Part shown: positions 1 to 64,000 of the stretch, piece after piece
Layout of the letters: the number at the start of each line of letters is the position of its first letter
Numbering within the stretch: position 1 is the first letter of the stretch
DNA from: an uncultured Gammaproteobacteria bacterium
Lineage (GTDB): Bacteria > Patescibacteriota > Patescibacteriia > JAHIZJ01
Assembly (NCBI GenBank): GCA_964594455.1
Contig: CAZQLY010000006.1
Location: forward strand, 8,629-72,628
DNA: 64,000 nt
Direction of reading: 5' to 3'
Made by a program: the position numbers and the translations under genes
Notes under the pieces: generated by a model
Databases searched by the model: none
The model's input: the letters and a program-made list of their open reading frames with translations, nothing else
Told to the model about the DNA's origin: nothing

Positions 1-248
1 GCGAACGCGGTGGCTGTCTGAGTTCAAGATCAGCACAGAAGATATTTGATCGCGCATTGCATAAGGCGGGTATCAGCAAGAAGGCGACTTTTCACAGCTT
101 GAGACACAGCTTTGCCACTCATCTGCTGGAAAACGGCGTTGATATACGCTATGTTCAGGAATTGCTGGGTCATAACAGTATTAGAACCACGCAGATGTAC
201 ACGCGGATAACGAATCCAGGATTGAAAAGTATAACAAGCCCGCTTTAA
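1..248 (+). CDS. Tyrosine recombinase / phage-integrase family, C-terminal fragment (5' end lies outside the window)
   Basis: Frame open to the window edge. C-terminal catalytic motif [37 protein letters not shown] carries the conserved R, H-x-x-R and terminal Tyr typical of XerC/XerD/integrase family. Confidence 0.75.
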
Positions 249-259
249 TAAATTGAGCT

Positions 260-289
260 TTGACAGATATTCAGAAAACATGATAGTGT
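260..289 (+). promoter_or_regulatory. Possible sigma70-like promoter (TTGACA, 18-nt spacer, TAGTGT) upstream of the GC-rich ORF
   Basis: TTGACA at 260-265 followed by a weak -10. Sequence inspection only. Confidence 0.2.
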
Positions 290-340
290 GTTTGTGTGTT
301 TTATGACTAGTGGTCAGTTCTTTCTCTAAGGAGGTGCGAA

Positions 341-586
341 TTGGGCTCAAAGATGAGGGTTCAAACGCCGGGTCAGGCCAAAAGCCGGGCCAGGAAGCTG
401 GCTTGCCGACGCCAGAAGCAGGCGCGTTATCAGGAGGAAGCACGCCGTCGCGGGATTCCTGTGGGACAAGTTCCCTTCGTTCTCTTCCAAGAGATGCAGG
501 AAGGCCAGAGGCAGAGAGCGGCTGAAGTTCAGCGCAGGCTCGAAGAGATGTCGCGGCGCAGAAGGAGTCCTTGGGACCCGTGGTAG
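341..586 (+). CDS. Hypothetical small Arg/Glu/Gln-rich basic protein (81 aa) in a GC-rich island, TTG start
   Basis: GC-rich segment (about 300-600) in an AT-rich genome. Perfect SD AAGGAGG at 328-334, 6 nt before TTG at 341 (ATG at 353 is an alternative). Hairpin terminator immediately downstream. Other frames in this GC-rich patch are also open, so the frame choice rests on the SD. Confidence 0.45.
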   Translation: MGSKMRVQTPGQAKSRARKLACRRQKQARYQEEARRRGIPVGQVPFVLFQEMQEGQRQRAAEVQRRLEEMSRRRRSPWDPW

Positions 587-599
587 AATGTGGTCACAT

Positions 600-627
600 G
601 TCACCCAGAATTAGGGTGACTTTTTTT
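600..627 (+). terminator. Rho-independent terminator (GTCACCC-loop-GGGTGAC plus T7)
   Basis: Perfect 7-bp inverted repeat at 600-620 followed by TTTTTTT at 621-627. Confidence 0.6.
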
Positions 628-654
628 ATAAAACAAAACAGGGTATTCACCCTG
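628..654 (-). terminator. Rho-independent terminator for the convergent GalT-like gene (CAGGGT-ATTC-ACCCTG)
   Basis: 6-bp stem at 639-654. The minus-strand T-run is the complement of AAAACAAAACA at 628-638. Confidence 0.45.
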
Positions 655-675
655 CTTTGTTGTTTATGTGTTGTT

Positions 676-1605
676 TTATTTTCCTCGGTAGAATTTTGCC
701 GCGTCTTCCGGTGCTACCGCGTTCACTACCAATCGTGATCCTAGTTCCAATCCGGCCCAAGTGGCTTTTCTCGGACAAACCCGGAAGTAAAGATGTTCAT
801 CCTTATAATGCACTACTTGATGTAGATACAAGTTGTATGGAAGATTAATTTTGTTAAGCTTGGCAATAATCTTTTTTAGGAATTTTGCCATTGATTTGCG
901 TTCAGCTGGTTTGAGATCAGCCACATTGTCTATATGACGGCGGGTCAGAATCCAGGCCTCATAGTTGTAATTAGAGGCATAAGGGGTGTAGGCTGCTACA
1001 TTGCTGTCATTGCCGATCCAGCGGGAACCGCGCATTTCTTTTTTGATCAGCCGGCAGTAATAACATTCACCGCGTCGGATTTCATATTCTTCAGCCCGTT
1101 TCAGTTTTTCTAAGACATGGGGCGGAATAAATTCGGAAGCAAATATTTGGGAGTGGGCATGGTCGATGGAAGCCCCAGCCTTACCACCGTTGTTTTTGAA
1201 GACCAGAATGTAGTTAATACGTTTGTCTTTTGACAGATCCCTTACCCTATCTCCGTAAACTTTAAGCACATCGGCTATATGTTTGGTGGATAGTTCAGCC
1301 AGCTCTACATCATGTTCCGGGGTTTCGATCACAACCTCCTGCTGTCCGTAGACATTGTCATTATCTTTGCTGACAACCGGGAATTTGTTTTTAATAGATT
1401 TAATTCTCCAATTACGGCCACCAAGAGTTAATTCTGGCTTTATCTTATTAATGCTTTCAGGACAGAAAGGACACTCCTTTTTATGAACCATAGGGGCTAC
1501 TTGTGGAGTAAAATTATGTGGGCGATCAGACCGCCCAGGAGCAATAATAACTGTCCGGTTGTGGATATAATTTTCTCTGATTTCTGCCTTTCTTTTCTTT
1601 GCCAT
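676..1605 (-). CDS. GalT-like HIT-family nucleotidyltransferase (galactose-1-phosphate uridylyltransferase / ADP-glucose phosphorylase family)
   Basis: N-terminal CPFCP zinc motif and HxHxQ active-site motif (IDHAHSQIF), 309 aa. Sits in the alpha-glucan cluster. Confidence 0.65.
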   Translation of the reverse strand: MAKKRKAEIRENYIHNRTVIIAPGRSDRPHNFTPQVAPMVHKKECPFCPESINKIKPELTLGGRNWRIKSIKNKFPVVSKDNDNVYGQQEVVIETPEHDVELAELSTKHIADVLKVYGDRVRDLSKDKRINYILVFKNNGGKAGASIDHAHSQIFASEFIPPHVLEKLKRAEEYEIRRGECYYCRLIKKEMRGSRWIGNDSNVAAYTPYASNYNYEAWILTRRHIDNVADLKPAERKSMAKFLKKIIAKLNKINLPYNLYLHQVVHYKDEHLYFRVCPRKATWAGLELGSRLVVNAVAPEDAAKFYRGK

Positions 1606-1609
1606 ATTA

Positions 1610-3091
1610 TTAGCTTATCAATTTCTGATAAAGTTGTACATATTTTTCAGCTGAAGCTACCCAAGATGAGTCATAGTTCAAGGCACTCGTGACCAACTTT
1701 GCCCAGGCTTCTTTATCATTATGATAAAGCTCCAAAGCCCTTTTTACAGCCTCAAAGAATGCATCTGGGTCGTAGCTGTTAAAGACAAACCCATTGCCGG
1801 ACTCATTGTTGCTGGTATAGTCGGTGATGGTGTCTTTTAATCCTCCCGTAGCTCTGACAACTGGAATGGTTCCATAGCGCAAGCTGATTAGCTGGCCTAA
1901 TCCGCAAGGTTCAAAGCGCGAAGGCATGAGAAACATATCTGAGCCGGCATATATTTTTTGGGCCAGTTCAGCGTTGAACTCTATCTTGGCATACATTTTA
2001 TCTGGATGAGCAGCGGCCATTTCCCTCATAGATTTTTCAATATCTGGACTGCCTGTTCCCAATAGAATGAATTGCATATTTTCTTCAGCTAATTCATTGC
2101 CCACTCCCGCTATTAAGTCGAGACCTTTTTGTCCAGCTAAACGCGATACAATTCCTAAGACCGGTATATTATTGTCTACCTTTAGACCGCAGAGCTTTTG
2201 TAAATCGGCTTTACATTCAGCTTTGCCAGATGGATCGTTGGCCGAGAAATTCTTTACTATGTGCTTGTCTGCTTCCGGGTTAAACCGTTCAACATCGATT
2301 CCATTCAAGATACCAACTAAATCACCTTTCCTTTTTATCAAAGATTCTTCCAGGCCAGCGCCATATTCCTTGGTTAATATTTCCTGGGAGTAGGTTGGCG
2401 ATACCGTGTTGATATAATCAACTGCCAGGATGGCTTGCTGCAGACTAGATATCTGACCGTCTCTTTGCTGATTGAGCGTGGGGTAATCTTCTTCTTTAAT
2501 TCCCAGGGCTTCAAAAATAGTTTCGGTTTTATACCAGCCTTGGTATTCAAGGTTGTGAAGAGTCAGCATTGTTTTTATGTGAGACAGCTTGGCGTTATTT
2601 TTGCTGAGAATCTTAACTATTACCGGTATCATGCCAGCGTGCCAGTCTTGACAATGCAGTATGTCAGGATACCAATCCAGGGCTTCTATAACCGATAGGC
2701 AGGAGCGAGCAAAAAAGGTAAAACGTTCAGCCTCACGATCAGAACCACCTGATGATGCATCAGCCTCAAAATAGACACCGTTTTCACCTAGATATTTTTT
2801 ATGGTCGATTAAATAAACCGGCACATCACTTCCGGGCAGGGGGGTTTCATAGATTGTAACGATTTCATTATTGCCATTAAAAGGCACGGCAACGTTTTCT
2901 GCCACCTTTTTTAAAGGATGCTTTTTCTCGTCGACAATACCGTATTTTGGTATAGCGATACGAACATCCACACCCAGCTTATTTAAAGCTTTTGGCAAAG
3001 CACCGGCCACATCAGCCAGTCCTCCTACTTTGGCGATGGGTGTTAATTCGGCTGTGGCAAACAAAACCGAAGGTAGATTCTTTTTGGTCAT
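1610..3091 (-). CDS. glgA: Glycogen/starch synthase, GT5
   Basis: N-terminal KVGGLADVAGALPKAL motif (the K-x-GGL signature of GT5 synthases), 493 aa, C-terminal GT-B fold motifs. Confidence 0.9.
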   Translation of the reverse strand: MTKKNLPSVLFATAELTPIAKVGGLADVAGALPKALNKLGVDVRIAIPKYGIVDEKKHPLKKVAENVAVPFNGNNEIVTIYETPLPGSDVPVYLIDHKKYLGENGVYFEADASSGGSDREAERFTFFARSCLSVIEALDWYPDILHCQDWHAGMIPVIVKILSKNNAKLSHIKTMLTLHNLEYQGWYKTETIFEALGIKEEDYPTLNQQRDGQISSLQQAILAVDYINTVSPTYSQEILTKEYGAGLEESLIKRKGDLVGILNGIDVERFNPEADKHIVKNFSANDPSGKAECKADLQKLCGLKVDNNIPVLGIVSRLAGQKGLDLIAGVGNELAEENMQFILLGTGSPDIEKSMREMAAAHPDKMYAKIEFNAELAQKIYAGSDMFLMPSRFEPCGLGQLISLRYGTIPVVRATGGLKDTITDYTSNNESGNGFVFNSYDPDAFFEAVKRALELYHNDKEAWAKLVTSALNYDSSWVASAEKYVQLYQKLIS

Positions 3092-3121
3092 GACTAGTTT
3101 TTTATGATTAGTGCTAAATAT

Positions 3122-4102
3122 TTAGTAAGGATCAAACTTACCAGTGAGAATTTTTATGATATTTTGTTGATAGAAGGTAACAGCTTTCTTGCGCAGAGGC
3201 TTTTCGGCCGGATGAGTGGTGCGCATGAAGTAATCTATATTGCTGATCCCTTGCAAGAGGGCTTCAACCTCGAATAAACCGTCAAAAGCTTTTTTGTATA
3301 AAGTTTGTTTCTTGAAGTTGTTTAGTAGATACTTTTGCCAGCCTGGGTGCATGAAAGCCCTATTCCAAATAACGGAGATGTCATGGGCTGGATTTCCCCA
3401 ATCTACATTTTCCCAATCGATTATATAGAACTTATTTTTACCATATTTAAAGAAGTGGCTGGCGTATGGCTCGTAATGGGTTAATACACTTTGGTGATTG
3501 TCAAACAAAGCTTCGTTTTTTATCAGTCTATACTTTATCTGTTCGGCTGCGTGTGGGAAATCAACAAAGCCGGGAATTTTATGCCATCCGATCAGTTCCA
3601 TGTTGGTAGCCAAGGTATGTTTGGCGTAGACTTTTTTTAGCTTAGCTGGAAATCTTTGAGAGAATTTATGCATTCCCGCAAAGAAATTGACCAGCCAGTC
3701 TGCTGTTTCATGTTTAAAGAATGATGGCTGAAACACAAAGTTGCTTTCCTTGATGTTTTGAGGCTCGCCATCCAAATATTCTCTGATGTACCAGGCGCGT
3801 CCTTTGAAATTTGAGTGATGGATTTTTGGAGTAGCTTGATGAAAGGACGTTTGTTTATGTTCGTGAAAGTGATTGAGGGTAATGATTTCACGTCGAATGC
3901 CATTGTTGGTTCGAGGATCAATTCGGTTAACGTAAAGACAGGTCTTGAAAACGACTGACAGGTGGTTCATCCAGCATTTGGCTACATAAAAACGGGGACC
4001 GTTTCTATTTACCTTTGCAATACGTAGTTTGTACCGCTTAACTATTCTGTCCTTGTTTTTTTTAGCAGCACTAAGCTGCTTTTTTCTTACGGCGGGATCC
4101 AT
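3122..4102 (-). CDS. APH-like phosphotransferase-family kinase (possible sugar kinase / maltokinase-like)
   Basis: YIIDWENVDWGNPAHDIS matches the APH/CotS/choline-kinase D-x-E/DFG-equivalent motif. A putative catalytic-loop H-x-E lies upstream. The track ORF starts at 4174; start set at the internal Met at 4102 to reduce overlap with the upstream gene. Confidence 0.5.
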   Translation of the reverse strand: MDPAVRKKQLSAAKKNKDRIVKRYKLRIAKVNRNGPRFYVAKCWMNHLSVVFKTCLYVNRIDPRTNNGIRREIITLNHFHEHKQTSFHQATPKIHHSNFKGRAWYIREYLDGEPQNIKESNFVFQPSFFKHETADWLVNFFAGMHKFSQRFPAKLKKVYAKHTLATNMELIGWHKIPGFVDFPHAAEQIKYRLIKNEALFDNHQSVLTHYEPYASHFFKYGKNKFYIIDWENVDWGNPAHDISVIWNRAFMHPGWQKYLLNNFKKQTLYKKAFDGLFEVEALLQGISNIDYFMRTTHPAEKPLRKKAVTFYQQNIIKILTGKFDPY

Positions 4103-5501
4103 GCTTTTTGGTGAGCAGATGCTTCTTTTCTTGCAATTCAGTAACACGATCACGAATCTGAGCTGCTCGCTCATATTCTTTGTTCCTGGCTGCTTCCAGC
4201 ATCTGGCGATTTAAATTGTTAACTATCGAATTAAATTCCTTGACAGGAATGTAGGGCATTTCAACCGTAATTCTTTGAGTAACATCTTCATCGGCCAACT
4301 TGGCTAGACTTTCTACTTTGCCAGTTCTCTGCCACTCAAAAGCGGAGAAAATAATTGATTGATATAACTGCTGGGCTTTTTGATAGGTTGATTTAGGAAG
4401 GTTTGGTACCATCAGGATCACGTCTCTCAATTCTTTGGCTCCAGCTTCAATCATTTCAATGCTCCACCAAGGCATAGCAGAGGCCCACCAGTATTGATCA
4501 CTATGCAATGAACGATCTAAGGCTTTTCTAATAGACGGATATTTCTTAGACTTGGGGTTCAGATTGTTGACTGATTTAATAGCCATATTAGTCAGTTGCC
4601 ACTGGGCTTGGTGTATTTCATTATTCTTGTCGTTCCAGCGTGAAAAAGGAGTGTTTTGTTCGATGTCGCGCTGCATTAGAGCCCAGCTGGAGGAATGAGG
4701 GACTATCCCTTCTCGTTTTGTGAACACATCATTTAATTCCGACAAAGTGACGCTTTTTATTTGAGGAACTTTATATAAGTCAAAAAGCAGCTGCTCTAAT
4801 CCCGGGCGATGATGTCCAAAAGTCTCTCCATCCATGGCAGTCACGAGAAAATTCTTTTGTTGGAGACGCTTGCCGAGCAAATTAACTAACATTTTACTTG
4901 AAAAAACGCTCACGCCAACCTGAGCGGATAATATTCTGAAACTGACATCACGTTCACGGAAAAAGAAGGACAACTTTTCATCTCCCTTAAGATGGTAAAT
5001 TGTGTCGTGGCTAATGTTTTTATGATCGGGGTGAGCCAACTCATCCATAATAATCCAACGGTAGCCCAGCTTTTGAGCGACCTTGGCTATCTTGGGGGCA
5101 TATCCCATTTCGGTGGGGAAAAGACCGGTCGGATTATAGGATTTTCCAAAATATTTTTTGTTGGTCGCGTGATTGAGTTTAATCTGACGGATGATTTCTG
5201 ATTCTGGTAACAGGGGCAAAAAAGGATGGTATTTTGCCGTGTCAGTGAATTCTATTTGACCGCGATCAGCCAATTTTTTAATATCCCGCACAACATCCAG
5301 ACAACCGTCACGCTTAAAAAGCTCAACTAAAACAGCGTTTATGTTTAAAGTAAGACGGGCCTTGGGGTTTTTCAATAATCCAGCTACGATCTTGCGGTAG
5401 CTTTCATTTGCGATTTTCTTTACCCAATAACTCTTTTGAGTAGGTGGTTGATAAAAATGTAGAAAGTTTGCCCAATACATAAGGTAATTATAGATTAACA
5501 A
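4071..5501 (-). CDS. GH57 family glycoside hydrolase (alpha-amylase / branching-enzyme family) with a C-terminal UVR-like motif
   Basis: N-terminal WANFLHFYQPP GH57 signature. C-terminus EYERAAQIRDRVTELQEKK resembles the UvrB/UvrC UVR helical hairpin and is followed by a Lys/Arg-rich tail. Confidence 0.75.
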   Translation of the reverse strand: MLIYNYLMYWANFLHFYQPPTQKSYWVKKIANESYRKIVAGLLKNPKARLTLNINAVLVELFKRDGCLDVVRDIKKLADRGQIEFTDTAKYHPFLPLLPESEIIRQIKLNHATNKKYFGKSYNPTGLFPTEMGYAPKIAKVAQKLGYRWIIMDELAHPDHKNISHDTIYHLKGDEKLSFFFRERDVSFRILSAQVGVSVFSSKMLVNLLGKRLQQKNFLVTAMDGETFGHHRPGLEQLLFDLYKVPQIKSVTLSELNDVFTKREGIVPHSSSWALMQRDIEQNTPFSRWNDKNNEIHQAQWQLTNMAIKSVNNLNPKSKKYPSIRKALDRSLHSDQYWWASAMPWWSIEMIEAGAKELRDVILMVPNLPKSTYQKAQQLYQSIIFSAFEWQRTGKVESLAKLADEDVTQRITVEMPYIPVKEFNSIVNNLNRQMLEAARNKEYERAAQIRDRVTELQEKKHLLTKKHGSRRKKKAA

Positions 5502-5519
5502 TTAAAAAATACAAAACTT

Positions 5520-6752
5520 TTATTTTACTTTCTCACCGCCAAAAAATCGAGTAAAGGCCTCATTGCCTAAATACTGACGACGTATTTCATCGGCTTTACC
5601 TGTTTCCTGCCAGCGATTTGTCAGATTGACAATATCATCATACAGGCCGGAAGCCTGCTTCATAAACGTTGGCTCGGCTTCAAAAGCCCGGAATACTCTC
5701 AGTGTTTTATGTGCTGCTAAGGCGACAATGCGGGTATCCCACCAAGGCGAAGCTGCCGCCCACCAGTATTGATCTGAGGCCAGAGCCTTATCCAGTAAGT
5801 TTCGAGCGTGCTGGTATCCAGGGTTGTTTGAGGATAACTCTTTTATGCTTTTTATGGCTAGGTTGGTCAGCTGCCATTGTTTTTGGTGGATCTCGTTCTC
5901 TTTGTTTTTCCAGAGAAAATAAGGTTCCTGGTCTTTTAATTCCGATTCACGTGAGGCCCAGCTAGCCGGCCGAGGCTTAACAGTCTCATATTTCGAGTAT
6001 TGTTTCAAGAGCTGACTCAGGGTCAAAGATTGTACATTTTTTGAGCCAATCAAACGAAACCAAATGGGTAATAATTTTGGGTTATGGTGTCCAAGATTTT
6101 CACCGTCAAAAGCCGTAATAAGATACTTAGTTACCCGATCGCTCTTTTCAACCGCGTCCATGAATGTCTTGGGGGTTTTCAGTATATCCATAAAAAACAA
6201 ATCGCTGATTAATCGATTACGAAATACCACCTTCAAATCATCAGTACCTATTTGATATCCGTGGTTAAATGAAATTTTTCCGACTGTACCTTTGGCTGAT
6301 ATTTCATCCAGAACCACCCACCGGTAACCCAAATCTTTAATTATTTGGGCCACGGAATCGCTGTAGCACATTTCAGGAATAAAGAAGCCTTTAGGACGAT
6401 AGACAGAACCAAAAAATTTTCTGTTACAATCATAGTTTAACTGTATTTGCCTTTCGACCTCAGAAGAGTCGACCAAAGCTAAAATGGGATGATATTTAGC
6501 CGATCCGGTAAATTCAATTTGTCCGTTTCCAGCCAATTCCTTTATTGATTCCAGAACCTCAGTATGGCCGTATTGGTATAGTTGCTCGGTAAGCGAACCG
6601 CAAACGTTTAAAGTAATCTTGAATTCAGGGTATTTTTTCAGAGTTTGAAAAAAAGGCGCGTATGATTCCTGAACTACTTTTGCGATGATAGTTTTATCCC
6701 AATCTGGAGGCTGGTAGATGTGAAAAAGGTTCGCCCAGTAAAATTGTTTCAT
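5520..6752 (-). CDS. GH57 family glycoside hydrolase, paralog of the upstream gene
   Basis: N-terminal WANLFHIYQPP. Collinear similarity to the 4071-5501 product (QIEFTxxAKYHP, LGYRW). Confidence 0.75.
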   Translation of the reverse strand: MKQFYWANLFHIYQPPDWDKTIIAKVVQESYAPFFQTLKKYPEFKITLNVCGSLTEQLYQYGHTEVLESIKELAGNGQIEFTGSAKYHPILALVDSSEVERQIQLNYDCNRKFFGSVYRPKGFFIPEMCYSDSVAQIIKDLGYRWVVLDEISAKGTVGKISFNHGYQIGTDDLKVVFRNRLISDLFFMDILKTPKTFMDAVEKSDRVTKYLITAFDGENLGHHNPKLLPIWFRLIGSKNVQSLTLSQLLKQYSKYETVKPRPASWASRESELKDQEPYFLWKNKENEIHQKQWQLTNLAIKSIKELSSNNPGYQHARNLLDKALASDQYWWAAASPWWDTRIVALAAHKTLRVFRAFEAEPTFMKQASGLYDDIVNLTNRWQETGKADEIRRQYLGNEAFTRFFGGEKVK

Positions 6753-6756
6753 TTGA

Positions 6757-8235
6757 TTAAGACTTTTTACCCTCTGAATAACGTAGAGCTAAGCGGTATA
6801 GTTTAACATATTTTTTAGCGGGAATTTCCCAGGAATAACTTTTGTGCATACCAACAACGACTAGATCGTGCCAGCTATCATCATATTTGTAAGTTTCCAA
6901 AGCTCGGGTTATAGCAATTAACAAGTCTCGCGAATCGTATCGTTTAAAGACAAAGCCGTTACCTTTCTTAGTTTTGGGGTTATAGTCAGTTACTGTGTCG
7001 ACCAGTCCCCCAACAGCGCTGACTATTGGTACAGAACCATAACGTAGGCTGATCAGCTGCCCCAAACCGCAAGGTTCAAAGCGCGAAGGCATGAGAAACA
7101 TATCTGAGCCGGCATATATTTGACTGGCCTTCTTGGTGTCAAATATCAGATGACTGCCAACTTTCTTGGAATATTTTTTAGTAATTTTCCTGAAATATTT
7201 TTCATACCTTTTTTCGCCACCACCAACCAGTACCAACTGAAGGTCTTGACGCATTAAGGGTTCGATAATTTCCATTATTAGATCAAAGCCTTTTTGTTCG
7301 GTAATTCTCGAGACCATTCCGATTAAAGGCACGCCGGGCGTTTCCGGTAGGTTAAATTCTTTTTGCAGAAAATGCTTGTTCTTTTCTTTTTTATGTAGCG
7401 AATTAAAATCGTAGTTTTTATGCAAACCGGGATCAGTAGCCGGGTTGAAGTCGAAATAATCAATCCCGTTGATTATTCCAAATAAGCGATCTTTGCGATT
7501 CAAGAGAATGCGATGTAAATCCTGCCCGAATTCCTTGGTTATTATTTCTTGAGCGTACTGTTCTGAAACAGTGTTGATCACATCAGCATAGAGTATGGCT
7601 CGTTTGGCAAAGTTTATGCAGCTGATTGCTTCTTTGTCAGAAAAGAGGGGTAGGCGTGAGTGACCGTAATCCTTCTTTTCAGGAGGGACGGTCCACCAAT
7701 CTTGTCCCATTTGAAAAGCCAAATTATGTATGGTAAAAAGAGTAGCCGTGTCCTTGAAAAATGAATTATTGCGGAAACGCTTCTTCAAGAAATAAGGGAT
7801 TAAACCAGTATGCCATTCATGGCAGTGTACTATATCTGGCTTGAAGTTCATTAGGGTAAGGAGTTTCAAAGCCGCCAAGGAAAAAAATAAAAACCTTCGG
7901 TTGTCATCCTGGGATCCATAGATAAACTTGTATTTACCGAAATGATGGTAATGTTCCACAAAGAACACCGGCAAGCCAGGCATCAACTCGCCCTGCCAGA
8001 AGTTAGCGTGCCGAACGTTTTTATCATCTATCTTGATAGGAATGTTCTCAGCGTATTTTTTTAAGTTATATTTTTTTACATCAATAACTCCATGTAGGGG
8101 CATGATGGCCACTACTTCATGATTTAGCCGATGCAAAGCTTTGGGCAGTGATCGAGCGACATCTGCTTGGCCGCCCGCTTTGGCAAACGGAGCGATTTCA
8201 GCGGAGATAGACGCTATTTTTAATTGCTTGGGCAT
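6757..8235 (-). CDS. glgA: Glycogen-synthase-like GT5 glycosyltransferase (second GlgA paralog)
   Basis: AKAGGQADVARSLPKAL N-terminal motif. C-terminal block AGSDMFLMPSRFEPCGLGQLISLRYG identical to the first GlgA. Confidence 0.8.
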   Translation of the reverse strand: MPKQLKIASISAEIAPFAKAGGQADVARSLPKALHRLNHEVVAIMPLHGVIDVKKYNLKKYAENIPIKIDDKNVRHANFWQGELMPGLPVFFVEHYHHFGKYKFIYGSQDDNRRFLFFSLAALKLLTLMNFKPDIVHCHEWHTGLIPYFLKKRFRNNSFFKDTATLFTIHNLAFQMGQDWWTVPPEKKDYGHSRLPLFSDKEAISCINFAKRAILYADVINTVSEQYAQEIITKEFGQDLHRILLNRKDRLFGIINGIDYFDFNPATDPGLHKNYDFNSLHKKEKNKHFLQKEFNLPETPGVPLIGMVSRITEQKGFDLIMEIIEPLMRQDLQLVLVGGGEKRYEKYFRKITKKYSKKVGSHLIFDTKKASQIYAGSDMFLMPSRFEPCGLGQLISLRYGSVPIVSAVGGLVDTVTDYNPKTKKGNGFVFKRYDSRDLLIAITRALETYKYDDSWHDLVVVGMHKSYSWEIPAKKYVKLYRLALRYSEGKKS

Positions 8236-8249
8236 AGTATTTTATCAGT

Positions 8250-8753
8250 CTAGCTATTAGACTTTGAGTTTTTATTTTTTTGAATATTTAAATATTGTCC
8301 AGCACAGAAAGCACAAGCAACTGCGTCAGCCACATCGTCAGGTTTGGGTGCTGAGCGAAGCTTAAATATCGGCAAAATCATTTTTTGGACCTGCTCTTTT
8401 GTAGCCTGCCCGTATCCGGTTATGGATTGTTTAATCTGCAAAGGAGTTAATTCTATGATTGGCAGATTCATAGTGGCAACTGTGAAGGTAATTACCCCCC
8501 AGGCTTGCCCGACACTGAAAGCGGTTTTAGCATTTTTAAAGAAAAATAGTTTTTCTATGCCAACATAATCAAGTTGATGTTTTTTAAGAACTTTTTTTAT
8601 ATCTTTGTTTATTGATTGTAGCCTCTGAGGCAGCTCTTGGTCAGAGGGTGTGGTAATTAGCCCGGCTTCTATTATGGAATATTTATTCTTTTGATTTTCT
8701 ATGACCCCGTACCCGATTCTGGCTAAGCCGGGATCAATGCCGAGTATTTTCAT
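8250..8753 (-). CDS. ruvC: Holliday junction resolvase RuvC
   Basis: MKILGIDPGLARIGYGVIE N-terminus, 167 aa. Confidence 0.9.
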   Translation of the reverse strand: MKILGIDPGLARIGYGVIENQKNKYSIIEAGLITTPSDQELPQRLQSINKDIKKVLKKHQLDYVGIEKLFFFKNAKTAFSVGQAWGVITFTVATMNLPIIELTPLQIKQSITGYGQATKEQVQKMILPIFKLRSAPKPDDVADAVACAFCAGQYLNIQKNKNSKSNS

Positions 8754-9472
8754 AATTCAGCGTTTGAATAAACAGTGCTGGTATCTTGATTATCATCTAA
8801 TTCGGTTAGTAAATTTACGAACTTGTCTTTTGTCTTGTCATCCAAGGCAACTGTATTTTGTGGTTCGAGGACCAATTCGGCCGAATCAGGCTTCAATCCT
8901 TTCTCAACCAGATTGTCATGTACTTTTTTAAGTTGTTCAGGCTGGGTAAATATTTCCAAACCATCTTCATCTATTTGAACATCTTCGGCGCCGGCTTCAA
9001 TAGCTATTAATTCCAGCTCATCCTGTGGCTTATCAGCTTGCTTGATAAATATTTTACCCTTAGGCGTAAATTGCCAAAGCACTGATTTTGGGGAGGCCAG
9101 TTTAGCATCGTGCTTTGTCAGTATAGCTCGTATTTCACTGGCGGTACGATTCTTATTGTCAGTTAGGGCTTCGATAATAATCCCCGCGCCGCTTGGACCC
9201 ATCGCTTCATAGATAACCGATTCAATAACCACCCCATCCAGTTCGCCAGCCCCGCGTTTGATGGCCCGTTCAATGTTTTCATTAGGCATATTTGCGCCCC
9301 GAGCCCGCTCGATTGCTAAACGCAGTTTGAAATTATGTTCGGGATTACTGTCACCACTCTCGCGGACAGCTGAGGCGATCAGGTTCCCGAGTTTAGTAAA
9401 AAGTGTGCCGCGTTTAGCATCAGCAGCACCTTTTTGCCTTTTAATTGTGGACCACTTGGAATGTCCTGACAC
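8750..9472 (-). CDS. yebC: YebC/PmpR-family transcriptional regulator
   Basis: MSGHSKWSTIKRQKGAADAKRG canonical N-terminus, 240 aa. Confidence 0.9.
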   Translation of the reverse strand: MSGHSKWSTIKRQKGAADAKRGTLFTKLGNLIASAVRESGDSNPEHNFKLRLAIERARGANMPNENIERAIKRGAGELDGVVIESVIYEAMGPSGAGIIIEALTDNKNRTASEIRAILTKHDAKLASPKSVLWQFTPKGKIFIKQADKPQDELELIAIEAGAEDVQIDEDGLEIFTQPEQLKKVHDNLVEKGLKPDSAELVLEPQNTVALDDKTKDKFVNLLTELDDNQDTSTVYSNAEL

Positions 9473-9537
9473 AAACGTTTAAATAAAAAAATTTAGACTA
9501 AAATCACCTGTAACTATAGCAAGATAAGCCTTGCCGG

Positions 9538-9570
9538 TCAATTTGCGATTTACGAAAAAAATGTTATAGT
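9538..9570 (+). promoter_or_regulatory. Candidate extended -10 promoter (TGtTATAGT) giving a near-leaderless mRNA for the downstream SIS gene
   Basis: TATAGT at 9565-9570 with TG two nt upstream. ATG at 9577 lies 7 nt after the -10. The -35 is weak. Confidence 0.3.
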
Positions 9571-9576
9571 TAGTGC

Positions 9577-10644
9577 ATGAAAACACTTAATGATACGCAA
9601 AAAATTTCCAAGCTGGATAAAAGCAAGATGTTTCGATCCATTGAAGAATTACCTCTTCAATGTGAGCAAGCCTGGACTGAAATAAAGCAGTTAAAAGTGC
9701 CTTCAAGATACAAAAAATACTCTCATATTGTGGTAAACGGTATGGGTGGCTCAGGTTTAGGGGCCCACACCGCCCTTTCTTTGTTTAGAAAGCAGCTCAA
9801 GATGCCATTTGAAATAACGCATAGCTATCAAATACCGAAAGCAGTCGGACCGAATACGCTTTATTTTGCTGTTAGTTATTCCGGGAACACTGAGGAAATA
9901 ATTTCGGCTTACCACAAAGCTAAAAAGCGTGGAGCCAAGATAGTAATTATTGCCAAAGGGGGTCAATTATCTCAATTGGCAAAGAAGGACAAACAGCTAG
10001 CTTACATATTTGAAGAAAAATATAATACTTGCCAGCAACCCAGAATGGGCGTTGGCTACAATCTGATATCTTTACTTGGACTTCTGAAAAAGTTAAAGCT
10101 GATTAACATTACTGACAGACAATTCGAATCAGCGCTGTTGGCTTGCCGTCGGGTCAATACTAAAAATAAAATAACGGTAAAAAATGGCCTGGCTAAAAAT
10201 ATCGCCAGTAAACTGCATGGTCACGTGCCAATCGTGGTGGCTTCTGAGTTTTTGGAGGGCAATGCCCATATCTTGTCCAATCAGATAAATGAAAACGGAA
10301 AGAATTTTGCGACCTACTTTACAATTCCAGAATTAAACCATCATTTATTGGAGGGGATGGGTAATCCAGCCGGAAAGACCGGAAACCTGTACTTTTCGTT
10401 TTTCACCTCGAACCTATACAACCCCAGAAACCAAAAGAGGTATGATATTACCAGAAAGATTTTGAACAAATATAAAGTAAAGTCGTTCACTTATAAACTT
10501 AAGGCCAAATCTGAATTAGCCCAATCGCTGGAAATGTTGGCCTTAGGCAGCTATATTGGATATTACCTTGCGATGTTAAATAATATTGATCCTTCACCAA
10601 TACCCTGGGTTGATTATTTCAAGGCTCAGCTTAAAAAGAGCTAG
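9577..10644 (+). CDS. SIS-domain sugar isomerase, bifunctional phosphoglucose/phosphomannose isomerase family
   Basis: SIS-like GMGGSGLG and YFAVSYSGNTEE motifs, 355 aa. Confidence 0.6.
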   Translation: MKTLNDTQKISKLDKSKMFRSIEELPLQCEQAWTEIKQLKVPSRYKKYSHIVVNGMGGSGLGAHTALSLFRKQLKMPFEITHSYQIPKAVGPNTLYFAVSYSGNTEEIISAYHKAKKRGAKIVIIAKGGQLSQLAKKDKQLAYIFEEKYNTCQQPRMGVGYNLISLLGLLKKLKLINITDRQFESALLACRRVNTKNKITVKNGLAKNIASKLHGHVPIVVASEFLEGNAHILSNQINENGKNFATYFTIPELNHHLLEGMGNPAGKTGNLYFSFFTSNLYNPRNQKRYDITRKILNKYKVKSFTYKLKAKSELAQSLEMLALGSYIGYYLAMLNNIDPSPIPWVDYFKAQLKKS

Positions 10645-10654
10645 GACAGTAAAC

Positions 10655-11563
10655 ATGAATCTTTTTGGAGCAGTGCAAAGGATAAAGCGATATCTTGTGG
10701 AAGATCGTCGTTATCGACGAGCTTTTTATTTTGTCTACTTTATTGTTTTAGTTGTCTTCTGGATAGTTGATGGGGGCCAGTATTCAAATGACATGATTTG
10801 GTTATGGCTGCTGGCAATTTTAATCTTCCTGCCCATGAAGGGATTTATGAAGGACTGGTGGCCGCTTCTGTTAACCCCTTTTGCCTATCGAGCCATGCAT
10901 GGTTTTACAGACTTATTAAACGAAAATGTTAACATTACTAATATTATTAGCTGGGAGAGAGGATTATTTGGCAACATTCCTACAATAATTTTGCAGGATT
11001 GGCTGCATTTGAGTTCTGAATTGCATTGGTATGACTTTATGCTTTCACTTTTTTATAGTTCATTTTATTTGCTGCCGATAGCAGCAGCCTTGATTCTATG
11101 GTTTAAAAAAAGGGAAGTTTTTCATATATTTGCTGATGGCTTTATCTTGATGACGCTGGCTGGTTATGCTACTTATGTTCTATTTCCAGCCATGCCGCCC
11201 TGGTTAGCCAGTCAAGGAGGATATCTGCCAGAAATCCCCAGGCTTTATGCTCAGGCCAGCCAAGCTATATTTAATATAGACCTGGCAGCTACTTATGCGT
11301 CTATGAAGGCTAATTTAGTAGCAGCCATGCCATCCCTTCATGCAGCTTGGCCGTTTTTTATCTTCCTATGTTTAGCTTTGGCTTTTCGTTGGAAATCTTT
11401 ATGGTTTGCCATCTTTCCTCTGGCAATTTGGTTCGGGATAGTATACTTAGGGGAACACTACGTGGTAGATGCTATAGCCGGAATAATATACGCCAGTTTA
11501 GCATTTATTATTTCAAAGTATTTATTTCAAAAAAAGACTAATGAAGATGAATTCGCGAGCTAG
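10655..11563 (+). CDS. PAP2-superfamily membrane phosphatase-like protein
   Basis: Multiple TM helices. PSLHAAW and GEHYVVDAIAG fit the PAP2 PSGH and SRx5Hx3D motifs. Internal Met start chosen to avoid overlap (track ORF starts at 10586). Confidence 0.55.
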   Translation: MNLFGAVQRIKRYLVEDRRYRRAFYFVYFIVLVVFWIVDGGQYSNDMIWLWLLAILIFLPMKGFMKDWWPLLLTPFAYRAMHGFTDLLNENVNITNIISWERGLFGNIPTIILQDWLHLSSELHWYDFMLSLFYSSFYLLPIAAALILWFKKREVFHIFADGFILMTLAGYATYVLFPAMPPWLASQGGYLPEIPRLYAQASQAIFNIDLAATYASMKANLVAAMPSLHAAWPFFIFLCLALAFRWKSLWFAIFPLAIWFGIVYLGEHYVVDAIAGIIYASLAFIISKYLFQKKTNEDEFAS

Positions 11564-13124
11564 AAAAACACTGCCAATCGTTATTATTTTTATTGTTTCA
11601 TTTGTATTCTTCTTTATATTGCAATATAGCCATACTTTGGCTGATCCGGATTCTTTTTATCATGCTAAGATGGCCTTGCTGATGAAGGATCAAATCGTGG
11701 TAAAATCTTTTCCTTGGCTGGGAGACTTCACGGTTTTAGGAGAAGCTTATACCGATCAGCATTATTTATACCATCTGTTTTTAATCCCTTTTGTCAGCTG
11801 GCTCAATCCTATTACCGGATTGAAATTAGCTACCGTTATTCTGGCTTCCTTGCTGGTAGTAACTTTTTATCTGGTCTTGAGCCGATTGCGTATTCCTTAT
11901 GCACCTTGGTTTAGTTTATCATTGCTAATCATCAGCCCACTGGTCTTCAGAGTTAGTCTGGCCAAAGCCCCGAGCTTCTCCCTGATAATATTTTTACTTG
12001 GAATATATTTTATAGTAGCGCATCGCTGGAAATGGCTGCTGGCACTGTCATTCATTTATGTCTGGGCGTATGGTGGTTTTGCTTTGATTGTTTTGGCCAG
12101 TGGCCTGTATCTGGGAATAAAAATATTAACTGACTTCCTGACAACGATATGGAGCGAGGGTATCAAAAAAGTAAAATGGCTCAGGACCTTTTTTCCTTGG
12201 GACACCTGGCGCTTGTTTTTAGTTTCGTTATTTGGAGTGGCTGCCGGAGTAGTAATCAATCCTTATTTCCCGCAAAACTTACAGTATTATCGCTATCAGC
12301 TGTATGAGATTGGTGTAAAAAATTATCAGAAGTTGATAGGAGTAGGCAGTGAATGGTATCCTTACGACCCGCTTTCTTTGATGAGCGACACAGTGTTTTT
12401 GACCATTTTATTCTTAGCTGCTCTGGCAATATTCATCGTGCAGATAAAAAAGCAAACTCACCGCGAAGTATTTTTTCTGGCTTTGGCCATAATTTTCCTT
12501 CAGTTAACATTGAAGTCTCGTCGCTATGTCGAATATTACGTACCCCTGAGCTGTTTATTTGGCAGTGTGGTGGCTGGTACGTATTTAGCCGGAGTAAATA
12601 TTACCAAAATATGGAATTCATTTGTTGATTTTTATACCAGAAAGAAAATAATCGTCACTATCATTGCACTGTATTTTTTAGTGACTGTTCCAACTATTAT
12701 TATCAAACATTATTTGGAAGAGAGAAGCAGTCTAACCAACGGTATCCCCTATACTAAATTTCAAAAAGTGGGACAGTGGCTAGGCGAACATTCTGAAAAA
12801 GGTGATATTGTCTTCCATAGCAGTTGGGATGAATTTCCTATGTTGTTTTATCACGATGATGTAAACAACTATATCGGTGGATTAGACGCTACATTTAACT
12901 ATCTTTATGATAAGGATATTTATCAGAAATGGGTTGACATAACTACTGGAGATAAGACAGATAATTTACATGAGATTATAAAAAATGACTTTCGGGCTAC
13001 CTATGTGCTAGCTAGCCAGAAACATAATGCCATGAAAAAAAATATCAATGACTCTAGTGGCTTTCGCCAGGTATATGAGGACAGTGAAGCAGTGGTATAT
13101 AAAGTATTATGTTGTGGAAAATAA
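11541..13124 (+). CDS. Polytopic membrane protein, putative GT-C type glycosyltransferase (ArnT/PMT-like)
   Basis: 527 aa, at least ten predicted TM segments then a soluble C-terminal domain. Function inferred from topology only. Confidence 0.4.
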   Translation: MKMNSRARKTLPIVIIFIVSFVFFFILQYSHTLADPDSFYHAKMALLMKDQIVVKSFPWLGDFTVLGEAYTDQHYLYHLFLIPFVSWLNPITGLKLATVILASLLVVTFYLVLSRLRIPYAPWFSLSLLIISPLVFRVSLAKAPSFSLIIFLLGIYFIVAHRWKWLLALSFIYVWAYGGFALIVLASGLYLGIKILTDFLTTIWSEGIKKVKWLRTFFPWDTWRLFLVSLFGVAAGVVINPYFPQNLQYYRYQLYEIGVKNYQKLIGVGSEWYPYDPLSLMSDTVFLTILFLAALAIFIVQIKKQTHREVFFLALAIIFLQLTLKSRRYVEYYVPLSCLFGSVVAGTYLAGVNITKIWNSFVDFYTRKKIIVTIIALYFLVTVPTIIIKHYLEERSSLTNGIPYTKFQKVGQWLGEHSEKGDIVFHSSWDEFPMLFYHDDVNNYIGGLDATFNYLYDKDIYQKWVDITTGDKTDNLHEIIKNDFRATYVLASQKHNAMKKNINDSSGFRQVYEDSEAVVYKVLCCGK

Positions 13125-13129
13125 AAAAC

Positions 13130-13160
13130 ACTTTCAGTGCAGTGTTTATTATTAAATCAG
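13130..13160. terminator. Bidirectional hairpin terminator (AACACT...AGTGTT) between convergent genes
   Basis: Inverted repeat flanked by A-run and T-run. Confidence 0.35.
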
Positions 13161-13161
13161 C

Positions 13162-13569
13162 TTAGGCTAAGCGCAGAAAACTTTCTTCTTCCCCGCTACC
13201 ATAGACCAGACCATCTATCACAAATGTAACAATCGCCCAGGCTAGGAGTATTACTGCCAGCCCTATGATAACAGTGGTGATTGTTTTTTTGGCTGTAGTA
13301 ATTCGCTCTTCATTGCCAGCGGCAGTTAACCAGAGGACGCCAGCATAAATTATCATAATAACCCCGATCAGCCCCAAAGAGAGCAATAACCATTTTACAA
13401 TATTGGTAAAAGAAGAAGGCAGGTCGTTAGGGAGGCCCAGCTGTTCTTCAACCTCAGAACTCACTCCGATGTCGGTGGTCTGAGCATTGAGTATTATTGG
13501 TAAAACCAAAAATGATATTCCCGCCAGGGCAAAGAATACTTTTAAAATTAATTGTTTTTCTAATCTCAT
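13162..13569 (-). CDS. T4SS-pilin-like (TrbC/VirB2-like) small membrane protein, paralog 1
   Basis: Signal peptide, then two C-terminal TM helices around IIYAGVLWLTAAGNEERITTAKKTITTVIIGLAVILLAWAIV. Confidence 0.65.
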   Translation of the reverse strand: MRLEKQLILKVFFALAGISFLVLPIILNAQTTDIGVSSEVEEQLGLPNDLPSSFTNIVKWLLLSLGLIGVIMIIYAGVLWLTAAGNEERITTAKKTITTVIIGLAVILLAWAIVTFVIDGLVYGSGEEESFLRLA

Positions 13570-13713
13570 AGCAGTTATTTTATATGACTTTTCATATCTA
13601 TTATAGGCTATGCTACACAAAAACACAAACCAGAGTTAACTAAAATAAAACTACCCCGGAAATATCAGGGATAGTTTTATGCAATATATTGCTTGATATA
13701 TTGACCTTGGCAA

Positions 13714-14088
13714 TTATGAGTTATTACTTGCGTCGATTAAGCCTTGAGTAACAAACCAGACGATTGCCCAAGCCAGCAGTATGATGACTAAACCGATGAT
13801 AGCAGCAGAAATAATTTTCTTGGCGCTAGCAATCCTTTCTTCATTACCAGCGGCAGTTAACCATATGAAACCACCATAAATTATCATGATGACAGCTACC
13901 AAAGCTAAGAATCCTAGTACCCAAGAAATGATGTTTGTGATCTGGTCGGCTAAAGAAGTGTCTTCATAACCGATAGCATTGCCAACATTATTAAGAATGT
14001 TGATGGCACCGAATGTGGTTGGGGCGAAAGTCAGAAGCAGCAGGCCGGCCAAACCGATGATCGAAACATAGCTAGTTAGTTTTTTCAT
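13714..14088 (-). CDS. T4SS-pilin-like (TrbC/VirB2-like) small membrane protein, paralog 2
   Basis: IIYGGFIWLTAAGNEERIASAKKIISAAIIGLVIILLAWAIVWFV. Signal peptide. GGGGG SD upstream. Confidence 0.7.
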   Translation of the reverse strand: MKKLTSYVSIIGLAGLLLLTFAPTTFGAINILNNVGNAIGYEDTSLADQITNIISWVLGFLALVAVIMIIYGGFIWLTAAGNEERIASAKKIISAAIIGLVIILLAWAIVWFVTQGLIDASNNS

Positions 14089-14204
14089 TATTTCACCCCC
14101 TTTCTTAGAAAACTTGCGTTTTTGTTATTAGATAATGTGTATATTATTTGCCTATCGAATATATTCTACACCAAGAAAGGCAATTTGTCAAACATAGTAA
14201 TAGA

Positions 14205-14573
14205 TTAAGACGCTCCTCTGAAGGCATCAATGACAAAATTGACTATAGCTAAGCTCAAGAAAGCTATAGCCATTCCAATGAGCGCCCAAACAATAGTGTC
14301 TTTGGCCTTTTTCACCTGTTCGGGGTTTCCAGCTGAATAAATGTATTGGAAGCCACCATAGATAACCATCACCAGGGCAAAAAGCGACAATATTCCCAAA
14401 AAGCCAGTTAGTAATCTAACTATTAAATCCTCGGCATCCATATTATTATCGCCAATAGGGTTATTTATACCAGCCGTGCCTCCTTCAGCCTGAACATAAT
14501 GTGGCGTAGTTAAAAATAAAACCAAAGCGCTAAATAACGTAAGTCCAATTAGGAAGAATGAAATGGATTTCAT
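14205..14573 (-). CDS. T4SS-pilin-like (TrbC/VirB2-like) small membrane protein, paralog 3 (more divergent)
   Basis: VIYGGFQYIYSAGNPEQVKKAKDTIVWALIGMAIAFLSLAIVNFVI, same architecture. Confidence 0.6.
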   Translation of the reverse strand: MKSISFFLIGLTLFSALVLFLTTPHYVQAEGGTAGINNPIGDNNMDAEDLIVRLLTGFLGILSLFALVMVIYGGFQYIYSAGNPEQVKKAKDTIVWALIGMAIAFLSLAIVNFVIDAFRGAS

Positions 14574-14603
14574 ATGATTGATAAAAGATAATTTGTATGA
14601 ATT

Positions 14604-16013
14604 CTATTCTTTAAGCTGTTCGTTTTGATTAATCATCAGCTCAGCCTCTTTGGTGGCGTTATTTTCGGTAATTTCATTATGCAGAACGCCATCAATCATG
14701 AAGGCAAAGGCTTCCTCAACCTTGGAGTAATCTTTGCCGTGATACCAGGATTGACTGGTTAAGGCTTGATTGACAAAGGGAGCTATTTCTTCGTCCTGGT
14801 CAATTTGCAGATTAATGATTTCTCGCAGGGCTGAAGGGCGAACCGTGGCATTAACATAATTCACCACCTGTTCTTTCTGAGTTGCAAAATAGAGAAAATC
14901 CCAGGCGTAATTAACGTTTTCAGAATTATTGTAAACGCTTTCTACCCAGTAATTAGCAAAGTTGGCTTCTTGATTGAGACTAATCTGGGGAAGAGGAGCA
15001 ATATCGAAGTTCAATCTAGGGGCGGCGTCTTCTATCATTGGCAAATGATAAGAGTATCCGATAAAGTAGGCTAATTGTCCTTGAGTGAAGGCCTCAAAAG
15101 AATCAGGTAATTCCTCGTTCCAGGTATAGGCTTGCTTGGAGGGGTTAGCCAGATCAGTGTAAAAGAGTAAAGCGTGTGACCCAGGATGAAATTTATTTCC
15201 GTCGGCATCCGCTATGGATTCGTTAAAGCTGGCCCGAAACTCATTTTTTTCATCAATCCGGCTCATGTCGGCTCCATCCTGGATCATTAGCAAAGAAAGA
15301 ATATCAACGTATCTTTGTATATTATTTGTTGTGCCAATGGCGACAGCTGATTGAGTAAGCTCGCCCTTGCTGTTTTCTTTGACTAGTTTTGGTATTTGTA
15401 CCAGCATTTCACTCCAGGTAGTTGGTGGTAAAGGAATATTGGCTTGATTAAGCATGTCTCGGTTGTAATACAGGGCTAGGTTATCGATACTATAAGGCAA
15501 ACCATAGACGCGTCTTTGTCCGTCTTCATCATAAAACACAACATCGTCCACTACTGCCGGTAAGAAAGTGTCTCGCATATCGCTAATTGAATATGTTTTT
15601 GTCTGATCAAGAACTTTTGTCTTTTCTTTTTTGAAGCCTAAAACGGTTCGAATCTCAATCTTTGGAATTTCTAATACTGGTGGCAAAGGAGCCATGAATT
15701 CCAAGTAGCCGCCTACCCAAGAGTTAGGGATAGAAAAAATATCAGGTCCCTCATCTCTAGCCCAGGCAGAAAGTAGCTCGTCTCTATATTCTTCGAAACG
15801 GAGTTTACGATATTCAAATTCAACATTAGGATGAGATTTGTGATACTCATCCATTATGTCTTTGAGGGTATCTTCTTCATCCCAGACGCGCCAAACCTTT
15901 AACGTTACAGGATTAAGTTCGACATCTTTGCCACCGCAGATGGCGCCGGTTAAAACTACCGAGCTTAGCAATAAAGCTATGGCTGATAATTTGATTGAGA
16001 ATCGTAAGCGCAT
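14604..16013 (-). CDS. Extracellular solute-binding protein (ABC transporter, family 1, sugar-binding type), lone
   Basis: Signal peptide, 469 aa. No permease or ATPase genes adjacent. Confidence 0.6.
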   Translation of the reverse strand: MRLRFSIKLSAIALLLSSVVLTGAICGGKDVELNPVTLKVWRVWDEEDTLKDIMDEYHKSHPNVEFEYRKLRFEEYRDELLSAWARDEGPDIFSIPNSWVGGYLEFMAPLPPVLEIPKIEIRTVLGFKKEKTKVLDQTKTYSISDMRDTFLPAVVDDVVFYDEDGQRRVYGLPYSIDNLALYYNRDMLNQANIPLPPTTWSEMLVQIPKLVKENSKGELTQSAVAIGTTNNIQRYVDILSLLMIQDGADMSRIDEKNEFRASFNESIADADGNKFHPGSHALLFYTDLANPSKQAYTWNEELPDSFEAFTQGQLAYFIGYSYHLPMIEDAAPRLNFDIAPLPQISLNQEANFANYWVESVYNNSENVNYAWDFLYFATQKEQVVNYVNATVRPSALREIINLQIDQDEEIAPFVNQALTSQSWYHGKDYSKVEEAFAFMIDGVLHNEITENNATKEAELMINQNEQLKE

Positions 16014-16885
16014 TATTTTACAACCTGCTTTAAATATTTTTTAAATTCTTTGTTAAGTTGTGGATGTTTCAAACCAAAAGCCACATTTGCTTTTAACCAT
16101 CCCAGCTTAGACCCCAGATCATATATCTGGCCCGACAGTTCGCAACCGAAGACCGCCCGTTTTTTGTTATATAAATCTACTGCATCGGCCAGCCAGATCT
16201 CTCCCCCTTTGCCCTTTTTAACTTTTCTCAAATAGCTGAATATGCTGGGCGGTAATACGTAACCTTTCAGAGAAGCCAGATTGGAAGGTGCTTGTTTCAA
16301 AGTTGGTTTTTCGATCACACCAGTAACTTCATGCACGTTCTTTTTTATATGCTTTATATAAGCGATGCCGTATTTGGTAATGTCGCTTTTTTTAACCGGC
16401 AGTAGCCCCATAACCGGTGATTCGTATTCTTTATAGACTTCAATCATCTTTTTGATTGGGTTTTCTTTTGAAACTATCAAATCATCTGGATACATCAGCA
16501 CAAAAGGCTCGTTACCAACTGCCGCCTCAGCCATCAAAGTGGCGTGCCCATTGCCCAGCGGTTGAGGTTGTCTGACATAAATAAAATTAGCCAACTGTTG
16601 AACTCGAGTGATGGCTTTTAAAGCTTCTCGTTTTTTGCTTTGTTTCAGGGTGCGCTCCAGCTCAGGATTTGAATCAAAGTGGTCTTCAATGGCGCGTTTA
16701 CTGGATCCGGTGACTAGTATAATGTCTTTTATTCCGGCGGCCACCGCCTCTTCAACTGATAGCTGTAAGCCTGGTGTATCAATTATCGGAAGCATTTCCT
16801 TAGGCAGGGCTTTGGTGGCGGGCAGAAAGCGTGTCCCGAATCCTGCTACTAAAATTACCGCTTTTTTTACTTTTGTGTTTTGCAT
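16013..16885 (-). CDS. galU: UTP-glucose-1-phosphate uridylyltransferase
   Basis: VILVAGFGTRFLPATKALPKEMLPI nucleotidyltransferase signature, 290 aa. Confidence 0.85.
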   Translation of the reverse strand: MQNTKVKKAVILVAGFGTRFLPATKALPKEMLPIIDTPGLQLSVEEAVAAGIKDIILVTGSSKRAIEDHFDSNPELERTLKQSKKREALKAITRVQQLANFIYVRQPQPLGNGHATLMAEAAVGNEPFVLMYPDDLIVSKENPIKKMIEVYKEYESPVMGLLPVKKSDITKYGIAYIKHIKKNVHEVTGVIEKPTLKQAPSNLASLKGYVLPPSIFSYLRKVKKGKGGEIWLADAVDLYNKKRAVFGCELSGQIYDLGSKLGWLKANVAFGLKHPQLNKEFKKYLKQVVK

Positions 16886-17009
16886 TGAATAAAGAGTCTA
16901 GGTGCTTAATTCCCGCTTATAATAACATAATTTCGCAAAAAAGTAAATTTATCAAACACAAAACCCCCGAAATATATAGTCAGGGGCTTTGTTTATATTT
17001 TTTCAGTTT

Positions 17010-17603
17010 TTATTTAGCAGCTGACTGATAACGCTCGTCCACAACCGACCAATCAATGATTCTCATGAAAGCCGATAAGTAATCAGCTTTCTTAGTCCCG
17101 TAATCAATGATAAAGGCATGTTCGAAGACGTCCAAAGGAAGTAAGACATGAGTACCAGCCATATGGCCAACATCATGTTCATTGACCCAGAGATTGATTA
17201 ATTTTTTTCCTATGGAATCATAAGCCAGGATAGTCCAGCCGATTCCTCGAGCCGAAGCAGTGGCTAGGAAGTCTTTTTTCCATTCTTCGACTGAGCCAAA
17301 ATCCTCAGTTATTTTTTGGGCCAAAGCAGATGAATCATCCAGACCCTTGGCGTCTTTGGTCATGGCGCTGAAATAATACTCATGAAGCCGCATGCCGTTG
17401 AATTCCCAGCCAAAGCGTCTCTTCATCTCAGCGAACATAGGTGTATCGTTCTTTCCCTCTTGGCGCAGCTCGGCTAGTTTTTCCAAGAGCAGGTTGGTGT
17501 TTTTGACATAGCCTTCGTAGAGCGTGAAGTGGGTTTGGAGAGCCTTCTCACTAAACCCTTCAGCACCTAGAAGCTGGTCGAATTTTTTTGGTTGATATGT
17601 CAT
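17010..17603 (-). CDS. sod: Fe/Mn superoxide dismutase
   Basis: Fe/Mn-SOD N- and C-domain motifs (DVFEHAFIIDYG), 197 aa. Confidence 0.85.
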   Translation of the reverse strand: MTYQPKKFDQLLGAEGFSEKALQTHFTLYEGYVKNTNLLLEKLAELRQEGKNDTPMFAEMKRRFGWEFNGMRLHEYYFSAMTKDAKGLDDSSALAQKITEDFGSVEEWKKDFLATASARGIGWTILAYDSIGKKLINLWVNEHDVGHMAGTHVLLPLDVFEHAFIIDYGTKKADYLSAFMRIIDWSVVDERYQSAAK

Positions 17604-17620
17604 AGGTTTACGTTTAATTA

Positions 17621-18214
17621 TTAAATTTTACCTACTAAACCTAAGCCTGGTTTGAGAGTCTTCTCACCCGGCCTCCAACGGGCGGGACAAACCTGGCCGG
17701 GGTTTTCTCTGACAAAGATAGCCGCTTGGAGCTTTCTGAGAAGCTCTTGAGCGCTACGCCCGATATTATTGTCATGAATCTCATAGGCTTTGATTTTGCC
17801 GTCAGGGTCAACGATAAAGCTGCCACGCAAAGCTAGGCCTTCATCAGTCAGATACACGTCCAACTCTTTGCAGAATTTCCCGGTTGGATCTGACAGCATA
17901 GGAAACTTTATTTTTTTAATAGCTTCCGAGTTGTCGTGCCAGGCTTTGTGTACAAACACAGTGTCTGTGCTGACGCTCATGATCTCGGCTCCGGCTTTTT
18001 GAAACTCCGGGTAAAGCTCAGCCGCGTCTTCCAACTCGGTTGGACAGACAAATGTAAAGTCAGCCGGATAAAAGATTAGAGCCACCCACTTTCCTTTATA
18101 ATCAGACAGCTTAATCTTTTTTATTTCTTCGTTGTGATAAGCCTCCAACTCAACGCTGCTGATATCCTTACCTATAAGATTATGATCCGGAGTCGGGGTT
18201 GTGGATTCGGTCAT
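17621..18214 (-). CDS. 2-Cys peroxiredoxin (AhpC/TSA family)
   Basis: FTFVCPTE peroxidatic-Cys motif and a C-terminal resolving-Cys region. Confidence 0.85.
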   Translation of the reverse strand: MTESTTPTPDHNLIGKDISSVELEAYHNEEIKKIKLSDYKGKWVALIFYPADFTFVCPTELEDAAELYPEFQKAGAEIMSVSTDTVFVHKAWHDNSEAIKKIKFPMLSDPTGKFCKELDVYLTDEGLALRGSFIVDPDGKIKAYEIHDNNIGRSAQELLRKLQAAIFVRENPGQVCPARWRPGEKTLKPGLGLVGKI

Positions 18215-19506
18215 ATTTTTCCTTTGTGATTGTTAATTATATTGTCATAGGGATATTTGTACCCGATATTGAAACGATGGTTGCGGTTAAGATAGTAGTC
18301 AAACAACCTGAGATAGGCTAGCAGTGAGCTGGTAGTTAAAAAGTTTTTTCTAACATGTTCTTTAGCCTGTTGACCCAACCTCCGACGTAGCGGTCGGTTA
18401 TTCAATAATTTTAGGCAGGCTGTTGCCGCCTCAGAGTTGTTGTTTACCAGGATACCGGTTTTTCCATTTATGACTTGGAGAGGTATACCCCCCACCCTGG
18501 CGCCTACCACTGGAGTACCTTTCCAGAGAGCTTCAGCTATGGTCATAGCAAAACCCTCACGGAGAGATTTTTGCAATATGACATCAGCGCCGGTTTGAAC
18601 AGCATTAACCGTTAGATCGTTATTTGATGGATTCAATAGAACTGTGATGTTGGAATGAGGTTTGGTTCGTTTTATAACTTCTCGATATATAGCCGGCCCT
18701 TCTGGATCATCTATTGCCATATTGCCCAGCAGTATCAACTGGCATTTCTTCTGACGACTGACTTGCTCGAAGACTTTTACTACTCCGAGCGGGTCTTTCC
18801 ATTTATCAAACCGAGAAACCTGAGCGATTATAGGTGTATTCAATTTGATTTTGTGTGAATGCAGAATTGAGGCAACCTCTTTTCGGGACAACGGGAGATT
18901 TTTTTCAGCCAGAGGATCAACTAGTGGAGCGATTAGTACTTGTTTAATATTTAAGGACTTTTGATAATAGGTTGGCGAAGTGATCACCATGGCATCATAT
19001 TGTTCTATAGATGGCTTCAAATAATTTAATAATTTTTTGTCAGGTCGGCTTAAATCTATATGACAGCGCCAAATCCAAGGCACTCTTTTTTTATAAAAAT
19101 TAATCAAGGCTAATGGCTGGGGATCATGGATGACTACCAAGTCGTTTCTTTCTAGATGTGTGTTCAAGGCGTTATTAAAATTTGTTTGCTCGTAAAGCCT
19201 TTTCTTTTTGTTGTTGAGCTTGATGTCAGCACCTTGGAGAGCGTTATGAAACTCTTTAGTGACCTGAAAGAAGTTGTCGGAGCCTTTTAAAATATGCCAC
19301 TCAACCTCCAAACCCAGAGAATTTAATAAAATAATAATTGAGTTCAAGATCTCAGCCACGCCGCCTCCAGCTGGAGTCGAATTGACCATGGCAATTCTTT
19401 CTCCGATCAGCTGTGAAGACAGGAGTTTAATCTCTGAGATAGTTTTTTTGTCAACGAACGGTTGGTAATCGTCAATCGTACGACACTCTAGTCCTTGATG
19501 AGGCAT
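18211..19506 (-). CDS. GT4 glycosyltransferase, TreT-like (trehalose glycosyltransferring synthase-like)
   Basis: N-terminal VNSTPAGGGVAEIL...FFQVTKEFHNALQG resembles the TreT N-terminus. C-terminal GT4 motif (GIPLQVINGKTGILV). Confidence 0.55.
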   Translation of the reverse strand: MPHQGLECRTIDDYQPFVDKKTISEIKLLSSQLIGERIAMVNSTPAGGGVAEILNSIIILLNSLGLEVEWHILKGSDNFFQVTKEFHNALQGADIKLNNKKKRLYEQTNFNNALNTHLERNDLVVIHDPQPLALINFYKKRVPWIWRCHIDLSRPDKKLLNYLKPSIEQYDAMVITSPTYYQKSLNIKQVLIAPLVDPLAEKNLPLSRKEVASILHSHKIKLNTPIIAQVSRFDKWKDPLGVVKVFEQVSRQKKCQLILLGNMAIDDPEGPAIYREVIKRTKPHSNITVLLNPSNNDLTVNAVQTGADVILQKSLREGFAMTIAEALWKGTPVVGARVGGIPLQVINGKTGILVNNNSEAATACLKLLNNRPLRRRLGQQAKEHVRKNFLTTSSLLAYLRLFDYYLNRNHRFNIGYKYPYDNIINNHKGKI

Positions 19507-19544
19507 AAAAAGTTTTTTATTTGTTATAACTCTATTCTACTTGT

Positions 19545-20516
19545 TTATGCCGTTTGTCTCAAGAATTTCTCAACTATTTTTTTGGCTTCGTTAGAATTTT
19601 TTACTGCCATTAGCTTAATTCGTAGTTCTTTGGCCTCAGGAAAGCCGGCGGCGTAGGCTTTGAAATGCTTTTTCATCACGTCAAAGTTCTTTTTATTTTT
19701 GTATAATTTCTCAAAAAGCTTAGCATGTTCGAGCATTACTTTAAGCTGTTTTTCTATAGGCAGATCATCTTTATTAGTTTTGGGATTAAAGAGCCAAGGG
19801 TTGCCAAATATACCTCGTCCAATCATTACTCCGTCTACGTTATATTTGGTAACATGCTTTTTTGCCTCGGGTAAGGAATTAACATCGCCGTTTCCGATTA
19901 TCAAAGCCTGGCTTTTCATCTGATTGCGTATCTTCACAGCCTGGTGTATGGATTTCCAATCGGCCGGTACTTTTGACATCTGCTTTCTGGTGCGGCCATG
20001 AATAGTAATAGCAGCTGGTTCGGTGTTCAACAGAGTTTTAATCCATTCACTAATAATATTGGTATTGTAGCCTAGGCGGGTTTTGACTGAGATTGGCAGT
20101 GTGCCGGCTCCGCGTTTGGTAGCCAAAATGATTTCCTGAGCCAGTTCTGGTTCGCGGAGCAGAGCCACTCCACCGCCTTGCTTAACTACATTTTTTTCCG
20201 GACAACCCATATTGATGTCTATGCCGTCAAAATTCAGCGACTGAAGTAACTGAGCTGTTTTATAAAACTGCTCTGGTTTTGTGCCCCAGATTTGAGCAAT
20301 GATCGGCTTTTCTTTTTTTGTATAATATAAATCTTCGATAACCTTTTTCTTTCCTGCAGAACACAACCCAGCCACGGAAATAAACTCAGTAAAGAATAAA
20401 TCGGGCTGGCCATACTTGGCTATGATTTGCCGAAAAGCCGAATCAGTCACATCTGACATCGGCGCCAGGCAATAAATAGGTTTATTTAATTGTTTCCAAA
20501 TGTTTTTCTTTTTCAT
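19545..20516 (-). CDS. tRNA-dihydrouridine synthase
   Basis: LAPMSDVTDSAFRQI Dus signature and TIM-barrel FMN motifs. Start set at the internal Met. Confidence 0.85.
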   Translation of the reverse strand: MKKKNIWKQLNKPIYCLAPMSDVTDSAFRQIIAKYGQPDLFFTEFISVAGLCSAGKKKVIEDLYYTKKEKPIIAQIWGTKPEQFYKTAQLLQSLNFDGIDINMGCPEKNVVKQGGGVALLREPELAQEIILATKRGAGTLPISVKTRLGYNTNIISEWIKTLLNTEPAAITIHGRTRKQMSKVPADWKSIHQAVKIRNQMKSQALIIGNGDVNSLPEAKKHVTKYNVDGVMIGRGIFGNPWLFNPKTNKDDLPIEKQLKVMLEHAKLFEKLYKNKKNFDVMKKHFKAYAAGFPEAKELRIKLMAVKNSNEAKKIVEKFLRQTA

Positions 20517-20526
20517 AAGAGAAGTA

Positions 20527-20555
20527 TTGACAAAATGTAAGAAAGGTGCTAATAT
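20527..20555 (+). promoter_or_regulatory. Sigma70-like promoter TTGACA-17-TAATAT facing the GC-rich ORF
   Basis: TTGACA 20527-20532, 17-nt spacer, TAATAT 20550-20555. Confidence 0.35.
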
Positions 20556-20674
20556 GCCTTGTTTTCGCGGTCTCATGATGTGCGAGGACAAGCCCTTTCC
20601 TAAAGTGCAGTAAGCCTTAAATTCTCGAAATACGGGAGTAAGAGGCAGGCTGTCAAAGAGGAGGCTAAAAAGCC

Positions 20675-21298
20675 ATGAGTAGGAAGATTGACGTTGATCT
20701 GCGGGACGGTCTGGCTATCTACAGCCGCTTTGGTCAGGTTATCAGAGCGTTGGTGGACGGTCTCAAGAAGCGCGGCGGTACTCTCGACGATCTCTGGAAG
20801 GTTTTCAGGTCACAGGAAGCCCTGAACCAGATTCTGGACATTCTCAGATCGGTTGACATCAACCTGATCTCTCTGCGCATCAACTGGTCGGACGAGCCCT
20901 GGAATATCGTCACGCGGAGCGTGCTGAACAACGCGGTGGCCGGCAACTTCGTTAATATCCCGGATGGCGAGTATCTAGAAGGTGTATCGGAACATCGGTA
21001 TATGCTGGTCGATCCACCGAAGCACCCGTTGCCGTTATCCGATCTCATTGATTGGTGTCAAATGAACAGTTATGTTCCGGCTACAGCGCTGGAGCTGTTC
21101 AATCTCGTTCTCCAGAATGAGACTATTGAAGAACGTTTTCGTGGCTGGAAGATCCTGGCGATTGTTGCCCATGGGACCGGCACAGATTACTACGGCAAGT
21201 GTCCCTATGTCTGCTTTGGCGATCGCTGGACCGTCGGTTATCATGATACCACGGCCAGGTCGACAACCCCGCCCAAGATCCTAGTTCGAGTCTCCTAG
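20675..21298 (+). CDS. Hypothetical protein (207 aa) in a GC-rich island, no recognisable domain
   Basis: GC about 55-58 % against an about 40 % background. SD GAGGAGG 10 nt upstream of ATG. Hairpin terminator downstream. Several shadow ORFs overlap. Confidence 0.55.
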   Translation: MSRKIDVDLRDGLAIYSRFGQVIRALVDGLKKRGGTLDDLWKVFRSQEALNQILDILRSVDINLISLRINWSDEPWNIVTRSVLNNAVAGNFVNIPDGEYLEGVSEHRYMLVDPPKHPLPLSDLIDWCQMNSYVPATALELFNLVLQNETIEERFRGWKILAIVAHGTGTDYYGKCPYVCFGDRWTVGYHDTTARSTTPPKILVRVS

Positions 21299-21317
21299 CG
21301 CCAATGCGCAACCTTCG

Positions 21318-21357
21318 GGCCGGTGAGTCACCTTGACTTGCCGGCCTCTTTTTTTAT
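21318..21357 (+). terminator. Hairpin (GGCCGG...CCGGCC) plus T9 terminator after the GC-rich ORF
   Basis: Stem 21318-21346, T-run 21348-21356. Overlaps the 3' end of the convergent sufU-like gene. Confidence 0.5.
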
Positions 21358-21699
21358 TGTATAGAGCGGAAGAGTGGCGCATTTATGACGGACAGGGGAA
21401 AGTTTTACGTTTAATTTTTTAACCAACTCCTCGCTGTTTATCTTTTTGGCCTGTTCCATGGTTTTGCCTTTTATCATTTCAGAAAATATAGAAGCCCCGG
21501 CCTGGGAGATAGCACAGCCCGCACCCTCCCAAGTGGCTTTCTTTATTCGTTTTTGCTTGTCCAGTGATACGTAAATAGTAAGCTGATCACCGCAGGAATA
21601 ATTAGCGCCCTTGAAGGTTTTCGAGGCGTTCTTAAGCCGGCCTTTATTCAAGGGCTGGCGGAAATGTTTCATTATTTCTAGATTGTAGGCGCTGACCAT
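21328..21699 (-). CDS. SufU/NifU-like Fe-S cluster scaffold protein
   Basis: CGD, GCAIS and HKCATLP cysteine motifs, 123 aa. Confidence 0.8.
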   Translation of the reverse strand: MVSAYNLEIMKHFRQPLNKGRLKNASKTFKGANYSCGDQLTIYVSLDKQKRIKKATWEGAGCAISQAGASIFSEMIKGKTMEQAKKINSEELVKKLNVKLSPVRHKCATLPLYTIKKEAGKSR

Positions 21700-22898
21700 T
21701 GTTGGATAATAGTTTTTAAAGACTTGATAAAGTAGTCTATTTCTTTTTTATTGTTGTAGATATAGAAGCTGAGGCGAGCCGTGGCCGGAGTTTTTAAAAC
21801 TTTGTGCAAGGGCTGAGCACAATGATTGCCCGCCCTAATGGCAATACCATAATTATCCAGCAAAGCGGCAATATCATGAGGATGAATGTTTTTGACAGTA
21901 AAACTGATAACACCTATACGGTCTTTGGGGGTCGGACCGTAAATAGTCACCTCTGGTATCCGCGACAGTTTTTTATAGGCGTAGGCGGTTAATTCCTGTT
22001 CGTGAGCCTTTATTTTGTTTAAGCCGATTTTTTTTAAGTAGACAATAGCTGCTCCTAGGCCCACTGCTTGAGCCATGGGTTGAGTTCCAGCTTCGAATTT
22101 CCAGGGCGGAGTATCAAATGTAGCTTTTTGTTTGGTTACGCTCTCGATCATGTCTCCGCCGGTTTGATAAGGGCGCATTTCTTTCAGCCGAGCGTCATTG
22201 GCGTATAGTATGCCCAGCCCGGTCGGGCCTAGCATCTTATGACTGGAAAAAGCCAGAAAGTCTGGTTTTAGTTTGCCAACATTTAAGGGGAGGTGGGGGG
22301 CGCTCTGAGCCGCGTCTATGAGTACTGGGATTCGTTTCTGATGCGCCAGCTTGATGATTTTTTCTATAGGATTAATCGTACCCAATACGTTTGAAACGTG
22401 GGTTAAGGACAATAATTTTACGCCTTGAAGCAGTTTTGATATGCCAGTCGTTACTAACTTTCCGTTATGATCTATGGGCCAATATTTCAGCCTAAGCTTT
22501 TTTTCTTGAGCTAGCATCTGCCAGGGAACAATGTTGGCGTGGTGTTCCATTTCAGTTATCAAAATTGTATCGCCCGGGTTTAAACTAAACTTGGCCCAGG
22601 CCTGAGCCACCAGGTTGATACTTTCCGTGGCTCCCTTGGTAAAGATAATGTTTTTTGAATCAGCTGCGTTGATAAATTGGGCTACTTGTTCGCGCGCTCC
22701 CTCGTATTTTTGATTGGCAATATTAGCCAGCTCATACATGCCGCGGTGGATATTAGCATTTGTTTTCTCATACCAGTTGGTCGTTGCCTGGATGACCGCT
22801 TGCGGCTTCTGGCTGGTGGAAGCAGAGTCAAAATAAATCAAAGGCTTGCCAGAGGGTCGGTATTTTTTGAAAATGGGAAAATCTTTTTTGTAATCCAT
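21678..22898 (-). CDS. sufS: Cysteine desulfurase (class V aminotransferase)
   Basis: PLP-lysine region SSHKMLGPTGLGILY, 406 aa, in the suf operon. Confidence 0.85.
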   Translation of the reverse strand: MDYKKDFPIFKKYRPSGKPLIYFDSASTSQKPQAVIQATTNWYEKTNANIHRGMYELANIANQKYEGAREQVAQFINAADSKNIIFTKGATESINLVAQAWAKFSLNPGDTILITEMEHHANIVPWQMLAQEKKLRLKYWPIDHNGKLVTTGISKLLQGVKLLSLTHVSNVLGTINPIEKIIKLAHQKRIPVLIDAAQSAPHLPLNVGKLKPDFLAFSSHKMLGPTGLGILYANDARLKEMRPYQTGGDMIESVTKQKATFDTPPWKFEAGTQPMAQAVGLGAAIVYLKKIGLNKIKAHEQELTAYAYKKLSRIPEVTIYGPTPKDRIGVISFTVKNIHPHDIAALLDNYGIAIRAGNHCAQPLHKVLKTPATARLSFYIYNNKKEIDYFIKSLKTIIQQWSAPTI

Positions 22899-22902
22899 GA
22901 TC

Positions 22903-23598
22903 TTACATTAAACTTTTGAACTTTTCCCTTACAGCCAGGTTTGGGATTTGTTCTAGTAGGCTATTGATAAATCCTTTGACTAATAATTTCTCTGCTAGAC
23001 TTCGATCCAGTCCGCGGGAGTTCAAGTAGTAAATTAATTCTTTAGGCAGTTGGCCGACCGTGGCACTATGAGAAGCTTTGACATTATGGTTTAATATTTC
23101 CAATACTGGATCAGCTTCAGATTTTGCCTCAGGGGAAAGCAGAAGTATGTTTTCTGTTAGGTATGATTCTGTATTTTTAGCCGAAGCCTCTATTCTGATC
23201 AAGCCCGGTATGTTCAGTTTAGCACCATCTCGGACAATTCCTTTACCGAGGATGTCGCCTTTTGTTTTGGGAGCAGTATGGATATTGGTAAGTTTGAGAT
23301 TAACGATTGCGTTTTGCTTGGCTTCTACCAAGGCATAGATATTTGATTCAGTCAGGGGACGAGAGCAGTTTACCGTAAATGAACCTTGGAATAAATTTGA
23401 TATCTTTCCATAAAGATACAGATTAAACTTGGAGTTTGTTTCGATATTAAACTTAATATTAGGCTGAGCATTATCTTTGTCTGAGAATTCTATTAATAAA
23501 TCTGTCTGACTGTTAGCTTTAATAGATTTTTTTTTAAACTCTTTAAGCCGTTTAAATGAAGGTTTATCTGATAAATTGTTTAATTCAAAGATTTTCAT
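22903..23598 (-). CDS. sufD: Fe-S assembly protein SufD (short form)
   Basis: C-terminal LIYYLNSRGL...AEKLLVKGF SufB/D motif, 231 aa. Confidence 0.65.
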   Translation of the reverse strand: MKIFELNNLSDKPSFKRLKEFKKKSIKANSQTDLLIEFSDKDNAQPNIKFNIETNSKFNLYLYGKISNLFQGSFTVNCSRPLTESNIYALVEAKQNAIVNLKLTNIHTAPKTKGDILGKGIVRDGAKLNIPGLIRIEASAKNTESYLTENILLLSPEAKSEADPVLEILNHNVKASHSATVGQLPKELIYYLNSRGLDRSLAEKLLVKGFINSLLEQIPNLAVREKFKSLM

Positions 23599-23603
23599 AA
23601 AAA

Positions 23604-24983
23604 CTATCCTATTGATCCAGACATTTCTAAATCAATCAGCCGGTTTAATTCCACGGCGTATTCCATGGGCAGTTGTTTGGTAAACATATCCAGATAGCCC
23701 ACTACAATCATGCGTTCTGCTTCAGCCCGGCTTAGCCCGCGTGACTCCAAGTAGTAAAGCTGTTCCTCGCTAATTTTCGACACTGTAGCCTCATGCTCCA
23801 TTGAGGTGGTGTTGTTGCTAATTTTCATCGTTGGATAAGTATCAGAGCGGGAGCGGTTGTCCAGCAGCAAGGCATCACACTGAACTTTGATTTTACAATT
23901 GCTAGCCGGTTTAGTTACTTGGACCAAGCCGCGAAACGAACCGCGGCCGCCGTATTTGCTTATCGACTTCGAAATTATTCGAGATGAAGTATTGGGAGCG
24001 GTATGAATTACTTTGGCTCCGGCATCTTGATGTTGACCCTTGGTTGATACAGCAATTGATAAAATATCAGCTCTAGCTCCCTCGCCATTTAAAATCACTG
24101 CCGGATATTTCATGGTTGTCTTGGAACCAAGATTTCCGTCAATCCATTCCACCAGAGCGCCTTCGTGAGCGATCGCCCTTTTGGTAACTAAATTATAAAC
24201 ATTTTTAGACCAGTTCTGGATAGTGGTGTAACGGACTTTAGAATGCGGCCGGGCGACTATTTCCACTACTGCAGTGTGAAGGGAGTGTTGTGAGTATTGG
24301 GGGGCCGTACAGCCTTCAATATAATGAACTGAGGATCCTTCGTCAGCAATGATTAACGTTCTCTCAAACTGTCCAACAGACGGAGAATTAATTCTGAAAT
24401 AAGTCTGCAAAGGCATTTTTACCTGCACGCCTTTGGGTATATAGATAAATGATCCCCCAGACCAGACAGCCGTATTTAAAGCAGCAAATTTGTTATTAGT
24501 AAAAGGCACCACGCTGCCGAAATATTTTTTCATTAAATCAGGATAAAGCCGGGGTGCTTCTGACATGTCACAGAAGACTACTCCTTGTTTAGTCCACTTA
24601 TCCTTGAGATTATGATAAATCATTTCTGATTCATACTGAGCGCCGGCACCGGCCAAAAATTTTCTTTCAGCCTTTGGTATACCCAGCTTTTCAAAAGTGT
24701 TTCTAATGTTATAGGGTACTTTTTTCCAGGATACCGGTCTGTTATTCAAAGGTTTTAGATAATAGGTTAAGTCTTTGAAATTGATTTTTGAAAGATCAGC
24801 TCCCCAAGACGGCATAGCTTTTGCCTTGAATGCGTTAAAGGCCCTTAGACGACGTTCCAGCATCCAGGCGGGTTCATGTTTTTGCCGGGAGATTTCCTTA
24901 ACTACTTGAGCATTTATGCCGGGAGCAGTTTTAAATATATATTTTGCTTGAGACTTGTTTTTTGGCATTATTTTTTCAACCAA
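23604..24983 (-). CDS. sufB: Fe-S assembly protein SufB
   Basis: 459 aa, C-terminal EEQLYYLESRGLSRAEAERMIVVGY. Confidence 0.85.
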   Translation of the reverse strand: MVEKIMPKNKSQAKYIFKTAPGINAQVVKEISRQKHEPAWMLERRLRAFNAFKAKAMPSWGADLSKINFKDLTYYLKPLNNRPVSWKKVPYNIRNTFEKLGIPKAERKFLAGAGAQYESEMIYHNLKDKWTKQGVVFCDMSEAPRLYPDLMKKYFGSVVPFTNNKFAALNTAVWSGGSFIYIPKGVQVKMPLQTYFRINSPSVGQFERTLIIADEGSSVHYIEGCTAPQYSQHSLHTAVVEIVARPHSKVRYTTIQNWSKNVYNLVTKRAIAHEGALVEWIDGNLGSKTTMKYPAVILNGEGARADILSIAVSTKGQHQDAGAKVIHTAPNTSSRIISKSISKYGGRGSFRGLVQVTKPASNCKIKVQCDALLLDNRSRSDTYPTMKISNNTTSMEHEATVSKISEEQLYYLESRGLSRAEAERMIVVGYLDMFTKQLPMEYAVELNRLIDLEMSGSIG

Positions 24984-25717
24984 TCATAACCACGTTTCTC
25001 CAGGTCTTTTACTAAACTTGCCGAACCGGATTTTACTATCTGGCCGTTCATTATGACGTGGACTTTGTCGGGTTTAATATAGTTTAATAATCTTTGATAG
25101 TGAGTAATGATCAAGAAGCCTCGGTCTTTAGAGCGCAGGGCTTGGATGGTTTTGGCTATTAGTTTCATAGCATCGATATCAAGGCCGGAATCAATTTCGT
25201 CCAGCACGACCATCTTTGGCTGCAGGACCATTAGTTGAAGCATTTCAGTTTTTTTCTTTTCCCCTCCAGAAAAACCTTCGTTAACAGAACGCTCCAGAAA
25301 TTTATCCGAAAGCTTCAATAATTTGAGTGCCTTTTGGATGTTTTGATCAAACTGCTTCTGAGCATCTTTTGATTTATATGTGGCCTGATGGGCGGTCAAA
25401 AGGAACTCAAATAGATTAACTCCGGGTAGTTCTACCGGATGTTGAAAACTTAGAAACAATCCTAGTTGTGCCCGTTGAGAAACATCAAGTTTTAAGATAC
25501 TTTTTTTCTGCCAGGTTATTGTTCCGCCAAAGACTTGATAGTCAGGATGCCCCATAAGAATATTGGCCAGAGTTGATTTGCCTGAGCCATTGGGACCCAT
25601 CAGGGCTGTTACTTTACCCGGAGGGATAATCAAATCGGTTCCTTTGAGAATTTTTTTATTATGTATTCCGGCCCTCAGACCGTTGATAACAAGATTATTC
25701 GTTAAAGTTCGAGCCAT
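24968..25717 (-). CDS. sufC: Fe-S assembly ATPase SufC
   Basis: Walker A GPNGSGKST, ABC signature, 249 aa. Confidence 0.9.
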   Translation of the reverse strand: MARTLTNNLVINGLRAGIHNKKILKGTDLIIPPGKVTALMGPNGSGKSTLANILMGHPDYQVFGGTITWQKKSILKLDVSQRAQLGLFLSFQHPVELPGVNLFEFLLTAHQATYKSKDAQKQFDQNIQKALKLLKLSDKFLERSVNEGFSGGEKKKTEMLQLMVLQPKMVVLDEIDSGLDIDAMKLIAKTIQALRSKDRGFLIITHYQRLLNYIKPDKVHVIMNGQIVKSGSASLVKDLEKRGYDWLKK

Positions 25718-25721
25718 ATTT

Positions 25722-26135
25722 TTAGATTAATTGTGACAATTTAATTTTTGAAAGCGCTTTATCTAACTCTGCCTGTACTTTTTGCCAGGCGACTTTTGAG
25801 GGGCAACGTTTTTCCAAAGGACAACGAACCTGCCCATCATTTAAGCAATCAATCACCCTGCTTTTGTCCGTCAAAATATCCAAGACATCTTTAAGTGATA
25901 CCAGCTTGGGATCTTTTTTAATAATGTAACCACCACTTCTGCCCCGAGTGCTTTTTACCAGACCAGACTTTCTAAATGGGCGGACTAATTGTTCCAGGAA
26001 TTTAACAGAAATATTCTCGTGTCGACTGATTTCGGCCAGAGTAATGGGTTTTTTTGAGCGGTAGGTTTGACTCAGCCAGATGGCCAGACGTAGGCCGTAG
26101 TGCTCTTTGGCTGAGATTTTGCCAAAATAAGACAT
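25722..26135 (-). CDS. Rrf2-family (IscR-like) transcriptional regulator
   Basis: N-terminal wHTH and C-terminal Cys-rich segment CLNDGQVRCPLEKRC. Heads the suf operon. Confidence 0.75.
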   Translation of the reverse strand: MSYFGKISAKEHYGLRLAIWLSQTYRSKKPITLAEISRHENISVKFLEQLVRPFRKSGLVKSTRGRSGGYIIKKDPKLVSLKDVLDILTDKSRVIDCLNDGQVRCPLEKRCPSKVAWQKVQAELDKALSKIKLSQLI

Positions 26136-26245
26136 AGTATAATCATAGTTAATTACTAGGAAATTATAGAATAGCCAGAATAATTTGTCAAAGGTGGTTT
26201 TCTTATTGATAAATATGGGATATAATAACTTAGGATAATAAAACT

Positions 26246-27502
26246 ATGGAGCATTTAATAAAAGCAGACAAAGAGGTCGCTCGGGCGATCCAAGGAGAGC
26301 TTAAACGCCAGCGTGAAGGTTTAGAATTAATACCATCTGAGAACTTTCCTTCATTGGCCGTGTTAGAAGCATTGGGCTCGGTTTTTAACAATAAATACTC
26401 AGAAGGCTATCCGGGAAATCGGTATTATGGCGGAACGGAATTTGTTGACCGAGTAGAACAACTAGCCATTAATAGAGCCAAAAAGCTGTTTAACGCCCAG
26501 CACGCCAATGTTCAGCCTTTATCAGGAGCCCCGGCCAACATAGCTGTTTATTCAGCCTTTTTGGAGCCTGGAGACACTGTTTTGGGAATGGATTTGTCTC
26601 ACGGTGGCCATTTAACTCACGGCCATCCCGTTACCTGGATGTCCAAGATATTTAGGTTTGAAAGATATCAAACAACCGATGAGGGCTTAATCGATTATGA
26701 TCAATTACATAATTTAGCCAAACAACACCAGCCGAAAATGATCTTGGTCGGTTATTCAGCTTATTCACGGGATATTGATTATCAGAGAATTAAAGAAATA
26801 GCTGAAGAAGTAGGGGCATTGACTATGGCTGATGTTGCCCATATCGCTGGTTTGATCGCGGCTGGAGAAATGAATAATCCGGTTCCAATTTTTGATGTTG
26901 TAACTACGACTACTCATAAAACCCTGCGTGGCCCCAGAGGCGGTATGATCTTATGCAAAAAGATTCATGCCAAGAAGATTGATAAAGCTGTTTTTCCGGG
27001 TTTCCAGGGCGGACCGCACGAACACGCTATTGCTGCTACAGCTGTAGCTTTAGGCGAGGCCAGCCGTCCAGAATTCAAAGAATACGCCCAACAGATAATT
27101 AAGAACACCAAAGAGCTGTGCGAAGCTTTAAAGAAAGGTGGTTTGAGAATAATGTTTGGAGGAACAGATAATCATTTGATTTTGGCTGACGTTTCTTCGT
27201 TTGATCTTTCTGGCAAACAAGCTCAGGAATTGCTGGACAGCGTGCATATTACAGTTAATAAAAACATGATACCGAACGACCCGCGTAAACCCATGGACCC
27301 TTCGGGCATACGTTTAGGCACGCCCGCCATCACAACCCGAGGCATGAAAGAAAAAGATATGAAGAAGATAGGGCAATCAATTATTAAGTTGTTAAAACAA
27401 CCGACCTCTGACACCGTTAAGTCCGAAATAAGGTTCGTGGTAAAGGAATTAACGGACAAATATCCTCTTTATCCCGAATTGCAGGTACATGAAATTGATT
27501 GA
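26246..27502 (+). CDS. glyA: Serine hydroxymethyltransferase
   Basis: SHMT signature (TTTTHKTLRGPRGG). Confidence 0.95.
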   Translation: MEHLIKADKEVARAIQGELKRQREGLELIPSENFPSLAVLEALGSVFNNKYSEGYPGNRYYGGTEFVDRVEQLAINRAKKLFNAQHANVQPLSGAPANIAVYSAFLEPGDTVLGMDLSHGGHLTHGHPVTWMSKIFRFERYQTTDEGLIDYDQLHNLAKQHQPKMILVGYSAYSRDIDYQRIKEIAEEVGALTMADVAHIAGLIAAGEMNNPVPIFDVVTTTTHKTLRGPRGGMILCKKIHAKKIDKAVFPGFQGGPHEHAIAATAVALGEASRPEFKEYAQQIIKNTKELCEALKKGGLRIMFGGTDNHLILADVSSFDLSGKQAQELLDSVHITVNKNMIPNDPRKPMDPSGIRLGTPAITTRGMKEKDMKKIGQSIIKLLKQPTSDTVKSEIRFVVKELTDKYPLYPELQVHEID

Positions 27503-28304
27503 TGGTAGAAAAATTTCCAAGAAAATATTAAGTGATATAAAAGACGAGGTTACCCGATTAAAAAAGCAGCCTGGTTTGGCTATTATTTTGGTTGGAAATG
27601 ATTCCGCTTCAGAACTATATGTAAGGATAAAAGAACAAGCCTGCCGAGAGGTAAATATATATTTCGAGAAATATAGTTTTGCCGCCACGACTACTGAAGA
27701 GAGCGTGATAAATAAGATCAAGGAATTAAATGAGCGAAAAGATATTCACGGTGTTGTCGTCCAGCTGCCTTTGCCGGATCCTCTAAACGAAGACAAAATC
27801 ATATCGGCTATAGATCCAGCCAAAGATGTTGACGGCTTCCATCCTGATAATGCTCAAAAACTGCTTATTGGCGAACCTGATTTTATTCCAGCCCTGGTTC
27901 AAAGCGTGATGTCGTTATTAAGGGCTACGGAACTAACCTTGTCTGGTAAAACAGCCTTGGTAGTAGCTAATAGTCGTGTGTTCTATAACTTTTTGGCCCA
28001 GCTATTTCAGCTGGAGGGTATAAAATCTAAGTTTGCCACACCAGACAAAGCCGATCAGTATTCCAAGGAAGCTGATATATTAGTTGTGGCTGTGGGCCGG
28101 CCAGGATTTATAACAGCTAGCAAGATAAAGCCGGGGGCGGTAGTAATAGATATTGGTATTAACCAGACATCCGATGGAGTAGTGGGAGACGTGGATCAAA
28201 AATCGTTAGAAAAAATAGCGGGGTATCTGACCCCGGTGCCTGGCGGAGTCGGTCCAGTAACGGTGGCTTCATTGCTGATGAATACTCTCAAGGCAGTAAA
28301 ATAA
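27489..28304 (+). CDS. folD: Bifunctional methylene-THF dehydrogenase / methenyl-THF cyclohydrolase
   Basis: FolD catalytic and NAD(P)-binding domains, 271 aa. Confidence 0.9.
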   Translation: MKLIDGRKISKKILSDIKDEVTRLKKQPGLAIILVGNDSASELYVRIKEQACREVNIYFEKYSFAATTTEESVINKIKELNERKDIHGVVVQLPLPDPLNEDKIISAIDPAKDVDGFHPDNAQKLLIGEPDFIPALVQSVMSLLRATELTLSGKTALVVANSRVFYNFLAQLFQLEGIKSKFATPDKADQYSKEADILVVAVGRPGFITASKIKPGAVVIDIGINQTSDGVVGDVDQKSLEKIAGYLTPVPGGVGPVTVASLLMNTLKAVK

Positions 28305-28346
28305 AAAAAACCACCCGCGAATACAGCGAGTGATTTTTTATTTATG

Positions 28347-37919: not shown

Positions 37920-40900
37920 TTACTCTTTTTTGAAACCGGTTCCAGCTGGAATAAGCTTACCGATGATGACGTTTTCTTTTAAGCCGCGCAACATATCAAC
38001 TTTGCCGGACACCGCAGCTTCGATCAGGACACGGGCTGTTTCTTGGAAAGAAGCAGCTGAAAGGAAGCTGTCAGTAGAGAGAGAGGCTTTAGTAATACCG
38101 AGGAGCAGGAATTCTCCGTCAGCTTTTTTAGCCCCACTCTTAACTTTTTGATTAGCCTCGTTAAATTCGCTGCGAGTGACTATTTCTCCAGCCAGAAGCT
38201 CTGTATCGCCAGCGTTTTTGATATATAAACGGGAAAACATTTGTTTAACAATTACTTCAACATGCTTTTCATTCAATTTCTGTCCTTGGGAAGAATAAAT
38301 ATAACTAATTTCCTTGATAACATATTTTTGGGTGGCCTCTATACCTTTGAGGCGGAAGAGTTGATGTAGATCGACATTGCCTTCACAGAGCTGATCACCT
38401 TTTTTAACTAAAGTGTTGTCTTTGACCCAAACGCTGTGACCAACCGGTACTTGGTATTCTCGAGAACGCTGTCCAGGACGAGTTATTTTAACCTTTTTGC
38501 CTACAACTTGAACCGCACCCCCGGCTCGAGCTTTGATTTCTTGGTCTCCAACCTGAATTAACACTTCACCTTTTTTAACCTCCTGCTCATTCTTGACCTT
38601 CACCTTGGCTGTCTCACCTTGTTTTTGTGGAGCCGGAGCAGCGTAGGTGTCGGTGACTGCCTCCTCAGATACTAATTTCAGAGTAGATTGCTTGCCTTGC
38701 TGGGAAACATAAATTTGCCCATCAGCTTCAGCCAGGATAGCTGGTTTTTTAATTGGACGAGCTTCAAATAATTCTTCAACTCTAGGTAAACCTTGGGTAA
38801 TATCTAGACCAGCCACACCACCGGTATGGAAGGTTCTCATTGTTAGCTGAGTACCAGGCTCACCAATACTTTGAGCGGCGATAATACCAACGGCTACGCC
38901 ATCTTTTACCAATTCGTTATATCCCAAATCCCAGCCGTAGCATTTTTTGCAGATACCGCGAGTAGTTTTACAGGAAAGAGGCGATCGGATTATTACAGAA
39001 GGAATATCTAGCTTGTTTAACTTTTCAGCTAGCTCGCGAGTAACCAATTCATTTTTTTTCACAATAGTTTTTCCAGTCTTAGGATGCTTGATTTCTGCAG
39101 CAGCAACGCGCCCCAGCACTCTTTCGGAAATTGTTTGCCCAGCATCCTCACATTCTTCTTTGGTGACAACCAAACCCTTATCGTCTCCACAGTCATTTTC
39201 GGAAACCACCACATCCTGAGAAACGTCAATTAGACGCCTGGTTAAATAACCGGCATTGGCTGTACGTAGGGCAGTATCTGATAGACCCTTTCTAGCACCG
39301 TGAGTAGAAATGAAATATTCCAGCACCTCAAAGCCTTCTTTGAAGCTACCTTTGACGGGCAGTTCGATAATTTCACCGGCTGGATTTGTTACCAGGCCTT
39401 TCATACCCATCATCTGCGTTACCTGAGCCCAGGATCCACGAGAGCCGGATTCAATCATTGTATATACTGGACCGGCTGGGTCTAAAGTTTTACGACTTGA
39501 TTGGGTTATCAGTTCTTTGGCCTTTTCCCAAGTTTTTATGATTTTCATATAACGCTCATCTTCAGTCAACAAACCTGATTGGAAATGAGATTCAATCTCT
39601 TCAATCTCTTTTTCAGCCTTGGTAATAATATCGTATTTATCCTTCGGTACAGGCAGATCGTTCATACCCCAGCTGATACCGGAACTGGTAACGTATTTAA
39701 AGCTGGCGGTCATCAAATCGTCTAGCAGCTTAACGGTTCGCTCGGCGCCATGCTCGTTTAACATTCGGCTGGTTAAAATCCGCAAAGCCTTTTTATCCAT
39801 GGCCTCGTTAACATAATCTGCTTTTTCTGGTAATAAGCGATTAAAGATCAATCGTCCGGCGCTGGTTATCATTATTTTATTTTCCAGTCTTACTTTTAAC
39901 GGTTGCTGGAGTTTAATATTTCTCAAGTTATAAGCCAGAATAGCTTCATCAGCGGAGCTAAAGGCTTTAAGTGTTTTGGGATCGATTTCGTCTTCTTTGT
40001 TTATAAAAGTCAAATAAAAACAACCCAAGACTATGTCCTGGTTAGGCATACAAACCGGTTCGCCAGTGGCTGGTTTCAGTAAGTTCTTAGTTGAATTCAT
40101 TATCTCAGCGGCCTCCCATTTAGCCTTTTCAGTCAGAGGCACATGGACAGCCATTTGATCACCGTCAAAGTCGGCATTGAAAGCCGGACAAACAAGAGGG
40201 TGTATCTGGATAGCCTTACCTTCGATCAATATCGGTTGGAACGACTGGATACCTAAGCGGTGCAGGGTGGGAGCGCGGTTGAGCAGAACGTTGGCGTTCT
40301 TGGTGATTTCTTCCAGGATATCCCAAACTTCCGGCCGATTTGATTCGATGAAACGGCTGGCTGATCTAACATTATGAACGTATTCGCGTTGAATAAGTTG
40401 GCTGATTACAAAAGGTTTAAACAACTCTAAAGCCATCTTCTTTGGCAGGCCACATTGGCTTAAATGAAGCTTGGGTCCTACTACGATCACAGAACGGCCA
40501 GAGTAGTCAACACGTTTTCCTAGAAGGTTTTGGCGGAAACGACCCTGTTTACCCTTTAATATATCGGCAATTGATTTCAGCATTCTCTTCTGTCCGGTTG
40601 AGGCGGTGACAGTTTTGCCGTGCCGAGCACTATTATCAATCAAAGCATCTACAGCTTCCTGCAACATACGTTTTTCATTGCGGCAGATTACTTCGGGGGC
40701 ATTTAGATCATTTAGGCGTTTCAGGCGGTTGTTACGGTTAATTACCCGCCGGTATAAATCATTAAGGTCGGAAGCAGCGAACCGTCCACCATCCAATTGC
40801 ACCATTGGCCTCAAATCCGGGGGTATAATAGGCAAAACAGTTACGATCATCCATTCTGGTCTGATGCCGTTATTCTGAAGATTACGGATCAACTTCAGTC

Positions 40901-41771
40901 TTCGAACCATTTTACGACGGCGGTTAAAGGAGGCTTTTTCTATTTCTGCGTCTAGCTGTTTAGCTAAAGCATCAAATTTTACTTCAATTAGTAATTGTCG
41001 GATAGCTTCAGCGCCAATTCCAGCCTCAAAAACATGGCCGTATTTCAATGATAGGTCTTGATAAGCACTTTCGGAAATAATTAAATTTTTCTTCAAATTA
41101 CGCAATTCTTTCCTAGCTATGTCAACCATGGCTTCCAGCTCGTTGATCTTCTCTTCTTTTTGCTGGGCGTTAGCTGCTAATTCATCGTTTAGCTTTTTAC
41201 TACCTTCGGTGTTGGTATTAGCGTTGCCATGTTTCTGTCGGATTTCATTCGCCTTTCTATTAAAGTCATTTTCCAGCTGCTTCTTTTTGGATTGAGCTTC
41301 TTGATCAATCTGTTTCAAGCTTTCTTGGCGCAGATCTTCATCAACTTTCGTGATAATAAAGTTGGCAAAATATATTACCTTTTCTAGTTCCTGGGTTGAT
41401 AGATCCAAGATAAGTCCAATCTTTGAGGGAACGCCACGCAAAAACCATATATGTGAAACCGGAGCAGCCAGGTCAATGTGACCCATGCGTTCACGCCTGA
41501 CGATGCTTCTGGTGACTTCCACACCGCACTTATCGCAAATAATACCTTTATATCGAATCCTTTTATATTTACCGCAATAACATTCCCAGTCTTTGGAAGG
41601 TCCAAATATTTCTTCAGCAAAAAGACCATCTTTCTCAGGTTTCTGAGTGCGATAGTTAATGGTTTCCGGTTTGGTAACCTCACCATATGACCAGCGATGA
41701 ATGTCTTCCGGAGATGCTAACTTCAGCTTGATGGCGTTGAATTCTAAACTTGTAGCTTCTTCTTTTGGCAT
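37920..41771 (-). CDS. rpoC: DNA-directed RNA polymerase subunit beta'
   Basis: 1283 aa, NADFDGD catalytic motif, zinc-binding Cys cluster. Confidence 0.97.
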   Translation of the reverse strand: MPKEEATSLEFNAIKLKLASPEDIHRWSYGEVTKPETINYRTQKPEKDGLFAEEIFGPSKDWECYCGKYKRIRYKGIICDKCGVEVTRSIVRRERMGHIDLAAPVSHIWFLRGVPSKIGLILDLSTQELEKVIYFANFIITKVDEDLRQESLKQIDQEAQSKKKQLENDFNRKANEIRQKHGNANTNTEGSKKLNDELAANAQQKEEKINELEAMVDIARKELRNLKKNLIISESAYQDLSLKYGHVFEAGIGAEAIRQLLIEVKFDALAKQLDAEIEKASFNRRRKMVRRLKLIRNLQNNGIRPEWMIVTVLPIIPPDLRPMVQLDGGRFAASDLNDLYRRVINRNNRLKRLNDLNAPEVICRNEKRMLQEAVDALIDNSARHGKTVTASTGQKRMLKSIADILKGKQGRFRQNLLGKRVDYSGRSVIVVGPKLHLSQCGLPKKMALELFKPFVISQLIQREYVHNVRSASRFIESNRPEVWDILEEITKNANVLLNRAPTLHRLGIQSFQPILIEGKAIQIHPLVCPAFNADFDGDQMAVHVPLTEKAKWEAAEIMNSTKNLLKPATGEPVCMPNQDIVLGCFYLTFINKEDEIDPKTLKAFSSADEAILAYNLRNIKLQQPLKVRLENKIMITSAGRLIFNRLLPEKADYVNEAMDKKALRILTSRMLNEHGAERTVKLLDDLMTASFKYVTSSGISWGMNDLPVPKDKYDIITKAEKEIEEIESHFQSGLLTEDERYMKIIKTWEKAKELITQSSRKTLDPAGPVYTMIESGSRGSWAQVTQMMGMKGLVTNPAGEIIELPVKGSFKEGFEVLEYFISTHGARKGLSDTALRTANAGYLTRRLIDVSQDVVVSENDCGDDKGLVVTKEECEDAGQTISERVLGRVAAAEIKHPKTGKTIVKKNELVTRELAEKLNKLDIPSVIIRSPLSCKTTRGICKKCYGWDLGYNELVKDGVAVGIIAAQSIGEPGTQLTMRTFHTGGVAGLDITQGLPRVEELFEARPIKKPAILAEADGQIYVSQQGKQSTLKLVSEEAVTDTYAAPAPQKQGETAKVKVKNEQEVKKGEVLIQVGDQEIKARAGGAVQVVGKKVKITRPGQRSREYQVPVGHSVWVKDNTLVKKGDQLCEGNVDLHQLFRLKGIEATQKYVIKEISYIYSSQGQKLNEKHVEVIVKQMFSRLYIKNAGDTELLAGEIVTRSEFNEANQKVKSGAKKADGEFLLLGITKASLSTDSFLSAASFQETARVLIEAAVSGKVDMLRGLKENVIIGKLIPAGTGFKKE

Positions 41772-41777
41772 AATGTA

Positions 41778-44700
41778 TTATTTCTTACCTTTGGACTCTT
41801 TTTTCTTGGGAGGTTCTTTCTTGGTATCTTTTTTTACTGTCTCGGATTCTTCTTTTGGTTCAGACGTTTCTTTGTCTTTCTCTGTAAATTCAACACCGCT
41901 GCCAATAAGATCCACATCCAAACCCAAGCCCTTGAGTTCACGTACTAAGACATTGAAGGATTCCGGAACGTTTATTTTCTTAATTGATTCACCCTTGATG
42001 ATTGCTTCATAGGCTTTTGATCGGCCAGGCACATCGTCTGATTTGATAGTTAGCATTTCTTGCAAAGTATGAGCTGCGCCATAAGCTTCCAGAGCCCAGA
42101 CTTCCATCTCACCAAAGCGTTGACCACCAAACTGAGCTTTACCGCCCAGAGGCTGTTGGGTGACTAGTGAATATGGTCCGATTGAGCGTTGATGGATTTT
42201 GTCTTCAACCAAGTGATTCAGCTTCATCATGTAGATATATCCTACCGCAACTTTCTGGTCAAAAGGCTCACCAGTTCGACCATCGTAGAGAGATACTTTT
42301 CCGTCTTCAGGTAAACCAGCTCTCTTTAATTCAGCGCTGATTTGAGTATCTTCGATTCCATTTAAAACCGGAGTAGCTACTTTATAACCCAGTTTCTTAG
42401 CAGCAAACCCGATATGAGTTTCCAGTATCTGGCCCAGATTCATACGAGAAACAACACCCAGCGGGTTCAAGATTATGTCTACTGGGGTTCCATCTTCTAA
42501 ATACGGTAAATCTTCGGATGGAACGACTCGAGAGATAACGCCTTTATTGCCGTGGCGACCAGCCAGCTTGTCTCCAACCTGTACTTTTCTCAGCTGGGCA
42601 ACTGAAACCTGGATAGTCTTGATCACACCGGCCGGGAGCTTGTCACCATTCTCTTTGGAGAAGATCTTGATATCAACCACTTTACCGTGCTCACCATGCT
42701 CTAAATAGAGCGAGCTGTCTTTTACGTCTTTAGCTTTTTCACCGAATATGGCGCGGAGTAGTTTTTCTTCAGCAGAAAGTTCAGTTTCACCTTTGGGAGT
42801 TATTTTACCCACCAGAATATCACCTGAGGCTACTTCAGCTCCGATGCGGACAACGCCTTCTTCATCCAAATCTTTAAGCTTTTCCTCACTGACATTGGGT
42901 ATGTCCCTGGTCACAACCTCTGGCCCTAGCTTGGTGTCGCGCACATCAACGGAGTAGTCTTCAATATGAATAGATGATAGTTTGTCGCTCTGGACTAAAC
43001 GTTCAGAAAGCAGGATGGCGTCTTCATAGTTTCCACCTTCCCAAGGAATAAAGGCGACTAAGATGTTTTGACCCAGGGCTAATTCACCATGATCGGTGGA
43101 AGCCCCATCAGCTAAAACATCGCCTTTTTTTACTTTTTGTCCTTTATCGACGAGGGCTCGCTGACTCATACAGGTAGCTGCATTTGATCTTACGAAATTC
43201 CCTAGGGGATAAGTGTGTAATTTATTATCATTATCCATGACCTGAATCTCTGAGGCTTGTACTTTTGTTACTGTTCCATCGGTCTTGGTTAAAATCACGT
43301 GGCCTGAATCTTGAGCAGCTCTGGCTTCAACTCCGGTTCCGACGATAGGAGAGTCTGGTTTAATGCAGGAAACGGCCTGGCGTTGCATGTTTGTACCCAT
43401 CAAGGCGCGAGAAGCATCATCGTGTTCTAAGAACGGGATCAATGAAGTGGCAATACTCACGATCTGTTTTGGTGAAATGGCCATGAAATCAATCTCAGTA
43501 GTGGGGGAGATGGCTGGTTCACCACTGCGTCTTACTTCGGCTCGGTCAAAAGCTAAATAATTCTCGTTATCTAGAGGGGTAGTCGCAGCAGTGGTTACGT
43601 ATTGTTCCTCTTCAAAAGCGTCTAGGTAGATAATCTCATCTGTTACTCGTGGTGCCAACGGAACCATTTCTAAATCAGTTTGGGTCAAATCTTTGGCCTG
43701 TTTTTCTGTTATTACTTCATTCTTTTTAACTATAATATTGCCGTTGGCGTCTTTAATATCTTCTCGACTGCGTAAGCCAACAGCCACTTTGCCATCATTC
43801 TTAACCTCTCGAACTACTTTTCTATAAGGAGTTTCAATAAAGCCAAAGTCATTAACCCGGGCATAGCTGGTCAGATGACCGACTAAACCGATGTTGGGAC
43901 CTTCTGGTGTAGCAATCGGACAAATTCTACCGTAGTGAGTTCGGTGTACGTCGCGAACATCAAACCCAGCTCTTTCGCGAGAAAGACCACCCGGACCCAT
44001 AGCAGAAAGCCTTCTCTTGTGCTCCAGCTCAGCCAACGGATTTGTTTGATCCATGAATTGAGAAAGCTGAGAAGACATAAAGAATTCTTTAACCGCGCCC
44101 ATTACCGGTCGAGCATTGATCAACTGGCTGGGGGTTAGGGTATTTATGTCCATTGTACTCATGCGATCCCGGACAATACGCTCCATGCGAGCTAAACCTA
44201 CTCTGAATTTATTCTGTACCAATTCGCCAATAGCTCGGACACGGCGATTTCCTAAGTGGTCTATATCATCAGCCTCTTTTTGAGACTTATTTAATCGAAT
44301 GATTTCGCTAATTATAGAGATTAGATCTTCACGTCTGAGTACGCGGGTCTCTTTGTTGTTAGGAATATTGAATTCAAAACGCTGATTTAATTTGTATCGG
44401 CCCACGCGACCGAAGTCGTAGCGATCAAATGAGAAAAACATCTTATAAATAAGGTCACGAGCATTGTCGACGGTGGCCAAATCACCTGGGCGGATCCTTT
44501 TGTAAACTTCTTTCAATCCGTCAGCCTCGGAACGGGCAGTATCTTTTGCGATAGTCTGGTCGATGTAGCGCGTATCAGGATCAGTATCAACCTCTTTAAA
44601 CAGGCTTCGGATTTCTTCATCACCGCCGTAGCCAAAAGCTCGCAGCAAGCTAGTGACGGCTACTTTTCTTTTACGATCTATTTTTACAGAAACAACATTG

Positions 44701-45221
44701 TTGTAGTCAGTTTCGAGTTCCAGCCAGGCGCCACGGTTCGGGATTATCTTGGCACCATAGTATTTTTTTCCGCGATAAAATTCTGAAGTGAAAAAAACAC
44801 CAGCCGATCTAATTAGCTGGGACACCACAACACGTTCAATTCCATTAACAATAAATGTTCCGCGGTCAGTCATCAGAGGGAAATCGCCTAAATAAACTTC
44901 TTGCTCTTTAATTTCACCAGTCTTTTTATTCACTAAACGGCAATTTACACGGAGAGCGGCCTCGTAAGTCAAGTTCTTGGCTTTGGCTGTTAACTCATCA
45001 AAACGCGGTTCATCCAAATAGTATTTATCAAAGTATAACTCAAGATTCCGGCCCATATATTCTTGGACCGGCGAGATCTCTTCAAAAAGCTCTTTTAAGC
45101 CTTCACGAAAGAACCAGTCATAGGATTTACGCTGGATTTCGATGAGATTTGATAAAGGGAGGACTTCGCGAAGCGGGTTAAAGAACTTGCGCTCCGCTTT
45201 TAAGGTATTGTTATGAGACAT
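41778..45221 (-). CDS. rpoB: DNA-directed RNA polymerase subunit beta
   Basis: 1147 aa, conserved RpoB regions. Confidence 0.97.
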
Positions 45222-45344
45222 ACAAACCTGGCCCCTCTCCTAGTCATGCACCTAGTCATGTGGAGATGGGAACCTAGAACTTGGGTAAAGCTCCTAAATA
45301 TTTCGTAAGTTAACCCCAAATACGGGGTAAAAAGTCATGAGTTG

Positions 45345-45372
45345 ATAATAACACTATTTTTTGAGTTGTCAA
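45345..45372 (-). promoter_or_regulatory. Candidate sigma70 promoter for rpoBC (TTGACA-16-TATTAT on the minus strand)
   Basis: Complement of tgtcaa at 45367-45372 and ataata at 45345-45350. Leader of about 115 nt includes a 10-nt tandem repeat (ctagtcatgcacctagtcatg) next to the SD. Confidence 0.35.
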
Positions 45373-45496
45373 GAATGTAGGTGAAAATTGCCATTTATCT
45401 AGTATATTCCCTTAAACTAGCCGTAAAAAGGCATTTATTTGAACCAATGTCTATTTGTTTATACACTTTATTTTTACATCTTATCCACAGTTTATA

Positions 45497-45535
45497 AAAA
45501 AACCAGGTCGTTATTAGGCCTGGTTTTTATATATA
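45497..45535. terminator. Bidirectional hairpin terminator (CCAGG...CCTGG with A7/T5 flanks) downstream of the giant-protein gene
   Basis: Separates giant gene 1 from the rpoB promoter region. Confidence 0.45.
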
Positions 45536-45546
45536 ATCAGCTTTGA

Positions 45547-48500
45547 CTAGAAAGCCGGGGAATCACCTACATAACAGCGGCATTCTTGGCACCAATAGTT
45601 AGTGTTAGAGGTTTGCCAGTATATAGGAGCGCTGGTAACGCGCCACGCGTGGTTACCGGATCCGGATTGACGGCTGACGCAGGTGCCACTATCTTTTTCA
45701 AATCCGAACGCTTCACAAGCATGACGACACTGAATGTGCTGACTTGAATCATCCAGGGCATAGTCATTACCGCCTATATTGAGTGAAATAGCTCGTAGAG
45801 TAACGCTTTTTCTTACGCCGTCATCTCCAACATAACAATTATTTCTGTCCAAAAAGGCATAATTTGACTGTGCGGAGTTGGTATAAACAACAACGCTTTG
45901 AGGTGGACACTGAGCTCCATAATATATATCGCCGTTCCAGGTTATATCTCCAGTAATATTCACCGGCCCATCAAAATAACCAGCCCATTCACCAGTACCG
46001 CCCGTACCGTCAGAACCATAGATAGCAGCACAGTTGCCGCTACTGCAAGTTACACCATTTAGTTCACCATATACAGCGCTGCCTCGGCTAGTGCCAGACT
46101 TGTATCCTGATACGGCATTGTAACGCGCAGAGTCATTTGAGTTATTATAGGACTCAATAGTATTTCCAAGAGAGTAATGCGCTGAATCCAAGCCCACTTC
46201 TAATAATGGTTGATCATTCCAGTTAGAATCTGTTGTCCGAGGAATTCTTACACCACCGTAGCGCAGGATGCCTAGTCTTTCAGAACTGTTTGTTAGCATA
46301 AATATTGGTGCAGTGGAATTGGTGCGGATATATAGGTTACCTGAGCTGTCATAGATTTGATTATCGGAATCGTGTATGTACAGAGTATTTTCTATTTCAA
46401 CATTACCATTGTCATGGACTACTAATTGATCGTTTGCATTATTGGCACCGATCCTAACATCTTTGCTGGCTCCGGCCAGAATGTACAAATCCGAAGACCC
46501 GGAATATATATTAGCTCCGTTACCACCAGTGAACTCTAGCTCATAAGTGCTGTTGGTACCTATTTTTAATGCCACCCCACTTGAAGGCTCATTGATGTGC
46601 AGTTTTGCCGAAGGATCAGTTGTGTCTAAACCGATGTCGCCGGTACCTTCTTCTATATACATAATAGTGCTAGCCGCTTCGGAATAAATCTTGAAGTCCC
46701 GACTAGCCGTATATAAGTTGTTTATAGCACCCCAAGCACCCAAGGACAGCATGGAAGTTGGAGTGCCAGCAGAACCAAAGTTTATCTGAGGTCCCGATCC
46801 CTGACCACCTTGAGCAAGCTGTACCCCATAAGAACCGTTCTCAGATCTGATATATCCCTCGGCGTGTAGTTTTACTACTGGACTTGATTCACCAACACCA
46901 AGATCTCCCATAACAATAACATCATTATCTGCGTTAGACACATCTCCCAACCAAATACTATCTGCCCATCCATTACCAGCAACATCAATATGAGCGCGGC
47001 TGTCAGTATCGCTGATGCCCAGCTTTAATTCATGCCCATTATTAACCAGCCTAATTTGCCCCCCTACAAAATGAAAGTCTGTTTGAGGATTATTTGTTCC
47101 AAAGCCCATCTGGGTGCCGTTATCAAATATCCTAGAATTGCCAATTGTATCGGAGTCAATAAATTTTGATATATAATTGGCTGTTCCGCTACCGTCTATT
47201 CCGGTACTACCGCCGCCTCTATCTTCAGCACAGATTAGGTAACCATTAGCGTCTGCGTCTACTGTATAATCACCGGTACAACTACTGCCGGCCAAGCTGG
47301 CAATACGAACGTTGCCAGAGTTATTTATCCTGACGGCCTCAGTGTTTCCGCTGCCCATATATAAATTTCCTAATTCATAATTCCAGAGGTAAGCTTGGTT
47401 TGAATGATATGATACTTCCAAACCATCAGCCGAACCGCTTCCTGAACCGCTGTTTTGGATCAGTATAATTGAGGGATCAGTATTTCCATAAACAGCCAGC
47501 TTGGCTTGGGGAGACGGGGTGCCGATGCCCACCTTGCCGTCATTGGTAATTCTCAAACGCTCAGCTAAATGAGGGTTTGTATCGCCACCAAAGTTTCCTT
47601 CGCCAGTCAAAAAGGTGATTACGCTGGTCATGCCTATGCGTGTACCCCTGGAAGGATTACCTCCACCACCATTATAAGCACCACTTGGATTAACGAATAC
47701 ATATTCACTGCCGTTGTATTTTATGTTTCCACCGATATAAGTGTTCCCGCCACTATCTGTACCAAGCTGCTGATAGGTTCTAATTCCAACTAATCCAGAA
47801 AAATAAGCCGCATATCCATTCCAGTTACTCTGTTCACCGTAGATAGCTGAATTGATAGAGTTGTTCTTCACAGCTAGCTGGGTGTTGTCTCCTGCGCCGG
47901 ACCAGCCGATCCTGACTTTGGTGGTGTTGGGGGTTTTGGGATTGATGTTGTCACCTTGAGTGCCTTCCCAGAGACCAAAACCAGTACCATTTATCCTTAA
48001 ATTAACCGCTTGATTAGTGCCTGCACCACCCAGTTGTTCGACTAGAATACTGGCATCACTTGATGTAAGCTTACTTAGTAGAAAATTGTCAGCACTGTCA
48101 GTGCCGGAAACTTTTACTGTTTTTGTATCTACACCGCCGCCACCACCGTCATCAGGTTCGCAGGTAACATCCGTTACTATACCGCCGTTAACGGTTATAG
48201 TACTTACCACGTTATCGTTACCGCTACAATACGGAGAGGCAGAAGCTCCAGCTACACCGTTGTGTCGGTAGACAAAGCCGGTTTGGACGTTAACATCACC
48301 GTTGACATCAAGTTTATAAGAAGGAGAACCATCATTGATACCAACATCTCCGGTAGCATCTTCAATAGCGAAAACATTGGTACTGGCATCATTGAGAATG
48401 TTAAAGTCGCCCGAGGTGTCTATATCGATATCAAAATATTCACCACCCGAGGTTTCTTCCAGCCTTAAGTTTTTGTTACCAGAACCAACTATGGCAAATT

Positions 48501-49956
48501 TACCCGAAAAGTACCCAGAATAACCTGTTCCTGATTGTTGGCCGTAAATAGCTGAGTTGTCAGAGGTATTGATTACTGACAACTGGGTAGCATCGCCTGC
48601 TCCAGACCAACCGATTCTAACCTTGGTAGCGGCCGGAGTGACTGGGTTGATATTGTTTCCAGCCGTTCCTTCCCATAAGCCTGAACCTCCAGTAGATGAA
48701 ATTTGAACTCCATAGTAACCCGCTCCTTGGTCTACTTCGGTTAACGTAACGTTAGCACCGGCAACGAGCTTGTTATTGCCAATATCAAGAGGGTCATAGA
48801 GATAACCAGCATTAGAATCGCCAGCCTTAGTTTTTACCAGTACATCTGTGCCGCCGCCAGCGTCGTTTACCAGAACAACGTTGCCATTTGCATCTACCGA
48901 CAAGACCGTGCCTGAGCCAACACCGCCAGGTGAGGCGCTGGTCAGATTAGTGAACCTCACGCCGCTGGCATTAGCTACTCCGCTGTCAATTTCCAAGGCT
49001 TCATTGGGAGCATCAGTTCCTATTCCCACCTTATTATCATCAATTACTAATGTTTCAGTAGCACCATCACTGATAATCTTTACTCCATTGCCGCCGCCAG
49101 CATTGATCTGAAACCAGCCGTTTTCATTAGTGAGATAGGTTAGCTTTGAATTAGTAGTGTCTTCAAGTAAAATCCCTTGACCCACCTCCCCAGCAATATG
49201 TAGTTTCATTTGAGCCAGTTGTGTGCCAACGCCGACGTTTCTTTGAGTAGCAGTTTCATCTAGATAAACCACATCCGGATCAGGTGCGGCGTTAAGAATC
49301 CACAGACCCCCACCGGTAGCCCAAGAGGCAATGCAGGTAGAGTCATCTCCTGGATCGTTTAAACATAACCTAGTTGGGGTAGCCACGTTACCAAAGTATA
49401 CGTTTTCAGCTTGCCCGCCAGCACCGTCATCGTAGTTGATATAGAGAGGGGCTCCGGTCGATTTGATATCAGATCCCGCATCAGCAGTATTAGATTTCAT
49501 GATTAATATCTTTCCACCTGAATTATCAATAGTTATTTCCCCTGGATTGAGCCCAGCGTTAGTGACAACAACGCCGCTCTGCAAGGTTATCTTGCTGCCA
49601 GCGTTTTCGCCAGGGGACACATACAATACATCAGTGGCATGCTCAATATGTGGATTGGCAGTGCTATCGTCTAGGTCAGACCAGAACAAGCCTTTATCGC
49701 TTTGGCTGAAAAAAAGATTGCCTGTATTAACATATAGGTATTCGCCCCCGACCGTTAAACTGCCCTGCTTAGTTTGAGCAGAACCTGATACATTAATTGG
49801 TGCGGCTACATTACCGCCCGGTGGGGGGGAAACCGGTGAACTCCACTCGGCTTGGGCTATTTTTGCCCCGACTAGACCGAGTATACAAAATAAGGCCACT
49901 ACTAGCATTATTTTTAATGGCAGAATGGCCCGATCAGAGTGTTTAATTGTTTTCAT
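45547..49956 (-). CDS. Giant secreted surface protein (about 1470 aa) with tail-fibre-like Gly/Ser/Thr/Asn-rich repeats and a Cys-rich C-terminal domain
   Basis: Signal peptide MKTIKHS...GAKIAQA/EW. Repeated [D/N]VGIGTxxPxxKL[H/D]V-type motifs. Internal duplication. Start set at the internal Met before the signal peptide. Confidence 0.85.
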   Translation of the reverse strand: MKTIKHSDRAILPLKIMLVVALFCILGLVGAKIAQAEWSSPVSPPPGGNVAAPINVSGSAQTKQGSLTVGGEYLYVNTGNLFFSQSDKGLFWSDLDDSTANPHIEHATDVLYVSPGENAGSKITLQSGVVVTNAGLNPGEITIDNSGGKILIMKSNTADAGSDIKSTGAPLYINYDDGAGGQAENVYFGNVATPTRLCLNDPGDDSTCIASWATGGGLWILNAAPDPDVVYLDETATQRNVGVGTQLAQMKLHIAGEVGQGILLEDTTNSKLTYLTNENGWFQINAGGGNGVKIISDGATETLVIDDNKVGIGTDAPNEALEIDSGVANASGVRFTNLTSASPGGVGSGTVLSVDANGNVVLVNDAGGGTDVLVKTKAGDSNAGYLYDPLDIGNNKLVAGANVTLTEVDQGAGYYGVQISSTGGSGLWEGTAGNNINPVTPAATKVRIGWSGAGDATQLSVINTSDNSAIYGQQSGTGYSGYFSGKFAIVGSGNKNLRLEETSGGEYFDIDIDTSGDFNILNDASTNVFAIEDATGDVGINDGSPSYKLDVNGDVNVQTGFVYRHNGVAGASASPYCSGNDNVVSTITVNGGIVTDVTCEPDDGGGGGVDTKTVKVSGTDSADNFLLSKLTSSDASILVEQLGGAGTNQAVNLRINGTGFGLWEGTQGDNINPKTPNTTKVRIGWSGAGDNTQLAVKNNSINSAIYGEQSNWNGYAAYFSGLVGIRTYQQLGTDSGGNTYIGGNIKYNGSEYVFVNPSGAYNGGGGNPSRGTRIGMTSVITFLTGEGNFGGDTNPHLAERLRITNDGKVGIGTPSPQAKLAVYGNTDPSIILIQNSGSGSGSADGLEVSYHSNQAYLWNYELGNLYMGSGNTEAVRINNSGNVRIASLAGSSCTGDYTVDADANGYLICAEDRGGGSTGIDGSGTANYISKFIDSDTIGNSRIFDNGTQMGFGTNNPQTDFHFVGGQIRLVNNGHELKLGISDTDSRAHIDVAGNGWADSIWLGDVSNADNDVIVMGDLGVGESSPVVKLHAEGYIRSENGSYGVQLAQGGQGSGPQINFGSAGTPTSMLSLGAWGAINNLYTASRDFKIYSEAASTIMYIEEGTGDIGLDTTDPSAKLHINEPSSGVALKIGTNSTYELEFTGGNGANIYSGSSDLYILAGASKDVRIGANNANDQLVVHDNGNVEIENTLYIHDSDNQIYDSSGNLYIRTNSTAPIFMLTNSSERLGILRYGGVRIPRTTDSNWNDQPLLEVGLDSAHYSLGNTIESYNNSNDSARYNAVSGYKSGTSRGSAVYGELNGVTCSSGNCAAIYGSDGTGGTGEWAGYFDGPVNITGDITWNGDIYYGAQCPPQSVVVYTNSAQSNYAFLDRNNCYVGDDGVRKSVTLRAISLNIGGNDYALDDSSQHIQCRHACEAFGFEKDSGTCVSRQSGSGNHAWRVTSAPIYWQTSNTNYWCQECRCYVGDSPAF

Positions 49957-50035
49957 TGTATTGGTGATAAAAGTTAAAAGATGGTAACTAAAAATCACCC
50001 TTTATTATACTAAAAACTGTCTGTTAATACAAAAC

Positions 50036-50066
50036 AGACCCGATACCGGGCCTGTTTAATATGTGT
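50036..50066 (-). terminator. Hairpin terminator between the two giant genes (10-bp stem including one G-U pair on the minus-strand RNA)
   Basis: AAACAGGCCCGG-UAU-CGGGUCUGUUUU on the minus strand. Confidence 0.4.
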
Positions 50067-50076
50067 TTGATTGTTT

Positions 50077-53000
50077 CTATAATTCGCAGCAAATGATATC
50101 GGTCAATCTATCGCGCTCTTCGTTTCCTGCACTGTCCCAGAATTTAACACCGCAGACATAATCGCCCTCACCACACATAACAGTGCTACCATCAGGTTGG
50201 TTAGGCATGCCGAATTCTTGAGCAGTACCATGATAGTTATTTGGTGCTCCGAAGTCCCCGTTTGAAAATACGGCATAGTTTTTATAATCTCCAAGAGCGC
50301 TCGGGTTATAGCCATAGACTCCATAAGCATATCCATCGTCCTCGCCAGTAACTTGGCCCCAAACCCCGGCCTTAGTGCCAGAGGAAGAAACCGTAGCATT
50401 GGAGTATCCAAACACACCTGCTGAACGGCCAGTACTACCGGTAGCGTTGCGTCCAAATCCAACTAAACCATAACTACCTCGGTTAGTAGTGCCAGTAGTG
50501 CCTCCAACGCCAATAATCCCGATACCAGTACTCGAGCTGGCAGTGTTGATTGCCCTGATAACACTATAGTCATCCCAAGCTGGATCTGCGTGTGCTTCTG
50601 TAACTGTGGCCTCAAAAAGCCCAGCATAGTCTCCATCGGCCTGACTTACGTATAAAGATGGATCAGATGTGCTGGTGTAAATAGCTAAGCCGGTTCCTGA
50701 TAAGCCGTTGCCGCTAGTTCCATTATTGATAACTAACTTAGCGGCCGGAGCGCCGTTGGAAATGCCAACATTTACTCTTTCATCAAATTTGACTATTGTA
50801 TTCATGATTGAAAACTGAGGATCATCCCAAGAAATAGTGTTACCTGTGGTTGTAGAGCCACTCTTTTCGTAAAAATGTATACCTTGTCCCGGAGCGTCTG
50901 GAGTTGAGCCACCGTACTGAAAGGCGATCATTCTGGTTCCGAATGAAGCGTGAGTATTGGTATAGACATAGTTTGAACCATTCCAGGCGCAATTATGACA
51001 GAGAGTTTCATGAGCATGAGCCGATACACCCGCTTGCCAGTTGGCTCCATAGCTAGACATGAATATTCGATTGCCTTGACTGTAGATTGGGCCGTTGACG
51101 TGAAGTTTAACTGTTGGATTAGTTTGTCCAATACCCACCTCTGAACCATCATCCGTTATTTGAGAGTCACTTAAGGTGGTGGCAGCGGTAAACTTAGCTA
51201 CCCGATTTGCAGTACCAGATCCACCGAGACCCGATGGCCAGCTACCGCGGCAGTCGCCGCTGATACAAAGCTGAGTAGCGTTAGCATTGCCGCTGACATC
51301 CAACTGGTATGAAGGACTACTGTCATTTATTCCTACAAAGCCAGGATCGCCGGCCGCATTGCCTAATATTGTAATTCTGGTTGTCTCGCCAGTCTGTAAA
51401 ACTAGATTATCACTGCCATAGCTTGAGAACCCACCATTGGAAATTATTTTTTTATTGAAGTAAAATTTGGCTCGATCAGTGTAAAGATGAGCATAACTGG
51501 CATTGTCAGACCCAATATCCAAATAGCCACTAGTTGTAGATACTCTAACCATACCACCACTACCGCCGTGATTGATGTTACCTCTCAAAGCTCCATCGTT
51601 GAAAATATTTAACACTGTAGTACTGTCACGAATGAAATCTACCGTACCATTACCAGCACCGTCGCCCCATTTAAAGTTTGGATTATCGCCGGCCACTATA
51701 TCCATATCCCCGCCGATAACTTCACCGATATACATATCTGTTCCGCCGACATAGAGCAAATCACCAACACCATCAAGCCGCATATCACCGACTACATGTA
51801 ATTTGTGGGCAGGGTTATTTGTACCAACGCCAACATCCCAGCCCGTGTTGTTGGGATAAAGATCAGTACCGTTCAGCGTCCAGTAACTGCTGCCACCAGC
51901 TGCTGCCCAGGACAAGGTACCGCTGCCATTATTTGTTAGTACGGTACTAGCGCCTCCTTGGGCGGCCGGCCAGTCATAGACCACGTTTTTTATTCTTTGA
52001 ATATCACCGTCTGAGGCTACTTGGAATTTGTCACCTGATCCTACAGTTAATAATGCGGCTGGACTGGTGTCGCCGATGCCAATATTACCACTGCCTGTGA
52101 TAGTCATTCTATAATTATCATTGGTTCCAAATTGGATACTGCCGTTTTCATAATTCCAAACGTAGGTGGATACGCCGTCTTGAGATATTTCAAAACCATC
52201 ACCCACACCTGTCCCACTCAAAGCATCTTGTAGCAAAATAACACTAGCATCATCATCATAGAGATTTAATTTTCCTTTTGGATCAGATGTGCCAATACCA
52301 ACATCACCGCCTGACTCTATCACCATACGTTCTTGAGTTGTGCTGCCGTCGGGACTAGTGTAGAACATCAGTTTGGTAGGGTAGTCGTTGGGACTCCAAT
52401 CAGCCGTGGCTCGGCCCTTTATTTGAGCACCGATCGAACCATCGCCACCATCATCTCCAGAGAAATATAAGGCTCCTAGATCCTCGCCATCTACAATTAC
52501 TGAATCATTACGTCTCAGTGCTTGATAGCCGCCACCGGTTTCTCCAACGTCCAGCTTATTTTGAGGATCGGGTATTCCGATACCGACATTGCCACCTGAA
52601 CCAATCATCATTCTTTGTTGGACGGTGCTGCCATCGGGTGCTGTCCAAAAAGTAAGTTGAGTTGGACTATCATTCAGACTCCAATCAGCTGTTGAGATAG
52701 CTTTGATTTCAGCGCCGATAGCGTTAGTTGATCCATCATCGCCGTTAAAGTAAATTGCACCCAAATCCTCACCAGTGGTGATAAAATTATCATTTCTTCT
52801 CAGAGCCATATATCCACCAATGCTTTCTCCAACCTCAAAACGGTGAGTCATGTCCGTGACACCGACACCGACCTTAAAATTATCGTTATAGATGTTTGAA
52901 TTGCCGATCTCGTAAGCTCCATTTGTGAATCTTGTCACATAAGCAGTAGTACCAGTACTAACTATGCCACCGCCAGAGCCGCCGTCATCAGATTCACAAG

Positions 53001-54849
53001 ATACATTGGTTACAATACCACCGTTGACTGTAAGATTACTGACAACTATATCATCTCCATTACAAAAGGGTGAGCCAGAAGTGCCCGCGGATCCAGCATG
53101 ACTATAGACAAAACCGGTTTGAACATTTATATCTCCATTGACGTCAAGCTTGTAGGAAGGGGAACTGTCATTGATACCGACATCACCAGTTGAATCCTCG
53201 ATGGCTAAAGTATTGGTACCGGCATCATTAAGAATGTTAAGATCTCCCGAGGTATCTATATTGATATCAAAATATTCTCCGCCTGAGGTTTCTTCCAGCC
53301 TGAGGTTATTGTTTCCAGATCCCACAATGGAGAATTTACCGGAGAAGTATCCAGAATAGCCGGCGCCTGCTTGTTCAGCATAGATGGCCTTATCAGTAGC
53401 CACGGTACCGGTATTCTTGACTGACAACTGAGTATTGTCTCCGATGTCGTTGCGGCCAATCGCTACTTTGTCCGTCGCTTCGTTGACGGGGTTAATGGTA
53501 TTGGCCGTGACGCCCATTTCCCAGAGTCCTGAGCCACCAGAAGTTGTTAAATCCAGGGTTTGGTTTTCACCAATGCCACCGACTAAAGCGATATTTACAC
53601 TTGAATCACTGGAGGTTAATTGGTTCATCAAGTAATCGGCTGACAATTCGCCTGCAGTTACTTTGACGTATTCATCAGTGCCGCCGCCACCTCCATCATC
53701 TGTACCGCAAACTATGTTTCCGTTAGCGTCGGTATCCAAGGTATTAGCACCGGTACAACCTGCAAGCTGAGTAAACCTTAAGCCGCTTGTATTATTCACG
53801 CCACTGTCGATTTCTAATTTTACGTTTGGCGTATCGGTCCCTATTCCAACCTTGTCGTCATTGACTATTAAAGTTTTAGTTGCGCCATCACTTATTATTT
53901 TTATACCGTTGCCGCCGCCAGCGTTTATTTGAAACCAACCATTCTCATTTGTGAGATAGGTGGGTTTTGTGTTAGTCAAATCTTCTAGGAGAATGCCCTG
54001 ACCAACTTGCGCAGCAATATGTAATTTCATCTGGGCTAGCTGTGTGCCAATTCCGACATTTCTTGTTGAAGTTGTTTCATCCAGATAAACGACATCCGGA
54101 TCTGGTGTGGCGTCGAGAGTCCATAGGCCACCACTGCCTCCAGTTTGGTCCCAACCGGTAATACATTCCGCACCAGTGCCATCATCATTGAAACAGACCC
54201 TGACAACGTGGGTATCCGATCCGATTATGAGATCTTGCCCACCCGGATTGGAATCAAGGGTCTTATCGGCTGCTAAATAAATGTCTTCACCAGCGCCACT
54301 GAAATAATTTACGAACAAAGGTGAACCAGTTGATTTAACATCTCCCCCAGCAGCGCCGTCTTCCAGGGCTAGGGTTAAGGTTCGTCCTTCAACCGAGTTT
54401 ATTATCTCCAGACTGCCCTGATTAGCATCGGCCCTGGTAATTGTTACATCGCCTTGGTTCTCAATAGCTGTACCAGCATCACCAGCCGATATATATACTG
54501 TTCCTAAGGAATAATTAATATGAGGATTGGAAGGACTATTATCTTCGTTGGCCCAGAAAACACCAGCATTGTCAGCCACAAAAAAAGCGTCTCCAGTAGT
54601 GAGCACTAAATATGCCCCATCGGCTTTTAGATATTCTCCGGCAACAGTTAAGCTTCCTTGTTTGGTCTGAGCTGACCCGGATACGTTGATTGGAGCGGAT
54701 GTGTTGCCACCGGGCGGGGGAGCTACTGGAGAGCTCCATTCAGCTTGAGCAATTTTTACTCCAACCAGTCCCAAAATACTAAAAAACGCCACTAGTAAAG
54801 CTAAGCGCGAAACGCGAGTGGCGTGTTTAAATTGACTTTTCATAGTCAT
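50077..54849 (-). CDS. Giant secreted surface protein (about 1590 aa), paralog of the 45547-49956 product
   Basis: Same signal peptide and post-cleavage motif (KIAQAEWSSPVxPPPGGN..APINVSGSAQTKQGSLTV). Long collinear blocks nearly identical to giant 1. Divergent Cys-containing C-terminus. Confidence 0.85.
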   Translation of the reverse strand: MTMKSQFKHATRVSRLALLVAFFSILGLVGVKIAQAEWSSPVAPPPGGNTSAPINVSGSAQTKQGSLTVAGEYLKADGAYLVLTTGDAFFVADNAGVFWANEDNSPSNPHINYSLGTVYISAGDAGTAIENQGDVTITRADANQGSLEIINSVEGRTLTLALEDGAAGGDVKSTGSPLFVNYFSGAGEDIYLAADKTLDSNPGGQDLIIGSDTHVVRVCFNDDGTGAECITGWDQTGGSGGLWTLDATPDPDVVYLDETTSTRNVGIGTQLAQMKLHIAAQVGQGILLEDLTNTKPTYLTNENGWFQINAGGGNGIKIISDGATKTLIVNDDKVGIGTDTPNVKLEIDSGVNNTSGLRFTQLAGCTGANTLDTDANGNIVCGTDDGGGGGTDEYVKVTAGELSADYLMNQLTSSDSSVNIALVGGIGENQTLDLTTSGGSGLWEMGVTANTINPVNEATDKVAIGRNDIGDNTQLSVKNTGTVATDKAIYAEQAGAGYSGYFSGKFSIVGSGNNNLRLEETSGGEYFDINIDTSGDLNILNDAGTNTLAIEDSTGDVGINDSSPSYKLDVNGDINVQTGFVYSHAGSAGTSGSPFCNGDDIVVSNLTVNGGIVTNVSCESDDGGSGGGIVSTGTTAYVTRFTNGAYEIGNSNIYNDNFKVGVGVTDMTHRFEVGESIGGYMALRRNDNFITTGEDLGAIYFNGDDGSTNAIGAEIKAISTADWSLNDSPTQLTFWTAPDGSTVQQRMMIGSGGNVGIGIPDPQNKLDVGETGGGYQALRRNDSVIVDGEDLGALYFSGDDGGDGSIGAQIKGRATADWSPNDYPTKLMFYTSPDGSTTQERMVIESGGDVGIGTSDPKGKLNLYDDDASVILLQDALSGTGVGDGFEISQDGVSTYVWNYENGSIQFGTNDNYRMTITGSGNIGIGDTSPAALLTVGSGDKFQVASDGDIQRIKNVVYDWPAAQGGASTVLTNNGSGTLSWAAAGGSSYWTLNGTDLYPNNTGWDVGVGTNNPAHKLHVVGDMRLDGVGDLLYVGGTDMYIGEVIGGDMDIVAGDNPNFKWGDGAGNGTVDFIRDSTTVLNIFNDGALRGNINHGGSGGMVRVSTTSGYLDIGSDNASYAHLYTDRAKFYFNKKIISNGGFSSYGSDNLVLQTGETTRITILGNAAGDPGFVGINDSSPSYQLDVSGNANATQLCISGDCRGSWPSGLGGSGTANRVAKFTAATTLSDSQITDDGSEVGIGQTNPTVKLHVNGPIYSQGNRIFMSSYGANWQAGVSAHAHETLCHNCAWNGSNYVYTNTHASFGTRMIAFQYGGSTPDAPGQGIHFYEKSGSTTTGNTISWDDPQFSIMNTIVKFDERVNVGISNGAPAAKLVINNGTSGNGLSGTGLAIYTSTSDPSLYVSQADGDYAGLFEATVTEAHADPAWDDYSVIRAINTASSSTGIGIIGVGGTTGTTNRGSYGLVGFGRNATGSTGRSAGVFGYSNATVSSSGTKAGVWGQVTGEDDGYAYGVYGYNPSALGDYKNYAVFSNGDFGAPNNYHGTAQEFGMPNQPDGSTVMCGEGDYVCGVKFWDSAGNEERDRLTDIICCEL

Positions 54850-54910
54850 ATTATCCTTATTATTGATAGCTATTTTATATTTATTTAAGAAATATACTAT
54901 TATTATAGCA

Positions 54911-54943
54911 AAAAACAGGGCAAAAAGCAAGCCCTATTTTTTT
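54911..54943. terminator. Hairpin (AACAGGGC...GCCCTATT) with flanking A-run and T-run between the Mur-ligase gene and giant gene 2
   Basis: Sequence inspection only. Confidence 0.35.
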
Positions 54944-54946
54944 CTT

Positions 54947-56257
54947 TTACGAATTACCTCTAAGTATCTTTTTGACTGTTTTTTCGTCACTCCAAGGAAT
55001 CTTTTTGCCATTGCTGATTACCATATTTTGCTCGGAGCCCTTGCCGGTTATTATCACTATGTCATCCGGCCCGGCTAGACGGAGAGCCTTTCTAATGGAT
55101 TCCTCACGATCCAGGATTTTGAAATAATGCTGGCTTTCAATTTTCCCTGGATGTTTCTTTATCCCAGCTACAACATCGCCAATTATTTCCATCGGGTCAT
55201 CATCGTAAGGATCTTCGTTAGTAACGATAATGTAATCCGTGTATCTAGCAGCCAGCTCTCCCAGAAGAGGACGTTTTCTTTTGTCGCGTCCGCCGCCTTG
55301 AGAACCCAAGACGCTTATTATCTTTCTTGGCTGGTAAGACTTGAGCGCGACATAAACCTGTTCTAGGCCAGCCGGCTCGTGAGCATAATCAACTATAACT
55401 TTGAATGGTTGCCCTTCATTGATTGATTGCATGCGGCCGGGTACTTTAGGAATGCTTTCCAGCGATTTGATAATTTTATCAAGGGAAATTTCTTGAGACA
55501 ATCCTACGCAAATCGCGGCCAGAGCGTTGGCAGCATTGAATCGCCCCAATAGTTTAAGCTGCGCTGACTTGTTTTCGACTGTAAAGGATACACCCGAAGC
55601 ATTGTCATTAATATTACTTCCCTGAATAATACGCAAGCCCTCTTTAGCCAAAGATTTTTTTTGTAGAGAGTAGCCATAATAGATTTCAGCTGGAAACGAC
55701 AAAAAGTATTCAGCTGCCGGATCATCTAGGTTTACGATCGAAACTTTTTTTATCTCAGGCTTTTTATTGTGACTCAAGGAGGCAAACAACTTACCTTTGG
55801 CTTGCTTATATTTTTCAAACGAGCCGTGGGATTCTATGTGCTCTGGAGTTAGGTTTGTAAAAACTGCAACATCGTAATAAATACCCCAATGGCGGAATTG
55901 CTTGATACCCTCAGAGGTTGTCTCGACGATAGCGTAATCACATTTCTCTCGTACCATTCGTCGCAAGAAAGATTGGAGGCTGAGGCGGCCACGCATGGTC
56001 ATCTTGGTATCGTTGAGCCATTCTTGATCACCAATTTTGAAATTAACAGTTGAGGTATGACCTACCTTAAATCCCGCACCTTCTAATGTTCTGGCAACCA
56101 TGTTTACAACCGTTGATTTTCCATTTGTACCAGTGACACCAACCACTTTGATATCTTTGGAAGGAAAATGGTAAATCAAGGTTGCTAGCACAGCTAAGCC
56201 TAAATGATAGTGGGACAGTAAAGATTTGGGTAGAAGTTTTTTTATTAATCTTTTCAT
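54947..56257 (-). CDS. Mur ligase family protein lacking the N-terminal UDP-binding domain (MurE/MurF-like central and C-terminal domains)
   Basis: P-loop VVGVTGTNGKST at about residue 40. ETTSEGI, FTNLTPEHIESHGSFEKY and DYAHEP motifs. C-terminal GKGSEQNMVISNGKKIPWSDEKTV. Confidence 0.7.
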   Translation of the reverse strand: MKRLIKKLLPKSLLSHYHLGLAVLATLIYHFPSKDIKVVGVTGTNGKSTVVNMVARTLEGAGFKVGHTSTVNFKIGDQEWLNDTKMTMRGRLSLQSFLRRMVREKCDYAIVETTSEGIKQFRHWGIYYDVAVFTNLTPEHIESHGSFEKYKQAKGKLFASLSHNKKPEIKKVSIVNLDDPAAEYFLSFPAEIYYGYSLQKKSLAKEGLRIIQGSNINDNASGVSFTVENKSAQLKLLGRFNAANALAAICVGLSQEISLDKIIKSLESIPKVPGRMQSINEGQPFKVIVDYAHEPAGLEQVYVALKSYQPRKIISVLGSQGGGRDKRKRPLLGELAARYTDYIIVTNEDPYDDDPMEIIGDVVAGIKKHPGKIESQHYFKILDREESIRKALRLAGPDDIVIITGKGSEQNMVISNGKKIPWSDEKTVKKILRGNS

Positions 56258-56260
56258 GTG

Positions 56261-58747
56261 TTAATTAGCTGCTAGGTTGACGCCTGATTTAAATGATTCA
56301 GCGTAAACCAGGTATTCTTCGTAAAGATTGGTTCCCTCGCGGTTAAAGTAACGAACCAAAGGACTGCCACTGCTTCTGACTGATACAACTATTTCCTTTT
56401 TGCCGTTATATTGCAAGTCTGAAGTGGCCAGGTTGATTCCTCCACGGAAATCTGGCGCGAAAGCCATGAAGCCCACATGTTCCAGAATAACTGTTTGATC
56501 TGATTTCCGGCCAAATATTCTGATTTGAGGCCCGCCCGCGCTAGCTATACCTGTGATTATCTCATCTTTTCCGTCACCGTCAACATCTCCGCCAGCCAAC
56601 GTCATACCGCCCATGAAATCTTCATCGTAAGCCATCAAGCCCAGAATGACCGGCACAAAGACCCTGTTGCGAAAACCGAATATTCTGATATGCGGGCCGC
56701 CGTTACTAAGCGGTGCGGTAATTATTTCTCCCATGCCATTACCCTCCAGATCAGCTACGGCAACAGAAACCCCGCCACGGAAATTTTCATCATAAGCCAT
56801 GAAATTTTCAGTAGTAGGTTCAAAGCTTCCTGAGCGGTAACCAAATATTCTGATATTGGGGCCGCCATTGCTCATGGGTGCGGTAACAATTTCCGCTTTA
56901 CCACCGTCCACATCACCAACCGCTATATTTACTCCACCCCGGAAGCCGGTATCGTAGGCAAAAAAGTCTTTTTCAAAATCCCCGGACAGAGAAAAAACTC
57001 TGATCTGTGGACCGCCGCCTGGCCCGGGCGCGGTGACGACTTCGTCCTCTCCATCACCATCGACATCGCCAATAGCTACATTGACACCACCGCGGAATGT
57101 CTCAGCGTAGACAAAGAAACTAGCTATTTCAATTCCTCGGGTGGAGAAAACTCTAACGTGAGGTCCGCCTCCAGCATTGGCTCCAACCACAAAGCGTCTG
57201 GTATCAACTGTATATTCAGCCGTATTAATATCTTCAGGATTACCGGCCACGTCAATTGCGTAATAAGTAAGAGTGTTGGTTCCTTCGGGTGCGGTTAATG
57301 GTTCGGTATATTCGGCATATTCATCATCGCCCCAACGATAATAAATAGCATAAACATCAGACATGGCGTCGCTAGCCGAAAGGGTTATCGTGGGGGATTC
57401 AAGGTAATAATTATCCGAATCATCCGGTTCTGGGTCATGAGCAAGTGTTGTCGTGGGAGAGGCGACATCACCAATTACTAATTCAAAGGCGGCTTCTAGA
57501 TCAATCAAGCCGTAACCATAGGTCGTGTCATATCCGGACTTACCCAAATCCTTGGCGGTTGTTTCCAGAACAGATTGGATGTTATCAGAGGGAACCCCAG
57601 CTGCTAACAATAATGCAGCAGCACCGGAAACATGAGCTGTTGCCGAAGAGGTGCCTTGAGCCCAAATATCGTTAAACACCGAATAGTCCATTTCTCCGCC
57701 AGCCATGCCGTTATAAGTCTGCTGGACAATACCATCAATAATTTCATCATTGTTTTGATCAACATTAATATTTCCACCTGGTGCGACAACGCTTAAACCC
57801 TCGCCGTAATTAGAGTATGAGGGTTTGGTTTCATCGTACTGAGTGGCTCCAACACCTATGACAGCATCATAACTGGCTGGGGCTTGGAGCTTACTAGCGC
57901 TGGAATTACCGGCCGCGGCCACCAGAACAATGCCGTTGTCACTGGCTTCGTCCAGAGCCTCGCTATAGGCCTCATCAGCCGCATCAGTTGATCCAAAGCT
58001 CATATTAATTACATCAACGCCGTTCTCTATGGCGAATTCAATACCCTCGATTATAGCATCGGTGGTTCCAACTCCATTAGCGCCCAAGACCTTGATCGGC
58101 ATTATTGAGCTATTAAAAGCCATGCCAGCCATGGCTACACCATTATTAGTGGATTGGGCAATAGTGCCGGTCATATGCGTACCATGACCGTTATCATCGT
58201 TAGGGTGAGAGTCATTATTAACAAAATCATATCCGGAAACAAAATTGGTGCTGGCTAAATCTGGGGCTTGATTAAAATCTTTGTAATCTTCATACGCCAC
58301 CCCGGTGTCCATAACCGCTACCACAATGCTGTCGTCACCACCATACTTTGGTGTATCGGTGTCTTGATCCCAGGCTGATTCGACATTTATTTGATCAAAG
58401 TTCCACTGGTAAGAGTAAAGCGGGTCGTCTGGTGTGAAGCTGGATATTTTGTAGAGATAGTTTGGTTGAATAGACTCTACCAGTAAATTGTTTTTTAATC
58501 TGGTTAAGGCTGTAATAACTGATTCGTCTTGCAAGGACACTTTTACCAGGGTGTCAGATTGAGTAGTTAGGTATTTGATGCCACTGACTCCAAGTTGGTC
58601 TTCTAATTCATTACTAGCCTGAAAAGCCACCGAGGGATTTAGCTTGATGAGAACCTCATCAGCTGCATAGTTGGGCTCAATTGCCGAGGCTTTGGACGCC
58701 AGCATGAGGAACAGAAATAGGCTGAAAATTAGTGATGTTTTTTTCAT
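56261..58747 (-). CDS. Secreted S8 subtilisin-like serine peptidase with a C-terminal array of FG-GAP-like repeats
   Basis: Signal peptide. Catalytic triad contexts VAVMDTGV (Asp), HGTHMTGTIA (His), GTSSATAHVSGAAALL (Ser). At least eight repeats of the type RGGVN.A.GDVDGDG.DE.VT.P..GGGP.IR.F. Confidence 0.85.
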   Translation of the reverse strand: MKKTSLIFSLFLFLMLASKASAIEPNYAADEVLIKLNPSVAFQASNELEDQLGVSGIKYLTTQSDTLVKVSLQDESVITALTRLKNNLLVESIQPNYLYKISSFTPDDPLYSYQWNFDQINVESAWDQDTDTPKYGGDDSIVVAVMDTGVAYEDYKDFNQAPDLASTNFVSGYDFVNNDSHPNDDNGHGTHMTGTIAQSTNNGVAMAGMAFNSSIMPIKVLGANGVGTTDAIIEGIEFAIENGVDVINMSFGSTDAADEAYSEALDEASDNGIVLVAAAGNSSASKLQAPASYDAVIGVGATQYDETKPSYSNYGEGLSVVAPGGNINVDQNNDEIIDGIVQQTYNGMAGGEMDYSVFNDIWAQGTSSATAHVSGAAALLLAAGVPSDNIQSVLETTAKDLGKSGYDTTYGYGLIDLEAAFELVIGDVASPTTTLAHDPEPDDSDNYYLESPTITLSASDAMSDVYAIYYRWGDDEYAEYTEPLTAPEGTNTLTYYAIDVAGNPEDINTAEYTVDTRRFVVGANAGGGPHVRVFSTRGIEIASFFVYAETFRGGVNVAIGDVDGDGEDEVVTAPGPGGGPQIRVFSLSGDFEKDFFAYDTGFRGGVNIAVGDVDGGKAEIVTAPMSNGGPNIRIFGYRSGSFEPTTENFMAYDENFRGGVSVAVADLEGNGMGEIITAPLSNGGPHIRIFGFRNRVFVPVILGLMAYDEDFMGGMTLAGGDVDGDGKDEIITGIASAGGPQIRIFGRKSDQTVILEHVGFMAFAPDFRGGINLATSDLQYNGKKEIVVSVRSSGSPLVRYFNREGTNLYEEYLVYAESFKSGVNLAAN

Positions 58748-58808
58748 AGAATAAAATAAAAAGTTAATACTTTTTCATTGTACCATTCAGGGTTAGAAAG
58801 AGAAAATT

Positions 58809-58837
58809 TTGACAAGATCATAACTGCCTGATAAGGT
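58809..58837 (+). promoter_or_regulatory. Possible promoter TTGACA-17-TAAGGT at the AT-rich / GC-rich junction
   Basis: TTGACA 58809-58814. Weak -10. Confidence 0.25.
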
Positions 58838-58888
58838 GGTCGCAGCGTTCGCTATTTGACCTGGGAAGCCATATGAGGGAGGAAGACC

Positions 58889-59140
58889 ATGAAGCTTCAA
58901 TTGGGGCAAGTTGTGAATTTGTACAAGCTAAAGAAGCCGGGCTCAAATGAGATGGATATGTTTCCGCTTTCCCCGGGCATCCATGAGTTTGAGGAGGTAC
59001 CCAATCCGAGTGGGGGAACTGGTGGGATGCCCTGGCTGGTCCTAAAATCGGATCAGCTGTGCGGGATGGCCAAGGTGGCCCTTCTCAACAAGCCGGGCGT
59101 GACCGAGATTCAGGAGGAGGCACCGGCTGAGGGGAAGTAG
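58889..59140 (+). CDS. Hypothetical protein (83 aa) in a GC-rich island
   Basis: SD GAGGGAGG 6 nt before ATG. GC-rich. Terminator immediately after. Confidence 0.5.
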   Translation: MKLQLGQVVNLYKLKKPGSNEMDMFPLSPGIHEFEEVPNPSGGTGGMPWLVLKSDQLCGMAKVALLNKPGVTEIQEEAPAEGK

Positions 59141-59153
59141 GAGGCAGCATCGT

Positions 59154-59182
59154 GAGGCTGAAACAATCAGCCTCTTTTTTTT
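59154..59182 (+). terminator. Rho-independent terminator (GAGGCTG-loop-CAGCCTC plus T8)
   Basis: 7-bp stem then eight T. Confidence 0.65.
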
Positions 59183-59205
59183 ATTACTCCGAGGGTATTA
59201 TCCTT

Positions 59206-59294
59206 TTGTTGTCATGCCGAACTCCCGCCTTTGGCGAGGCTCGCCTATGACGGCGACTCGCCCAGCTCATCGGGCGAGGCGGGTGTTTCGGCAT
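59206..59294. repeat. GC-rich nested palindromic element, copy A
   Basis: Outer arms ATGCCGAACTCCCGCCT / AGGCGGGTGTTTCGGCAT. 32-nt core cgactcgcccagctcatcgggcgaggcgggtg matches copy C in reverse complement with 1 mismatch. Left flank TTGTTGTCAT shared with C. Confidence 0.6.
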
Positions 59295-59515
59295 CTCCAT
59301 TTACTCTCATTGACTATCGAGGTCCTGAAACAATACTGACTTTCGTCAGCACATGGTTCAGGGTGGCAGATGAGGTGGCGCTTGTTAATTTGACTGAGTT
59401 TGGGTCAAGGGGGTAAGCTTAAATTGTGCCATCAAGAAGCTTGTCTTTACTAAAAACGATGAGCCTGAGAATGGCAAAAAGGGGCTTCCTGAAAGGCCCC
59501 TTTTTGAATCAGATT

Positions 59516-60340
59516 TTATTTGAGGTATTGATCAACAAGTGCCTCGGTGGCTTCAATGTCAGGTACCCAGTAGTAAAGATTAGCGTCGAACTCGGGCGTG
59601 TAGATATAGTCTCCTTGACCGGGAATAAAGTCGTTATAAGTATTGGCTAGATCAAACCTGCCCCAACGTCTTGTATAAGCAGCCAGACCAAATTTAAAGG
59701 CGGCTAGTTTACTGTATTTCAGCCGAGTCTGAGAATGGTCTTGAAAAAAGCTGTAAAGATTTTTAGCTTCTGCCATGTTAGTTACTTTGTGACCTAATTC
59801 CAGGAAAATCTCTCTTTGATCTTGGGTCCGGGCAAAGTCGCCGCCAGCTCTATAGCGATCACGTACCACCTTCAAAGCGGCTTCACCATCCAGATGACCG
59901 TCTTCAGTATCAACGCCACCTAGCTCATCAACCAGGTCTTTGAAGCTTTCAAATGTGAATTCGACTGTGGCGTGGATTTTTATATCCAGAAAATCCTCCA
60001 CAGTTTCTTTGGTCAGATCAACGCTTCCCAGAATATCGTTTTCCCGCTCACCCAAGGCATAAGCATGAGTTATTTTCTGCATACCAAAATCTGCCATTTC
60101 AACCTTAGTGTCTCGAGGAATCGTTATTAAGCTTAGAGGTTGGTTGGGAGATTTCGGAACAGAAAACACCATGAGAACATCGGAACGAGCTTGTTCGGTC
60201 TCGCGCTGGTCGGATCCTATTATCAGTACGTTGTATTTGCTGGGAGCGGTGAAATAAAACCAAGCGAAAATAACAAGAATAGTTATTATTAACAGCAGGA
60301 CGATTAAAATGACTATTTTTGCTGGTTTGGGTATAAGCAC
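59516..60340 (-). CDS. LytR-CpsA-Psr (LCP) family cell-envelope phosphotransferase
   Basis: N-terminal TM helix. LCP core LIIGSDQRE...SDVLMV...ITIPRDT...LGGVD. Confidence 0.8.
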   Translation of the reverse strand: MLIPKPAKIVILIVLLLIITILVIFAWFYFTAPSKYNVLIIGSDQRETEQARSDVLMVFSVPKSPNQPLSLITIPRDTKVEMADFGMQKITHAYALGERENDILGSVDLTKETVEDFLDIKIHATVEFTFESFKDLVDELGGVDTEDGHLDGEAALKVVRDRYRAGGDFARTQDQREIFLELGHKVTNMAEAKNLYSFFQDHSQTRLKYSKLAAFKFGLAAYTRRWGRFDLANTYNDFIPGQGDYIYTPEFDANLYYWVPDIEATEALVDQYLK

Positions 60341-60343
60341 TCG

Positions 60344-60754
60344 TTAGTCTCCAATTACTGTAATAGTAATTTTACGTTTAGGTCTGGGGCCATCAAATTC
60401 TGCCAGAAAAATATTTTGCCAAGTACCAAGCTGAATTTGGCCTCTAGTGACAACATAGGACTGATTTTGCCCAATCACTCCTGACAGTAAATGAGCGGAC
60501 GCATTATTATCAATTCGGTCATGTTCAAAAGGACCGTCGTGTTCAATTGTCTTAAAAAGGTTAATAAAATCATTTCTCAAACCCGATTCATTTTCATTAC
60601 TTAAGATCGAAGCTGTAGAATGAGCGACCGAAACGTTGCACAAACCAATCCATATTTTTGCAACATTAACAACTTTGACTACTGAATCAGTAATATCAAT
60701 AAGTTCCCTTTGGGAGCTGGTAGACAACACTAAGTTTTTTTGGAAACTGGCCAT
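60344..60754 (-). CDS. YjbQ/UPF0047 family protein (secondary thiamine-phosphate synthase-like)
   Basis: LGTWQNIFLAEFDGPRPKRKITITVIGD C-terminal family signature, 136 aa. Confidence 0.75.
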   Translation of the reverse strand: MASFQKNLVLSTSSQRELIDITDSVVKVVNVAKIWIGLCNVSVAHSTASILSNENESGLRNDFINLFKTIEHDGPFEHDRIDNNASAHLLSGVIGQNQSYVVTRGQIQLGTWQNIFLAEFDGPRPKRKITITVIGD

Positions 60755-60856
60755 TTGATCCTTATAAGAATATCGTGATTATTATACTGGTTTGTCGATT
60801 GTTTGAGAAGTGTTTTGTTATTAGTAACCCGCCTCCGGTCAGCAACACCCCTCATC

Positions 60857-60881
60857 GTCATGCCGGACCGGGATCCGGCAT
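60857..60881. repeat. GC-rich palindromic element, copy B (the outer stem only)
   Basis: GTCATGCCGGA-CCGGGA-TCCGGCATC. Same GTCATGCCG(A/G)A terminus as copy A, inside a GC-rich patch at 60827-60895. Confidence 0.5.
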
Positions 60882-60976
60882 CTCAAATATCCGCCTAAGT
60901 TATTTACGGAGACTAAAGATTACGTAATATTGTTATGATTCATACTTTTAGTCCCTCTCAAATAATACCTCTAGGT

Positions 60977-61011
60977 AAATAAAAATGCGCCGATCTATAG
61001 AAGATCGGCGC
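60977..61011 (-). terminator. Rho-independent terminator of the GC-rich secreted-protein gene (10-bp stem GCGCCGATCT / AGATCGGCGC)
   Basis: Stem 60987-61011. Minus-strand T-run is the complement of AAATAAAAAT. Confidence 0.55.
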
Positions 61012-61027
61012 GGACCGTGGAGTATTG

Positions 61028-61543
61028 CTAGCAGCGCATGACGGTCCGGAGTACCCGGGTGACCTCGGCGACATCGTTGGCCGTCCTCGCGCTCGACTGG
61101 GCCGCATTGTTGACCGTGCAGCAATCGCGCGCATTCACCTGGATCCTTCCCGAGTTGTTGGCGACATCGTAGTTCTTGGCGATGAGGGCCGCGCTATTGA
61201 CCGCGTCGTCGATGTAGCAGCCGGAGCGCGCGTTCGCCTCGATCTTGACTTGGTGAACCGCGCACATGGTCTCGTGGGCGCAGGTCCGTCCGCTGATTTC
61301 TTCGTAATTGAGATTCTCGATCCTCGTCTGGGCCGCGTCGAAACGGAAATCGGCCGCCATGATCGGGCTGGCCTTGTTGGCGATCGCCTCGACGTTGCTG
61401 TTCTCCACGACTTGCTCGTTCAGCATCGCGATCTGCGGGGTCGTGGCGAGCTCCGCCTTCTCGACCGCCATCGCGCTTCCGGAAATGAACAGGATCGCCA
61501 GAACGGCGATCAGTGGAACAAGGGGCCAGAGTCTTCTCATCAT
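61028..61543 (-). CDS. Hypothetical secreted Cys-containing protein (171 aa) in a very GC-rich island
   Basis: GC about 62-65 %. Perfect SD AAGGAGG 4-7 nt before ATGATG. Signal peptide MMRRLWPLVPLIAVLAILFISGSAMA/VEK. Six Cys. Own terminator. The two plus-strand ORFs and one minus-strand ORF overlapping this island are taken as shadows. Confidence 0.6.
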   Translation of the reverse strand: MMRRLWPLVPLIAVLAILFISGSAMAVEKAELATTPQIAMLNEQVVENSNVEAIANKASPIMAADFRFDAAQTRIENLNYEEISGRTCAHETMCAVHQVKIEANARSGCYIDDAVNSAALIAKNYDVANNSGRIQVNARDCCTVNNAAQSSARTANDVAEVTRVLRTVMRC

Positions 61544-61608
61544 CGTTCCTCCTTGAGTTGGAGAGACAACCAGCGCATGTGTCTACCACCGTTGTACCAC
61601 GAAAGCAT

Positions 61609-61635
61609 AAAAAAACAGCCTTCGAAATTAGGCTA
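61609..61635 (-). terminator. Hairpin plus T7 terminator downstream of xseB
   Basis: AGCCT...AGGCT stem. The minus strand reads ...AGGCTGTTTTTTT. Confidence 0.4.
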
Positions 61636-61688
61636 ACATAAAAACATAAACATAAATTAGGCAAGTCCTAAACTTTTTTATGAGTATT

Positions 61689-61940
61689 TTAAATGATAGT
61701 TTCGTCTTCTGACTCGTCTGTATCCTTCAAATCTTTGGAGAACTTTTTCTTAATAATCTCTACTTTATTTTCCACTTCAGATATTTTCTTCTTCAGCTCT
61801 TGAGCCAAAGCTAACCCCCGTTCGAATTGCTCAAGACCTTTATCAAGGTTAACTTCACCCGACTCCAATTGGTCAACGATTTGTTCTAACTCTTTAAATT
61901 GTTGTTCAAAGCTTTTGGTAGTGGTAGTTTTTTTTGGCAT
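61689..61940 (-). CDS. xseB: Exodeoxyribonuclease VII small subunit
   Basis: 83 aa coiled-coil. QQFKELEQIVDQLESGEVNLDKGLEQFERGLAL XseB signature. Confidence 0.85.
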   Translation of the reverse strand: MPKKTTTTKSFEQQFKELEQIVDQLESGEVNLDKGLEQFERGLALAQELKKKISEVENKVEIIKKKFSKDLKDTDESEDETII

Positions 61941-61941
61941 A

Positions 61942-63198
61942 TTATTCCTTGTTAGTTATTTTTGAATCAAATTGTCCTTGGGATAATTTAGTTGTCACTT
62001 TTTGGTTTAACTCCAGCTCGCTGCTTGATTTAATAATTTTTCCATCAGCGGATAAGGTCATCGAATAGCCCCGAGCCAGAACCCGCTCTGGGTTCAGCGA
62101 CTTTAGCAGGTTGTGCAGGCTGCTGAGTTTTTCTTGGGCTCGTTTTACGTTTGTCGTAATGTTGAGCGCTAGTCGGTCGGAACGTTCAGAAACTTTTGTT
62201 CTAAAATATTCCATATTTTGGAGATAGAGCCAGAAGTTTTTTTGCAGAGTAGCTTTTAGATCATGAAAGAGCTGAATTTTATTACGGAAAACTGTTTCAA
62301 TCCGTCTCACAGAATCATTCGTTCTGTCGTCGTGGGTTTGTAATTGATTTAGTAAAGAATCTTCAGCTTGCTTGAGCAAGGTGTTTATTTCAAAAATTAT
62401 TTCTCTGCGATCGGGCACCACGCGTTCGGCAGCGTTTGATGGGGTGGAAGCTCGAACATCTGCCACTAAATCGGCAATAGTAATATCACGCTCGTGTCCT
62501 ACGGCGCAAACCACCGGGATTCTTGAGCTGAAAACTGCCCGGGCCACCTCTTCCGAATTAAAAGCCTGGAGGTCTTCCAGTGAACCGCCGCCTCGGGTCA
62601 GAATTATAACTGATGGTTTGATGACCTGATTTTGGTATTCAATAGCTCCGACTATTTGATTAATAGCTTCTTGGCCTTGAACCCCGGTGGGAGTAAGCCT
62701 GATTTCCAAATTGCCCCAGCGGTTGTTAAGAATTCTCAGTACATCAGTATAGGCAGCGGCGTCTGGTGAAGTGACCAAACCAATTGTTTCTGGGAAGCGA
62801 GGAATAGCTCTTTTGCGTTCCGGCGCAAACAATCCTTCTTTTTCCAACTTCTTTTTTAGAAGTTCAAACGCTCTTTGGAGAGCGCCTTCACCCACTGGTT
62901 CTACTTTTTGTACCCGCATATGAAAACGTCCAGAGTTTTGAAACAGAGAAGGATAGCCGGTTACCTTAACCTCCATCCCGTCTTCGATCGCTGTTTGCAG
63001 CTGCCATTTCATCATGAAGCAGGTAACTCGGGATTGCTTGTCTTTTAGTTCGAAAAATACCAGTTTTTCTTTGGCAATATTAAAGCCAGAAATTTCTCCC
63101 TGAACTACAACTTGCCCCACTGCGGTTTGCAAATGGGTCTTTACTATAGTAACGAATTCACTAACGCTTAGGGTTTTGTCTAGTGTTTGATTCGTCAT
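61942..63198 (-). CDS. xseA: Exodeoxyribonuclease VII large subunit
   Basis: N-terminal OB fold, 418 aa. Adjacent xseB with a 1-nt gap. Confidence 0.9.
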   Translation of the reverse strand: MTNQTLDKTLSVSEFVTIVKTHLQTAVGQVVVQGEISGFNIAKEKLVFFELKDKQSRVTCFMMKWQLQTAIEDGMEVKVTGYPSLFQNSGRFHMRVQKVEPVGEGALQRAFELLKKKLEKEGLFAPERKRAIPRFPETIGLVTSPDAAAYTDVLRILNNRWGNLEIRLTPTGVQGQEAINQIVGAIEYQNQVIKPSVIILTRGGGSLEDLQAFNSEEVARAVFSSRIPVVCAVGHERDITIADLVADVRASTPSNAAERVVPDRREIIFEINTLLKQAEDSLLNQLQTHDDRTNDSVRRIETVFRNKIQLFHDLKATLQKNFWLYLQNMEYFRTKVSERSDRLALNITTNVKRAQEKLSSLHNLLKSLNPERVLARGYSMTLSADGKIIKSSSELELNQKVTTKLSQGQFDSKITNKE

Positions 63199-63335
63199 TT
63201 TTTGCCTATTCGTTTGACAAGCTCCTCGATTCTTTTGTCCTGTTCTTTGATGTCACTAATTTCACGCCGGATTCTGGATTTCTCTCGGCGGAGATATTTT
63301 CGTATTCCTTTGCTGAGTCTTTTCGATCTGGACAT
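63195..63335 (-). CDS. Small basic protein (46 aa, MSRSKRLSKGIRKYLRREKSRIRREISDIKEQDKRIEELVKRIGKK), translationally coupled to xseA. Not in the ORF track (under 60 aa)
   Basis: Stop TGA overlaps the xseA ATG (ATGA). Extended -10 TGTATAAT ends 7 nt before its ATG, suggesting a leaderless mRNA. Confidence 0.4.
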   Translation of the reverse strand: MSRSKRLSKGIRKYLRREKSRIRREISDIKEQDKRIEELVKRIGKK

Positions 63336-63395
63336 ATTGTGTATTATACAGAAAAACATAAATAATAAAAGCAACCGCGTTTGATAATGTTGGCG

Positions 63396-63506
63396 TTGTT
63401 GTCATTCTGAACTTGATTCAGAATCCCATTACTATGCTACTCGGGACCCCGCATCACCCGCCTCGCCCGATGAGCCGGGCGAGTCGAGGCGGGAGTGCGG
63501 GATGAC
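63396..63506. repeat. GC-rich nested palindromic element, copy C
   Basis: Left TTGTTGTCAT + hairpin ATTCTGAA/TTCAGAAT. Long imperfect hairpin CCCGCATCACCCGCCTCG...CGAGGCGGGAGTGCGGGATGACAG. Core is the reverse complement of copy A. TGTCAT/ATGACA terminal inverted repeat. Confidence 0.6.
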
Positions 63507-63526
63507 AGTTACGCGGCTGCTTTAAC

Positions 63527-63730
63527 TTATCTTTTCTCGACCGAATAGGTTGAAGTTTTTTTGTCCCAGACCAATGTGTAATCTATGTAGTTATGCTCGA
63601 ACTTGGCTGGACCATACATGCGGGCTTCGCGCAGAAGCACTTTTGCCTCGCCGGCATCAAGATGGTCTAAGTAGGCAACAGCCTTATCATCACCCTTTAT
63701 CAGATAGCCATTTACTCTAGCTGAAGACAT
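63527..63730 (-). CDS. Hypothetical small protein (67 aa)
   Basis: Compact ORF in native AT-rich sequence. No recognisable motif. Confidence 0.35.
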   Translation of the reverse strand: MSSARVNGYLIKGDDKAVAYLDHLDAGEAKVLLREARMYGPAKFEHNYIDYTLVWDKKTSTYSVEKR

Positions 63731-64000
63731 AATATTTTAAGTTATTTTGTTAATAATTATCTATATTTTTAAATTAGCAAACAGAGCAAGAAAAGTCCAT
63801 AAGTAGTAAAGTAAAAAAGCGCGTGATAGATACCACATTCTTTTTATAACCCACAACGCTGACTGGGTGAAAGGTTGACTTATTGCATTAAAACTCTTCG
63901 GAATTCCCCGATCGCCACCTGTCTTTATTTGCAGGGCATGTATCATAGCCTGGGTTGTCATAAACCCATCTCCAGTCAAAAAGACTTCCGCACCATCGAT

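Follow-up and report, generated by a model that had tools for sequence, protein, structure and literature searches.

A compact XerA/IntI-like recombinase, most likely heading a cassette-capturing platform, and an adjacent GC-rich mini-gene in a Patescibacteria genome

Recombinase, mini-gene and galT at the left end of the window

The window, by which we mean the whole stretch of 64,000 nucleotides that was analysed, opens on the 3′ end of a gene for a XerA/IntI-like tyrosine recombinase (positions 1–248, plus strand), of which it includes the last 81 codons with the TAA stop codon (246–248). The 81 amino acids translated from positions 3–245 matched PF00589 (E = 1.6e-23) and contain the motifs HSLRH, LGH and MYT, which hold the catalytic HxxR, H and Y. 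The gene had been described as truncated. Its C-terminus proved to be real, but the gene is cut by the window edge only: the 96,186-bp NCBI contig that encodes the product of the small gene described below (P0001) also encodes an intact recombinase of 272 aa (P0005), whose C-terminus is identical to the translation of 3–245 and whose gene begins some 570 nt beyond the left edge of the window. P0005 adds the motifs GLRVSE and KGRKDR, and the window fragment and the full-length protein together present the R-K-H-R-H/W-Y catalytic set of tyrosine recombinases. The recombinase at the window edge is thus intact and probably active.

This recombinase belongs to a very large family of XerA/IntI-like proteins of about 270 aa. 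P0005 scored 222.6 bits against NF040815, the NCBI model of archaeal XerA (cutoff 220), and 217 bits against the integron-integrase model TIGR02249 (cutoff 265). Seven of seven family proteins tested passed the former model (220–242 bits) and failed the latter (210–226 bits). The best match among solved structures was the Vibrio integron integrase VchIntIA/IntI4 (2a3v; 5.9e-44), with which the recombinase aligned in two blocks; between them, 71 residues of the target and 28 of the query are passed over, which leaves about 43 aa without a counterpart. By this alignment, and by the TIGR02249 scores of the seven proteins, the IntI-specific region of that length near patch III (intI_Cterm) is absent from the recombinase. 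The additional domain of IntI has been described as defining and as necessary for activity and attC recombination (PMC9668308, PMC4889954).

The recombinase gene is followed by a patch of raised GC content, as the original prediction had pointed out. Positions 335–600 are 59.8% GC (61% for the ORF) compared with 42.7% for the window, and the patch is the second to third highest GC peak of 250–300 nt in the 64 kb (z = 3.6–3.9). A putative sigma-70-like promoter on the plus strand (260–287; TTGACA, 16 nt, GATAGT; 10 of 12 matches) stands ahead of the Shine-Dalgarno (SD) sequence AAGGAGG (328–334, plus strand), which lies 6 nt before a TTG codon at 341. From this start codon, an 81-codon gene supported by its homologues and by frame conservation runs on the plus strand to a TAG stop (341–586; stop at 584–586), with a GC3 of 0.66 on a background of 43% GC. 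Its intrinsic terminator (600–627, plus strand) consists of the hairpin GTCACCC-AGAATTA-GGGTGAC (600–620) and a following TTTTTTT. Positions 260–627 read as a self-contained transcription unit of a single gene, in which the promoter and a short leader lead to the AAGGAGG, the TTG-started 81 codons and the hairpin-T7 terminator.

Taken by themselves, the motifs are at background level: AAGGAGG occurs seven times in the window against 8.3 expected, and promoter-like matches twice against 2.9 expected. What is above chance is the combination of signals together with their conservation in homologues. The patch is also covered in part by three further long ORFs, which is usual where GC content is high, and therefore ORF length alone proved nothing. 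An SD is absent from the ordinary genes of the window. Elsewhere in it are three further islets that, like the patch, are GC-rich, SD-led orphans.

On its right, the patch borders a gene for a GalT/HIT-family nucleotidyltransferase-like protein of 309 aa (676–1605, minus strand; stop codon at 676–678), which matched Pfam GalP_UDP_transf (1.8e-15), DUF4931_N and HIT. The extended hairpin at 628–679 (minus strand), in which 628–640 pairs with 667–679 (inverted repeat I1), is the terminator of this gene; its core hairpin CAGGGT-ATTC-ACCCTG (639–654) is trailed on the minus strand by TTTTGTTTTAT and therefore serves galT. The AAGGAGG, the 81-codon ORF, its own hairpin terminator and the convergent terminator of galT thus all lie where they had been predicted. 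Att-like repeats bounding the patch did not turn up: no meaningful direct repeats were found around 249–675, and the inverted repeats there are the terminator hairpins only.

In related genomes, galT is the conserved, convergent right-hand neighbour of the integrase (product identity 81% in L001, 73% in L006, 71% in L008 and 73% in L002), and the gene order of integrase, convergent galT and glgA is kept in L001, L006 and L008–L015. The integrase-galT spacers of four relatives each have a content of their own, which bears out the proposal of an indel at the patch in comparison with related genomes. In L001, a different and unrelated GC-rich patch occupies the same spot, and a local mechanism may conceivably bring GC-rich DNA to this spacer. 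The small gene probably represents a lineage-specific gain in a spacer of fast turnover between the convergent integrase and galT. No dif site was recognised here; by eye, the 3′ spacers of the window and of L001, L006 and L008 have no conserved motif in common. Two further origins of the patch were rejected for lack of similarity, namely decay from a copy of the 123-aa gene found after galT in L002 and L008, and a repeat of another region of the window. A recurrent GC-rich element 3′ of the integrase was rejected as well; several loci are GC-rich at this position, and tRNA scans yielded tRNA genes in some of these stretches, notably tRNA-Ser. The GC-rich stretch 3′ of the integrase in L080 was taken as a putative coding sequence.

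The family of the 81-codon gene

The family of the small gene has seven to eight members in searches that covered 1.84 billion cluster representatives as well as 5.8 billion clusters, and was detected only by exhaustive HMMER search, a word-indexed search having returned the query alone. The 81-aa product had no match in Pfam, NCBIfam or PHROG, and no relative in phage and plasmid BLAST searches, IMG/VR or the JGI metagenomes. The family consists of very basic two-helix proteins (pI 10.6–11.7; charge +12 to +15), whose members occur only on AT-rich contigs of Patescibacteria type. The product of the present gene has a pI of 11.7 and a net charge of +13, and AlphaFold2 predicted helices at residues 10–37 and 41–74 forming a two-helix hairpin with no strand (mean pLDDT 87). 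From this charge and predicted fold, the most likely activity of the protein would be that of a small regulator that binds nucleic acid, be it DNA, RNA or the ribosome.

Ribbon-helix-helix proteins such as CopG and the MazE7 antitoxin resemble the product in their small size and in the succession of helix, G-x-S/P turn and helix (EARRRGIPVGQVPFVL). The MazE7 profile gave a weak, non-significant match (E = 0.095), and the top Foldseek match was CopG, also non-significant (E about 4). A ribbon-helix-helix identity was rejected, as no N-terminal beta-strand was predicted by AlphaFold2 and no profile match was significant. The product also differs from ribbon-helix-helix proteins in that the partner toxin gene is absent here and in that the charge of its family (given above) is far above what is usual for them.

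By its pattern of conservation between loci, the small gene is a genuine protein-coding gene. Only one frame is open across all five homologous loci, that of the 81 codons with the SD directly ahead, and third-position differences exceed those at first and second positions in 10 of 10 locus pairs. The accompanying signals are kept as well: AGGAGG or GGAGG with a TTG or ATG start in all five homologue loci, a −35 TTGAC at the matching relative position in L021, L023 and L025, and a hairpin with a T-run directly after every homologue.

The GC content of the family genes is 0.55–0.67 as compared with 0.35–0.43 for their flanks in three host backgrounds; the flanks are at about 0.50–0.54 in two short contigs (L025 and L022). 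In L022 the family gene comes after another GC-rich ORF. With the exception of this short GC-rich contig, members for which DNA is available have AT-rich flanks on both sides or ordinary bacterial genes as neighbours. The orthologues in L021 and L023 have a GC3 of 0.59–0.67, while their neighbour genes have a GC3 of 0.27–0.35 and differ at 39–45% of third positions. The homologues stand in unrelated chromosomal places, with no recombinase near them within the available sequence, and no homologue of the 81-aa product was found in the integrase-bearing loci (about 87).

Since every locus with available DNA is GC-rich, SD-led, terminator-ended and without a recombinase nearby, the high GC is a trait of the family and not a mark of capture. 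The original prediction had read the GC content as a foreign mark, a view that finds no support here, as high GC is common to every family member with available DNA, including the orthologues in L021 and L023 with their diverged neighbour genes. It had also named, as evidence against capture, related genomes with the same GC-rich ORF in the same place and no integrase nearby; homologues free of a nearby recombinase do exist, although elsewhere in the chromosome. The maintained GC might nevertheless stem from slow amelioration of old foreign DNA and not from selection for the trait, and the data on L021 and L023 do not separate the two. Composition, SD and terminator go with the small-gene family wherever it is present, and a recombinase beside a GC-rich ORF is insufficient for calling a captured cassette. 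A rare, very basic, GC-rich and often TTG-started family with a strong SD amid SD-less genes also poses a question on gene expression in Patescibacteria.

Integron-like arrays beside related integrases

An attI-like site and a series of ORFs set apart by attC-type sites lie 5′ of an orthologous or homologous integrase gene in L006 and L008, which are the syntenic loci, as well as at no fewer than 24 others. The array ORFs are transcribed away from the integrase in one common direction. Each is followed by an attC-type site, an imperfect palindrome of 57–200 nt in which an xxxxAAC box is followed by a paired L box bearing a single bulged base, then by a centre that varies and by a GTTxxxx box. 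The attI-like site of the related loci lies about 100–135 nt upstream of the integrase start and comprises two TTATGCGAA repeats and a junction of the form ...AAC|TCGTT. Across 12 diverse loci, this region (...AAC|TCGTTATTATGCGAA...ATTATGCGAA) is conserved up to the AAC junction and variable past it. Between L006 and L008, the 4 kb upstream of the integrase share no homology although the flanks are conserved, and every intergenic gap of that upstream region contains an attC-type repeat.

The two-helix structure of the attC-type sites was evaluated on 14 of them: 81.7% of the cells were paired, compared with 23–38% when the 3′ partners were slid, and compensatory changes occurred in 12 pairs, a number that none of 500 shuffles reached. 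A covariance model of the attC-type sites (R1; hits counted at E ≤ 0.01) gave 56 hits in 192 kb 5′ of the integrases and none in 260 kb 3′, with 55 of the 56 on the strand opposite the integrase. At least one hit was present in 26 of the 44 loci having 1 kb or more of upstream sequence. Across integrases of 52–64% identity, arrays go with the gene systematically, on one side only and in a strand-specific manner. Contigs frequently end just upstream of the integrase gene of this family.

No attC-type site was found anywhere in the 64-kb window, either at the small ORF or elsewhere, with sequence motifs and the covariance model (best 10 bits, E = 0.14). The attI-like position for this genome would fall about 700 nt to the left of the window, and its array would lie there too if the genome follows the syntenic loci. 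The element had been expected to extend leftwards, and arrays 5′ of the integrase in relatives agree with this; for the present genome, the extension is inferred from the syntenic loci. Loss of the array from this genome, with an In0-like state as the outcome, is an alternative of lower probability.

If it works as integrons do, the integrase would cut out ORF-attC cassettes and insert them at attI, and the platform would be an integron with an unusually compact integrase. We consider that the recombinase most likely heads a cassette-capturing platform to the left of the window, and that the mini-gene is independent of it and not its cassette. Several features set the small ORF apart from integron cassettes, of which it is not one: a promoter-like site and a terminator of its own, the lack of an attC, a location 3′ of the integrase, and homologues that are never found in arrays. 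Of the cassette-capturing element originally proposed, the recombinase stands, as it belongs to such a type (L006, L008 and at least 24 loci), but the GC-rich ORF as its cargo does not.

Alternative readings and comparison with known systems

The idea of a structured non-coding RNA in the patch, or of a tRNA/tmRNA integration target that has degenerated there, with the ORF as an artefact of GC richness, draws on the frequent identity of GC-rich islands with RNA genes in AT-rich genomes and on the several open frames in the patch. However, there was no Rfam hit at the gathering threshold (chance-level hits only at E ≤ 10), ARAGORN found no tRNA or tmRNA gene in the window, the fold energy is the same as that of shuffled sequences (z = 0.02), and the homologues show amino-acid-level conservation in addition to the third-position excess and the single shared open frame. 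This reading is effectively refuted, and we regard it as extremely improbable. A recent arrival of the patch as foreign DNA, with a phage, a plasmid or the episymbiont's host as the donor whose composition and SD it reflects, would agree with the GC3 of 0.66 against 43% GC, with the strong SD in a genome whose own genes have none, with the three other islets of the window and with the position of the L022 gene behind another GC-rich ORF. It is nevertheless unlikely, given the absence of relatives from the phage, plasmid, IMG/VR and JGI metagenome collections, the AT-rich flanks or ordinary bacterial neighbours of all members except L022, and the persistence of the trait in L021 and L023 despite the third-position divergence of their neighbours.

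The adjacency of the ORF to the recombinase, its outlying composition, the variation of the integrase-galT spacer in every relative and the second, unrelated GC-rich patch at the same place in L001 would all fit a GC-rich ORF that the adjacent recombinase had put in place as the cargo of an integrative or cassette-capturing element. Such a role is very unlikely in view of the absence of attC-type sites and flanking repeats at the ORF, the location of all 56 R1 hits of other loci 5′ of the integrase with none 3′, the promoter of its own that sets the ORF apart from most integron cassettes, and the homologues without a nearby recombinase, none of them in the roughly 87 integrase loci. For the recombinase itself, the missing IntI-specific region and a score just over the XerA cutoff leave some probability for an Xer-type role of this enzyme, or for a different recombinase that acts on the sites. 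A housekeeping XerA-type chromosome-dimer resolvase, with incidental repeat-separated genes and the small ORF as an unrelated orphan, would be consistent with the NF040815 and TIGR02249 results for all seven proteins, with the Xer-like length without IntI insertion and with the stable synteny with galT in one clade. We find it quite unlikely, however, because the association with arrays holds systematically across integrases of 52–64% identity, the attI-like site is conserved to a sharp junction, contigs often break just 5′ of the gene, and the top structural relative is an IntI and not a Xer protein.

The extra domain of IntI reads extrahelical bases of folded attC DNA, and genome surveys call integrons by that domain. 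Our preferred reading of the recombinase, as the head of a platform with a compact integrase, would contradict the view of this domain as indispensable if the enzyme does recombine folded attC sites, and detection that requires intI_Cterm would score such platforms as integrase-less attC clusters. If confirmed, it would explain some of the clusters so described, extend integrons to the Candidate Phyla Radiation, with arrays in genomes of roughly 1 Mb, and give an experimental handle on the route by which Xer-type enzymes came to recombine single-stranded folded sites. A compact enzyme that recombines folded attC would be either a living Xer-IntI intermediate or a product of secondary minimisation. 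More tentatively, we propose that these platforms form a class of integrons that has gone unrecognised, being widespread among Patescibacteria and further uncultured bacteria with small genomes. In this class, a compact XerA-like integrase (thousands of proteins of about 270 aa, 60–70% identical) would serve attI and attC sites of canonical appearance. As a separate and equally tentative suggestion, the 81-codon gene would belong to a group of GC-rich mini-genes, each self-contained and led by an SD, that are maintained in AT-rich genomes devoid of SDs. Within the literature library searched, there was no paper on integrons with compact integrases in Patescibacteria or CPR, an absence that is no proof of novelty.

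The closest known systems are the sedentary chromosomal integrons (Vibrio cholerae IntIA/IntI4, PDB 2a3v). The features that the related loci share with them are an integrase divergent from an array of same-direction ORFs with palindromes, palindromes that end in AAC and GTT, pair in an L box with one base bulged out and vary in the length of their centre, a conserved direct-repeat site by the integrase with a sharp junction at GTT, and a cassette content that differs wholly between close relatives; IntI4 and the present recombinase both end in ...SPL. The family integrases differ in their length of about 270 aa without the IntI-specific region of about 43 aa, failing TIGR02249 and passing the XerA model, and the hosts of the platform are small-genome Patescibacteria, with the array known from relatives of the present genome. 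Very small genomes have been reported to be without complete integrons (PMC4889954).

The XerA/XerC/XerD resolvases (Pyrococcus XerA 4a8e, Thermoplasma XerA 5hxy) are similar to the recombinase in length, in the SAM-like N-domain and catalytic domain, in the catalytic residues and in the NF040815 score. Unlike these enzymes, which act on a single 28-bp dif site, the present family occurs systematically with arrays of long folded sites. In the pdif modules of Acinetobacter plasmids, gene modules are bounded by XerC/XerD sites of 28 bp in alternating orientation, sites that are attributed to a Xer-type recombinase. The arrays described here likewise consist of gene modules set apart by putative recombination sites, but these sites are covarying hairpins of 57–200 nt in one orientation, with a dedicated attI-like site by the recombinase.

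Gene order at the window start and in syntenic relatives

Translated in frame 3 of the plus strand, the start of the window gives 81 residues that open with ERGGCLSS and end at a TAA stop (246-248); a match to PF00589 (E = 1.6e-23) marks them as the catalytic C-terminal part of a tyrosine recombinase. The original prediction took this gene to be truncated. It is cut by the window edge only: on the same contig the gene is intact and encodes a 272-aa integrase (P0005), whose C-terminus is identical to the window translation. Downstream, on the plus strand, are a promoter-like TTGACA-16-GATAGT element (260-287), a Shine-Dalgarno (SD) sequence AAGGAGG (328-334), an 81-codon ORF running from TTG at 341 to TAG at 584-586, and a hairpin GTCACCC/GGGTGAC (600-620) followed by seven T. 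A second hairpin (639-654), followed in the minus-strand reading by TTTTGTTTTAT, terminates a GalT/HIT-like gene (676-1605, minus strand) convergent with the recombinase gene. The features that the original prediction named were all present, and the higher GC of the patch was confirmed: GC is 61% in the small ORF and 59.8% over positions 335-600, where the window as a whole has 42.7%, and the patch ranks second or third among the GC peaks of the 64 kb (z 3.6-3.9). AAGGAGG and the promoter-like hexamers occur at chance frequency across the window, and the patch holds four long overlapping ORFs, as expected of GC-rich DNA; on its own, neither feature is proof of a gene. The genes of the window lie mostly on the minus strand, and a scan of its 64 kb (1-64000) detected no tRNA, rRNA or Rfam family.

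The order of integrase, convergent galT and glgA is common to related Patescibacteria loci (L001, L006 and L008-L015). GalT identity to the window is 81% in L001, 73% in L006, 71% in L008-L015 and 73% in L002, where galT is present and the integrase is absent from that place. The spacer between the two genes is 75 nt in L006. In L008 it holds a gene of about 120 aa on the galT strand whose homologue in L002 (10937-11308) comes after galT; a called plus-strand 182-aa gene there (6875-7423) overlaps galT and looks spurious. In L001, the closest relative, the spacer carries a 60-aa membrane-like ORF (4868-5050) and about 100 nt of GC-rich but unrelated sequence (5065-5165) with no similarity to any sequence retrieved in the analysis, and in the window it carries the 81-codon gene. 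Since the spacer content is different in each genome, the patch is an indel, the outcome that the original prediction had put forward for a check in related genomes, and the spacer between these convergent genes changes fast. Such spacers tolerate insertions, and this one is altered in all the relatives.

attC-type arrays upstream of the integrase in relatives

Between L006 and L008, about 4 kb upstream of the integrase is without homology while the flanking genes are conserved. One repeat family occupies every intergenic gap in this stretch, and the ORFs there are all directed away from the integrase with a repeat site after each. In the ORF direction, an example site reads ..GTTTAAC-AG-CGTCTATCCGCC...(variable)...GGCGCATGATACGC-AAAC-GTTGTAC..; every site has an xxxxAAC box, an L box that leaves a single base bulged when paired with its partner, a centre that varies in length and a GTTxxxx box. 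The attC sites of integrons are built in this way (R'' RYYYAAC ... R' GTTRRRY). In an alignment of 14 sites (61-113 nt each), the two helices were paired in 81.7% of cells, compared with 23-38% when the partners were slid, and 12 pairs showed compensatory changes, a number reached by none of 500 shuffles.

A covariance model built from the 14 sites was searched in 95 loci (604 kb), 80 of which came from JGI metagenomes queried with P0005 and encode integrases 36-69% identical to it. At E <= 0.01 the model gave 56 matches, every one in the 192 kb lying 5' of integrases and none in the 260 kb lying 3'; in 55 cases the match is on the opposite strand to the integrase. At least one match was present in 26 of the 44 loci having at least 1 kb of upstream sequence. 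A region with two TTATGCGAA repeats, 100-135 nt ahead of the integrase start, is common to twelve diverse loci; its conservation extends to ...AAC|TCGTT and gives way there to variable sequence, as expected for an attI-cassette junction. In 32 of 87 loci no more than 300 nt separate the integrase start from a contig end, and for many family members in the JGI loci the only contigs are 1-2 kb long, consistent with assemblies breaking in strain-variable arrays.

A Na+/Ca2+-exchanger gene (L006 1091-2020, L008 524-1453) is 86-91% identical between two genomes whose integrases and GalT proteins are 61% and 69% identical, respectively. Given this higher identity and the attC-type matches beyond the gene (L006 at 194 and 917, L008 at 321), the exchanger is probably a shared cassette inside the array. 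Also in L006, a 22-nt inverted repeat (arms at 2230-2251 and 2659-2680), which runs on from an attC-like box, encloses a 133-aa ORF (2250-2651); the segment 2230-2680 may represent either an attC whose centre is as large as an ORF or one interrupted by an insertion.

Relation of the integrase to integron integrases and XerA

The closest solved structure to the integrase is Vibrio IntI4 (2a3v, 5.9e-44), in a two-block alignment that skips 71 IntI4 residues against 28 of the query, and the next is archaeal XerA. All seven family members tested failed the integron integrase model TIGR02249 (210-226 bits, cutoff 265) and narrowly passed the archaeal XerA model (220-242 bits, cutoff 220), to which NCBI gives the product name "site-specific tyrosine recombinase/integron integrase". 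Unlike canonical IntI, the family integrases lack the IntI-specific region near patch III. A passage of PMC9668308, citing Messier and Roy 2001, calls this region defining and necessary, and IntegronFinder demands it (PMC4889954). Because the region is missing and TIGR02249 was failed, the protein is not filed as a canonical IntI, and the platform is described here as integron-like with a compact integrase.

The searchable literature gave no description of such a platform, although one may exist outside it. The recombinase probably represents a previously undescribed form of integron, with a compact integrase without the IntI domain, in small-genome bacteria. The prediction of a cassette-capturing element reaching leftwards holds for the recombinase; as for the array of this genome, we infer from the syntenic relatives that it would lie to the left of the window. 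This platform is a more interesting lead than the small gene and is open to computational as well as laboratory tests.

In many lineages the integrase is followed 66-1000 nt downstream by a convergent tRNA-Ser gene with anticodon cga, gga, gct or tga (L017 5392-5480, L027 3139-3227, L028 1179-1267, L048 897-988, L054 9094-9183, L058 2063-2156, L059 6407-6494, L060 1289-1376 and L090 8162-8251). This suggests a platform located at tRNA-Ser genes or integrated next to them in the past; the window's clade has galT in that 3' position instead. In L016 (5880-6656), an IS200/IS605-type Y1 transposase gene (6169-6543), bordered on both sides by CCCCGCAAATTnAATTTGCGGGG palindromes, directly follows the integrase.

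The GC-rich small gene

A structured RNA, tRNA or tmRNA reading of the patch was ruled out: no Rfam family, tRNA or tmRNA was found in it, and its fold energy was no better than that of shuffled sequence (z = 0.02). A word-indexed protein search with the ORF returned only itself (P0001, on a 96,186-bp NCBI contig), while exhaustive searching with HMMER yielded six relatives (E 9e-11 to 3e-6) and a profile search raised the family to eight members. These proteins are 81-97 aa long and share the motif TPGQAKSRARK...EAxRRGIxVHQVPxxL and a C-terminal Trp or Tyr. Among the frames of the five loci for which DNA is available, the proposed one alone is open throughout, and third codon positions are the most divergent in 10 of 10 pairs (0.54-0.81 vs 0.24-0.55 for first and second). 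The patch ORF is a real protein gene.

The original prediction saw the high GC as a sign of captured foreign DNA and the ORF as a mini-cassette, and this part of the interpretation was not supported. The homologues lie downstream of a DnaG-RpoD-151aa-550aa block and ahead of a tRNA cluster (L021, L023 and L024), divergent from a hibernation-factor gene (L025) or downstream of another GC-rich ORF (L022), with no recombinase nearby in the available sequence of L021-L025. These genes have 55-67% GC; three host backgrounds have flanks of 35-43%, and the two short contigs flanks of about 50-54%. In every locus the start codon, TTG or ATG, directly follows an AGGAGG/GGAGG box, a TTGAC -35-like box lies some 75 nt upstream, and a hairpin with a T-run terminates the gene. 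In L021 and L023 the gene occupies the same chromosomal position and retains a GC3 of 0.59-0.67, although the genes beside it have a GC3 of 0.27-0.35 and have diverged at 39-45% of third positions. High GC, SD, promoter-like box and terminator are kept across loci and are therefore traits of the gene family, not of the window location. The persistent high GC may reflect selection for G/C codons or slow amelioration of old foreign DNA. As for the mini-cassette, the gene lies 3' of the integrase, has its own putative promoter and carries no attC-type site (with filters off, the best match was 10 bits, E = 0.14), and its family was absent from every array and integrase locus searched, so that it was rejected as an array cassette.

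The family products are strongly basic (pI 10.6-11.7, net charge +12 to +15), and an AlphaFold2 model (mean pLDDT 87) consists of two long helices (10-37 and 41-74). Charge and shape suggest nucleic-acid binding. Pfam, NCBIfam and PHROGs gave no match; the best PDB sequence was MazE7 (E = 0.095), and Foldseek against PDB and BFVD found nothing under E = 1, with CopG on top (E = 4). The gene thus belongs to a new, very rare protein family to which none of the libraries searched assigns a function, and by itself is of modest interest.

Three further GC-rich islets in the window (20675-21298, plus; 58889-59140, plus; 61028-61543, minus; z 3-4.6) each consist of one orphan ORF (207, 83 and 171 aa, respectively) with a strong SD (GAGGAGG, GGGAGG and AAGGAGG) and its own hairpin terminator. 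None has a Pfam match or adjoins a recombinase, and the 171-aa product starts with a hydrophobic N-terminus resembling a signal peptide. Ordinary genes in the window and in L023 showed no SD. In the small gene a weak start codon is coupled with a strong ribosome-binding site: a TTG start directly follows the SD at window 341 and L021 6001; L023 (about 6052) and L022 (about 451), in which the gene calls begin at other codons, likewise contain a TTG linked to an SD.

What the first reader, a model, noticed from the sequence alone, without database searches (positions are those of the whole stretch)
13162..14573. Three tandem T4SS-pilin-like (TrbC/VirB2-type) paralogs
Three consecutive small secreted proteins share an identical architecture. 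Each has a signal peptide, a variable region and a conserved C-terminal double-TM hairpin with the motif IIYGG[FV]xWLTAAGNEE...AKK.I...IIGL.IILLAWAIV. This is the layout of conjugative/T4SS pilins, not of PilA-type type IV pilins, which have an N-terminal G/FTLIE. No VirB4, VirB6 or VirD4 is in the window, so these may be orphan structural subunits. Variable N-halves suggest antigenic or adhesive diversification. Such pilins are proposed to matter for host attachment or DNA uptake in episymbiotic ultrasmall bacteria.
Basis: partly seen in the sequence, partly recalled or inferred. Interest (0 to 1): 0.55.

Follow-up and report, generated by a model that had tools for sequence, protein, structure and literature searches.

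The report
Sugar-binding-protein-linked VirB2-like pilin gene trio
Three small neighbouring genes in an ultrasmall (Patescibacteria) bacterium do encode conjugative-type "pilin-like" membrane proteins, a very common and already described family; the only fresh point is that in this lineage they sit in an operon with a sugar-binding protein rather than next to secretion-machine genes.

Summary
Three minus-strand genes (14573-14205, 14088-13714, 13569-13162) each encode a signal peptide, an acidic linker of about 20 aa and a conserved two-helix membrane hairpin. All three pass Pfam's PF18895 (T4SS_pilin) threshold.

VirB2-like pilin arrays of 2-11 genes in Patescibacteria were described in 2025 (PMC12102498). 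The family has about 80,000 representative clusters.

The "diversifying paralogues" idea is not supported. The A and B types are ancient and hold fixed positions across relatives. All three genes evolve under purifying selection, and about half of the "variable N-half" is just the signal peptide.

"Orphan" could not be tested. No T4SS ATPase lies in the window or within 6-10 kb of 163 related loci. However, 80% of Patescibacteria assemblies encode VirB4 elsewhere.

The added finding is a conserved operon. In this Kerfeldbacteria-like lineage the array is translationally coupled to an upstream oligosaccharide-type solute-binding protein, often preceded by GalU (38/39 loci; 61/70 in the reverse test). 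The 2025 paper does not mention this context.

Verdict: new member of a known kind, low-to-moderate interest.

The parts
14205..14573 (-). Pilin A (122 aa), the A-type, TrbC-like member. It starts 30 nt after the SBP stop codon.
   Evidence: PF18895 47.8 bits, PF04956 TrbC 29.4 bits (cut-off 27.9). NF045849 53.8 bits (cut-off 40). A-type pilins occupy the position before the B-types in many related arrays. A is 53% identical to a pilin lying 5.5 kb from a T4CP-like ATPase in L091.
13714..14088 (-). Pilin B (124 aa), the B-type and the commonest type in related arrays.
   Evidence: PF18895 49.6 bits. 324 close homologues, all PF18895 and nearly all Patescibacteria. AF2 hairpin model. GGGGG Shine-Dalgarno 8 nt upstream of the ATG.
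13162..13569 (-). Pilin C (135 aa from the ATG at 13569; the mechanical ORF extends to a GTG at 13626). It is a B-derived duplicate found only in the window's close relatives.
   Evidence: PF18895 46.9 bits. Called as 135 aa on L001. C-type seen only in L002, L008 and L009. B-C core identity is 60% with synonymous sites saturated (pS 0.90), so this is not recent gene conversion.
14604..16013 (-). Membrane-tethered solute-binding protein (469 aa, oligosaccharide-SBP-like, lipobox-like GAIC). It is the conserved upstream operon partner of the pilin array.
   Evidence: PF13416/PF01547. Closest solved relatives are arabino-oligosaccharide and trehalose/maltose binding proteins. 38/39 SBP genes in pilin-selected loci are followed directly by a pilin-domain gene, median gap 3.5 nt. 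61/70 in SBP-selected metagenome loci. N-termini.
16013..16885 (-). GalU-like UTP-glucose-1-phosphate uridylyltransferase. Its stop codon overlaps the SBP start at 16013.
   Evidence: PF00483. TIGR01099 320 bits against a cut-off of 326.8. Present upstream of the SBP in 30 pilin-selected loci and in 29/60 SBP-selected loci.
14163..14191 (-). Sigma-70-like promoter match (TTGACA-17-TAGAAT, 11/12) upstream of pilin B.
   Evidence: It is only a consensus match. The total number of promoter-like sites in the region is not above the shuffled expectation.
13654..13670 (-). Terminator-like hairpin plus T-run between pilin B and pilin C.
   Evidence: 1 site found against 3.9 expected in shuffles, so this is weak evidence.
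11541..13124 (+). Conserved 527-aa polytopic membrane protein of unknown family, convergent on the array. It recurs next to these arrays.
   Evidence: In 23 related loci. No Pfam, NCBIfam or PDB match, even when the family was scanned member by member. Invariant D35-P36-D37..Y40-H41 after TM1. The single-sequence AF2 model was unusable.

Best explanation
The three genes encode VirB2-like pilin-family subunits (Pfam T4SS_pilin) of a Kerfeldbacteria-like (GTDB class ABY1) Patescibacterium.

Shown:
- Each protein has a Sec-type signal peptide, an acidic linker of about 20 aa, and a conserved helical hairpin of two TM helices joined by a K/R-rich loop. This predicts the N-out/C-out topology of VirB2/TraA propilins.
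- The trio is the pilin array of a conserved operon, GalU - membrane-tethered oligosaccharide-type SBP - pilin array. The order is an A-type pilin followed by B-type pilins. This lineage has lost the pilin-fusion gene that precedes the A-type pilin in many relatives; that fusion carries a PG_binding_1 domain in the two tested (L007, L014).
- The paralogues are old, positionally conserved and under purifying selection. They look like non-redundant subunit types rather than antigenic variants.

Inferred:
- After signal-peptide cleavage the hairpins pool in the membrane.
- They are then extracted and polymerised by the monoderm-type T4SS (VirB4 plus partners) encoded elsewhere on the chromosome.
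- The product is a surface filament or conduit used in the epibiotic interaction. The co-translated SBP would act with it, most plausibly as a glycan-binding partner.
For: - Family membership: PF18895 above threshold for all three, and PF04956 and NF045849 above threshold for A.
- Homology to a pilin-like protein 4 kb from a VirB4-like ATPase in a Firmicute plasmid: hhalign 96.3%, E = 1.5e-9.
- An A-like pilin (53% identity) lies in a RecG-containing locus with a T4CP-like ATPase. That matches the published description of ABY1 T4SS loci.
- Architecture and topology.
- Orthologous trio with conserved synteny in a relative at 70% identity.
- Selection: core pN 0.17-0.33 and N-part pN 0.35-0.49, against pS 0.57-0.90.
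- Positional A/B types.
- SBP coupling.
- Literature: pilin arrays are essential and lie inside the T4SS cluster in S. epibionticum (PMC10633639). 441 arrays occur in 383 assemblies, VirB4 in 80% of assemblies, and pilins lie away from virB4 in about 40% of VirB4-positive genomes (PMC12102498). A Kerfeldbacteria genome with the same module (L069, GCA_002774635.1) is VirB4-positive.
Against: - No T4SS ATPase or other T4SS component lies in the 64-kb window or within 6-10 kb of any of about 163 related loci.
- The array's constant partner is an SBP, and glycosyltransferase-like membrane proteins often follow it (DUF2079, GT2, PMT_2-like). That is not a T4SS context.
- Three of the six Kerfeldbacteria assemblies visible in the paper's table lack a detected VirB4.
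- The same 2-TM module is fused to PG-binding domains and to giant surface proteins of 1,500-3,400 aa. That suits a membrane anchor as well as a polymerising pilin.
- The fold search is uninformative, giving generic hairpins only.
- No pilus of this family has been visualised.
Confidence: 0.55

Rival explanations
1. T4SS-independent module. The SBP and the 2-TM pilin-like proteins form their own surface or membrane apparatus. It could be a scaffold that displays or anchors a glycan-binding protein, or a sugar-capture or uptake device. It would be linked to envelope glycosylation genes, with the pilin fold exapted as a small oligomerising membrane hairpin.
For: - SBP-pilin translational coupling holds in 38/39 and 61/70 loci from two independent samplings.
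- No T4SS ATPase lies near any of these loci.
- GalU lies upstream, and DUF2079, GT2, PMT_2-like and unknown polytopic proteins lie downstream.
- The window's array sits inside a carbohydrate-metabolism neighbourhood: GlgA x2, GH57 x2, PGI, TreT and GalT.
- The module is fused to PG-binding and giant extracellular domains.
- Several Kerfeldbacteria assemblies are VirB4-negative.
Against: - Sequence homology is to T4SS-cluster pilin-like proteins.
- A-like pilins also occur at T4SS-type loci.
- Unrelated housekeeping genes (PGI, YebC, RuvC) also stay syntenic, so part of the context is phylogenetic inertia.
- No ABC permease or ATPase accompanies the SBP.
- MAG incompleteness can explain the VirB4-negative assemblies.
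Confidence: 0.3
2. The paralogues are orphan subunits whose variable N-halves are diversifying for antigenic or adhesive variation, as proposed for Bartonella and Anaplasma VirB2 paralogues.
For: - The linker and C-tail are less conserved than the hairpin: column identity 0.53 and 0.46 against 0.73-0.80.
- pN in the N-part is about twice that of the core.
- The published discussion raises host-range versatility for such arrays.
Against: - The A and B types predate the divergence of many lineages and keep their positions.
- Each paralogue is closest to its positional orthologue.
- pN is below pS in every region, and synonymous sites are saturated, so positive selection cannot be shown.
- About half of the 'variable half' is signal peptide.
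- There are no repeats, no gene-conversion tracts and no invertible elements. The B-C core has pS 0.90.
Confidence: 0.1
3. An unrelated small two-TM family (holin, bacteriocin-immunity or toxin-like) that only mimics the pilin layout.
For: A short two-helix hairpin is a generic fold. Foldseek returns ATP-synthase subunit c, CHMP4B and similar hairpins.
Against: - There are no holin or immunity family hits even at E <= 1.
- Profile matches to T4SS_pilin, TrbC and Mbov_0395 are strong.
- There is a cleavable signal peptide.
- There is no phage or lysis context.
- The genes have a conserved chromosomal operon position.
Confidence: 0.02

Closest known systems
VirB2-like pilin arrays of Patescibacteria (Quinonero-Coronel et al. 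2025, PMC12102498; the essential array of Ca. Southlakia epibionticum ML1, Wang et al. 2023, PMC10633639)
   Same: Same Pfam family (PF18895/PF04956). Tandem array of sequence-divergent paralogues: 33-46% identity here, against a published mean of 25% and maximum of 54%. Monoderm host, chromosomal location, no relaxase context.
   Different: The S. epibionticum array lies inside the T4SS gene cluster. The window's array lies in a GalU-SBP operon with no T4SS gene within at least 10 kb. The published survey does not mention the SBP, GalU or glycosyltransferase context, and it reports arrays as most abundant in Microgenomatia and Saccharimonadia rather than ABY1.
TrbC/VirB2 conjugative pilins of Gram-negative T4SS (Pfam PF04956; the T-pilus and RP4 pilus subunits)
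   Same: Long signal peptide, two hydrophobic helices, a basic inter-helix loop and predicted N-out/C-out topology. Pilin A passes the PF04956 gathering threshold.
   Different: B and C do not reach the PF04956 threshold. The genes are not in a virB/trb operon. The host is a monoderm with no outer membrane. Pilus formation, cyclisation and lipid co-assembly are unknown.
Mbov_0395 family pilin-like conjugal transfer proteins of Mollicutes/Firmicutes ICEs (NCBIfam NF045849)
   Same: Homologous 2-TM hairpin (hhalign 96%). Monoderm setting. A scores above the family cut-off.
   Different: Those proteins are single-copy and lie in mobile-element T4SS clusters beside VirB4-like ATPases. Here there are three chromosomal copies in an SBP operon. 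B and C fall just below the cut-off (39.2 and 35.2 against 40).
VirB2 paralogue amplification in Bartonella and Anaplasma T4SS
   Same: Multiple tandem, divergent VirB2 paralogues in a host-associated bacterium.
   Different: There the variation is linked to immune evasion in animal hosts. Here the paralogues are ancient, positionally fixed types under purifying selection.

Membership tests
Pfam PF18895 T4SS_pilin | Whole-protein HMM score at or above the gathering threshold (26.6 bits) | tested here: met
   A 47.8, B 49.6 and C 46.9 bits. The precomputed hits on independent contigs agree.
Pfam PF18895 T4SS_pilin | Small protein with a signal peptide plus a two-TM helical hairpin | tested here: met
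   Hydropathy, AF2 model H46-78/H83-122, charge distribution.
TrbC/VirB2 pilin (Pfam PF04956) | HMM score at or above the gathering threshold (27.9 bits) | tested here: inconclusive
   A 29.4 bits (met). C 16.0 bits and B no hit (not met).
TrbC/VirB2 pilin (functional T4SS major pilin) | Encoded within or next to a T4SS gene cluster (VirB3, VirB4, VirB6) | tested here: not met
   None in the 64-kb window. No hit with PrgJ, a Firmicute VirB4 or a CPR T4CP-like ATPase as seeds in the window, in 83 pilin-selected loci or in 80 SBP-selected loci. The seed searches covered ATPases and PrgI only; VirB6 absence rests on the Pfam scans. Sensitivity for the divergent CPR VirB4 itself has no positive control.
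TrbC/VirB2 pilin (functional T4SS major pilin) | A VirB4 ATPase present somewhere in the same genome | not testable with these tools
   Only 64 kb of a 96-kb contig of a multi-contig MAG is available. Indirect evidence: 80% of Patescibacteria assemblies have VirB4, and one Kerfeldbacteria genome with the same module is VirB4-positive.
TrbC/VirB2 pilin (functional T4SS major pilin) | Fold matching solved conjugative pilins, and polymerisation into a pilus | tested here: inconclusive
   Foldseek against the PDB gave no hit at E <= 1e-3, only generic helical hairpins. The profile search of PDB sequences gave no hit. Polymerisation cannot be tested in silico here.
NCBIfam NF045849 Mbov_0395 pilin-like conjugal transfer protein | Score at or above the curated cut-off (40 bits) | tested here: inconclusive
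   A 53.8 (met). B 39.2 and C 35.2 (just below).
Patescibacteria 'VirB2 array' as defined in PMC12102498 | At least two PF18895/PF04956 pilin genes in tandem, or separated by one non-pilin gene, in a Patescibacteria genome | tested here: met
   Three tandem genes. Homologues are almost all Patescibacteria. Definition.
Type IV (PilA-type) pilins | N-terminal class III signal peptide with a G/FTLIE prepilin-peptidase site and a single N-terminal hydrophobic helix | tested here: not met
   The sequences read directly show type I signal peptides with AXA sites and two C-terminal TM helices. There are no type IV pilin Pfam hits.
Holins or other two-TM lysis proteins | Profile match to a holin family, or a phage/lysis gene context | tested here: not met
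   No holin family among the Pfam hits at E <= 1. The context is housekeeping.

The most novel reading that the evidence does not exclude
In ABY1/Kerfeldbacteria-like Patescibacteria, the SBP-coupled pilin arrays form a distinct apparatus that is genomically uncoupled from the T4SS ATPases. A membrane-tethered oligosaccharide-binding protein would act together with A-type and B-type VirB2-like hairpin subunits, and in many genomes also with a pilin-fusion gene (a PG_binding_1 domain in the two tested). The assembly would be a host-glycan-binding filament or a nutrient-capture conduit. The pilins might be glycosylated by the adjacent GalU, GT2 and GT-C-like enzymes. This would be a new functional use of the conjugative pilin fold.
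Probability: 0.2. Interest if true: 0.7.

Novelty: new member of a known kind. Interest (0 to 1): 0.3.

Why it matters
Patescibacteria make up a large share of bacterial diversity and live attached to other microbes. Their T4SS and pilin arrays are the only T4SS components known to be essential for a bacterium's growth, shown in S. epibionticum, yet what they transport or bind is unknown.

The window's trio adds nothing to the catalogue by itself. The conserved, translationally coupled partnership with an oligosaccharide-type binding protein does offer a concrete hypothesis: glycan recognition or capture at the host interface. It also offers a defined three- to five-gene unit (GalU, SBP, pilins) that could be tested by co-expression, complex prediction or imaging in an enrichment culture.

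Tried and rejected
1. Extending beyond the window to find VirB4. Look-ups of window-edge proteins returned only a 2.5-kb contig or nothing. The 96-kb NCBI contig is not retrievable, and the cluster look-up gave no accessions.

2. Identifying a T4SS ATPase in the same or a sister genome by matching contig lengths. I used a CPR T4CP-like ATPase as query.

3. Fold comparison of the pilin model with solved pilins gave only generic hairpins. The profile search against PDB sequences gave no hits.

4. A translated search of pilin A against 72,556 plasmids gave only one weak hit. It was still useful for its context.

5. Large neighbouring ORFs suspected of being VirB4 turned out to be ClpB/ClpC-type chaperones, PBP1, AcrB, TypA, DnaA, ComM and Der.

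6. Classifying the conserved 527-aa membrane protein failed. There is no Pfam, NCBIfam or PDB hit, even member by member.

7. Fetching R388 and RP4 pilins for a direct comparison failed, because those accessions are not in the collection.

8. Recent gene conversion between B and C was rejected, because synonymous sites are saturated.

9. The promoter and terminator scans are not enriched over shuffles, so those signals are only suggestive.
Full report
**Observation**

The window holds three consecutive minus-strand ORFs at the stated coordinates: A 14573..14205 (122 aa), B 14088..13714 (124 aa) and C 13626..13162. C probably starts at the internal ATG at 13569 (135 aa). That start yields a normal signal peptide, it is the gene model on an independent assembly of the same sequence (L001), and the 135-aa product is on record in the protein collection.

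Each protein has three parts. There is an N-terminal hydrophobic signal segment with an AXA-type site (VQA|E, TFG|A, LNA|Q), a linker of about 20 aa, and two long hydrophobic helices separated by a short charged loop. AlphaFold2 on a 40-sequence alignment predicts helix 2-20 plus a hairpin H46-78/H83-122, with pLDDT about 90 in the hairpin.

Across 40 family members the linker is acidic (D+E 2.6, K+R 0.2) and the loop is K/R-rich (3.3). This predicts an N-out/C-out topology with a cytoplasmic loop. Column identity is 0.73-0.80 in the hairpin against 0.46-0.53 in the signal peptide, linker and tail.

Core identities are B-C 60%, A-B 42% and A-C 36%.

**Family**

All three proteins pass Pfam PF18895 (T4SS_pilin) with 46.9-49.6 bits against a threshold of 26.6. 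A also passes PF04956 (TrbC/VirB2; 29.4 against 27.9). In NCBIfam, A passes NF045849 (Mbov_0395 pilin-like conjugal transfer protein; 53.8 against 40), and B and C fall just below it. No holin or type IV pilin family appears even at E <= 1.

A profile of the family aligns over the whole hairpin with a pilin-like protein of a Pontibacillus plasmid (hhalign 96.3%, E = 1.5e-9). That protein lies 4 kb upstream of a VirB4-like ATPase and a peptidoglycan hydrolase. So the link to monoderm T4SS clusters is real at the family level.

The fold search is uninformative, because any two-helix hairpin matches. The PDB sequence profile search finds nothing.

The family is very large. It has 80,606 representatives at 50% clustering with E <= 1e-3, and 26,893 with E <= 1e-10.

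**Organism and window context**

The window is ordinary chromosome of a Patescibacterium. Close homologues are labelled Patescibacteria or Kerfeldbacteria.

Its genes include glycogen and trehalose metabolism, RuvC, YebC, PGI, the SUF system, SHMT, FolD, RecA, FtsK, RpoB and RpoC. No VirB4, VirB6 or VirD4 is present. The FtsK has the full 4TM/alpha/gamma architecture of the chromosome translocase.

**What is already known**

Quinonero-Coronel et al. 2025 (PMC12102498) searched 3,035 Patescibacteria genomes with this same Pfam model. They report:

- VirB2-like pilins in 1,948 VirB4-positive assemblies;
- pilins near virB4 in 1,135 of those assemblies;
- 441 arrays of 2-11 pilin genes in 383 assemblies, with mean within-array identity of 25% (maximum 54%);
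- VirB4 in 2,417 of 3,035 assemblies, and T4CP homologues in 2,918.

Wang et al. 2023 (PMC10633639) showed that the T4SS cluster of S. epibionticum is essential for epibiotic growth, including a series of pilin genes inside that cluster.

Absence of T4SS genes from a 64-kb window does not make the genes orphans.

**Evolution of the trio**

A relative at 70% identity has the same three genes in the same synteny (L002). Each window paralogue is closest to its positional orthologue. Core identities are A-A2 70%, B-B2 78% and C-C2 49%.

Across 39 related arrays the order is conserved. It runs SBP, then often a long pilin-fusion protein, then an A-type pilin, then one or more B-type pilins. C is a B-derived copy confined to the window's close relatives. 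The window's lineage has lost the fusion gene that its nearest outgroup L008 still has.

Synonymous sites are saturated (pS 0.57-0.90). pN is 0.17-0.33 in the core and 0.35-0.49 in the N-terminal part. The B-C core has pS 0.90, which excludes recent gene conversion.

These are old, maintained subunit types. They are not a recently diversifying set. About half of the 'variable N-half' is simply the cleaved signal peptide.

**The added finding: an SBP-pilin operon**

I fetched 80 loci from reference genomes with the pilin profile and clustered the neighbouring ORFs. Counts among 83 non-redundant loci:

| Neighbour family | Loci |
|---|---|
| Solute-binding protein (window 14604-16013) | 39 |
| GalU-like gene upstream of the SBP | 30 |
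| DUF2079 | 25 |
| 545-aa polytopic protein of unknown family | 24 |
| 527-aa polytopic protein (window 11541-13124) | 23 |
| GT2 glycosyltransferase | 22 |
| PMT_2-like GT-C protein | 16 |

The coupling is tight. In 38 of 39 cases the SBP gene is followed directly by a pilin-domain gene on the same strand, with a median gap of 3.5 nt and many 4-nt overlaps. Of 50 arrays, 37 have the SBP. Eight of the 13 arrays without it are cut by a contig end within 1 kb upstream.

The reverse test selected loci by the SBP in a different collection (80 metagenome contigs, 40-75% identity to the window's SBP). A pilin-domain ORF starts within 500 nt downstream in 61 of 70 loci that have at least 450 nt of downstream sequence. 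Five of the nine exceptions have under 550 nt of downstream sequence.

The SBP resembles oligosaccharide-binding proteins of ABC importers, namely arabino-oligosaccharide and trehalose/maltose binders. It is membrane-tethered by a lipobox-like cysteine or an N-terminal TM anchor. No permease accompanies it.

In the window, the GalU stop overlaps the SBP start at 16013, and pilin A starts 30 nt after the SBP stop. B has its own 11/12 promoter-like site and a strong Shine-Dalgarno sequence, and a terminator-like hairpin follows B. These signal scans are not statistically enriched.

The 2025 paper does not mention solute-binding proteins, glycosyltransferases or DUF2079. My literature searches found no description of this linkage.

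**T4SS linkage in this lineage**

No T4SS ATPase was detected near any of the loci. I searched the window, the 83 pilin-selected loci and the 80 SBP-selected loci with three seeds: PrgJ of pCF10, the Pontibacillus VirB4, and a CPR T4CP-like ATPase. Walker-A proteins in the flanks are TypA, DnaA, ComM, Der, ClpB/C, DnaB and FtsK.

There is one caveat. PrgJ and the CPR T4CP-like ATPase barely detect each other. I had no bona fide CPR VirB4 as a positive control.

One A-like pilin (53% identical to A) does lie in a RecG-containing locus 5.5 kb from a T4CP-like ATPase (L091). That matches the published description of ABY1 T4SS loci. The Kerfeldbacteria genome behind L069, which has the same GalU-SBP-pilin-DUF2079 module, is listed as VirB4-positive. 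However, three of the six Kerfeldbacteria rows visible are VirB4-negative.

These genomes also carry other classes of pilin locus:

- a lone pilin between DnaB and a P-type ATPase;
- a lone pilin next to ClpB;
- giant proteins of 1,500-3,400 aa with an N-terminal pilin module.

**Mechanism**

Most likely (confidence about 0.55), the three proteins are Sec-exported and signal-peptide-cleaved VirB2-like subunits that pool in the membrane as hairpins. The monoderm-type T4SS encoded elsewhere would then assemble them into a surface filament or conduit. The co-translated SBP would act as a glycan-binding partner. Family membership, architecture, operon structure and selection are shown. Polymerisation, T4SS dependence and the SBP's role are inferred.

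The main rival (about 0.3) is that the SBP-pilin module works independently of the T4SS, as a surface or membrane device linked to sugar binding and envelope glycosylation. It is favoured by the constant non-T4SS context and by fusions of the module to PG-binding and giant extracellular domains. It is disfavoured by the homology to T4SS-cluster pilin-like proteins, and by the fact that unrelated housekeeping genes are also syntenic.

The antigenic-variation reading (about 0.1) and the unrelated-family reading (about 0.02) are poorly supported.

**Verdict**

The feature is a new member of a known, very common kind.

The modest added value is the SBP-coupled operon and the fixed A/B subunit order. 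Together they give a testable hypothesis about glycan recognition at the epibiont-host interface.

Noticed in passing
window 45547-49998 (-) and 50077-54930 (-): Two tandem giant secreted proteins (1,483 and 1,617 aa) with no Pfam hit. They are G/S/T/N-rich, 57% identical over their first 640 aa or so, and share a signal peptide ending AQA|EWSSPV. They have no pilin module. They lie next to a Mur ligase and a subtilase with FG-GAP repeats (56261-58747). They are probably surface adhesins.
   Followed up: partly
L025:9929-19432, L028, L038, L039, L043, L057, L063, L084 (related genomes): Giant proteins (1,890-3,442 aa) begin with a complete signal-peptide-plus-pilin-hairpin module followed by a huge extracellular region. 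They lie downstream of LepB-like (signal peptidase), HisRS-like and GatB/YqeY-like genes, assigned by reading the sequences rather than by profile search. The pilin fold seems to serve here as a membrane anchor or display module.
   Followed up: partly
representative library hits P0260, P0261, P0268 and others: Many predicted proteins contain 2-17 tandem pilin modules in one polypeptide (for example 1,775 aa with 17 matches). They could be real polyproteins, or arrays merged by gene callers, for example in lineages that use an alternative genetic code. I did not resolve this.
   Followed up: no
window 11541-13124 (+); family alignment A3: A 527-aa polytopic membrane protein is conserved next to these arrays in 23 loci, sometimes duplicated. 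It has no Pfam, NCBIfam or PDB match. It has an invariant DPD..YH motif after the first TM helix, which recalls GT-C glycosyltransferases (from memory, not tested).
   Followed up: partly
L052, L075, L078, L085: In some relatives the array contains a block of 3-7 pilin genes on the opposite strand. The block lies between the SBP-proximal pilin genes and a final plus-strand pilin, which suggests an inversion or a divergent sub-operon.
   Followed up: no
L091:15915-18437: A T4CP-like ATPase of about 840 aa (DUF8128 N-terminal region plus TrwB/TraG/DUF87 domains) is unusually conserved across Patescibacteria. The top 120 clusters are all at least 61% identical. It also has a fragmented or only partly annotated homologue 7-11 kb upstream of the pilin-like gene on the Pontibacillus plasmid (L089 about 4034-7750).
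   Followed up: partly
locus titles; P0137; L082: Many contigs with clearly Patescibacteria-type gene content and this operon are titled 'uncultured Gammaproteobacteria', 'Aenigmarchaeota archaeon' or 'Bdellovibrionales'. These are probably mislabelled or mis-binned MAGs.
   Followed up: no
window 676-8235 (-), 9577-10644 (+), 18211-19506 (-): The array sits in a dense carbohydrate-metabolism neighbourhood: GalT-like, two GlgA-like starch synthases, two GH57 enzymes, an APH-family kinase, PGI and TreT. Part of this synteny (PGI, YebC, RuvC, GlgA, GH57) is conserved in relatives (L002, L009, L090).
   Followed up: partly
L007:7688-8680, L014:8014-9183 and other first genes after the SBP: In many relatives the first gene after the SBP is a pilin module fused to a C-terminal extension (roughly 160-660 aa in total). 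In at least two cases the extension holds a PG_binding_1 domain. The window and its closest relatives lack this gene.
   Followed up: partly
window 28347-29225 (-): A 292-aa ORF whose only hit is a bacterial thrombospondin type-3 repeat just below threshold (24.7 against 25 bits). It may be a calcium-binding surface protein.
   Followed up: no

Follow-up and report, generated by a model that had tools for sequence, protein, structure and literature searches.

By the definition quoted in PMC2920897, phage morons, a concept of Hendrix and Juhala, carry their own promoter and factor-independent terminator, have a deviant GC content, are inserted where related genomes have two neighbouring genes, and recur at one location though not in every relative.

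Several of these traits recur in a cassette of about 0.83 kb within the 64-kb stretch of DNA analysed here (referred to as the window). The cassette lies between sufU and dus, which overlap in the related locus L020 and have 5 bp between them at the related locus L017. Both known copies of the cassette have a predicted sigma-70 promoter and a terminator of their own, and the copies occupy the same location, at which the cassette is variably present among relatives. Moreover, its composition deviates: the single ORF of the cassette, referred to as ORF X (207 aa), has a GC content of 53.0% versus 42.7% for the whole window, and a GC3 of 0.64 versus at most 0.51 for native ORFs of at least 150 aa. 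Unlike a phage moron, the cassette is hosted by a core Patescibacteria suf-dus operon and not by a phage or prophage, and it has an elaborate conserved 5' leader and a cargo to which no function is assigned. The word moron is used here as an analogy and does not imply membership.

Three other kinds of system share parts of this anatomy. The free-standing homing genes of the seg and mob type in T4-like phages are likewise intergenic, patchily distributed, equipped with their own promoter and have the ribosome-binding site in a hairpin; by contrast, no nuclease motif was detected in X, which belongs to a tiny family, is chromosomal and has no evident shared target. In translational riboswitches, RNA thermometers and autoregulatory operators, as in the cassette, a leader hairpin pairs with the Shine-Dalgarno (SD) sequence, and here a compensatory change keeps the pairing; however, the leader, represented by two sequences, matches no Rfam 15 family at E = 10, and unlike in simple RNA thermometers its upper stem is conserved in sequence. 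Finally, X resembles ORFans of accessory islets in being clade-restricted, atypical in composition and fast-evolving (46% identity between the two copies versus 61% for Dus), but differs from them in that the untranslated regions and the terminator are well conserved, the insertion point is exactly mapped and a neighbouring gene has been re-tailed.

The features of the locus are as follows.

19545-20516, minus strand: dus, encoding tRNA-dihydrouridine synthase, with its true start ATG at 20516
20518-21349, about 832 bp: insert relative to the empty sufU/dus junctions of relatives, from gapped alignment to L020 and L017
20527-20555, plus strand: predicted sigma-70-type promoter, TTGACA-17-TAATAT plus TG extension, agreeing with the consensus at 10 of 12 positions in a promoter scan
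20562-20588, plus strand: leader hairpin P0 (TTTTCGC ... GCGAGGA), from independent minimum-free-energy folds of both copies
20598-20662, plus strand: long interrupted leader hairpin P1-P4, from folds and a paired-cell test
20658-20664, plus strand: SD sequence GAGGAGG, 10 nt upstream of the ATG, with part of it paired in P1, from sequence and fold
20675-21298, plus strand: ORF X, 207 aa, predicted soluble, two-member family, from ORF call and coding signal
21317-21355, plus strand: intrinsic terminator with a 14-bp stem including two G-U pairs, loop CCU and a T7 run, from folding and scan
21328-21351, minus strand: last seven sufU codons and stop (KEAGKSR, then stop), the reverse complement of the cassette terminator
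21328-21699, minus strand: sufU, encoding a NifU_N scaffold, last gene of sufCBDSU and now apart from dus

The sufU/dus junction with and without the cassette

In 200-nt intervals over 20600-21399 the GC content is 50-55.5%, and in the flanks it is about 38-47%. The jump in composition reported in an earlier note on this DNA is therefore real, while the level given there (55-58%) was slightly high. ORF X is one of four GC3 outliers at the top of the 57 non-overlapping ORFs of the window. The flanks consist of sufCBDSU, dus and genes for a glycosyltransferase, a peroxiredoxin and a superoxide dismutase (SOD), all of them core chromosomal genes that are syntenic across four metagenome-assembled genomes (MAGs); the SOD and peroxiredoxin genes lie near ORF X.

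Relatives lacking the insert were found by a search with the Dus protein of the window, and the contexts of the closest matches were compared. The closest relative found, L020 (GCA_018814425.1), is 85% identical to the window in SufS, 86% in SufU and 74% in Dus; its sufD, sufS, sufU and dus are contiguous, and the dus ATG lies within the final sufU codons. L017 (GCA_016294925.1) has Rrf2-sufCBDSU, 5 bp and dus, followed by glycosyltransferase, peroxiredoxin and SOD genes as in the window. L019 (GCA_018814765.1) has neither the suf operon nor X; upstream of its dus, an apparent remnant of an IS1595-type transposase was seen by eye. Reading the GC-rich island of the earlier note as a foreign or accessory insert depended on the existence of insert-free relatives; such relatives exist, as none of L020, L017 and L019 has X, and this supports the reading.

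When the minus strand of the window was aligned with gaps to L020 and L017, homology covered sufU as far as '...ACAATAAAA' (about 21350) and began again with the dus start 'ATGAAAAAGAAAAAC' (20516). In the window the insert is bordered on its two sides by the halves of the ancestral junction (ACAATAAAA / ATGAAAAAG...), and these halves, when joined, give the L017/L020 junction 'AAAGATGAAAAA...'. Because the joined flanks recreate this junction, 20518-21349 is an insertion into an intact sufU/dus overlap. The empty sites of the relatives carry no remnants of the cassette.

The alignment also shows what happened to sufU. On the minus strand, sufU reaches its stop codon (21328-21330) within the terminator hairpin, and its final codons correspond, as reverse complement, to the 3' arm of the hairpin plus the T-run. 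The tail of SufU reads TIK-KEAGKSR (then stop) in the window, and TIKDAEKIITKK (then stop) and IVKDEKNN... (then stop) in the relatives, and the divergence starts where the terminator begins. SufU of the window has a normal length, and is re-tailed rather than truncated. It had been suggested in the earlier note that the terminator altered the C terminus of SufU, and the departure of the tail from L020 and L017 precisely at the terminator bears this out. We conclude from these alignments that the insertion swapped the sufU tail for residues encoded by the terminator.

A promoter facing ORF X had been proposed in the earlier note as part of the native AT-rich DNA. The promoter is present as proposed, with its -35 box 11 nt from the dus ATG at 20516, but it is borne by the cassette. 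In L001, the locus with the second copy, the aligned place has TTGACA-18-TAGTAT; the similarity between the window and L001 begins at the -35 box (ATTGACAAA) and stops past the terminator, and nothing aligns upstream of -35. Because it is conserved with L001 from the -35 box onwards and is absent from the empty sites, the promoter is counted as part of the cassette. The SD sequence GAGGAGG had been contrasted with mostly SD-less native genes, and this contrast is upheld: an SD-like motif precedes 6 of 41 long ORFs in the window, two of the six being ORFs of GC-rich islands (X and a 171-aa ORF).

The terminator stem (21317-21347) is followed by CTTTTTTTAT and has a predicted free energy of -30.2 kcal/mol (z = -5.8); its arms GCCGGUGAGUC/GACUUGCCGGC are identical in the window and L001. 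The hairpin terminator of the earlier note is thus confirmed, but with a T-run of T7 and not T9. The same stem was found in two related phage contigs in a scan of IMG/VR; it is an ordinary terminator, and this match was judged coincidental. Read on the minus strand, the hairpin has no U-tract, and no minus-strand promoter-like site for dus was found between 20300 and 21500.

Altogether, the predicted promoter, leader, SD sequence, ORF and terminator make up a self-contained transcription unit of about 0.83 kb. By alignment, it is oriented antisense to sufU and dus and lies exactly at their cistron junction, so that a convergent transcription unit now separates sufU from dus, two cistrons that adjoin or overlap each other in the relatives. 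The strong promoter would drive an mRNA that contains the leader, and the T7 terminator would keep transcription of X from entering sufU in the antisense direction. Because the hairpin has no U-tract on the minus strand, read-through from suf across the cassette is possible; suf transcripts may run through it as antisense RNA and still supply dus. The locus provides a base-pair-resolved case of one accessory gene entering a tight operon of a reduced (CPR) genome, in which the insertion re-tails a gene of an essential pathway, sufU, and cuts dus from its translationally coupled upstream partner.

A conserved fold in the leader RNA

The leader of about 110 nt was folded separately for each copy, and the common fold consists of P0, P1-P4 and a small hairpin around the start codon (z-scores for the two copies, -2.9 and -4.1). 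The helices of the long hairpin, all on the plus strand, are as follows.

20598-20601 / 20659-20662: P1, UCCU paired with AGGA, the latter inside the SD sequence
20607-20611 / 20649-20653: P2
20614-20618 / 20642-20646: P3, GCCUU paired with GAGGC
20621-20627 / 20633-20639: P4, closed by the loop AAAUA (20628-20632)

In the alignment of the window with L001, 19 leader pairs lie in identical columns. The eight pairs of P0 occupy the same columns in both copies, with changes from U-A to A-U and from U-G to U-A. In the long hairpin, 32 of 32 cells pair (100%) versus 44-56% when the 3' partners are slid, and three of its pairs are changed on both sides, one of them at the SD sequence, which differs between the copies. 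A shuffle control is weak with two sequences, and 70 of 500 shuffles reach the observed covariation values. The pairing between SD and anti-SD is kept despite the differing SD sequence (GGAGG/UUUCC versus GAAGG/CUUUU), i.e. the SD pairs with UCCU in the window and with CUUUU in L001. Moreover, the conserved G-U pairs are compatible with plus-strand RNA only. The core of the leader (about 20608-20655; GGUAAGCCUUA...GAAAUAC.GGA.UAAGAGGCAGGC) is about 89% identical to L001, and genome-wide alignable DNA of the window and L001 is 63-76% identical. From these folds and alignments, we conclude that the leader folds alike in both copies, with the SD paired to an upstream U/C-rich stretch.

The search of Rfam 15 gave no match at the gathering score anywhere in the 64-kb window, and at E up to 10 gave only chance-level matches in 20480-21420. 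When GTDB species genomes, IMG/VR and JGI metagenomes were scanned for the leader pattern, the one true recovery was the second genome already known; the remaining matches (12 + 0 + 9 in GTDB, IMG/VR and JGI, respectively) lie inside unrelated genes and are attributed to chance. Similarly, a covariance model of the leader found no copy beyond the two cassettes when run on the window and seven related loci. A leader peptide, MMCEDKPFPKVQ (then stop), was considered and rejected, as it is found in the window copy alone.

We regard the leader as a candidate for a new translational control leader. Access of the ribosome to X would depend on the opening of P1, i.e. translation would be gated by the leader. 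Since the upper stem and the loops are conserved in sequence as well as in pairing, a specific trans-acting partner is likely, be it a ligand, a small RNA, X itself or some other protein, and the upper hairpin could be the recognition site for such a factor or ligand.

Protein X and its single homologue

Homologues of X were sought by a word-indexed search of 5.8e9 protein clusters and by an exhaustive HMMER profile search of 1.84e9 representatives with E up to 0.001. The sole homologue is P0002, a protein of 209 aa with 46% identity over the full length, in the Patescibacteria MAG GCA_028714495.1; beyond X and P0002, no family member was detected in the 5.8e9 clusters or the 1.84e9 representatives by these searches. 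Copies of X were not found in phage or plasmid records by tblastn, and a protein-pattern scan found no match to X in IMG/VR viral contigs. An unannotated protein adjoining dus at locus L033, also of 207 aa, is unrelated to X. X and P0002 constitute a two-member protein family without detectable relatives among about 15 billion proteins.

The two genes share start and stop, have near-identical lengths (207 and 209 aa), and every indel between them is in frame, with gaps in multiples of three. Over 203 codons they differ at 83, 69 and 114 first, second and third positions, respectively; pN is 0.365 and pS is 0.673, giving a dN/dS of about 0.29, with dS near saturation. The remaining two frames contain 7-14 stops. 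X evolves faster than Dus (61% identity, dN/dS about 0.11). The third-position excess, the dN/dS ratio and the stops in the other frames show that X is a real protein-coding gene under purifying selection.

The earlier note had recognised no motif in X. This holds after searches of Pfam, NCBIfam, PHROG, PADLOC and PDB sequences, and the search for homologues of the 207-aa protein, while yielding one (46% identity), placed it in no known family. Scans of X and P0002 against Pfam, PHROGs, PADLOC and NCBIfam gave no match above noise; the noise-level matches were OmpA_membrane (0.21), a terminase (0.22) and Csn2 (0.048). Among the defence-protein models of PADLOC, Csn2 was the only match, at E = 0.048 and for one of the two proteins. 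A partner gene of a toxin-antitoxin pair is not present in the cassette, which has a single ORF. At E up to 10, Pfam gave neither X nor P0002 a match to a nuclease domain of the GIY-YIG, HNH, LAGLIDADG, PD-(D/E)xK or His-Cys box type.

In a search of PDB sequences with the profile, residues 2-81 of X aligned with U1A RRM1 at a marginal E = 0.013. An RRM of the U1A type was rejected, because Pfam RRM_1 was not matched at E up to 10 and the counterpart of beta1/RNP2 is missing; low-confidence AlphaFold2 models of X have helices in the equivalent region. The same search aligned X weakly with ADAT2 (E = 0.21). A deaminase of the CDA fold was likewise rejected, because the zinc ligands are not conserved and there is no conserved HxE; in P0002, Tyr replaces the second Cys of CPYVC. 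Both matches are treated as chance leads. Two AlphaFold2 runs on the two-sequence alignment gave pLDDT values of 36 and 42.5, which are unusable, and Foldseek with the better model found no match in PDB at E below 1.

The residues invariant between X and P0002 include many acidic residues and two cysteines but no histidine; two conserved Cys and no conserved His disfavour an Fe-S, zinc or HNH-type protein. The N terminus of X is charged, and inspection by eye showed neither a signal peptide nor a hydrophobic or transmembrane span. Judged by the regulatory anatomy alone, the X product may be tightly dose-limited, since a strong promoter in front of an occluded SD sequence is an arrangement known from genes whose products have to stay scarce. 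With low confidence, we propose for X a dose-limited, selfish, defence or toxin-like accessory role.

History of the cassette and similar units in the window

At L001 the order is Dus (-), X (+) and then NifU_N/IscU, Aminotran_5 and Rrf2 (-), a place equivalent to that in the window. With this orthologous cassette in a second MAG, the island is not a one-off. For almost every shared protein L001 is less close to the window than L020, L017 and L019 are, and its Dus is 61% identical to that of the window versus 71-76% in the insert-free relatives. The right-hand neighbours of X in L001, iscU and iscS, are not orthologous to the pair in the window (34% and 28% identity), and the Fe-S module at this locus varies among genomes, being of Suf type, of Isc type or lacking.

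Between the window and L020, pN is 0.082 for SufS, 0.080 for SufU and 0.158 for Dus. Between the window and L017, pN for Dus is 0.164, the same as against L020, while the values for SufS and SufU change threefold from one comparison to the other. Relatedness thus breaks at the sufU/dus junction, so that the two sides differ in history, either in the window or in L020. This break, together with the variable Fe-S module, fits recombination with a divergent carrier, and the cassette probably arrived laterally, a relative with the cassette upstream of dus having supplied it through homologous recombination. The donor was not L001-like, and a joint transfer of dus from such a genome is not supported, because the Dus of the window is least similar to that of L001. 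No convincing terminal inverted repeats or clear target-site duplication were found at the cassette, and no recombinase marks the transfer. An 11-nt complementarity between leader and terminator in the window is not conserved in L001.

A gain in the lineage of the window is favoured over ancestral presence followed by loss, because independent precise deletions that rebuild the shared ancestral junction are unlikely. The deeper history may nevertheless include vertical descent with losses, as the two X copies have diverged deeply at synonymous sites (pS 0.67). The insertion history is well resolved, on evidence from two genomes; the cassette alone opens no long-standing question.

In total, we lean towards reading the locus as a moron-like accessory cassette that has spread laterally and in which translation of X is gated by the leader. 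An unlikely alternative is that X is an old gene of the clade, resident upstream of dus, lost separately in L020, L017 and L019 and not mobile. Genome reduction and gene loss are frequent in Patescibacteria, both carriers have X in the same place with respect to dus and in the same orientation, X has diverged at synonymous sites (pS 0.67 between the window and L001) about as far as Dus (0.73) and SOD (0.79), and other GC-rich cassettes in the window are stably inherited. However, the precise junction of sufU tail and dus start would have to be rebuilt two or three times, the empty sites lack remnants of the cassette, and for almost all proteins the insert-free genomes are nearer to the window than L001 is. 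It is quite unlikely that X is instead a partner of its neighbours in Fe-S assembly, oxidative stress or tRNA modification by Dus, kept for co-regulation or antisense interplay. Such a role would suit the position of X between dus and a cysteine desulfurase/scaffold pair in both carriers, all the more as these pairs are non-orthologous (Suf versus Isc), as well as the nearby SOD and peroxiredoxin genes and a terminator that has no U-tract on the minus strand, past which suf transcripts could run antisense to X; but the nearest relatives have the suf-dus operon without X, two conserved Cys and no conserved His make a poor ligand set for a metal or cluster, and X has no likeness to Suf, Isc or tRNA-modification families, the ADAT2 match (E = 0.21) lacking conserved zinc ligands.

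We consider it very unlikely that X is a free-standing endonuclease of the homing type, with an unrecognised fold, that cuts cassette-free sufU/iscU-dus junctions and is copied by repair. SD-sequestering hairpins are known for intron-borne and free-standing endonuclease genes of T4, and homing would account for the same target in two lineages and, by co-conversion, for the break in flank relatedness; the site itself, intergenic or overlapping between conserved genes, the patchy spread and the recurrence at the same site in divergent genomes would also be in keeping with it. On the other hand, Pfam gave no match to a nuclease domain even at E = 10, no histidine and only two cysteines are invariant, the family is limited to two members while homing genes are usually widespread, and the right flanks differ (sufU versus iscU and a spacer), so that a common target sequence is not evident. 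Finally, ORF X could be spurious, in which case the GC-rich segment would be compositional noise or encode a non-coding RNA, as the lack of a homologue of known function, the poor AlphaFold confidence and the strongly conserved untranslated regions might suggest; with an intact ORF, the same start and stop, in-frame gaps, the third-position excess, 7-14 stops in the other frames and no Rfam match for the RNA, this is hardly credible.

Two further GC-rich units lie in the window, as follows.

58810-59180: GC-rich unit with an 83-aa ORFan (ORF 58889-59140)
61000-61670: GC-rich unit with a 171-aa ORFan that has a signal-peptide-like N terminus (ORF 61028-61543)

Both share the design of the X unit, i.e. 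a TTGACA promoter, a strong SD sequence, an ORFan and a strong terminator. The 83-aa and 171-aa ORFs have syntenic counterparts in GCA_016294925.1 (53% and 55% identity, respectively), and both units are equally GC-rich at the same loci in this relative, in which synonymous sites are saturated; the 171-aa gene has a GC3 of 0.84-0.85 in the window and in GCA_016294925.1. Because these two cassettes stay GC-rich in a relative, high GC is a property that such units maintain, and alone it is weak evidence of recent arrival.

The similar GC-rich ORFan cassettes nearby hint at a small set of specially expressed, fast-evolving genes. A bolder reading, which we hold to be improbable, is that the X unit and the units at 58810-59180 and 61000-61670 form a distinct class of SD-dependent, separately regulated and fast-evolving effector or selfish genes, set in an SD-poor Patescibacteria lineage and with at least three such units in the window. 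As part of this reading, each unit would have a conserved structured leader, an ORFan kept GC-rich against the AT bias and untranslated regions that evolve more slowly than the protein, and the X unit would in addition be mobile and targeted to sufU/dus, with its leader a new cis-regulatory RNA. Like the X unit, the 171-aa unit was observed to be better conserved in its non-coding flanks than in its protein.

The sufU/dus junction and the upstream side of dus

In the comparison of the window (19545-22898) with L020 (780-3223), the locus in GCA_018814425.1 that is the closest relative found, pN was 0.08 for SufS and SufU and 0.158 for Dus; the latter value equals that between the window and L017, a locus in GCA_016294925.1. 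The relatedness of the window to L020 breaks at the sufU/dus junction, and the jump in pN at this junction points to a recombination breakpoint at the site of the cassette that carries X, the 207-aa ORFan.

In the mechanical ORF call and in the database protein (P0003, 348 aa), Dus starts at TTG 20591, which lies within the leader of X. Comparison of four orthologues places the real start at ATG 20516, giving a protein of 323 aa.

20517-20591 (-): 5' over-extension of dus in the mechanical ORF, relative to four orthologues

The SHMT-dus locus is a rearrangement hot spot. In L019, a locus in the Patescibacteria relative GCA_018814765.1, the entire suf/isc module is absent between SHMT and dus, and a 750-bp gap (7245-8000) holds what appear to be a C-terminal remnant of an IS1595-type transposase and a degraded response-regulator gene.

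In the Patescibacteria MAG GCA_029260895.1 (L033, 199-453), an 84-aa GIY-YIG-domain gene is located immediately upstream of dus. This gene is unrelated to X, and is another small insert on the same side of dus.

Further GC-rich units and a conserved non-coding stretch

Three features of the window have counterparts in L034, a second locus in GCA_016294925.1.

58810-59180 (+): second GC-rich single-gene unit; L034 counterpart 5951-6178 (-)
60760-61010 (-): conserved non-coding stretch of ~250 nt, ~90% identical to L034 ~4423-4660
61000-61670 (-): third GC-rich unit, downstream of xseB; L034 counterpart 4001-4405

The second unit, which runs antisense to the flanking genes (S8 protease and LytR), has a TTGACA promoter, a GGGAGG SD and a terminator made up of a hairpin and a T8 run. 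It encodes an 83-aa ORFan (58889-59140, GC3 0.69) with no Pfam match, the orthologue of which in GCA_016294925.1 is at the same position (75 aa, 53% identity, GC3 0.58).

With an SD of AAGGAGG and a terminator of its own, the third unit encodes a 171-aa ORFan (61028-61543, 61% GC) with a signal-peptide-like N terminus. Its sole homologue, the database protein P0123 (134 aa, 55% identity), is syntenic with it and matches it in GC-richness (GC3 0.84 vs 0.85); thus, the GC-richness of this ORFan has been maintained over a long divergence.

The non-coding stretch is ~90% identical between the two genomes, whereas their proteins are 55-83% identical. It includes the hairpin GCCGGATCCCGGTCCGGC, with a TATAAT-type promoter further downstream. 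Rfam gave no hit to it, even with the E threshold relaxed to 1. We regard it as a candidate for either a small RNA or a regulatory region.

Signals across the window and a terminator look-alike

An SD-like motif was detected upstream of only 6 of the 41 window ORFs of at least 150 aa, and the strongest SDs in the window are those of the GC-rich ORFan units. Within the 64-kb window there is neither a tRNA gene nor an Rfam family that reaches its gathering score.

The stem of the X terminator, GCCGGTGAGTC/GACTTGCCGGC, is also present, including both G-U pairs, in two related phage contigs from IMG/VR, where the terminator is 3' of a 63-aa ORF. This match is probably a coincidence.

L021 4868-4897; L022 4725-4752: phage intrinsic terminator with the X-type stem

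At the window start, a C-terminal fragment of a tyrosine recombinase adjoins a patch of up to 59% GC, which is probably the 'island 1' of the earlier note.

57-248 (+): tyrosine-recombinase fragment
234-721: GC-rich patch

Follow-up and report, generated by a model that had tools for sequence, protein, structure and literature searches.

Paralogous secreted proteins of a Patescibacteria genome as candidate mosaic adhesive fibres encoded in a tip-swapping island

Two large genes, A and B, in a 64-kb window (the whole stretch of DNA analysed) probably encode trimeric beta-helical surface fibres of the mosaic adhesive trimer (MAT) type with non-S74 tips, located in a recombining island in which tips are swapped; attachment is their most likely role. 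Because the fibres resemble phage tail fibres and Bdellovibrio fibres and sit in a hotspot of at least nine tips, they are good candidates for proteins that attach these ultra-small bacteria (Patescibacteria/CPR) to host cells. An earlier note on this DNA had proposed host-attachment or S-layer-like fibres. The tail-fibre nature is borne out, the host as target is suggested by analogy, and the S-layer alternative is less likely.

Genes A and B and their N-terminal halves

The long open reading frames extend in full over 45547-49998 (A) and 50077-54930 (B). Likely real starts shorten them to proteins of 1469 and 1588 aa (Table 1), in agreement with the tandem giant paralogues of about 1470 and about 1590 aa described before. 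The start of B was set from the database protein P0002, to which B is identical, and from where the upstream terminator and the -10 box lie. A is 100% identical to P0001 and is also present on Logan contig SRR7048224_318466. As read from the sequence, A and B are independently transcribed paralogues, each with its own TATAAT box and its own terminator; the private terminators noted earlier consist of a hairpin and a T-run 3' of both genes.

Table 1. Features of genes A and B and of the borders of the fibre island (positions in the window)
Feature	Position	Strand	Description	Basis
rpoB	41778..45221	-	conserved downstream border of island	ORF, synteny
Terminator of A	45494..45528	-	intrinsic; hairpin AAAAACCAGG...CCUGGUUUUUUU; -12.9 kcal/mol, z -4.5	RNA fold
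Gene A	45547..49956	-	secreted fibre protein, 1469 aa, mature ~149 kDa, pI 4.35	ORF, composition
A tip	45550..45993	-	residues 1322-1469; ~125-aa domain, 8 invariant Cys	alignments A4/A5
A mosaic shaft	45994..48156	-	residues 601-1321; includes conserved pre-tip module ...AIYGSDGTGGTGEWAGYFDG	
A paralogous block	48157..49956	-	residues 1-600	alignment to B
A N-terminal module	49237..49848	-	residues 37-240; architecture as in B	alignments
A signal peptide	49849..49956	-	residues 1-36, ...ILGLVGAKIAQA, then EW; no lipobox	sequence reading
A -10 box	50004..50009	-	TATAAT; TTGTAT 17 nt upstream	direct reading
Terminator of B	50029..50055	-	intrinsic; hairpin ACAGGCCCG-GUAU-CGGGUCUGU + U-run; -17.1 kcal/mol, z -5.6	RNA fold
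Gene B	50077..54843	-	secreted fibre protein, 1588 aa, mature ~161 kDa, pI 4.2	ORF, composition
B tip	50080..50772	-	residues 1358-1588; G.YG-rich region, then terminal ~45-aa module	alignment A6
B mosaic shaft	50773..52992	-	residues 618-1357; 6 further capping-loop repeats	PHROG and PDB profile matches
B paralogous block	52993..54843	-	residues 1-617	57% aa identity to A residues 1-600
B N-terminal module	54058..54741	-	residues 35-262	alignments A1-A3
B signal peptide	54742..54843	-	residues 1-34, MKSQFKHATRVSRLALLVAFFSILGLVGVKIAQA, then EW; basic n-region, hydrophobic core, AxA	sequence reading
B -10 box	54902..54907	-	TATAAT (extended -10, TGcTATAAT)	direct reading
Mur-ligase terminator	54910-54935		hairpin; B -10 box just downstream	fold z -3.7
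Mur ligase gene	54947..56257	-	conserved upstream border of island	Pfam, synteny

Both proteins begin with a signal peptide in which a basic n-region and a hydrophobic core of 16-17 residues precede AQA and EW. The near-identity ascribed to these peptides applies only to the hydrophobic and c regions, the first 50 aa overall being ~68% identical. The post-cleavage motif AEWSSPV[SA]PPPGGN[VT][AS]APINVSGSAQTKQGSLTV is common to A and B but not unique to them, as had been supposed: it stands on many Patescibacteria proteins, which range from 90 to 2500 aa, and is widespread in Paceibacteria. In B, the N-terminal module combines W..P..PPGGN..APIN.S..QTK.GSLT with GxFW...PH...Y.S.G and the Cys loop C.NDxxxxxxCI..W. 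The N-module was found in Patescibacteria MAGs only, and AlphaFold2 modelled it at a pLDDT of just 41. Amino acid identity between A and B amounts to 57% across the first ~600-617 aa and is patchy beyond (~25-30%; BLASTP). The long blocks above 80% nucleotide identity reported earlier measure about 76% (75.8% over 417 nt, 75.6% over 365 nt), values above 80% being confined to stretches of ~150-190 nt. Likewise, the antisense shadow ORFs 48335-48523 and 53171-53359 are 82% identical, which falls short of the near-identity claimed for them.

Shafts and capping-loop repeats

The exact repeat [DN]VGIGTxxPxxKLxV, of which many copies had been claimed, has no match in A or B, but a relaxed version of the capping-loop pattern, [VIL]G[IVLF][GNSD]xxx[PA]xxx[LFVI], occurs 6 times in A and 10 times in B, compared with 0.1 in shuffles. 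A repeat profile built solely from the 12 VG[IV]G...P...L units of both proteins was run against the whole PDB. It matched the Bdellovibrio MAT fibres Bd2133 (1.1e-18), Bd1334 (1.3e-12), Bd3182 (5.5e-10), and Bd2439 (9.7e-6), and beyond these only MyRF, weakly (E 0.07-0.36). These four, described as MAT fibres by Caulton et al. (2024, PMC10769870), are prey-recognition fibres of the predator Bdellovibrio bacteriovorus. As defined in that study, MAT proteins start with a signal peptide and a conserved N-domain, continue as a beta-helix that is trimeric and bears capping loops of the form V-G-G/N-pi-x-x-P-x-x-x-L, and have tips of either the S74 or a non-S74 kind. Among PHROG families, those of tail fibres are matched with E values of 3e-24 and 2e-15, the tail-fibre matches in B covering residues 548-979 and 809-977. 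By tblastn, A/B share 27-36% identity with tail fibres of cyanophages and pelagiphages. These comparisons support the earlier description of the proteins as tail-fibre-like. Modules of the B shaft recur in the homologues P0003-P0008 in differing order, and in other lineages the capping-loop repeat is joined to different N-modules. Repeat homology suggests that the shafts of A and B are beta-helical and trimeric.

The phage matches, together with homologues named 'tail fiber domain-containing protein' by NCBI, would also fit virion or tailocin parts, that is, prophage tail fibres or the receptor-binding components of a particle resembling a phage tail. Such an origin is highly improbable. Both proteins carry an N-terminal Sec-type signal peptide, the window contains housekeeping genes and, among its annotated ORFs, no capsid, tail, terminase, or integrase gene, and the Mur ligase-rpoB synteny extends across seven assemblies. 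In addition, neither the N-terminal module nor the A tip has a match in IMG/VR (2.9 million viral contigs).

Tips and the Mur ligase-rpoB island

The C-terminal ~150 aa had been said to differ completely, and indeed the tips of A and B have no significant similarity to each other. The A tip, with the Cys pattern C-x23-C-x35-CxxxC-x11-C-x29-CxxCxC, is limited to four genomes, recurring in three besides this one and each time on the gene adjoining rpoB. The B tip closes with C.EG.YVCG.K.WD....R....CC[ED]L-COOH, recurs in one other genome, and has just 10 relatives in a set of 1.84 billion representative proteins. The S74 chaperone, for which the earlier note had recommended a search, is absent from A and B though present in homologues: P0003 and P0004 share the N-terminus of A/B and end in a PF13884 S74 domain with SDxxxK, and P0003 and A share 39% identity across 500 aa. 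Non-S74 fibres would need other means of trimerising. No entry of Pfam, NCBIfam, or the PDB resembles the tip of A or B, and receptor binding by the tips is therefore suggested by analogy.

The genes flanking the island encode RpoB/RpoC, Mur ligase, an S8 subtilase, LCP, XseA, FtsK, and RecA. Six other Patescibacteria assemblies, making seven with this one, keep the gene order S8-Mur-[1 to 5 fibre genes]-rpoB-rpoC, and the gap between Mur ligase and rpoB in these relatives holds genes with the same N-terminus, mosaic shafts, and at least nine tip types. By sequence comparison, the tips are unrelated and exchangeable, as the suggestion of swapped tips had anticipated. The shaft is less conserved than the two ends of the fibre proteins. 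In two genomes with ~91% identical flanks, tip and rpoB are collinear at 90.5% and the mosaic shaft is closest to other paralogues, which points to recombination. Neither a further repeat or TR-like copy of genes A/B nor any TR/VR-like repeat was found in the window, in line with the earlier view that evidence for DGR-type diversification is lacking there. The Ga0172379 island also encodes a 1311-aa Beta_helix/He_PIG protein, of a kind seen in polysaccharide lyases or binders, and genes for glycogen/starch and for sugar uptake lie in the window.

A and B might instead be S-layer or other envelope coat proteins, the paralogues serving as antigenic or phase variants. Their mature forms are acidic (pI 4.2-4.4), rich in Gly/Ser/Thr/Asn, and of 150-160 kDa, each gene has a separate promoter box and a strong terminator, envelope genes (Mur ligase, LCP, secreted S8 subtilase) lie nearby, and S-layers are reported for CPR cells. 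However, the repeat is specifically of the trimeric MAT/tail-fibre beta-helix type, and the S74 chaperone present on close homologues is not known outside trimeric fibres and spikes. A search for SLH or other S-layer domains in A/B found none, and one to five copies with widely varying tips point to receptor-binding proteins rather than lattice subunits. A coat function is thus unlikely.

The same fibre architecture could also serve another job, such as tailspike-like capture or degradation of polysaccharide from the environment, cell-cell aggregation, or action as a phage decoy or shield. This would accommodate the lack of Pfam or PDB matches for the tips, the pLDDT of 32 that AlphaFold2 gave the A tip, the Beta_helix/He_PIG protein, and the sugar-related genes of the window. 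No enzyme domain was detected in A or B, however, the closest characterized relatives are adhesins of a bacterial predator, and high tip turnover suits variable cell-surface recognition, with which glycans in general are also compatible. Another job is therefore rather doubtful.

Proposed attachment function and known systems

For the preferred reading, attachment by MAT-type fibres, the following sequence of events is proposed. The proteins would be exported by Sec, with cleavage between AQA and EW. The lineage-specific N-terminal module (PPGGN motif, beta-rich insert, Cys loop) may then anchor the fibre to the producer's envelope, as suggested by where it lies, how well it is conserved, and the analogy with MAT fibres. 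Shaft modules with the capping-loop repeat VG[IV][GN]xxxPxxxL would form an intertwined trimer, since homologues carry the S74 trimer chaperone, and the two unrelated, rare, Cys-containing non-S74 tips may offer different ligand-binding surfaces. A and B would represent the local content of a hypervariable Mur ligase-rpoB island reshuffled by recombination among paralogues. By analogy, the fibres would mediate adhesion to host or substrate: the ultra-small cell would attach to a host cell or surface glycan with a specificity set by its tip repertoire.

Phage tail fibres and tailspikes that end in the intramolecular chaperone S74 (PF13884; PMC10769870 cites T5 pb1 and K1F endosialidase as examples) share homologous shaft modules with A/B (PHROG 9942 and 18345; 27-36% identity for cyanophage and pelagiphage fibres), and the family members P0003 and P0004 likewise finish in S74. 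In contrast, A and B lack S74, bear a Sec signal peptide and a cellular N-module, and have chromosomal housekeeping flanks. YadA-like trimeric autotransporter adhesins are also long, modular, trimeric adhesive fibres, as A/B are predicted to be; the homologue P0008 has YadA head repeats, and a distant homologue is labelled 'trimeric autotransporter adhesin' by one database source. However, no YadA anchor or beta-barrel translocator was found in A/B, and the polarity is reversed, the conserved, presumably cell-proximal end of A/B being N-terminal. The resemblance to the ICA/S74 region of MyRF, also noted for MAT capping loops by Caulton et al. (PMC10769870), is confined to a single loop and below significance. 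MyRF differs in being a eukaryotic transcription factor.

Differences from the MAT fibres concern the N-module, whose sequence is Patescibacteria-specific in A/B, and length, A/B being ~1.5 times longer. While the genes of A/B are clustered in one fixed island beside rpoB, Bdellovibrio MAT genes are dispersed. Furthermore, no MAT tip of solved structure matches the tip of A or B, and the phylum Patescibacteria is not listed in Supplementary Table S3 of PMC10769870. In both systems, nevertheless, a signal peptide is followed by a conserved N-terminal domain and a very long shaft with the VGxG/NxxxPxxxL repeat, for which MAT fibres are the sole significant PDB matches (E 1e-18 to 1e-5). Both also have exchangeable tips (S74 or unrelated non-S74 domains, disulfide-containing in some cases), numerous paralogues in a genome, and a producer that lives on other bacteria, a habit ascribed by analogy to the organism encoding A and B.

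Architecture of the two tandem fibre genes

As judged from sequence, genes A and B encode paralogous proteins that combine secretion-type leaders with a repeat-bearing shaft of the mosaic adhesive trimer (MAT)/tail-fibre type and with C-terminal tips distinct from S74, the trimer chaperone PF13884, and they lie in a chromosomal, syntenic and recombining island with exchangeable tips. The architecture as such is already known from phage tail fibres and from the MAT fibres of Bdellovibrio (Caulton et al. 2024, PMC10769870), and some homologues are named 'tail fiber domain-containing protein' by NCBI. No report linking MAT fibres with Patescibacteria was found in the literature searched, in which the following are likewise undescribed: a MAT-type family in this phylum, a lineage-specific N-module (the conserved part after the signal peptide), both tip modules of the window, and a fixed island between Mur ligase and rpoB in which one to five genes and no fewer than nine tip types occur.

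An ORF scan of the window detects two long ORFs in head-to-tail arrangement. Their extended starts (GTG, TTG) fall within or adjoin the upstream terminator and -10 box, and the two internal ATGs are therefore the likely start codons. Translated from these ATGs, A and B are identical to P0001 and P0002, database proteins encoded on a 96-kb NCBI contig. Each gene is preceded by a TATAAT box approximately 50-60 nt 5' of its start and followed by a GC-rich hairpin and T-run (folding z -4.5 and -5.6 versus shuffled sequence), which bears out the private terminators proposed in the earlier note; A and B thus constitute separate transcription units. Both leaders, read from the sequence, display a basic n-region, a hydrophobic core of 16-17 residues and an AQA↓EW cleavage-type site and, so read, represent N-terminal signal peptides, as in MAT fibres. 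On the same reading, a type IV pilin-like leader and a lipoprotein leader were rejected, as the G↓F(T/S)L(I/L)E motif and a lipobox, respectively, are absent.

Directly after the AQA site, the two proteins have in common the motif EWSSPV.PPPGGN..APINVSGSAQTKQGSLTV, as previously noted. A and B share 57% amino acid identity across their first ~600-617 residues and patchy similarity of 25-30% beyond (BLASTP), while the final 148 aa of A and the final 231 aa of B are unrelated, in agreement with the claim that the C-termini differ completely. Nucleotide similarity had been overstated: rather than long blocks above 80% identity, the best two blocks reach 75.8% (417 nt) and 75.6% (365 nt), and identity exceeding 80% is confined to 150-190 nt, including two antisense 'shadow ORFs' that are 82% identical and not near-identical. 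A blastn comparison of the whole 9.4-kb region with the window revealed no repeats beyond the two A-B paralogous blocks and no DGR-like template repeat, and no reverse transcriptase was seen among the annotated ORFs (part of the window's ORFs was scanned). The earlier finding of no evidence for DGR-type diversification is hence upheld, and DGRs or silent cassettes were rejected as a source of variation since the window contains no extra repeats.

Features of the window discussed in the text
Feature	Position	Strand	Description
GT5/GH57 cluster	1610-8235	-	storage-glucan genes
GT5 paralogues	1610-3091, 6757-8235	-	glycogen/starch synthases
GH57 paralogues	4071-5501, 5520-6752	-	
ORF	11541-13124	+	527 aa; no Pfam family at thresholds used
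HTH_25/Glucodextran_B-like protein	34914-35603	-	229 aa; HTH_25 N-terminal, Glucodextran_B-like C-terminal
Conserved gene order	35615-63198		XseA to FtsK
ORF containing A	45547-49998	-	extended start
Gene A	45547-49956	-	1469 aa; ATG start, MKTIKH...
PPGGN motif of A	49740-49848	-	first ~35 post-leader residues
ORF containing B	50077-54930	-	extended start
Gene B	50077-54843	-	1588 aa; ATG start, MKSQFKH...
PPGGN motif of B	54637-54741	-	first ~35 post-leader residues
S8 subtilase	56261-58747	-	828 aa; secreted, FG-GAP repeats
ORF	61025-61636	+	203 aa; no Pfam family at thresholds used

Shaft repeats, N-module and tips

Whole-protein searches of A and B returned no Pfam or NCBIfam family. The repeat [DN]VGIGTxxPxxKLxV ascribed to both proteins has no match in this exact form; the relaxed pattern [VIL]G[IVLF][GNSD]xxx[PA]xxx[LFVI], however, occurs six times in A and ten times in B, compared with 0.1 in shuffled sequences. 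The proposed tail-fibre-like nature is supported by PHROGs tail-fibre families, which match B (3e-24, 2e-15) and A (1e-13), and by cyanophage and pelagiphage tail fibres found by tblastn at 27-36% identity. Against PDB sequences, the whole proteins gave a single weak match, to 8OJN, the tip of the Bdellovibrio MAT fibre Bd3182, which provided the lead for a profile search. A repeat profile of 42 columns, for which only the 12 clearest units in A and B were used, was compared with all PDB sequences and matched only entries of Bd2133 (8OND, E 1.1e-18), Bd1334 (8OML, E 1.3e-12; 8ON4, E 1.8e-4), Bd3182 (8OJN, E 5.5e-10), Bd2439 (8OL4, E 9.7e-6) and MyRF (7DC3 and 5YHU, E 0.07-0.36). MAT fibres are characterized by the capping-loop motif V-G-G/N-pi-x-x-P-x-x-x-L, which outside the MAT family has been found only in MyRF (Caulton et al. 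2024, PMC10769870). Judged by repeat counts and PDB profile matches, A and B possess such a capping-loop shaft, and they also possess the variable C-terminal tip, S74 or independent, of MAT fibres, in the form of two unrelated non-S74 tips.

The S74 domain search suggested in the earlier note located the domain in homologues and not in A or B. P0003 (39% identical to A across 500 aa) and P0004 combine an A/B-type N-terminus with a terminal S74 domain bearing SDxxxK; in A and B, no Pfam match to PF13884 was obtained even at E<=1, and SDxxxK is absent near either C-terminus. The S74 intramolecular-chaperone class was rejected for A and B on these grounds, and lacking S74 they correspond to the 'NS74' class of MAT fibres. 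MATs form an intertwined trimer along the entire fibre, are located on the surface and bind the prey or host envelope (PMC10769870). The S74-bearing homologues and the repeat homology suggest that A and B are likewise trimeric, with a shaft that would adopt a beta-helical fold. With the Bd3182 fibre (~780 residues, modelled at ~550 A; PMC10769870) as a yardstick, their length would roughly be 100 nm.

In MAT fibres, the signal peptide leads directly into an N-terminal domain of ~130 aa that is conserved, beta-rich and homologous among MATs (PMC10769870). The N-module of A and B comprises ~200 residues after the signal peptide with three elements that, according to alignments, are common to all close relatives: W..P...PPGGNV.AP[IL]N.S...QTK.G.LT, G.FW....D...PH.......Y.SPG, and a Cys loop C.ND......CI..W. 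An AlphaFold2 monomer from a shallow 11-sequence alignment reached pLDDT 41. When 185,579 species genomes were scanned with a trimmed alignment, nearly all confirmed copies came from MAGs with a Patescibacteria label (Taylor-, Kaiser-, Nealson-, Nomura- and Yonathbacteria, Paceibacterota, some bins labelled Saccharibacteria); the exceptions are four loci in MAGs labelled 'bacterium' or 'uncultured bacterium' and one bin labelled Gammaproteobacteria, whose RpoB is 84% identical to that of the window. The module is absent from IMG/VR. Distant matches, Bacteroidota-like by their N-termini, carry the shaft repeat of A and B behind a different N-module; since other lineages thus join different N-modules to the same repeat, that of A and B is lineage-specific. 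By its position and by analogy to MATs, it presumably serves as a cell-proximal anchor on the producer.

The first ~35 post-leader residues, (A)W..P...PPGGNV.AP[IL]N.S...Q.K.G, also head many small secreted Paceibacteria proteins of 90-770 aa (loci L007-L027, proteins P0081-P0113), often with Cys-rich C-termini or a YCD.NG.NC loop and sometimes arranged as tandem pairs (L008, L017, L021). This PPGGN motif is covered by no Pfam or NCBIfam family, and no mention of it was found in the literature searched. The motif may mark a module for surface display or anchoring that is specific to the phylum.

Tip A is a ~125-aa domain with eight cysteines invariant in the four aligned sequences. Its relatives were found by tblastn in related loci and by one metagenome scan; across all searches it occurs in only four genomes, it is absent from IMG/VR, and no relative in Pfam or PDB scored above cutoff. 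The likewise invariant pattern CxxxC...GxC...CxC resembles cysteine-stabilised alpha/beta (CS-alpha/beta, defensin-like) peptides, and a CS-alpha/beta defensin-like domain is an unproven lead: the match to Pfam Defensin-like (E 0.038) is below cutoff, hhalign with an approximate plectasin sequence gave a probability of 2%, and an AlphaFold2 monomer from two sequences reached pLDDT 32. Tip B consists of a G.YG-rich stretch followed, at the very C-terminus, by a ~45-aa module C.EG.YVCG.K.WD...R....CC[ED]L. HMMER, run exhaustively against 1.84 billion representatives, yielded only ten relatives, several of which share the terminal module alone, and comparison of the tip B profile with PDB gave chance-level matches only.

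The island between Mur ligase and rpoB

The island is flanked downstream by rpoB and rpoC; its upstream neighbours encode a Mur ligase, an S8 subtilase that is secreted and bears FG-GAP repeats, an LCP protein, and XseA; FtsK, RecA, EF-P, SUF, SHMT, glycogen and other metabolic genes lie further out in the window. No phage genes were found among the annotated ORFs of the window, and at the gathering threshold positions 1-64000 contain no tRNA, tmRNA, rRNA or other Rfam family. MAGs labelled 'Patescibacteria group bacterium' encode an RpoB sharing 81-86% identity with that of the window, and all full-length homologues of A and B bearing a source name are labelled Patescibacteria. Housekeeping flanks, RpoB and homologues together therefore place the locus on the chromosome of a CPR bacterium. 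A virion, tailocin or prophage component was rejected in view of the surrounding rpoB/rpoC, Mur ligase, S8, LCP, XseA, FtsK, RecA and metabolic genes, the synteny in seven assemblies, and the absence of N-module and tip A from IMG/VR.

Outside the island, the GT5/GH57 cluster of the window looks like a tandem duplication of genes for storage glucans, in a genome that is small. The HTH_25/Glucodextran_B-like protein represents an unusual domain pairing, its C-terminal domain also occurring in S8 subtilases of related loci.

Six other assemblies, with varying island content, retain the order (XseA-XseB-)LCP-S8-Mur ligase-[island]-rpoB-rpoC(-FtsK). As seen at L005, L029, L030 and L031, the order persists even in genomes with a Mur ligase only 43-44% identical, the fibre island being the sole variable segment. 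The S8 subtilase is a constant neighbour wherever an assembly reaches that far, and could process or mature the fibres. CAYJKP010000003.1, titled 'uncultured Gammaproteobacteria bacterium', encodes RpoB and RpoC 84% and 78% identical to those of the window and to Patescibacteria-labelled MAGs, and the bin is probably mislabelled taxonomically; a run of N breaks one of its five fibre genes.

Content of the island in the window and in related assemblies
Assembly	Locus	Content
Window		B, then A
JAUYLJ01	L005	one fibre gene, A-type tip
JAQTMH01	L006	at least two: fibre P0115 with B-type tip, S74 fibre P0003
CAYJKP01	L003/L004	five fibre genes; A-type tip on the rpoB-proximal one
WC497 MAG	JBAZLK01 contig L002; L028 = JGI contig Ga0265297_10000925	at least three; A-type tip on the last
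Ga0172379		362-aa short fibre, 1311-aa Beta_helix/He_PIG protein, S74 fibre P0004, Cys-tipped P0007
SRR26421930		1148-aa fibre, P0005, 202-aa protein

The Beta_helix/He_PIG protein (L029 5931-9866, Ga0172379_10000306) has a different leader and neither PPGGN module nor VGIGT repeats, so that surface proteins of other kinds are also admitted to the hotspot. This single site accommodates at least nine different C-termini, S74 being the only known domain among them, and these substantiate the swapped tips suspected earlier. Four paralogues of CAYJKP01 share 78-92% identity at their 5' ends across 380-620 nt, with other similar blocks at differing positions. Between two genomes with ~91% identical flanks, collinearity at 90.5% extends over rpoB-rpoC and the tip of the rpoB-proximal gene, and the shaft is pieced together from segments that have their best matches in other paralogues of the array. 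N-module and tip are also better conserved than the shaft among positional orthologues of A. Paralogue blocks, patchwork shaft and conserved ends thus demonstrate that recombination among the tandem paralogues shuffles modules and exchanges tips at a conserved pre-tip junction, ...AIYG...GEWAGYFDG.

A candidate host-range locus and its known counterparts

Little is known about host recognition and attachment in the ultra-small Patescibacteria, for which work has centred on type IV pili and a few Saccharibacteria adhesins. The tips would be ligand-binding, and Bdellovibrio MATs as well as the epibiotic lifestyle of cultivated Patescibacteria point to host attachment as the probable biological role; that the fibres serve some other purpose is considered unlikely. 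A and B might possibly be S-layer or coat proteins, with which their composition and neighbouring genes are compatible, yet this accords poorly with the kind of repeat, the relatives bearing S74 and the varying copy number, and neither protein contains an SLH or other known anchoring or lattice domain (Pfam, NCBIfam).

A and B offer sequence-defined candidates for host recognition in Patescibacteria. Tips are exchanged at a fixed, easily located site between Mur ligase and rpoB, and tip types should be readable from metagenomes and comparable with co-occurring hosts. Several tip modules and one N-module lacking from Pfam, NCBIfam and PDB are added, with relevance mainly to CPR-host biology. 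It is tempting, if rather doubtful, to combine these observations: the island might be the host-range locus of this Patescibacteria lineage, and the PPGGN module, present in hundreds of otherwise unrelated secreted Paceibacteria proteins of 90-2500 aa, a hitherto undescribed device of this phylum for surface display or anchoring. If true, recombination among tandem paralogues would swap tips, of at least nine types and mostly without a known fold, so as to track host surfaces, and the island would be the cellular counterpart of phage receptor-binding-protein cassettes. Trimeric autotransporter adhesins bear a C-terminal YadA-type membrane anchor, for which neither A nor B has a Pfam match. The leader, capping-loop shaft and variable tip of Bdellovibrio MATs are all found in A and B, which extends to CPR bacteria a MAT/tail-fibre architecture described so far for predators such as Bdellovibrio.
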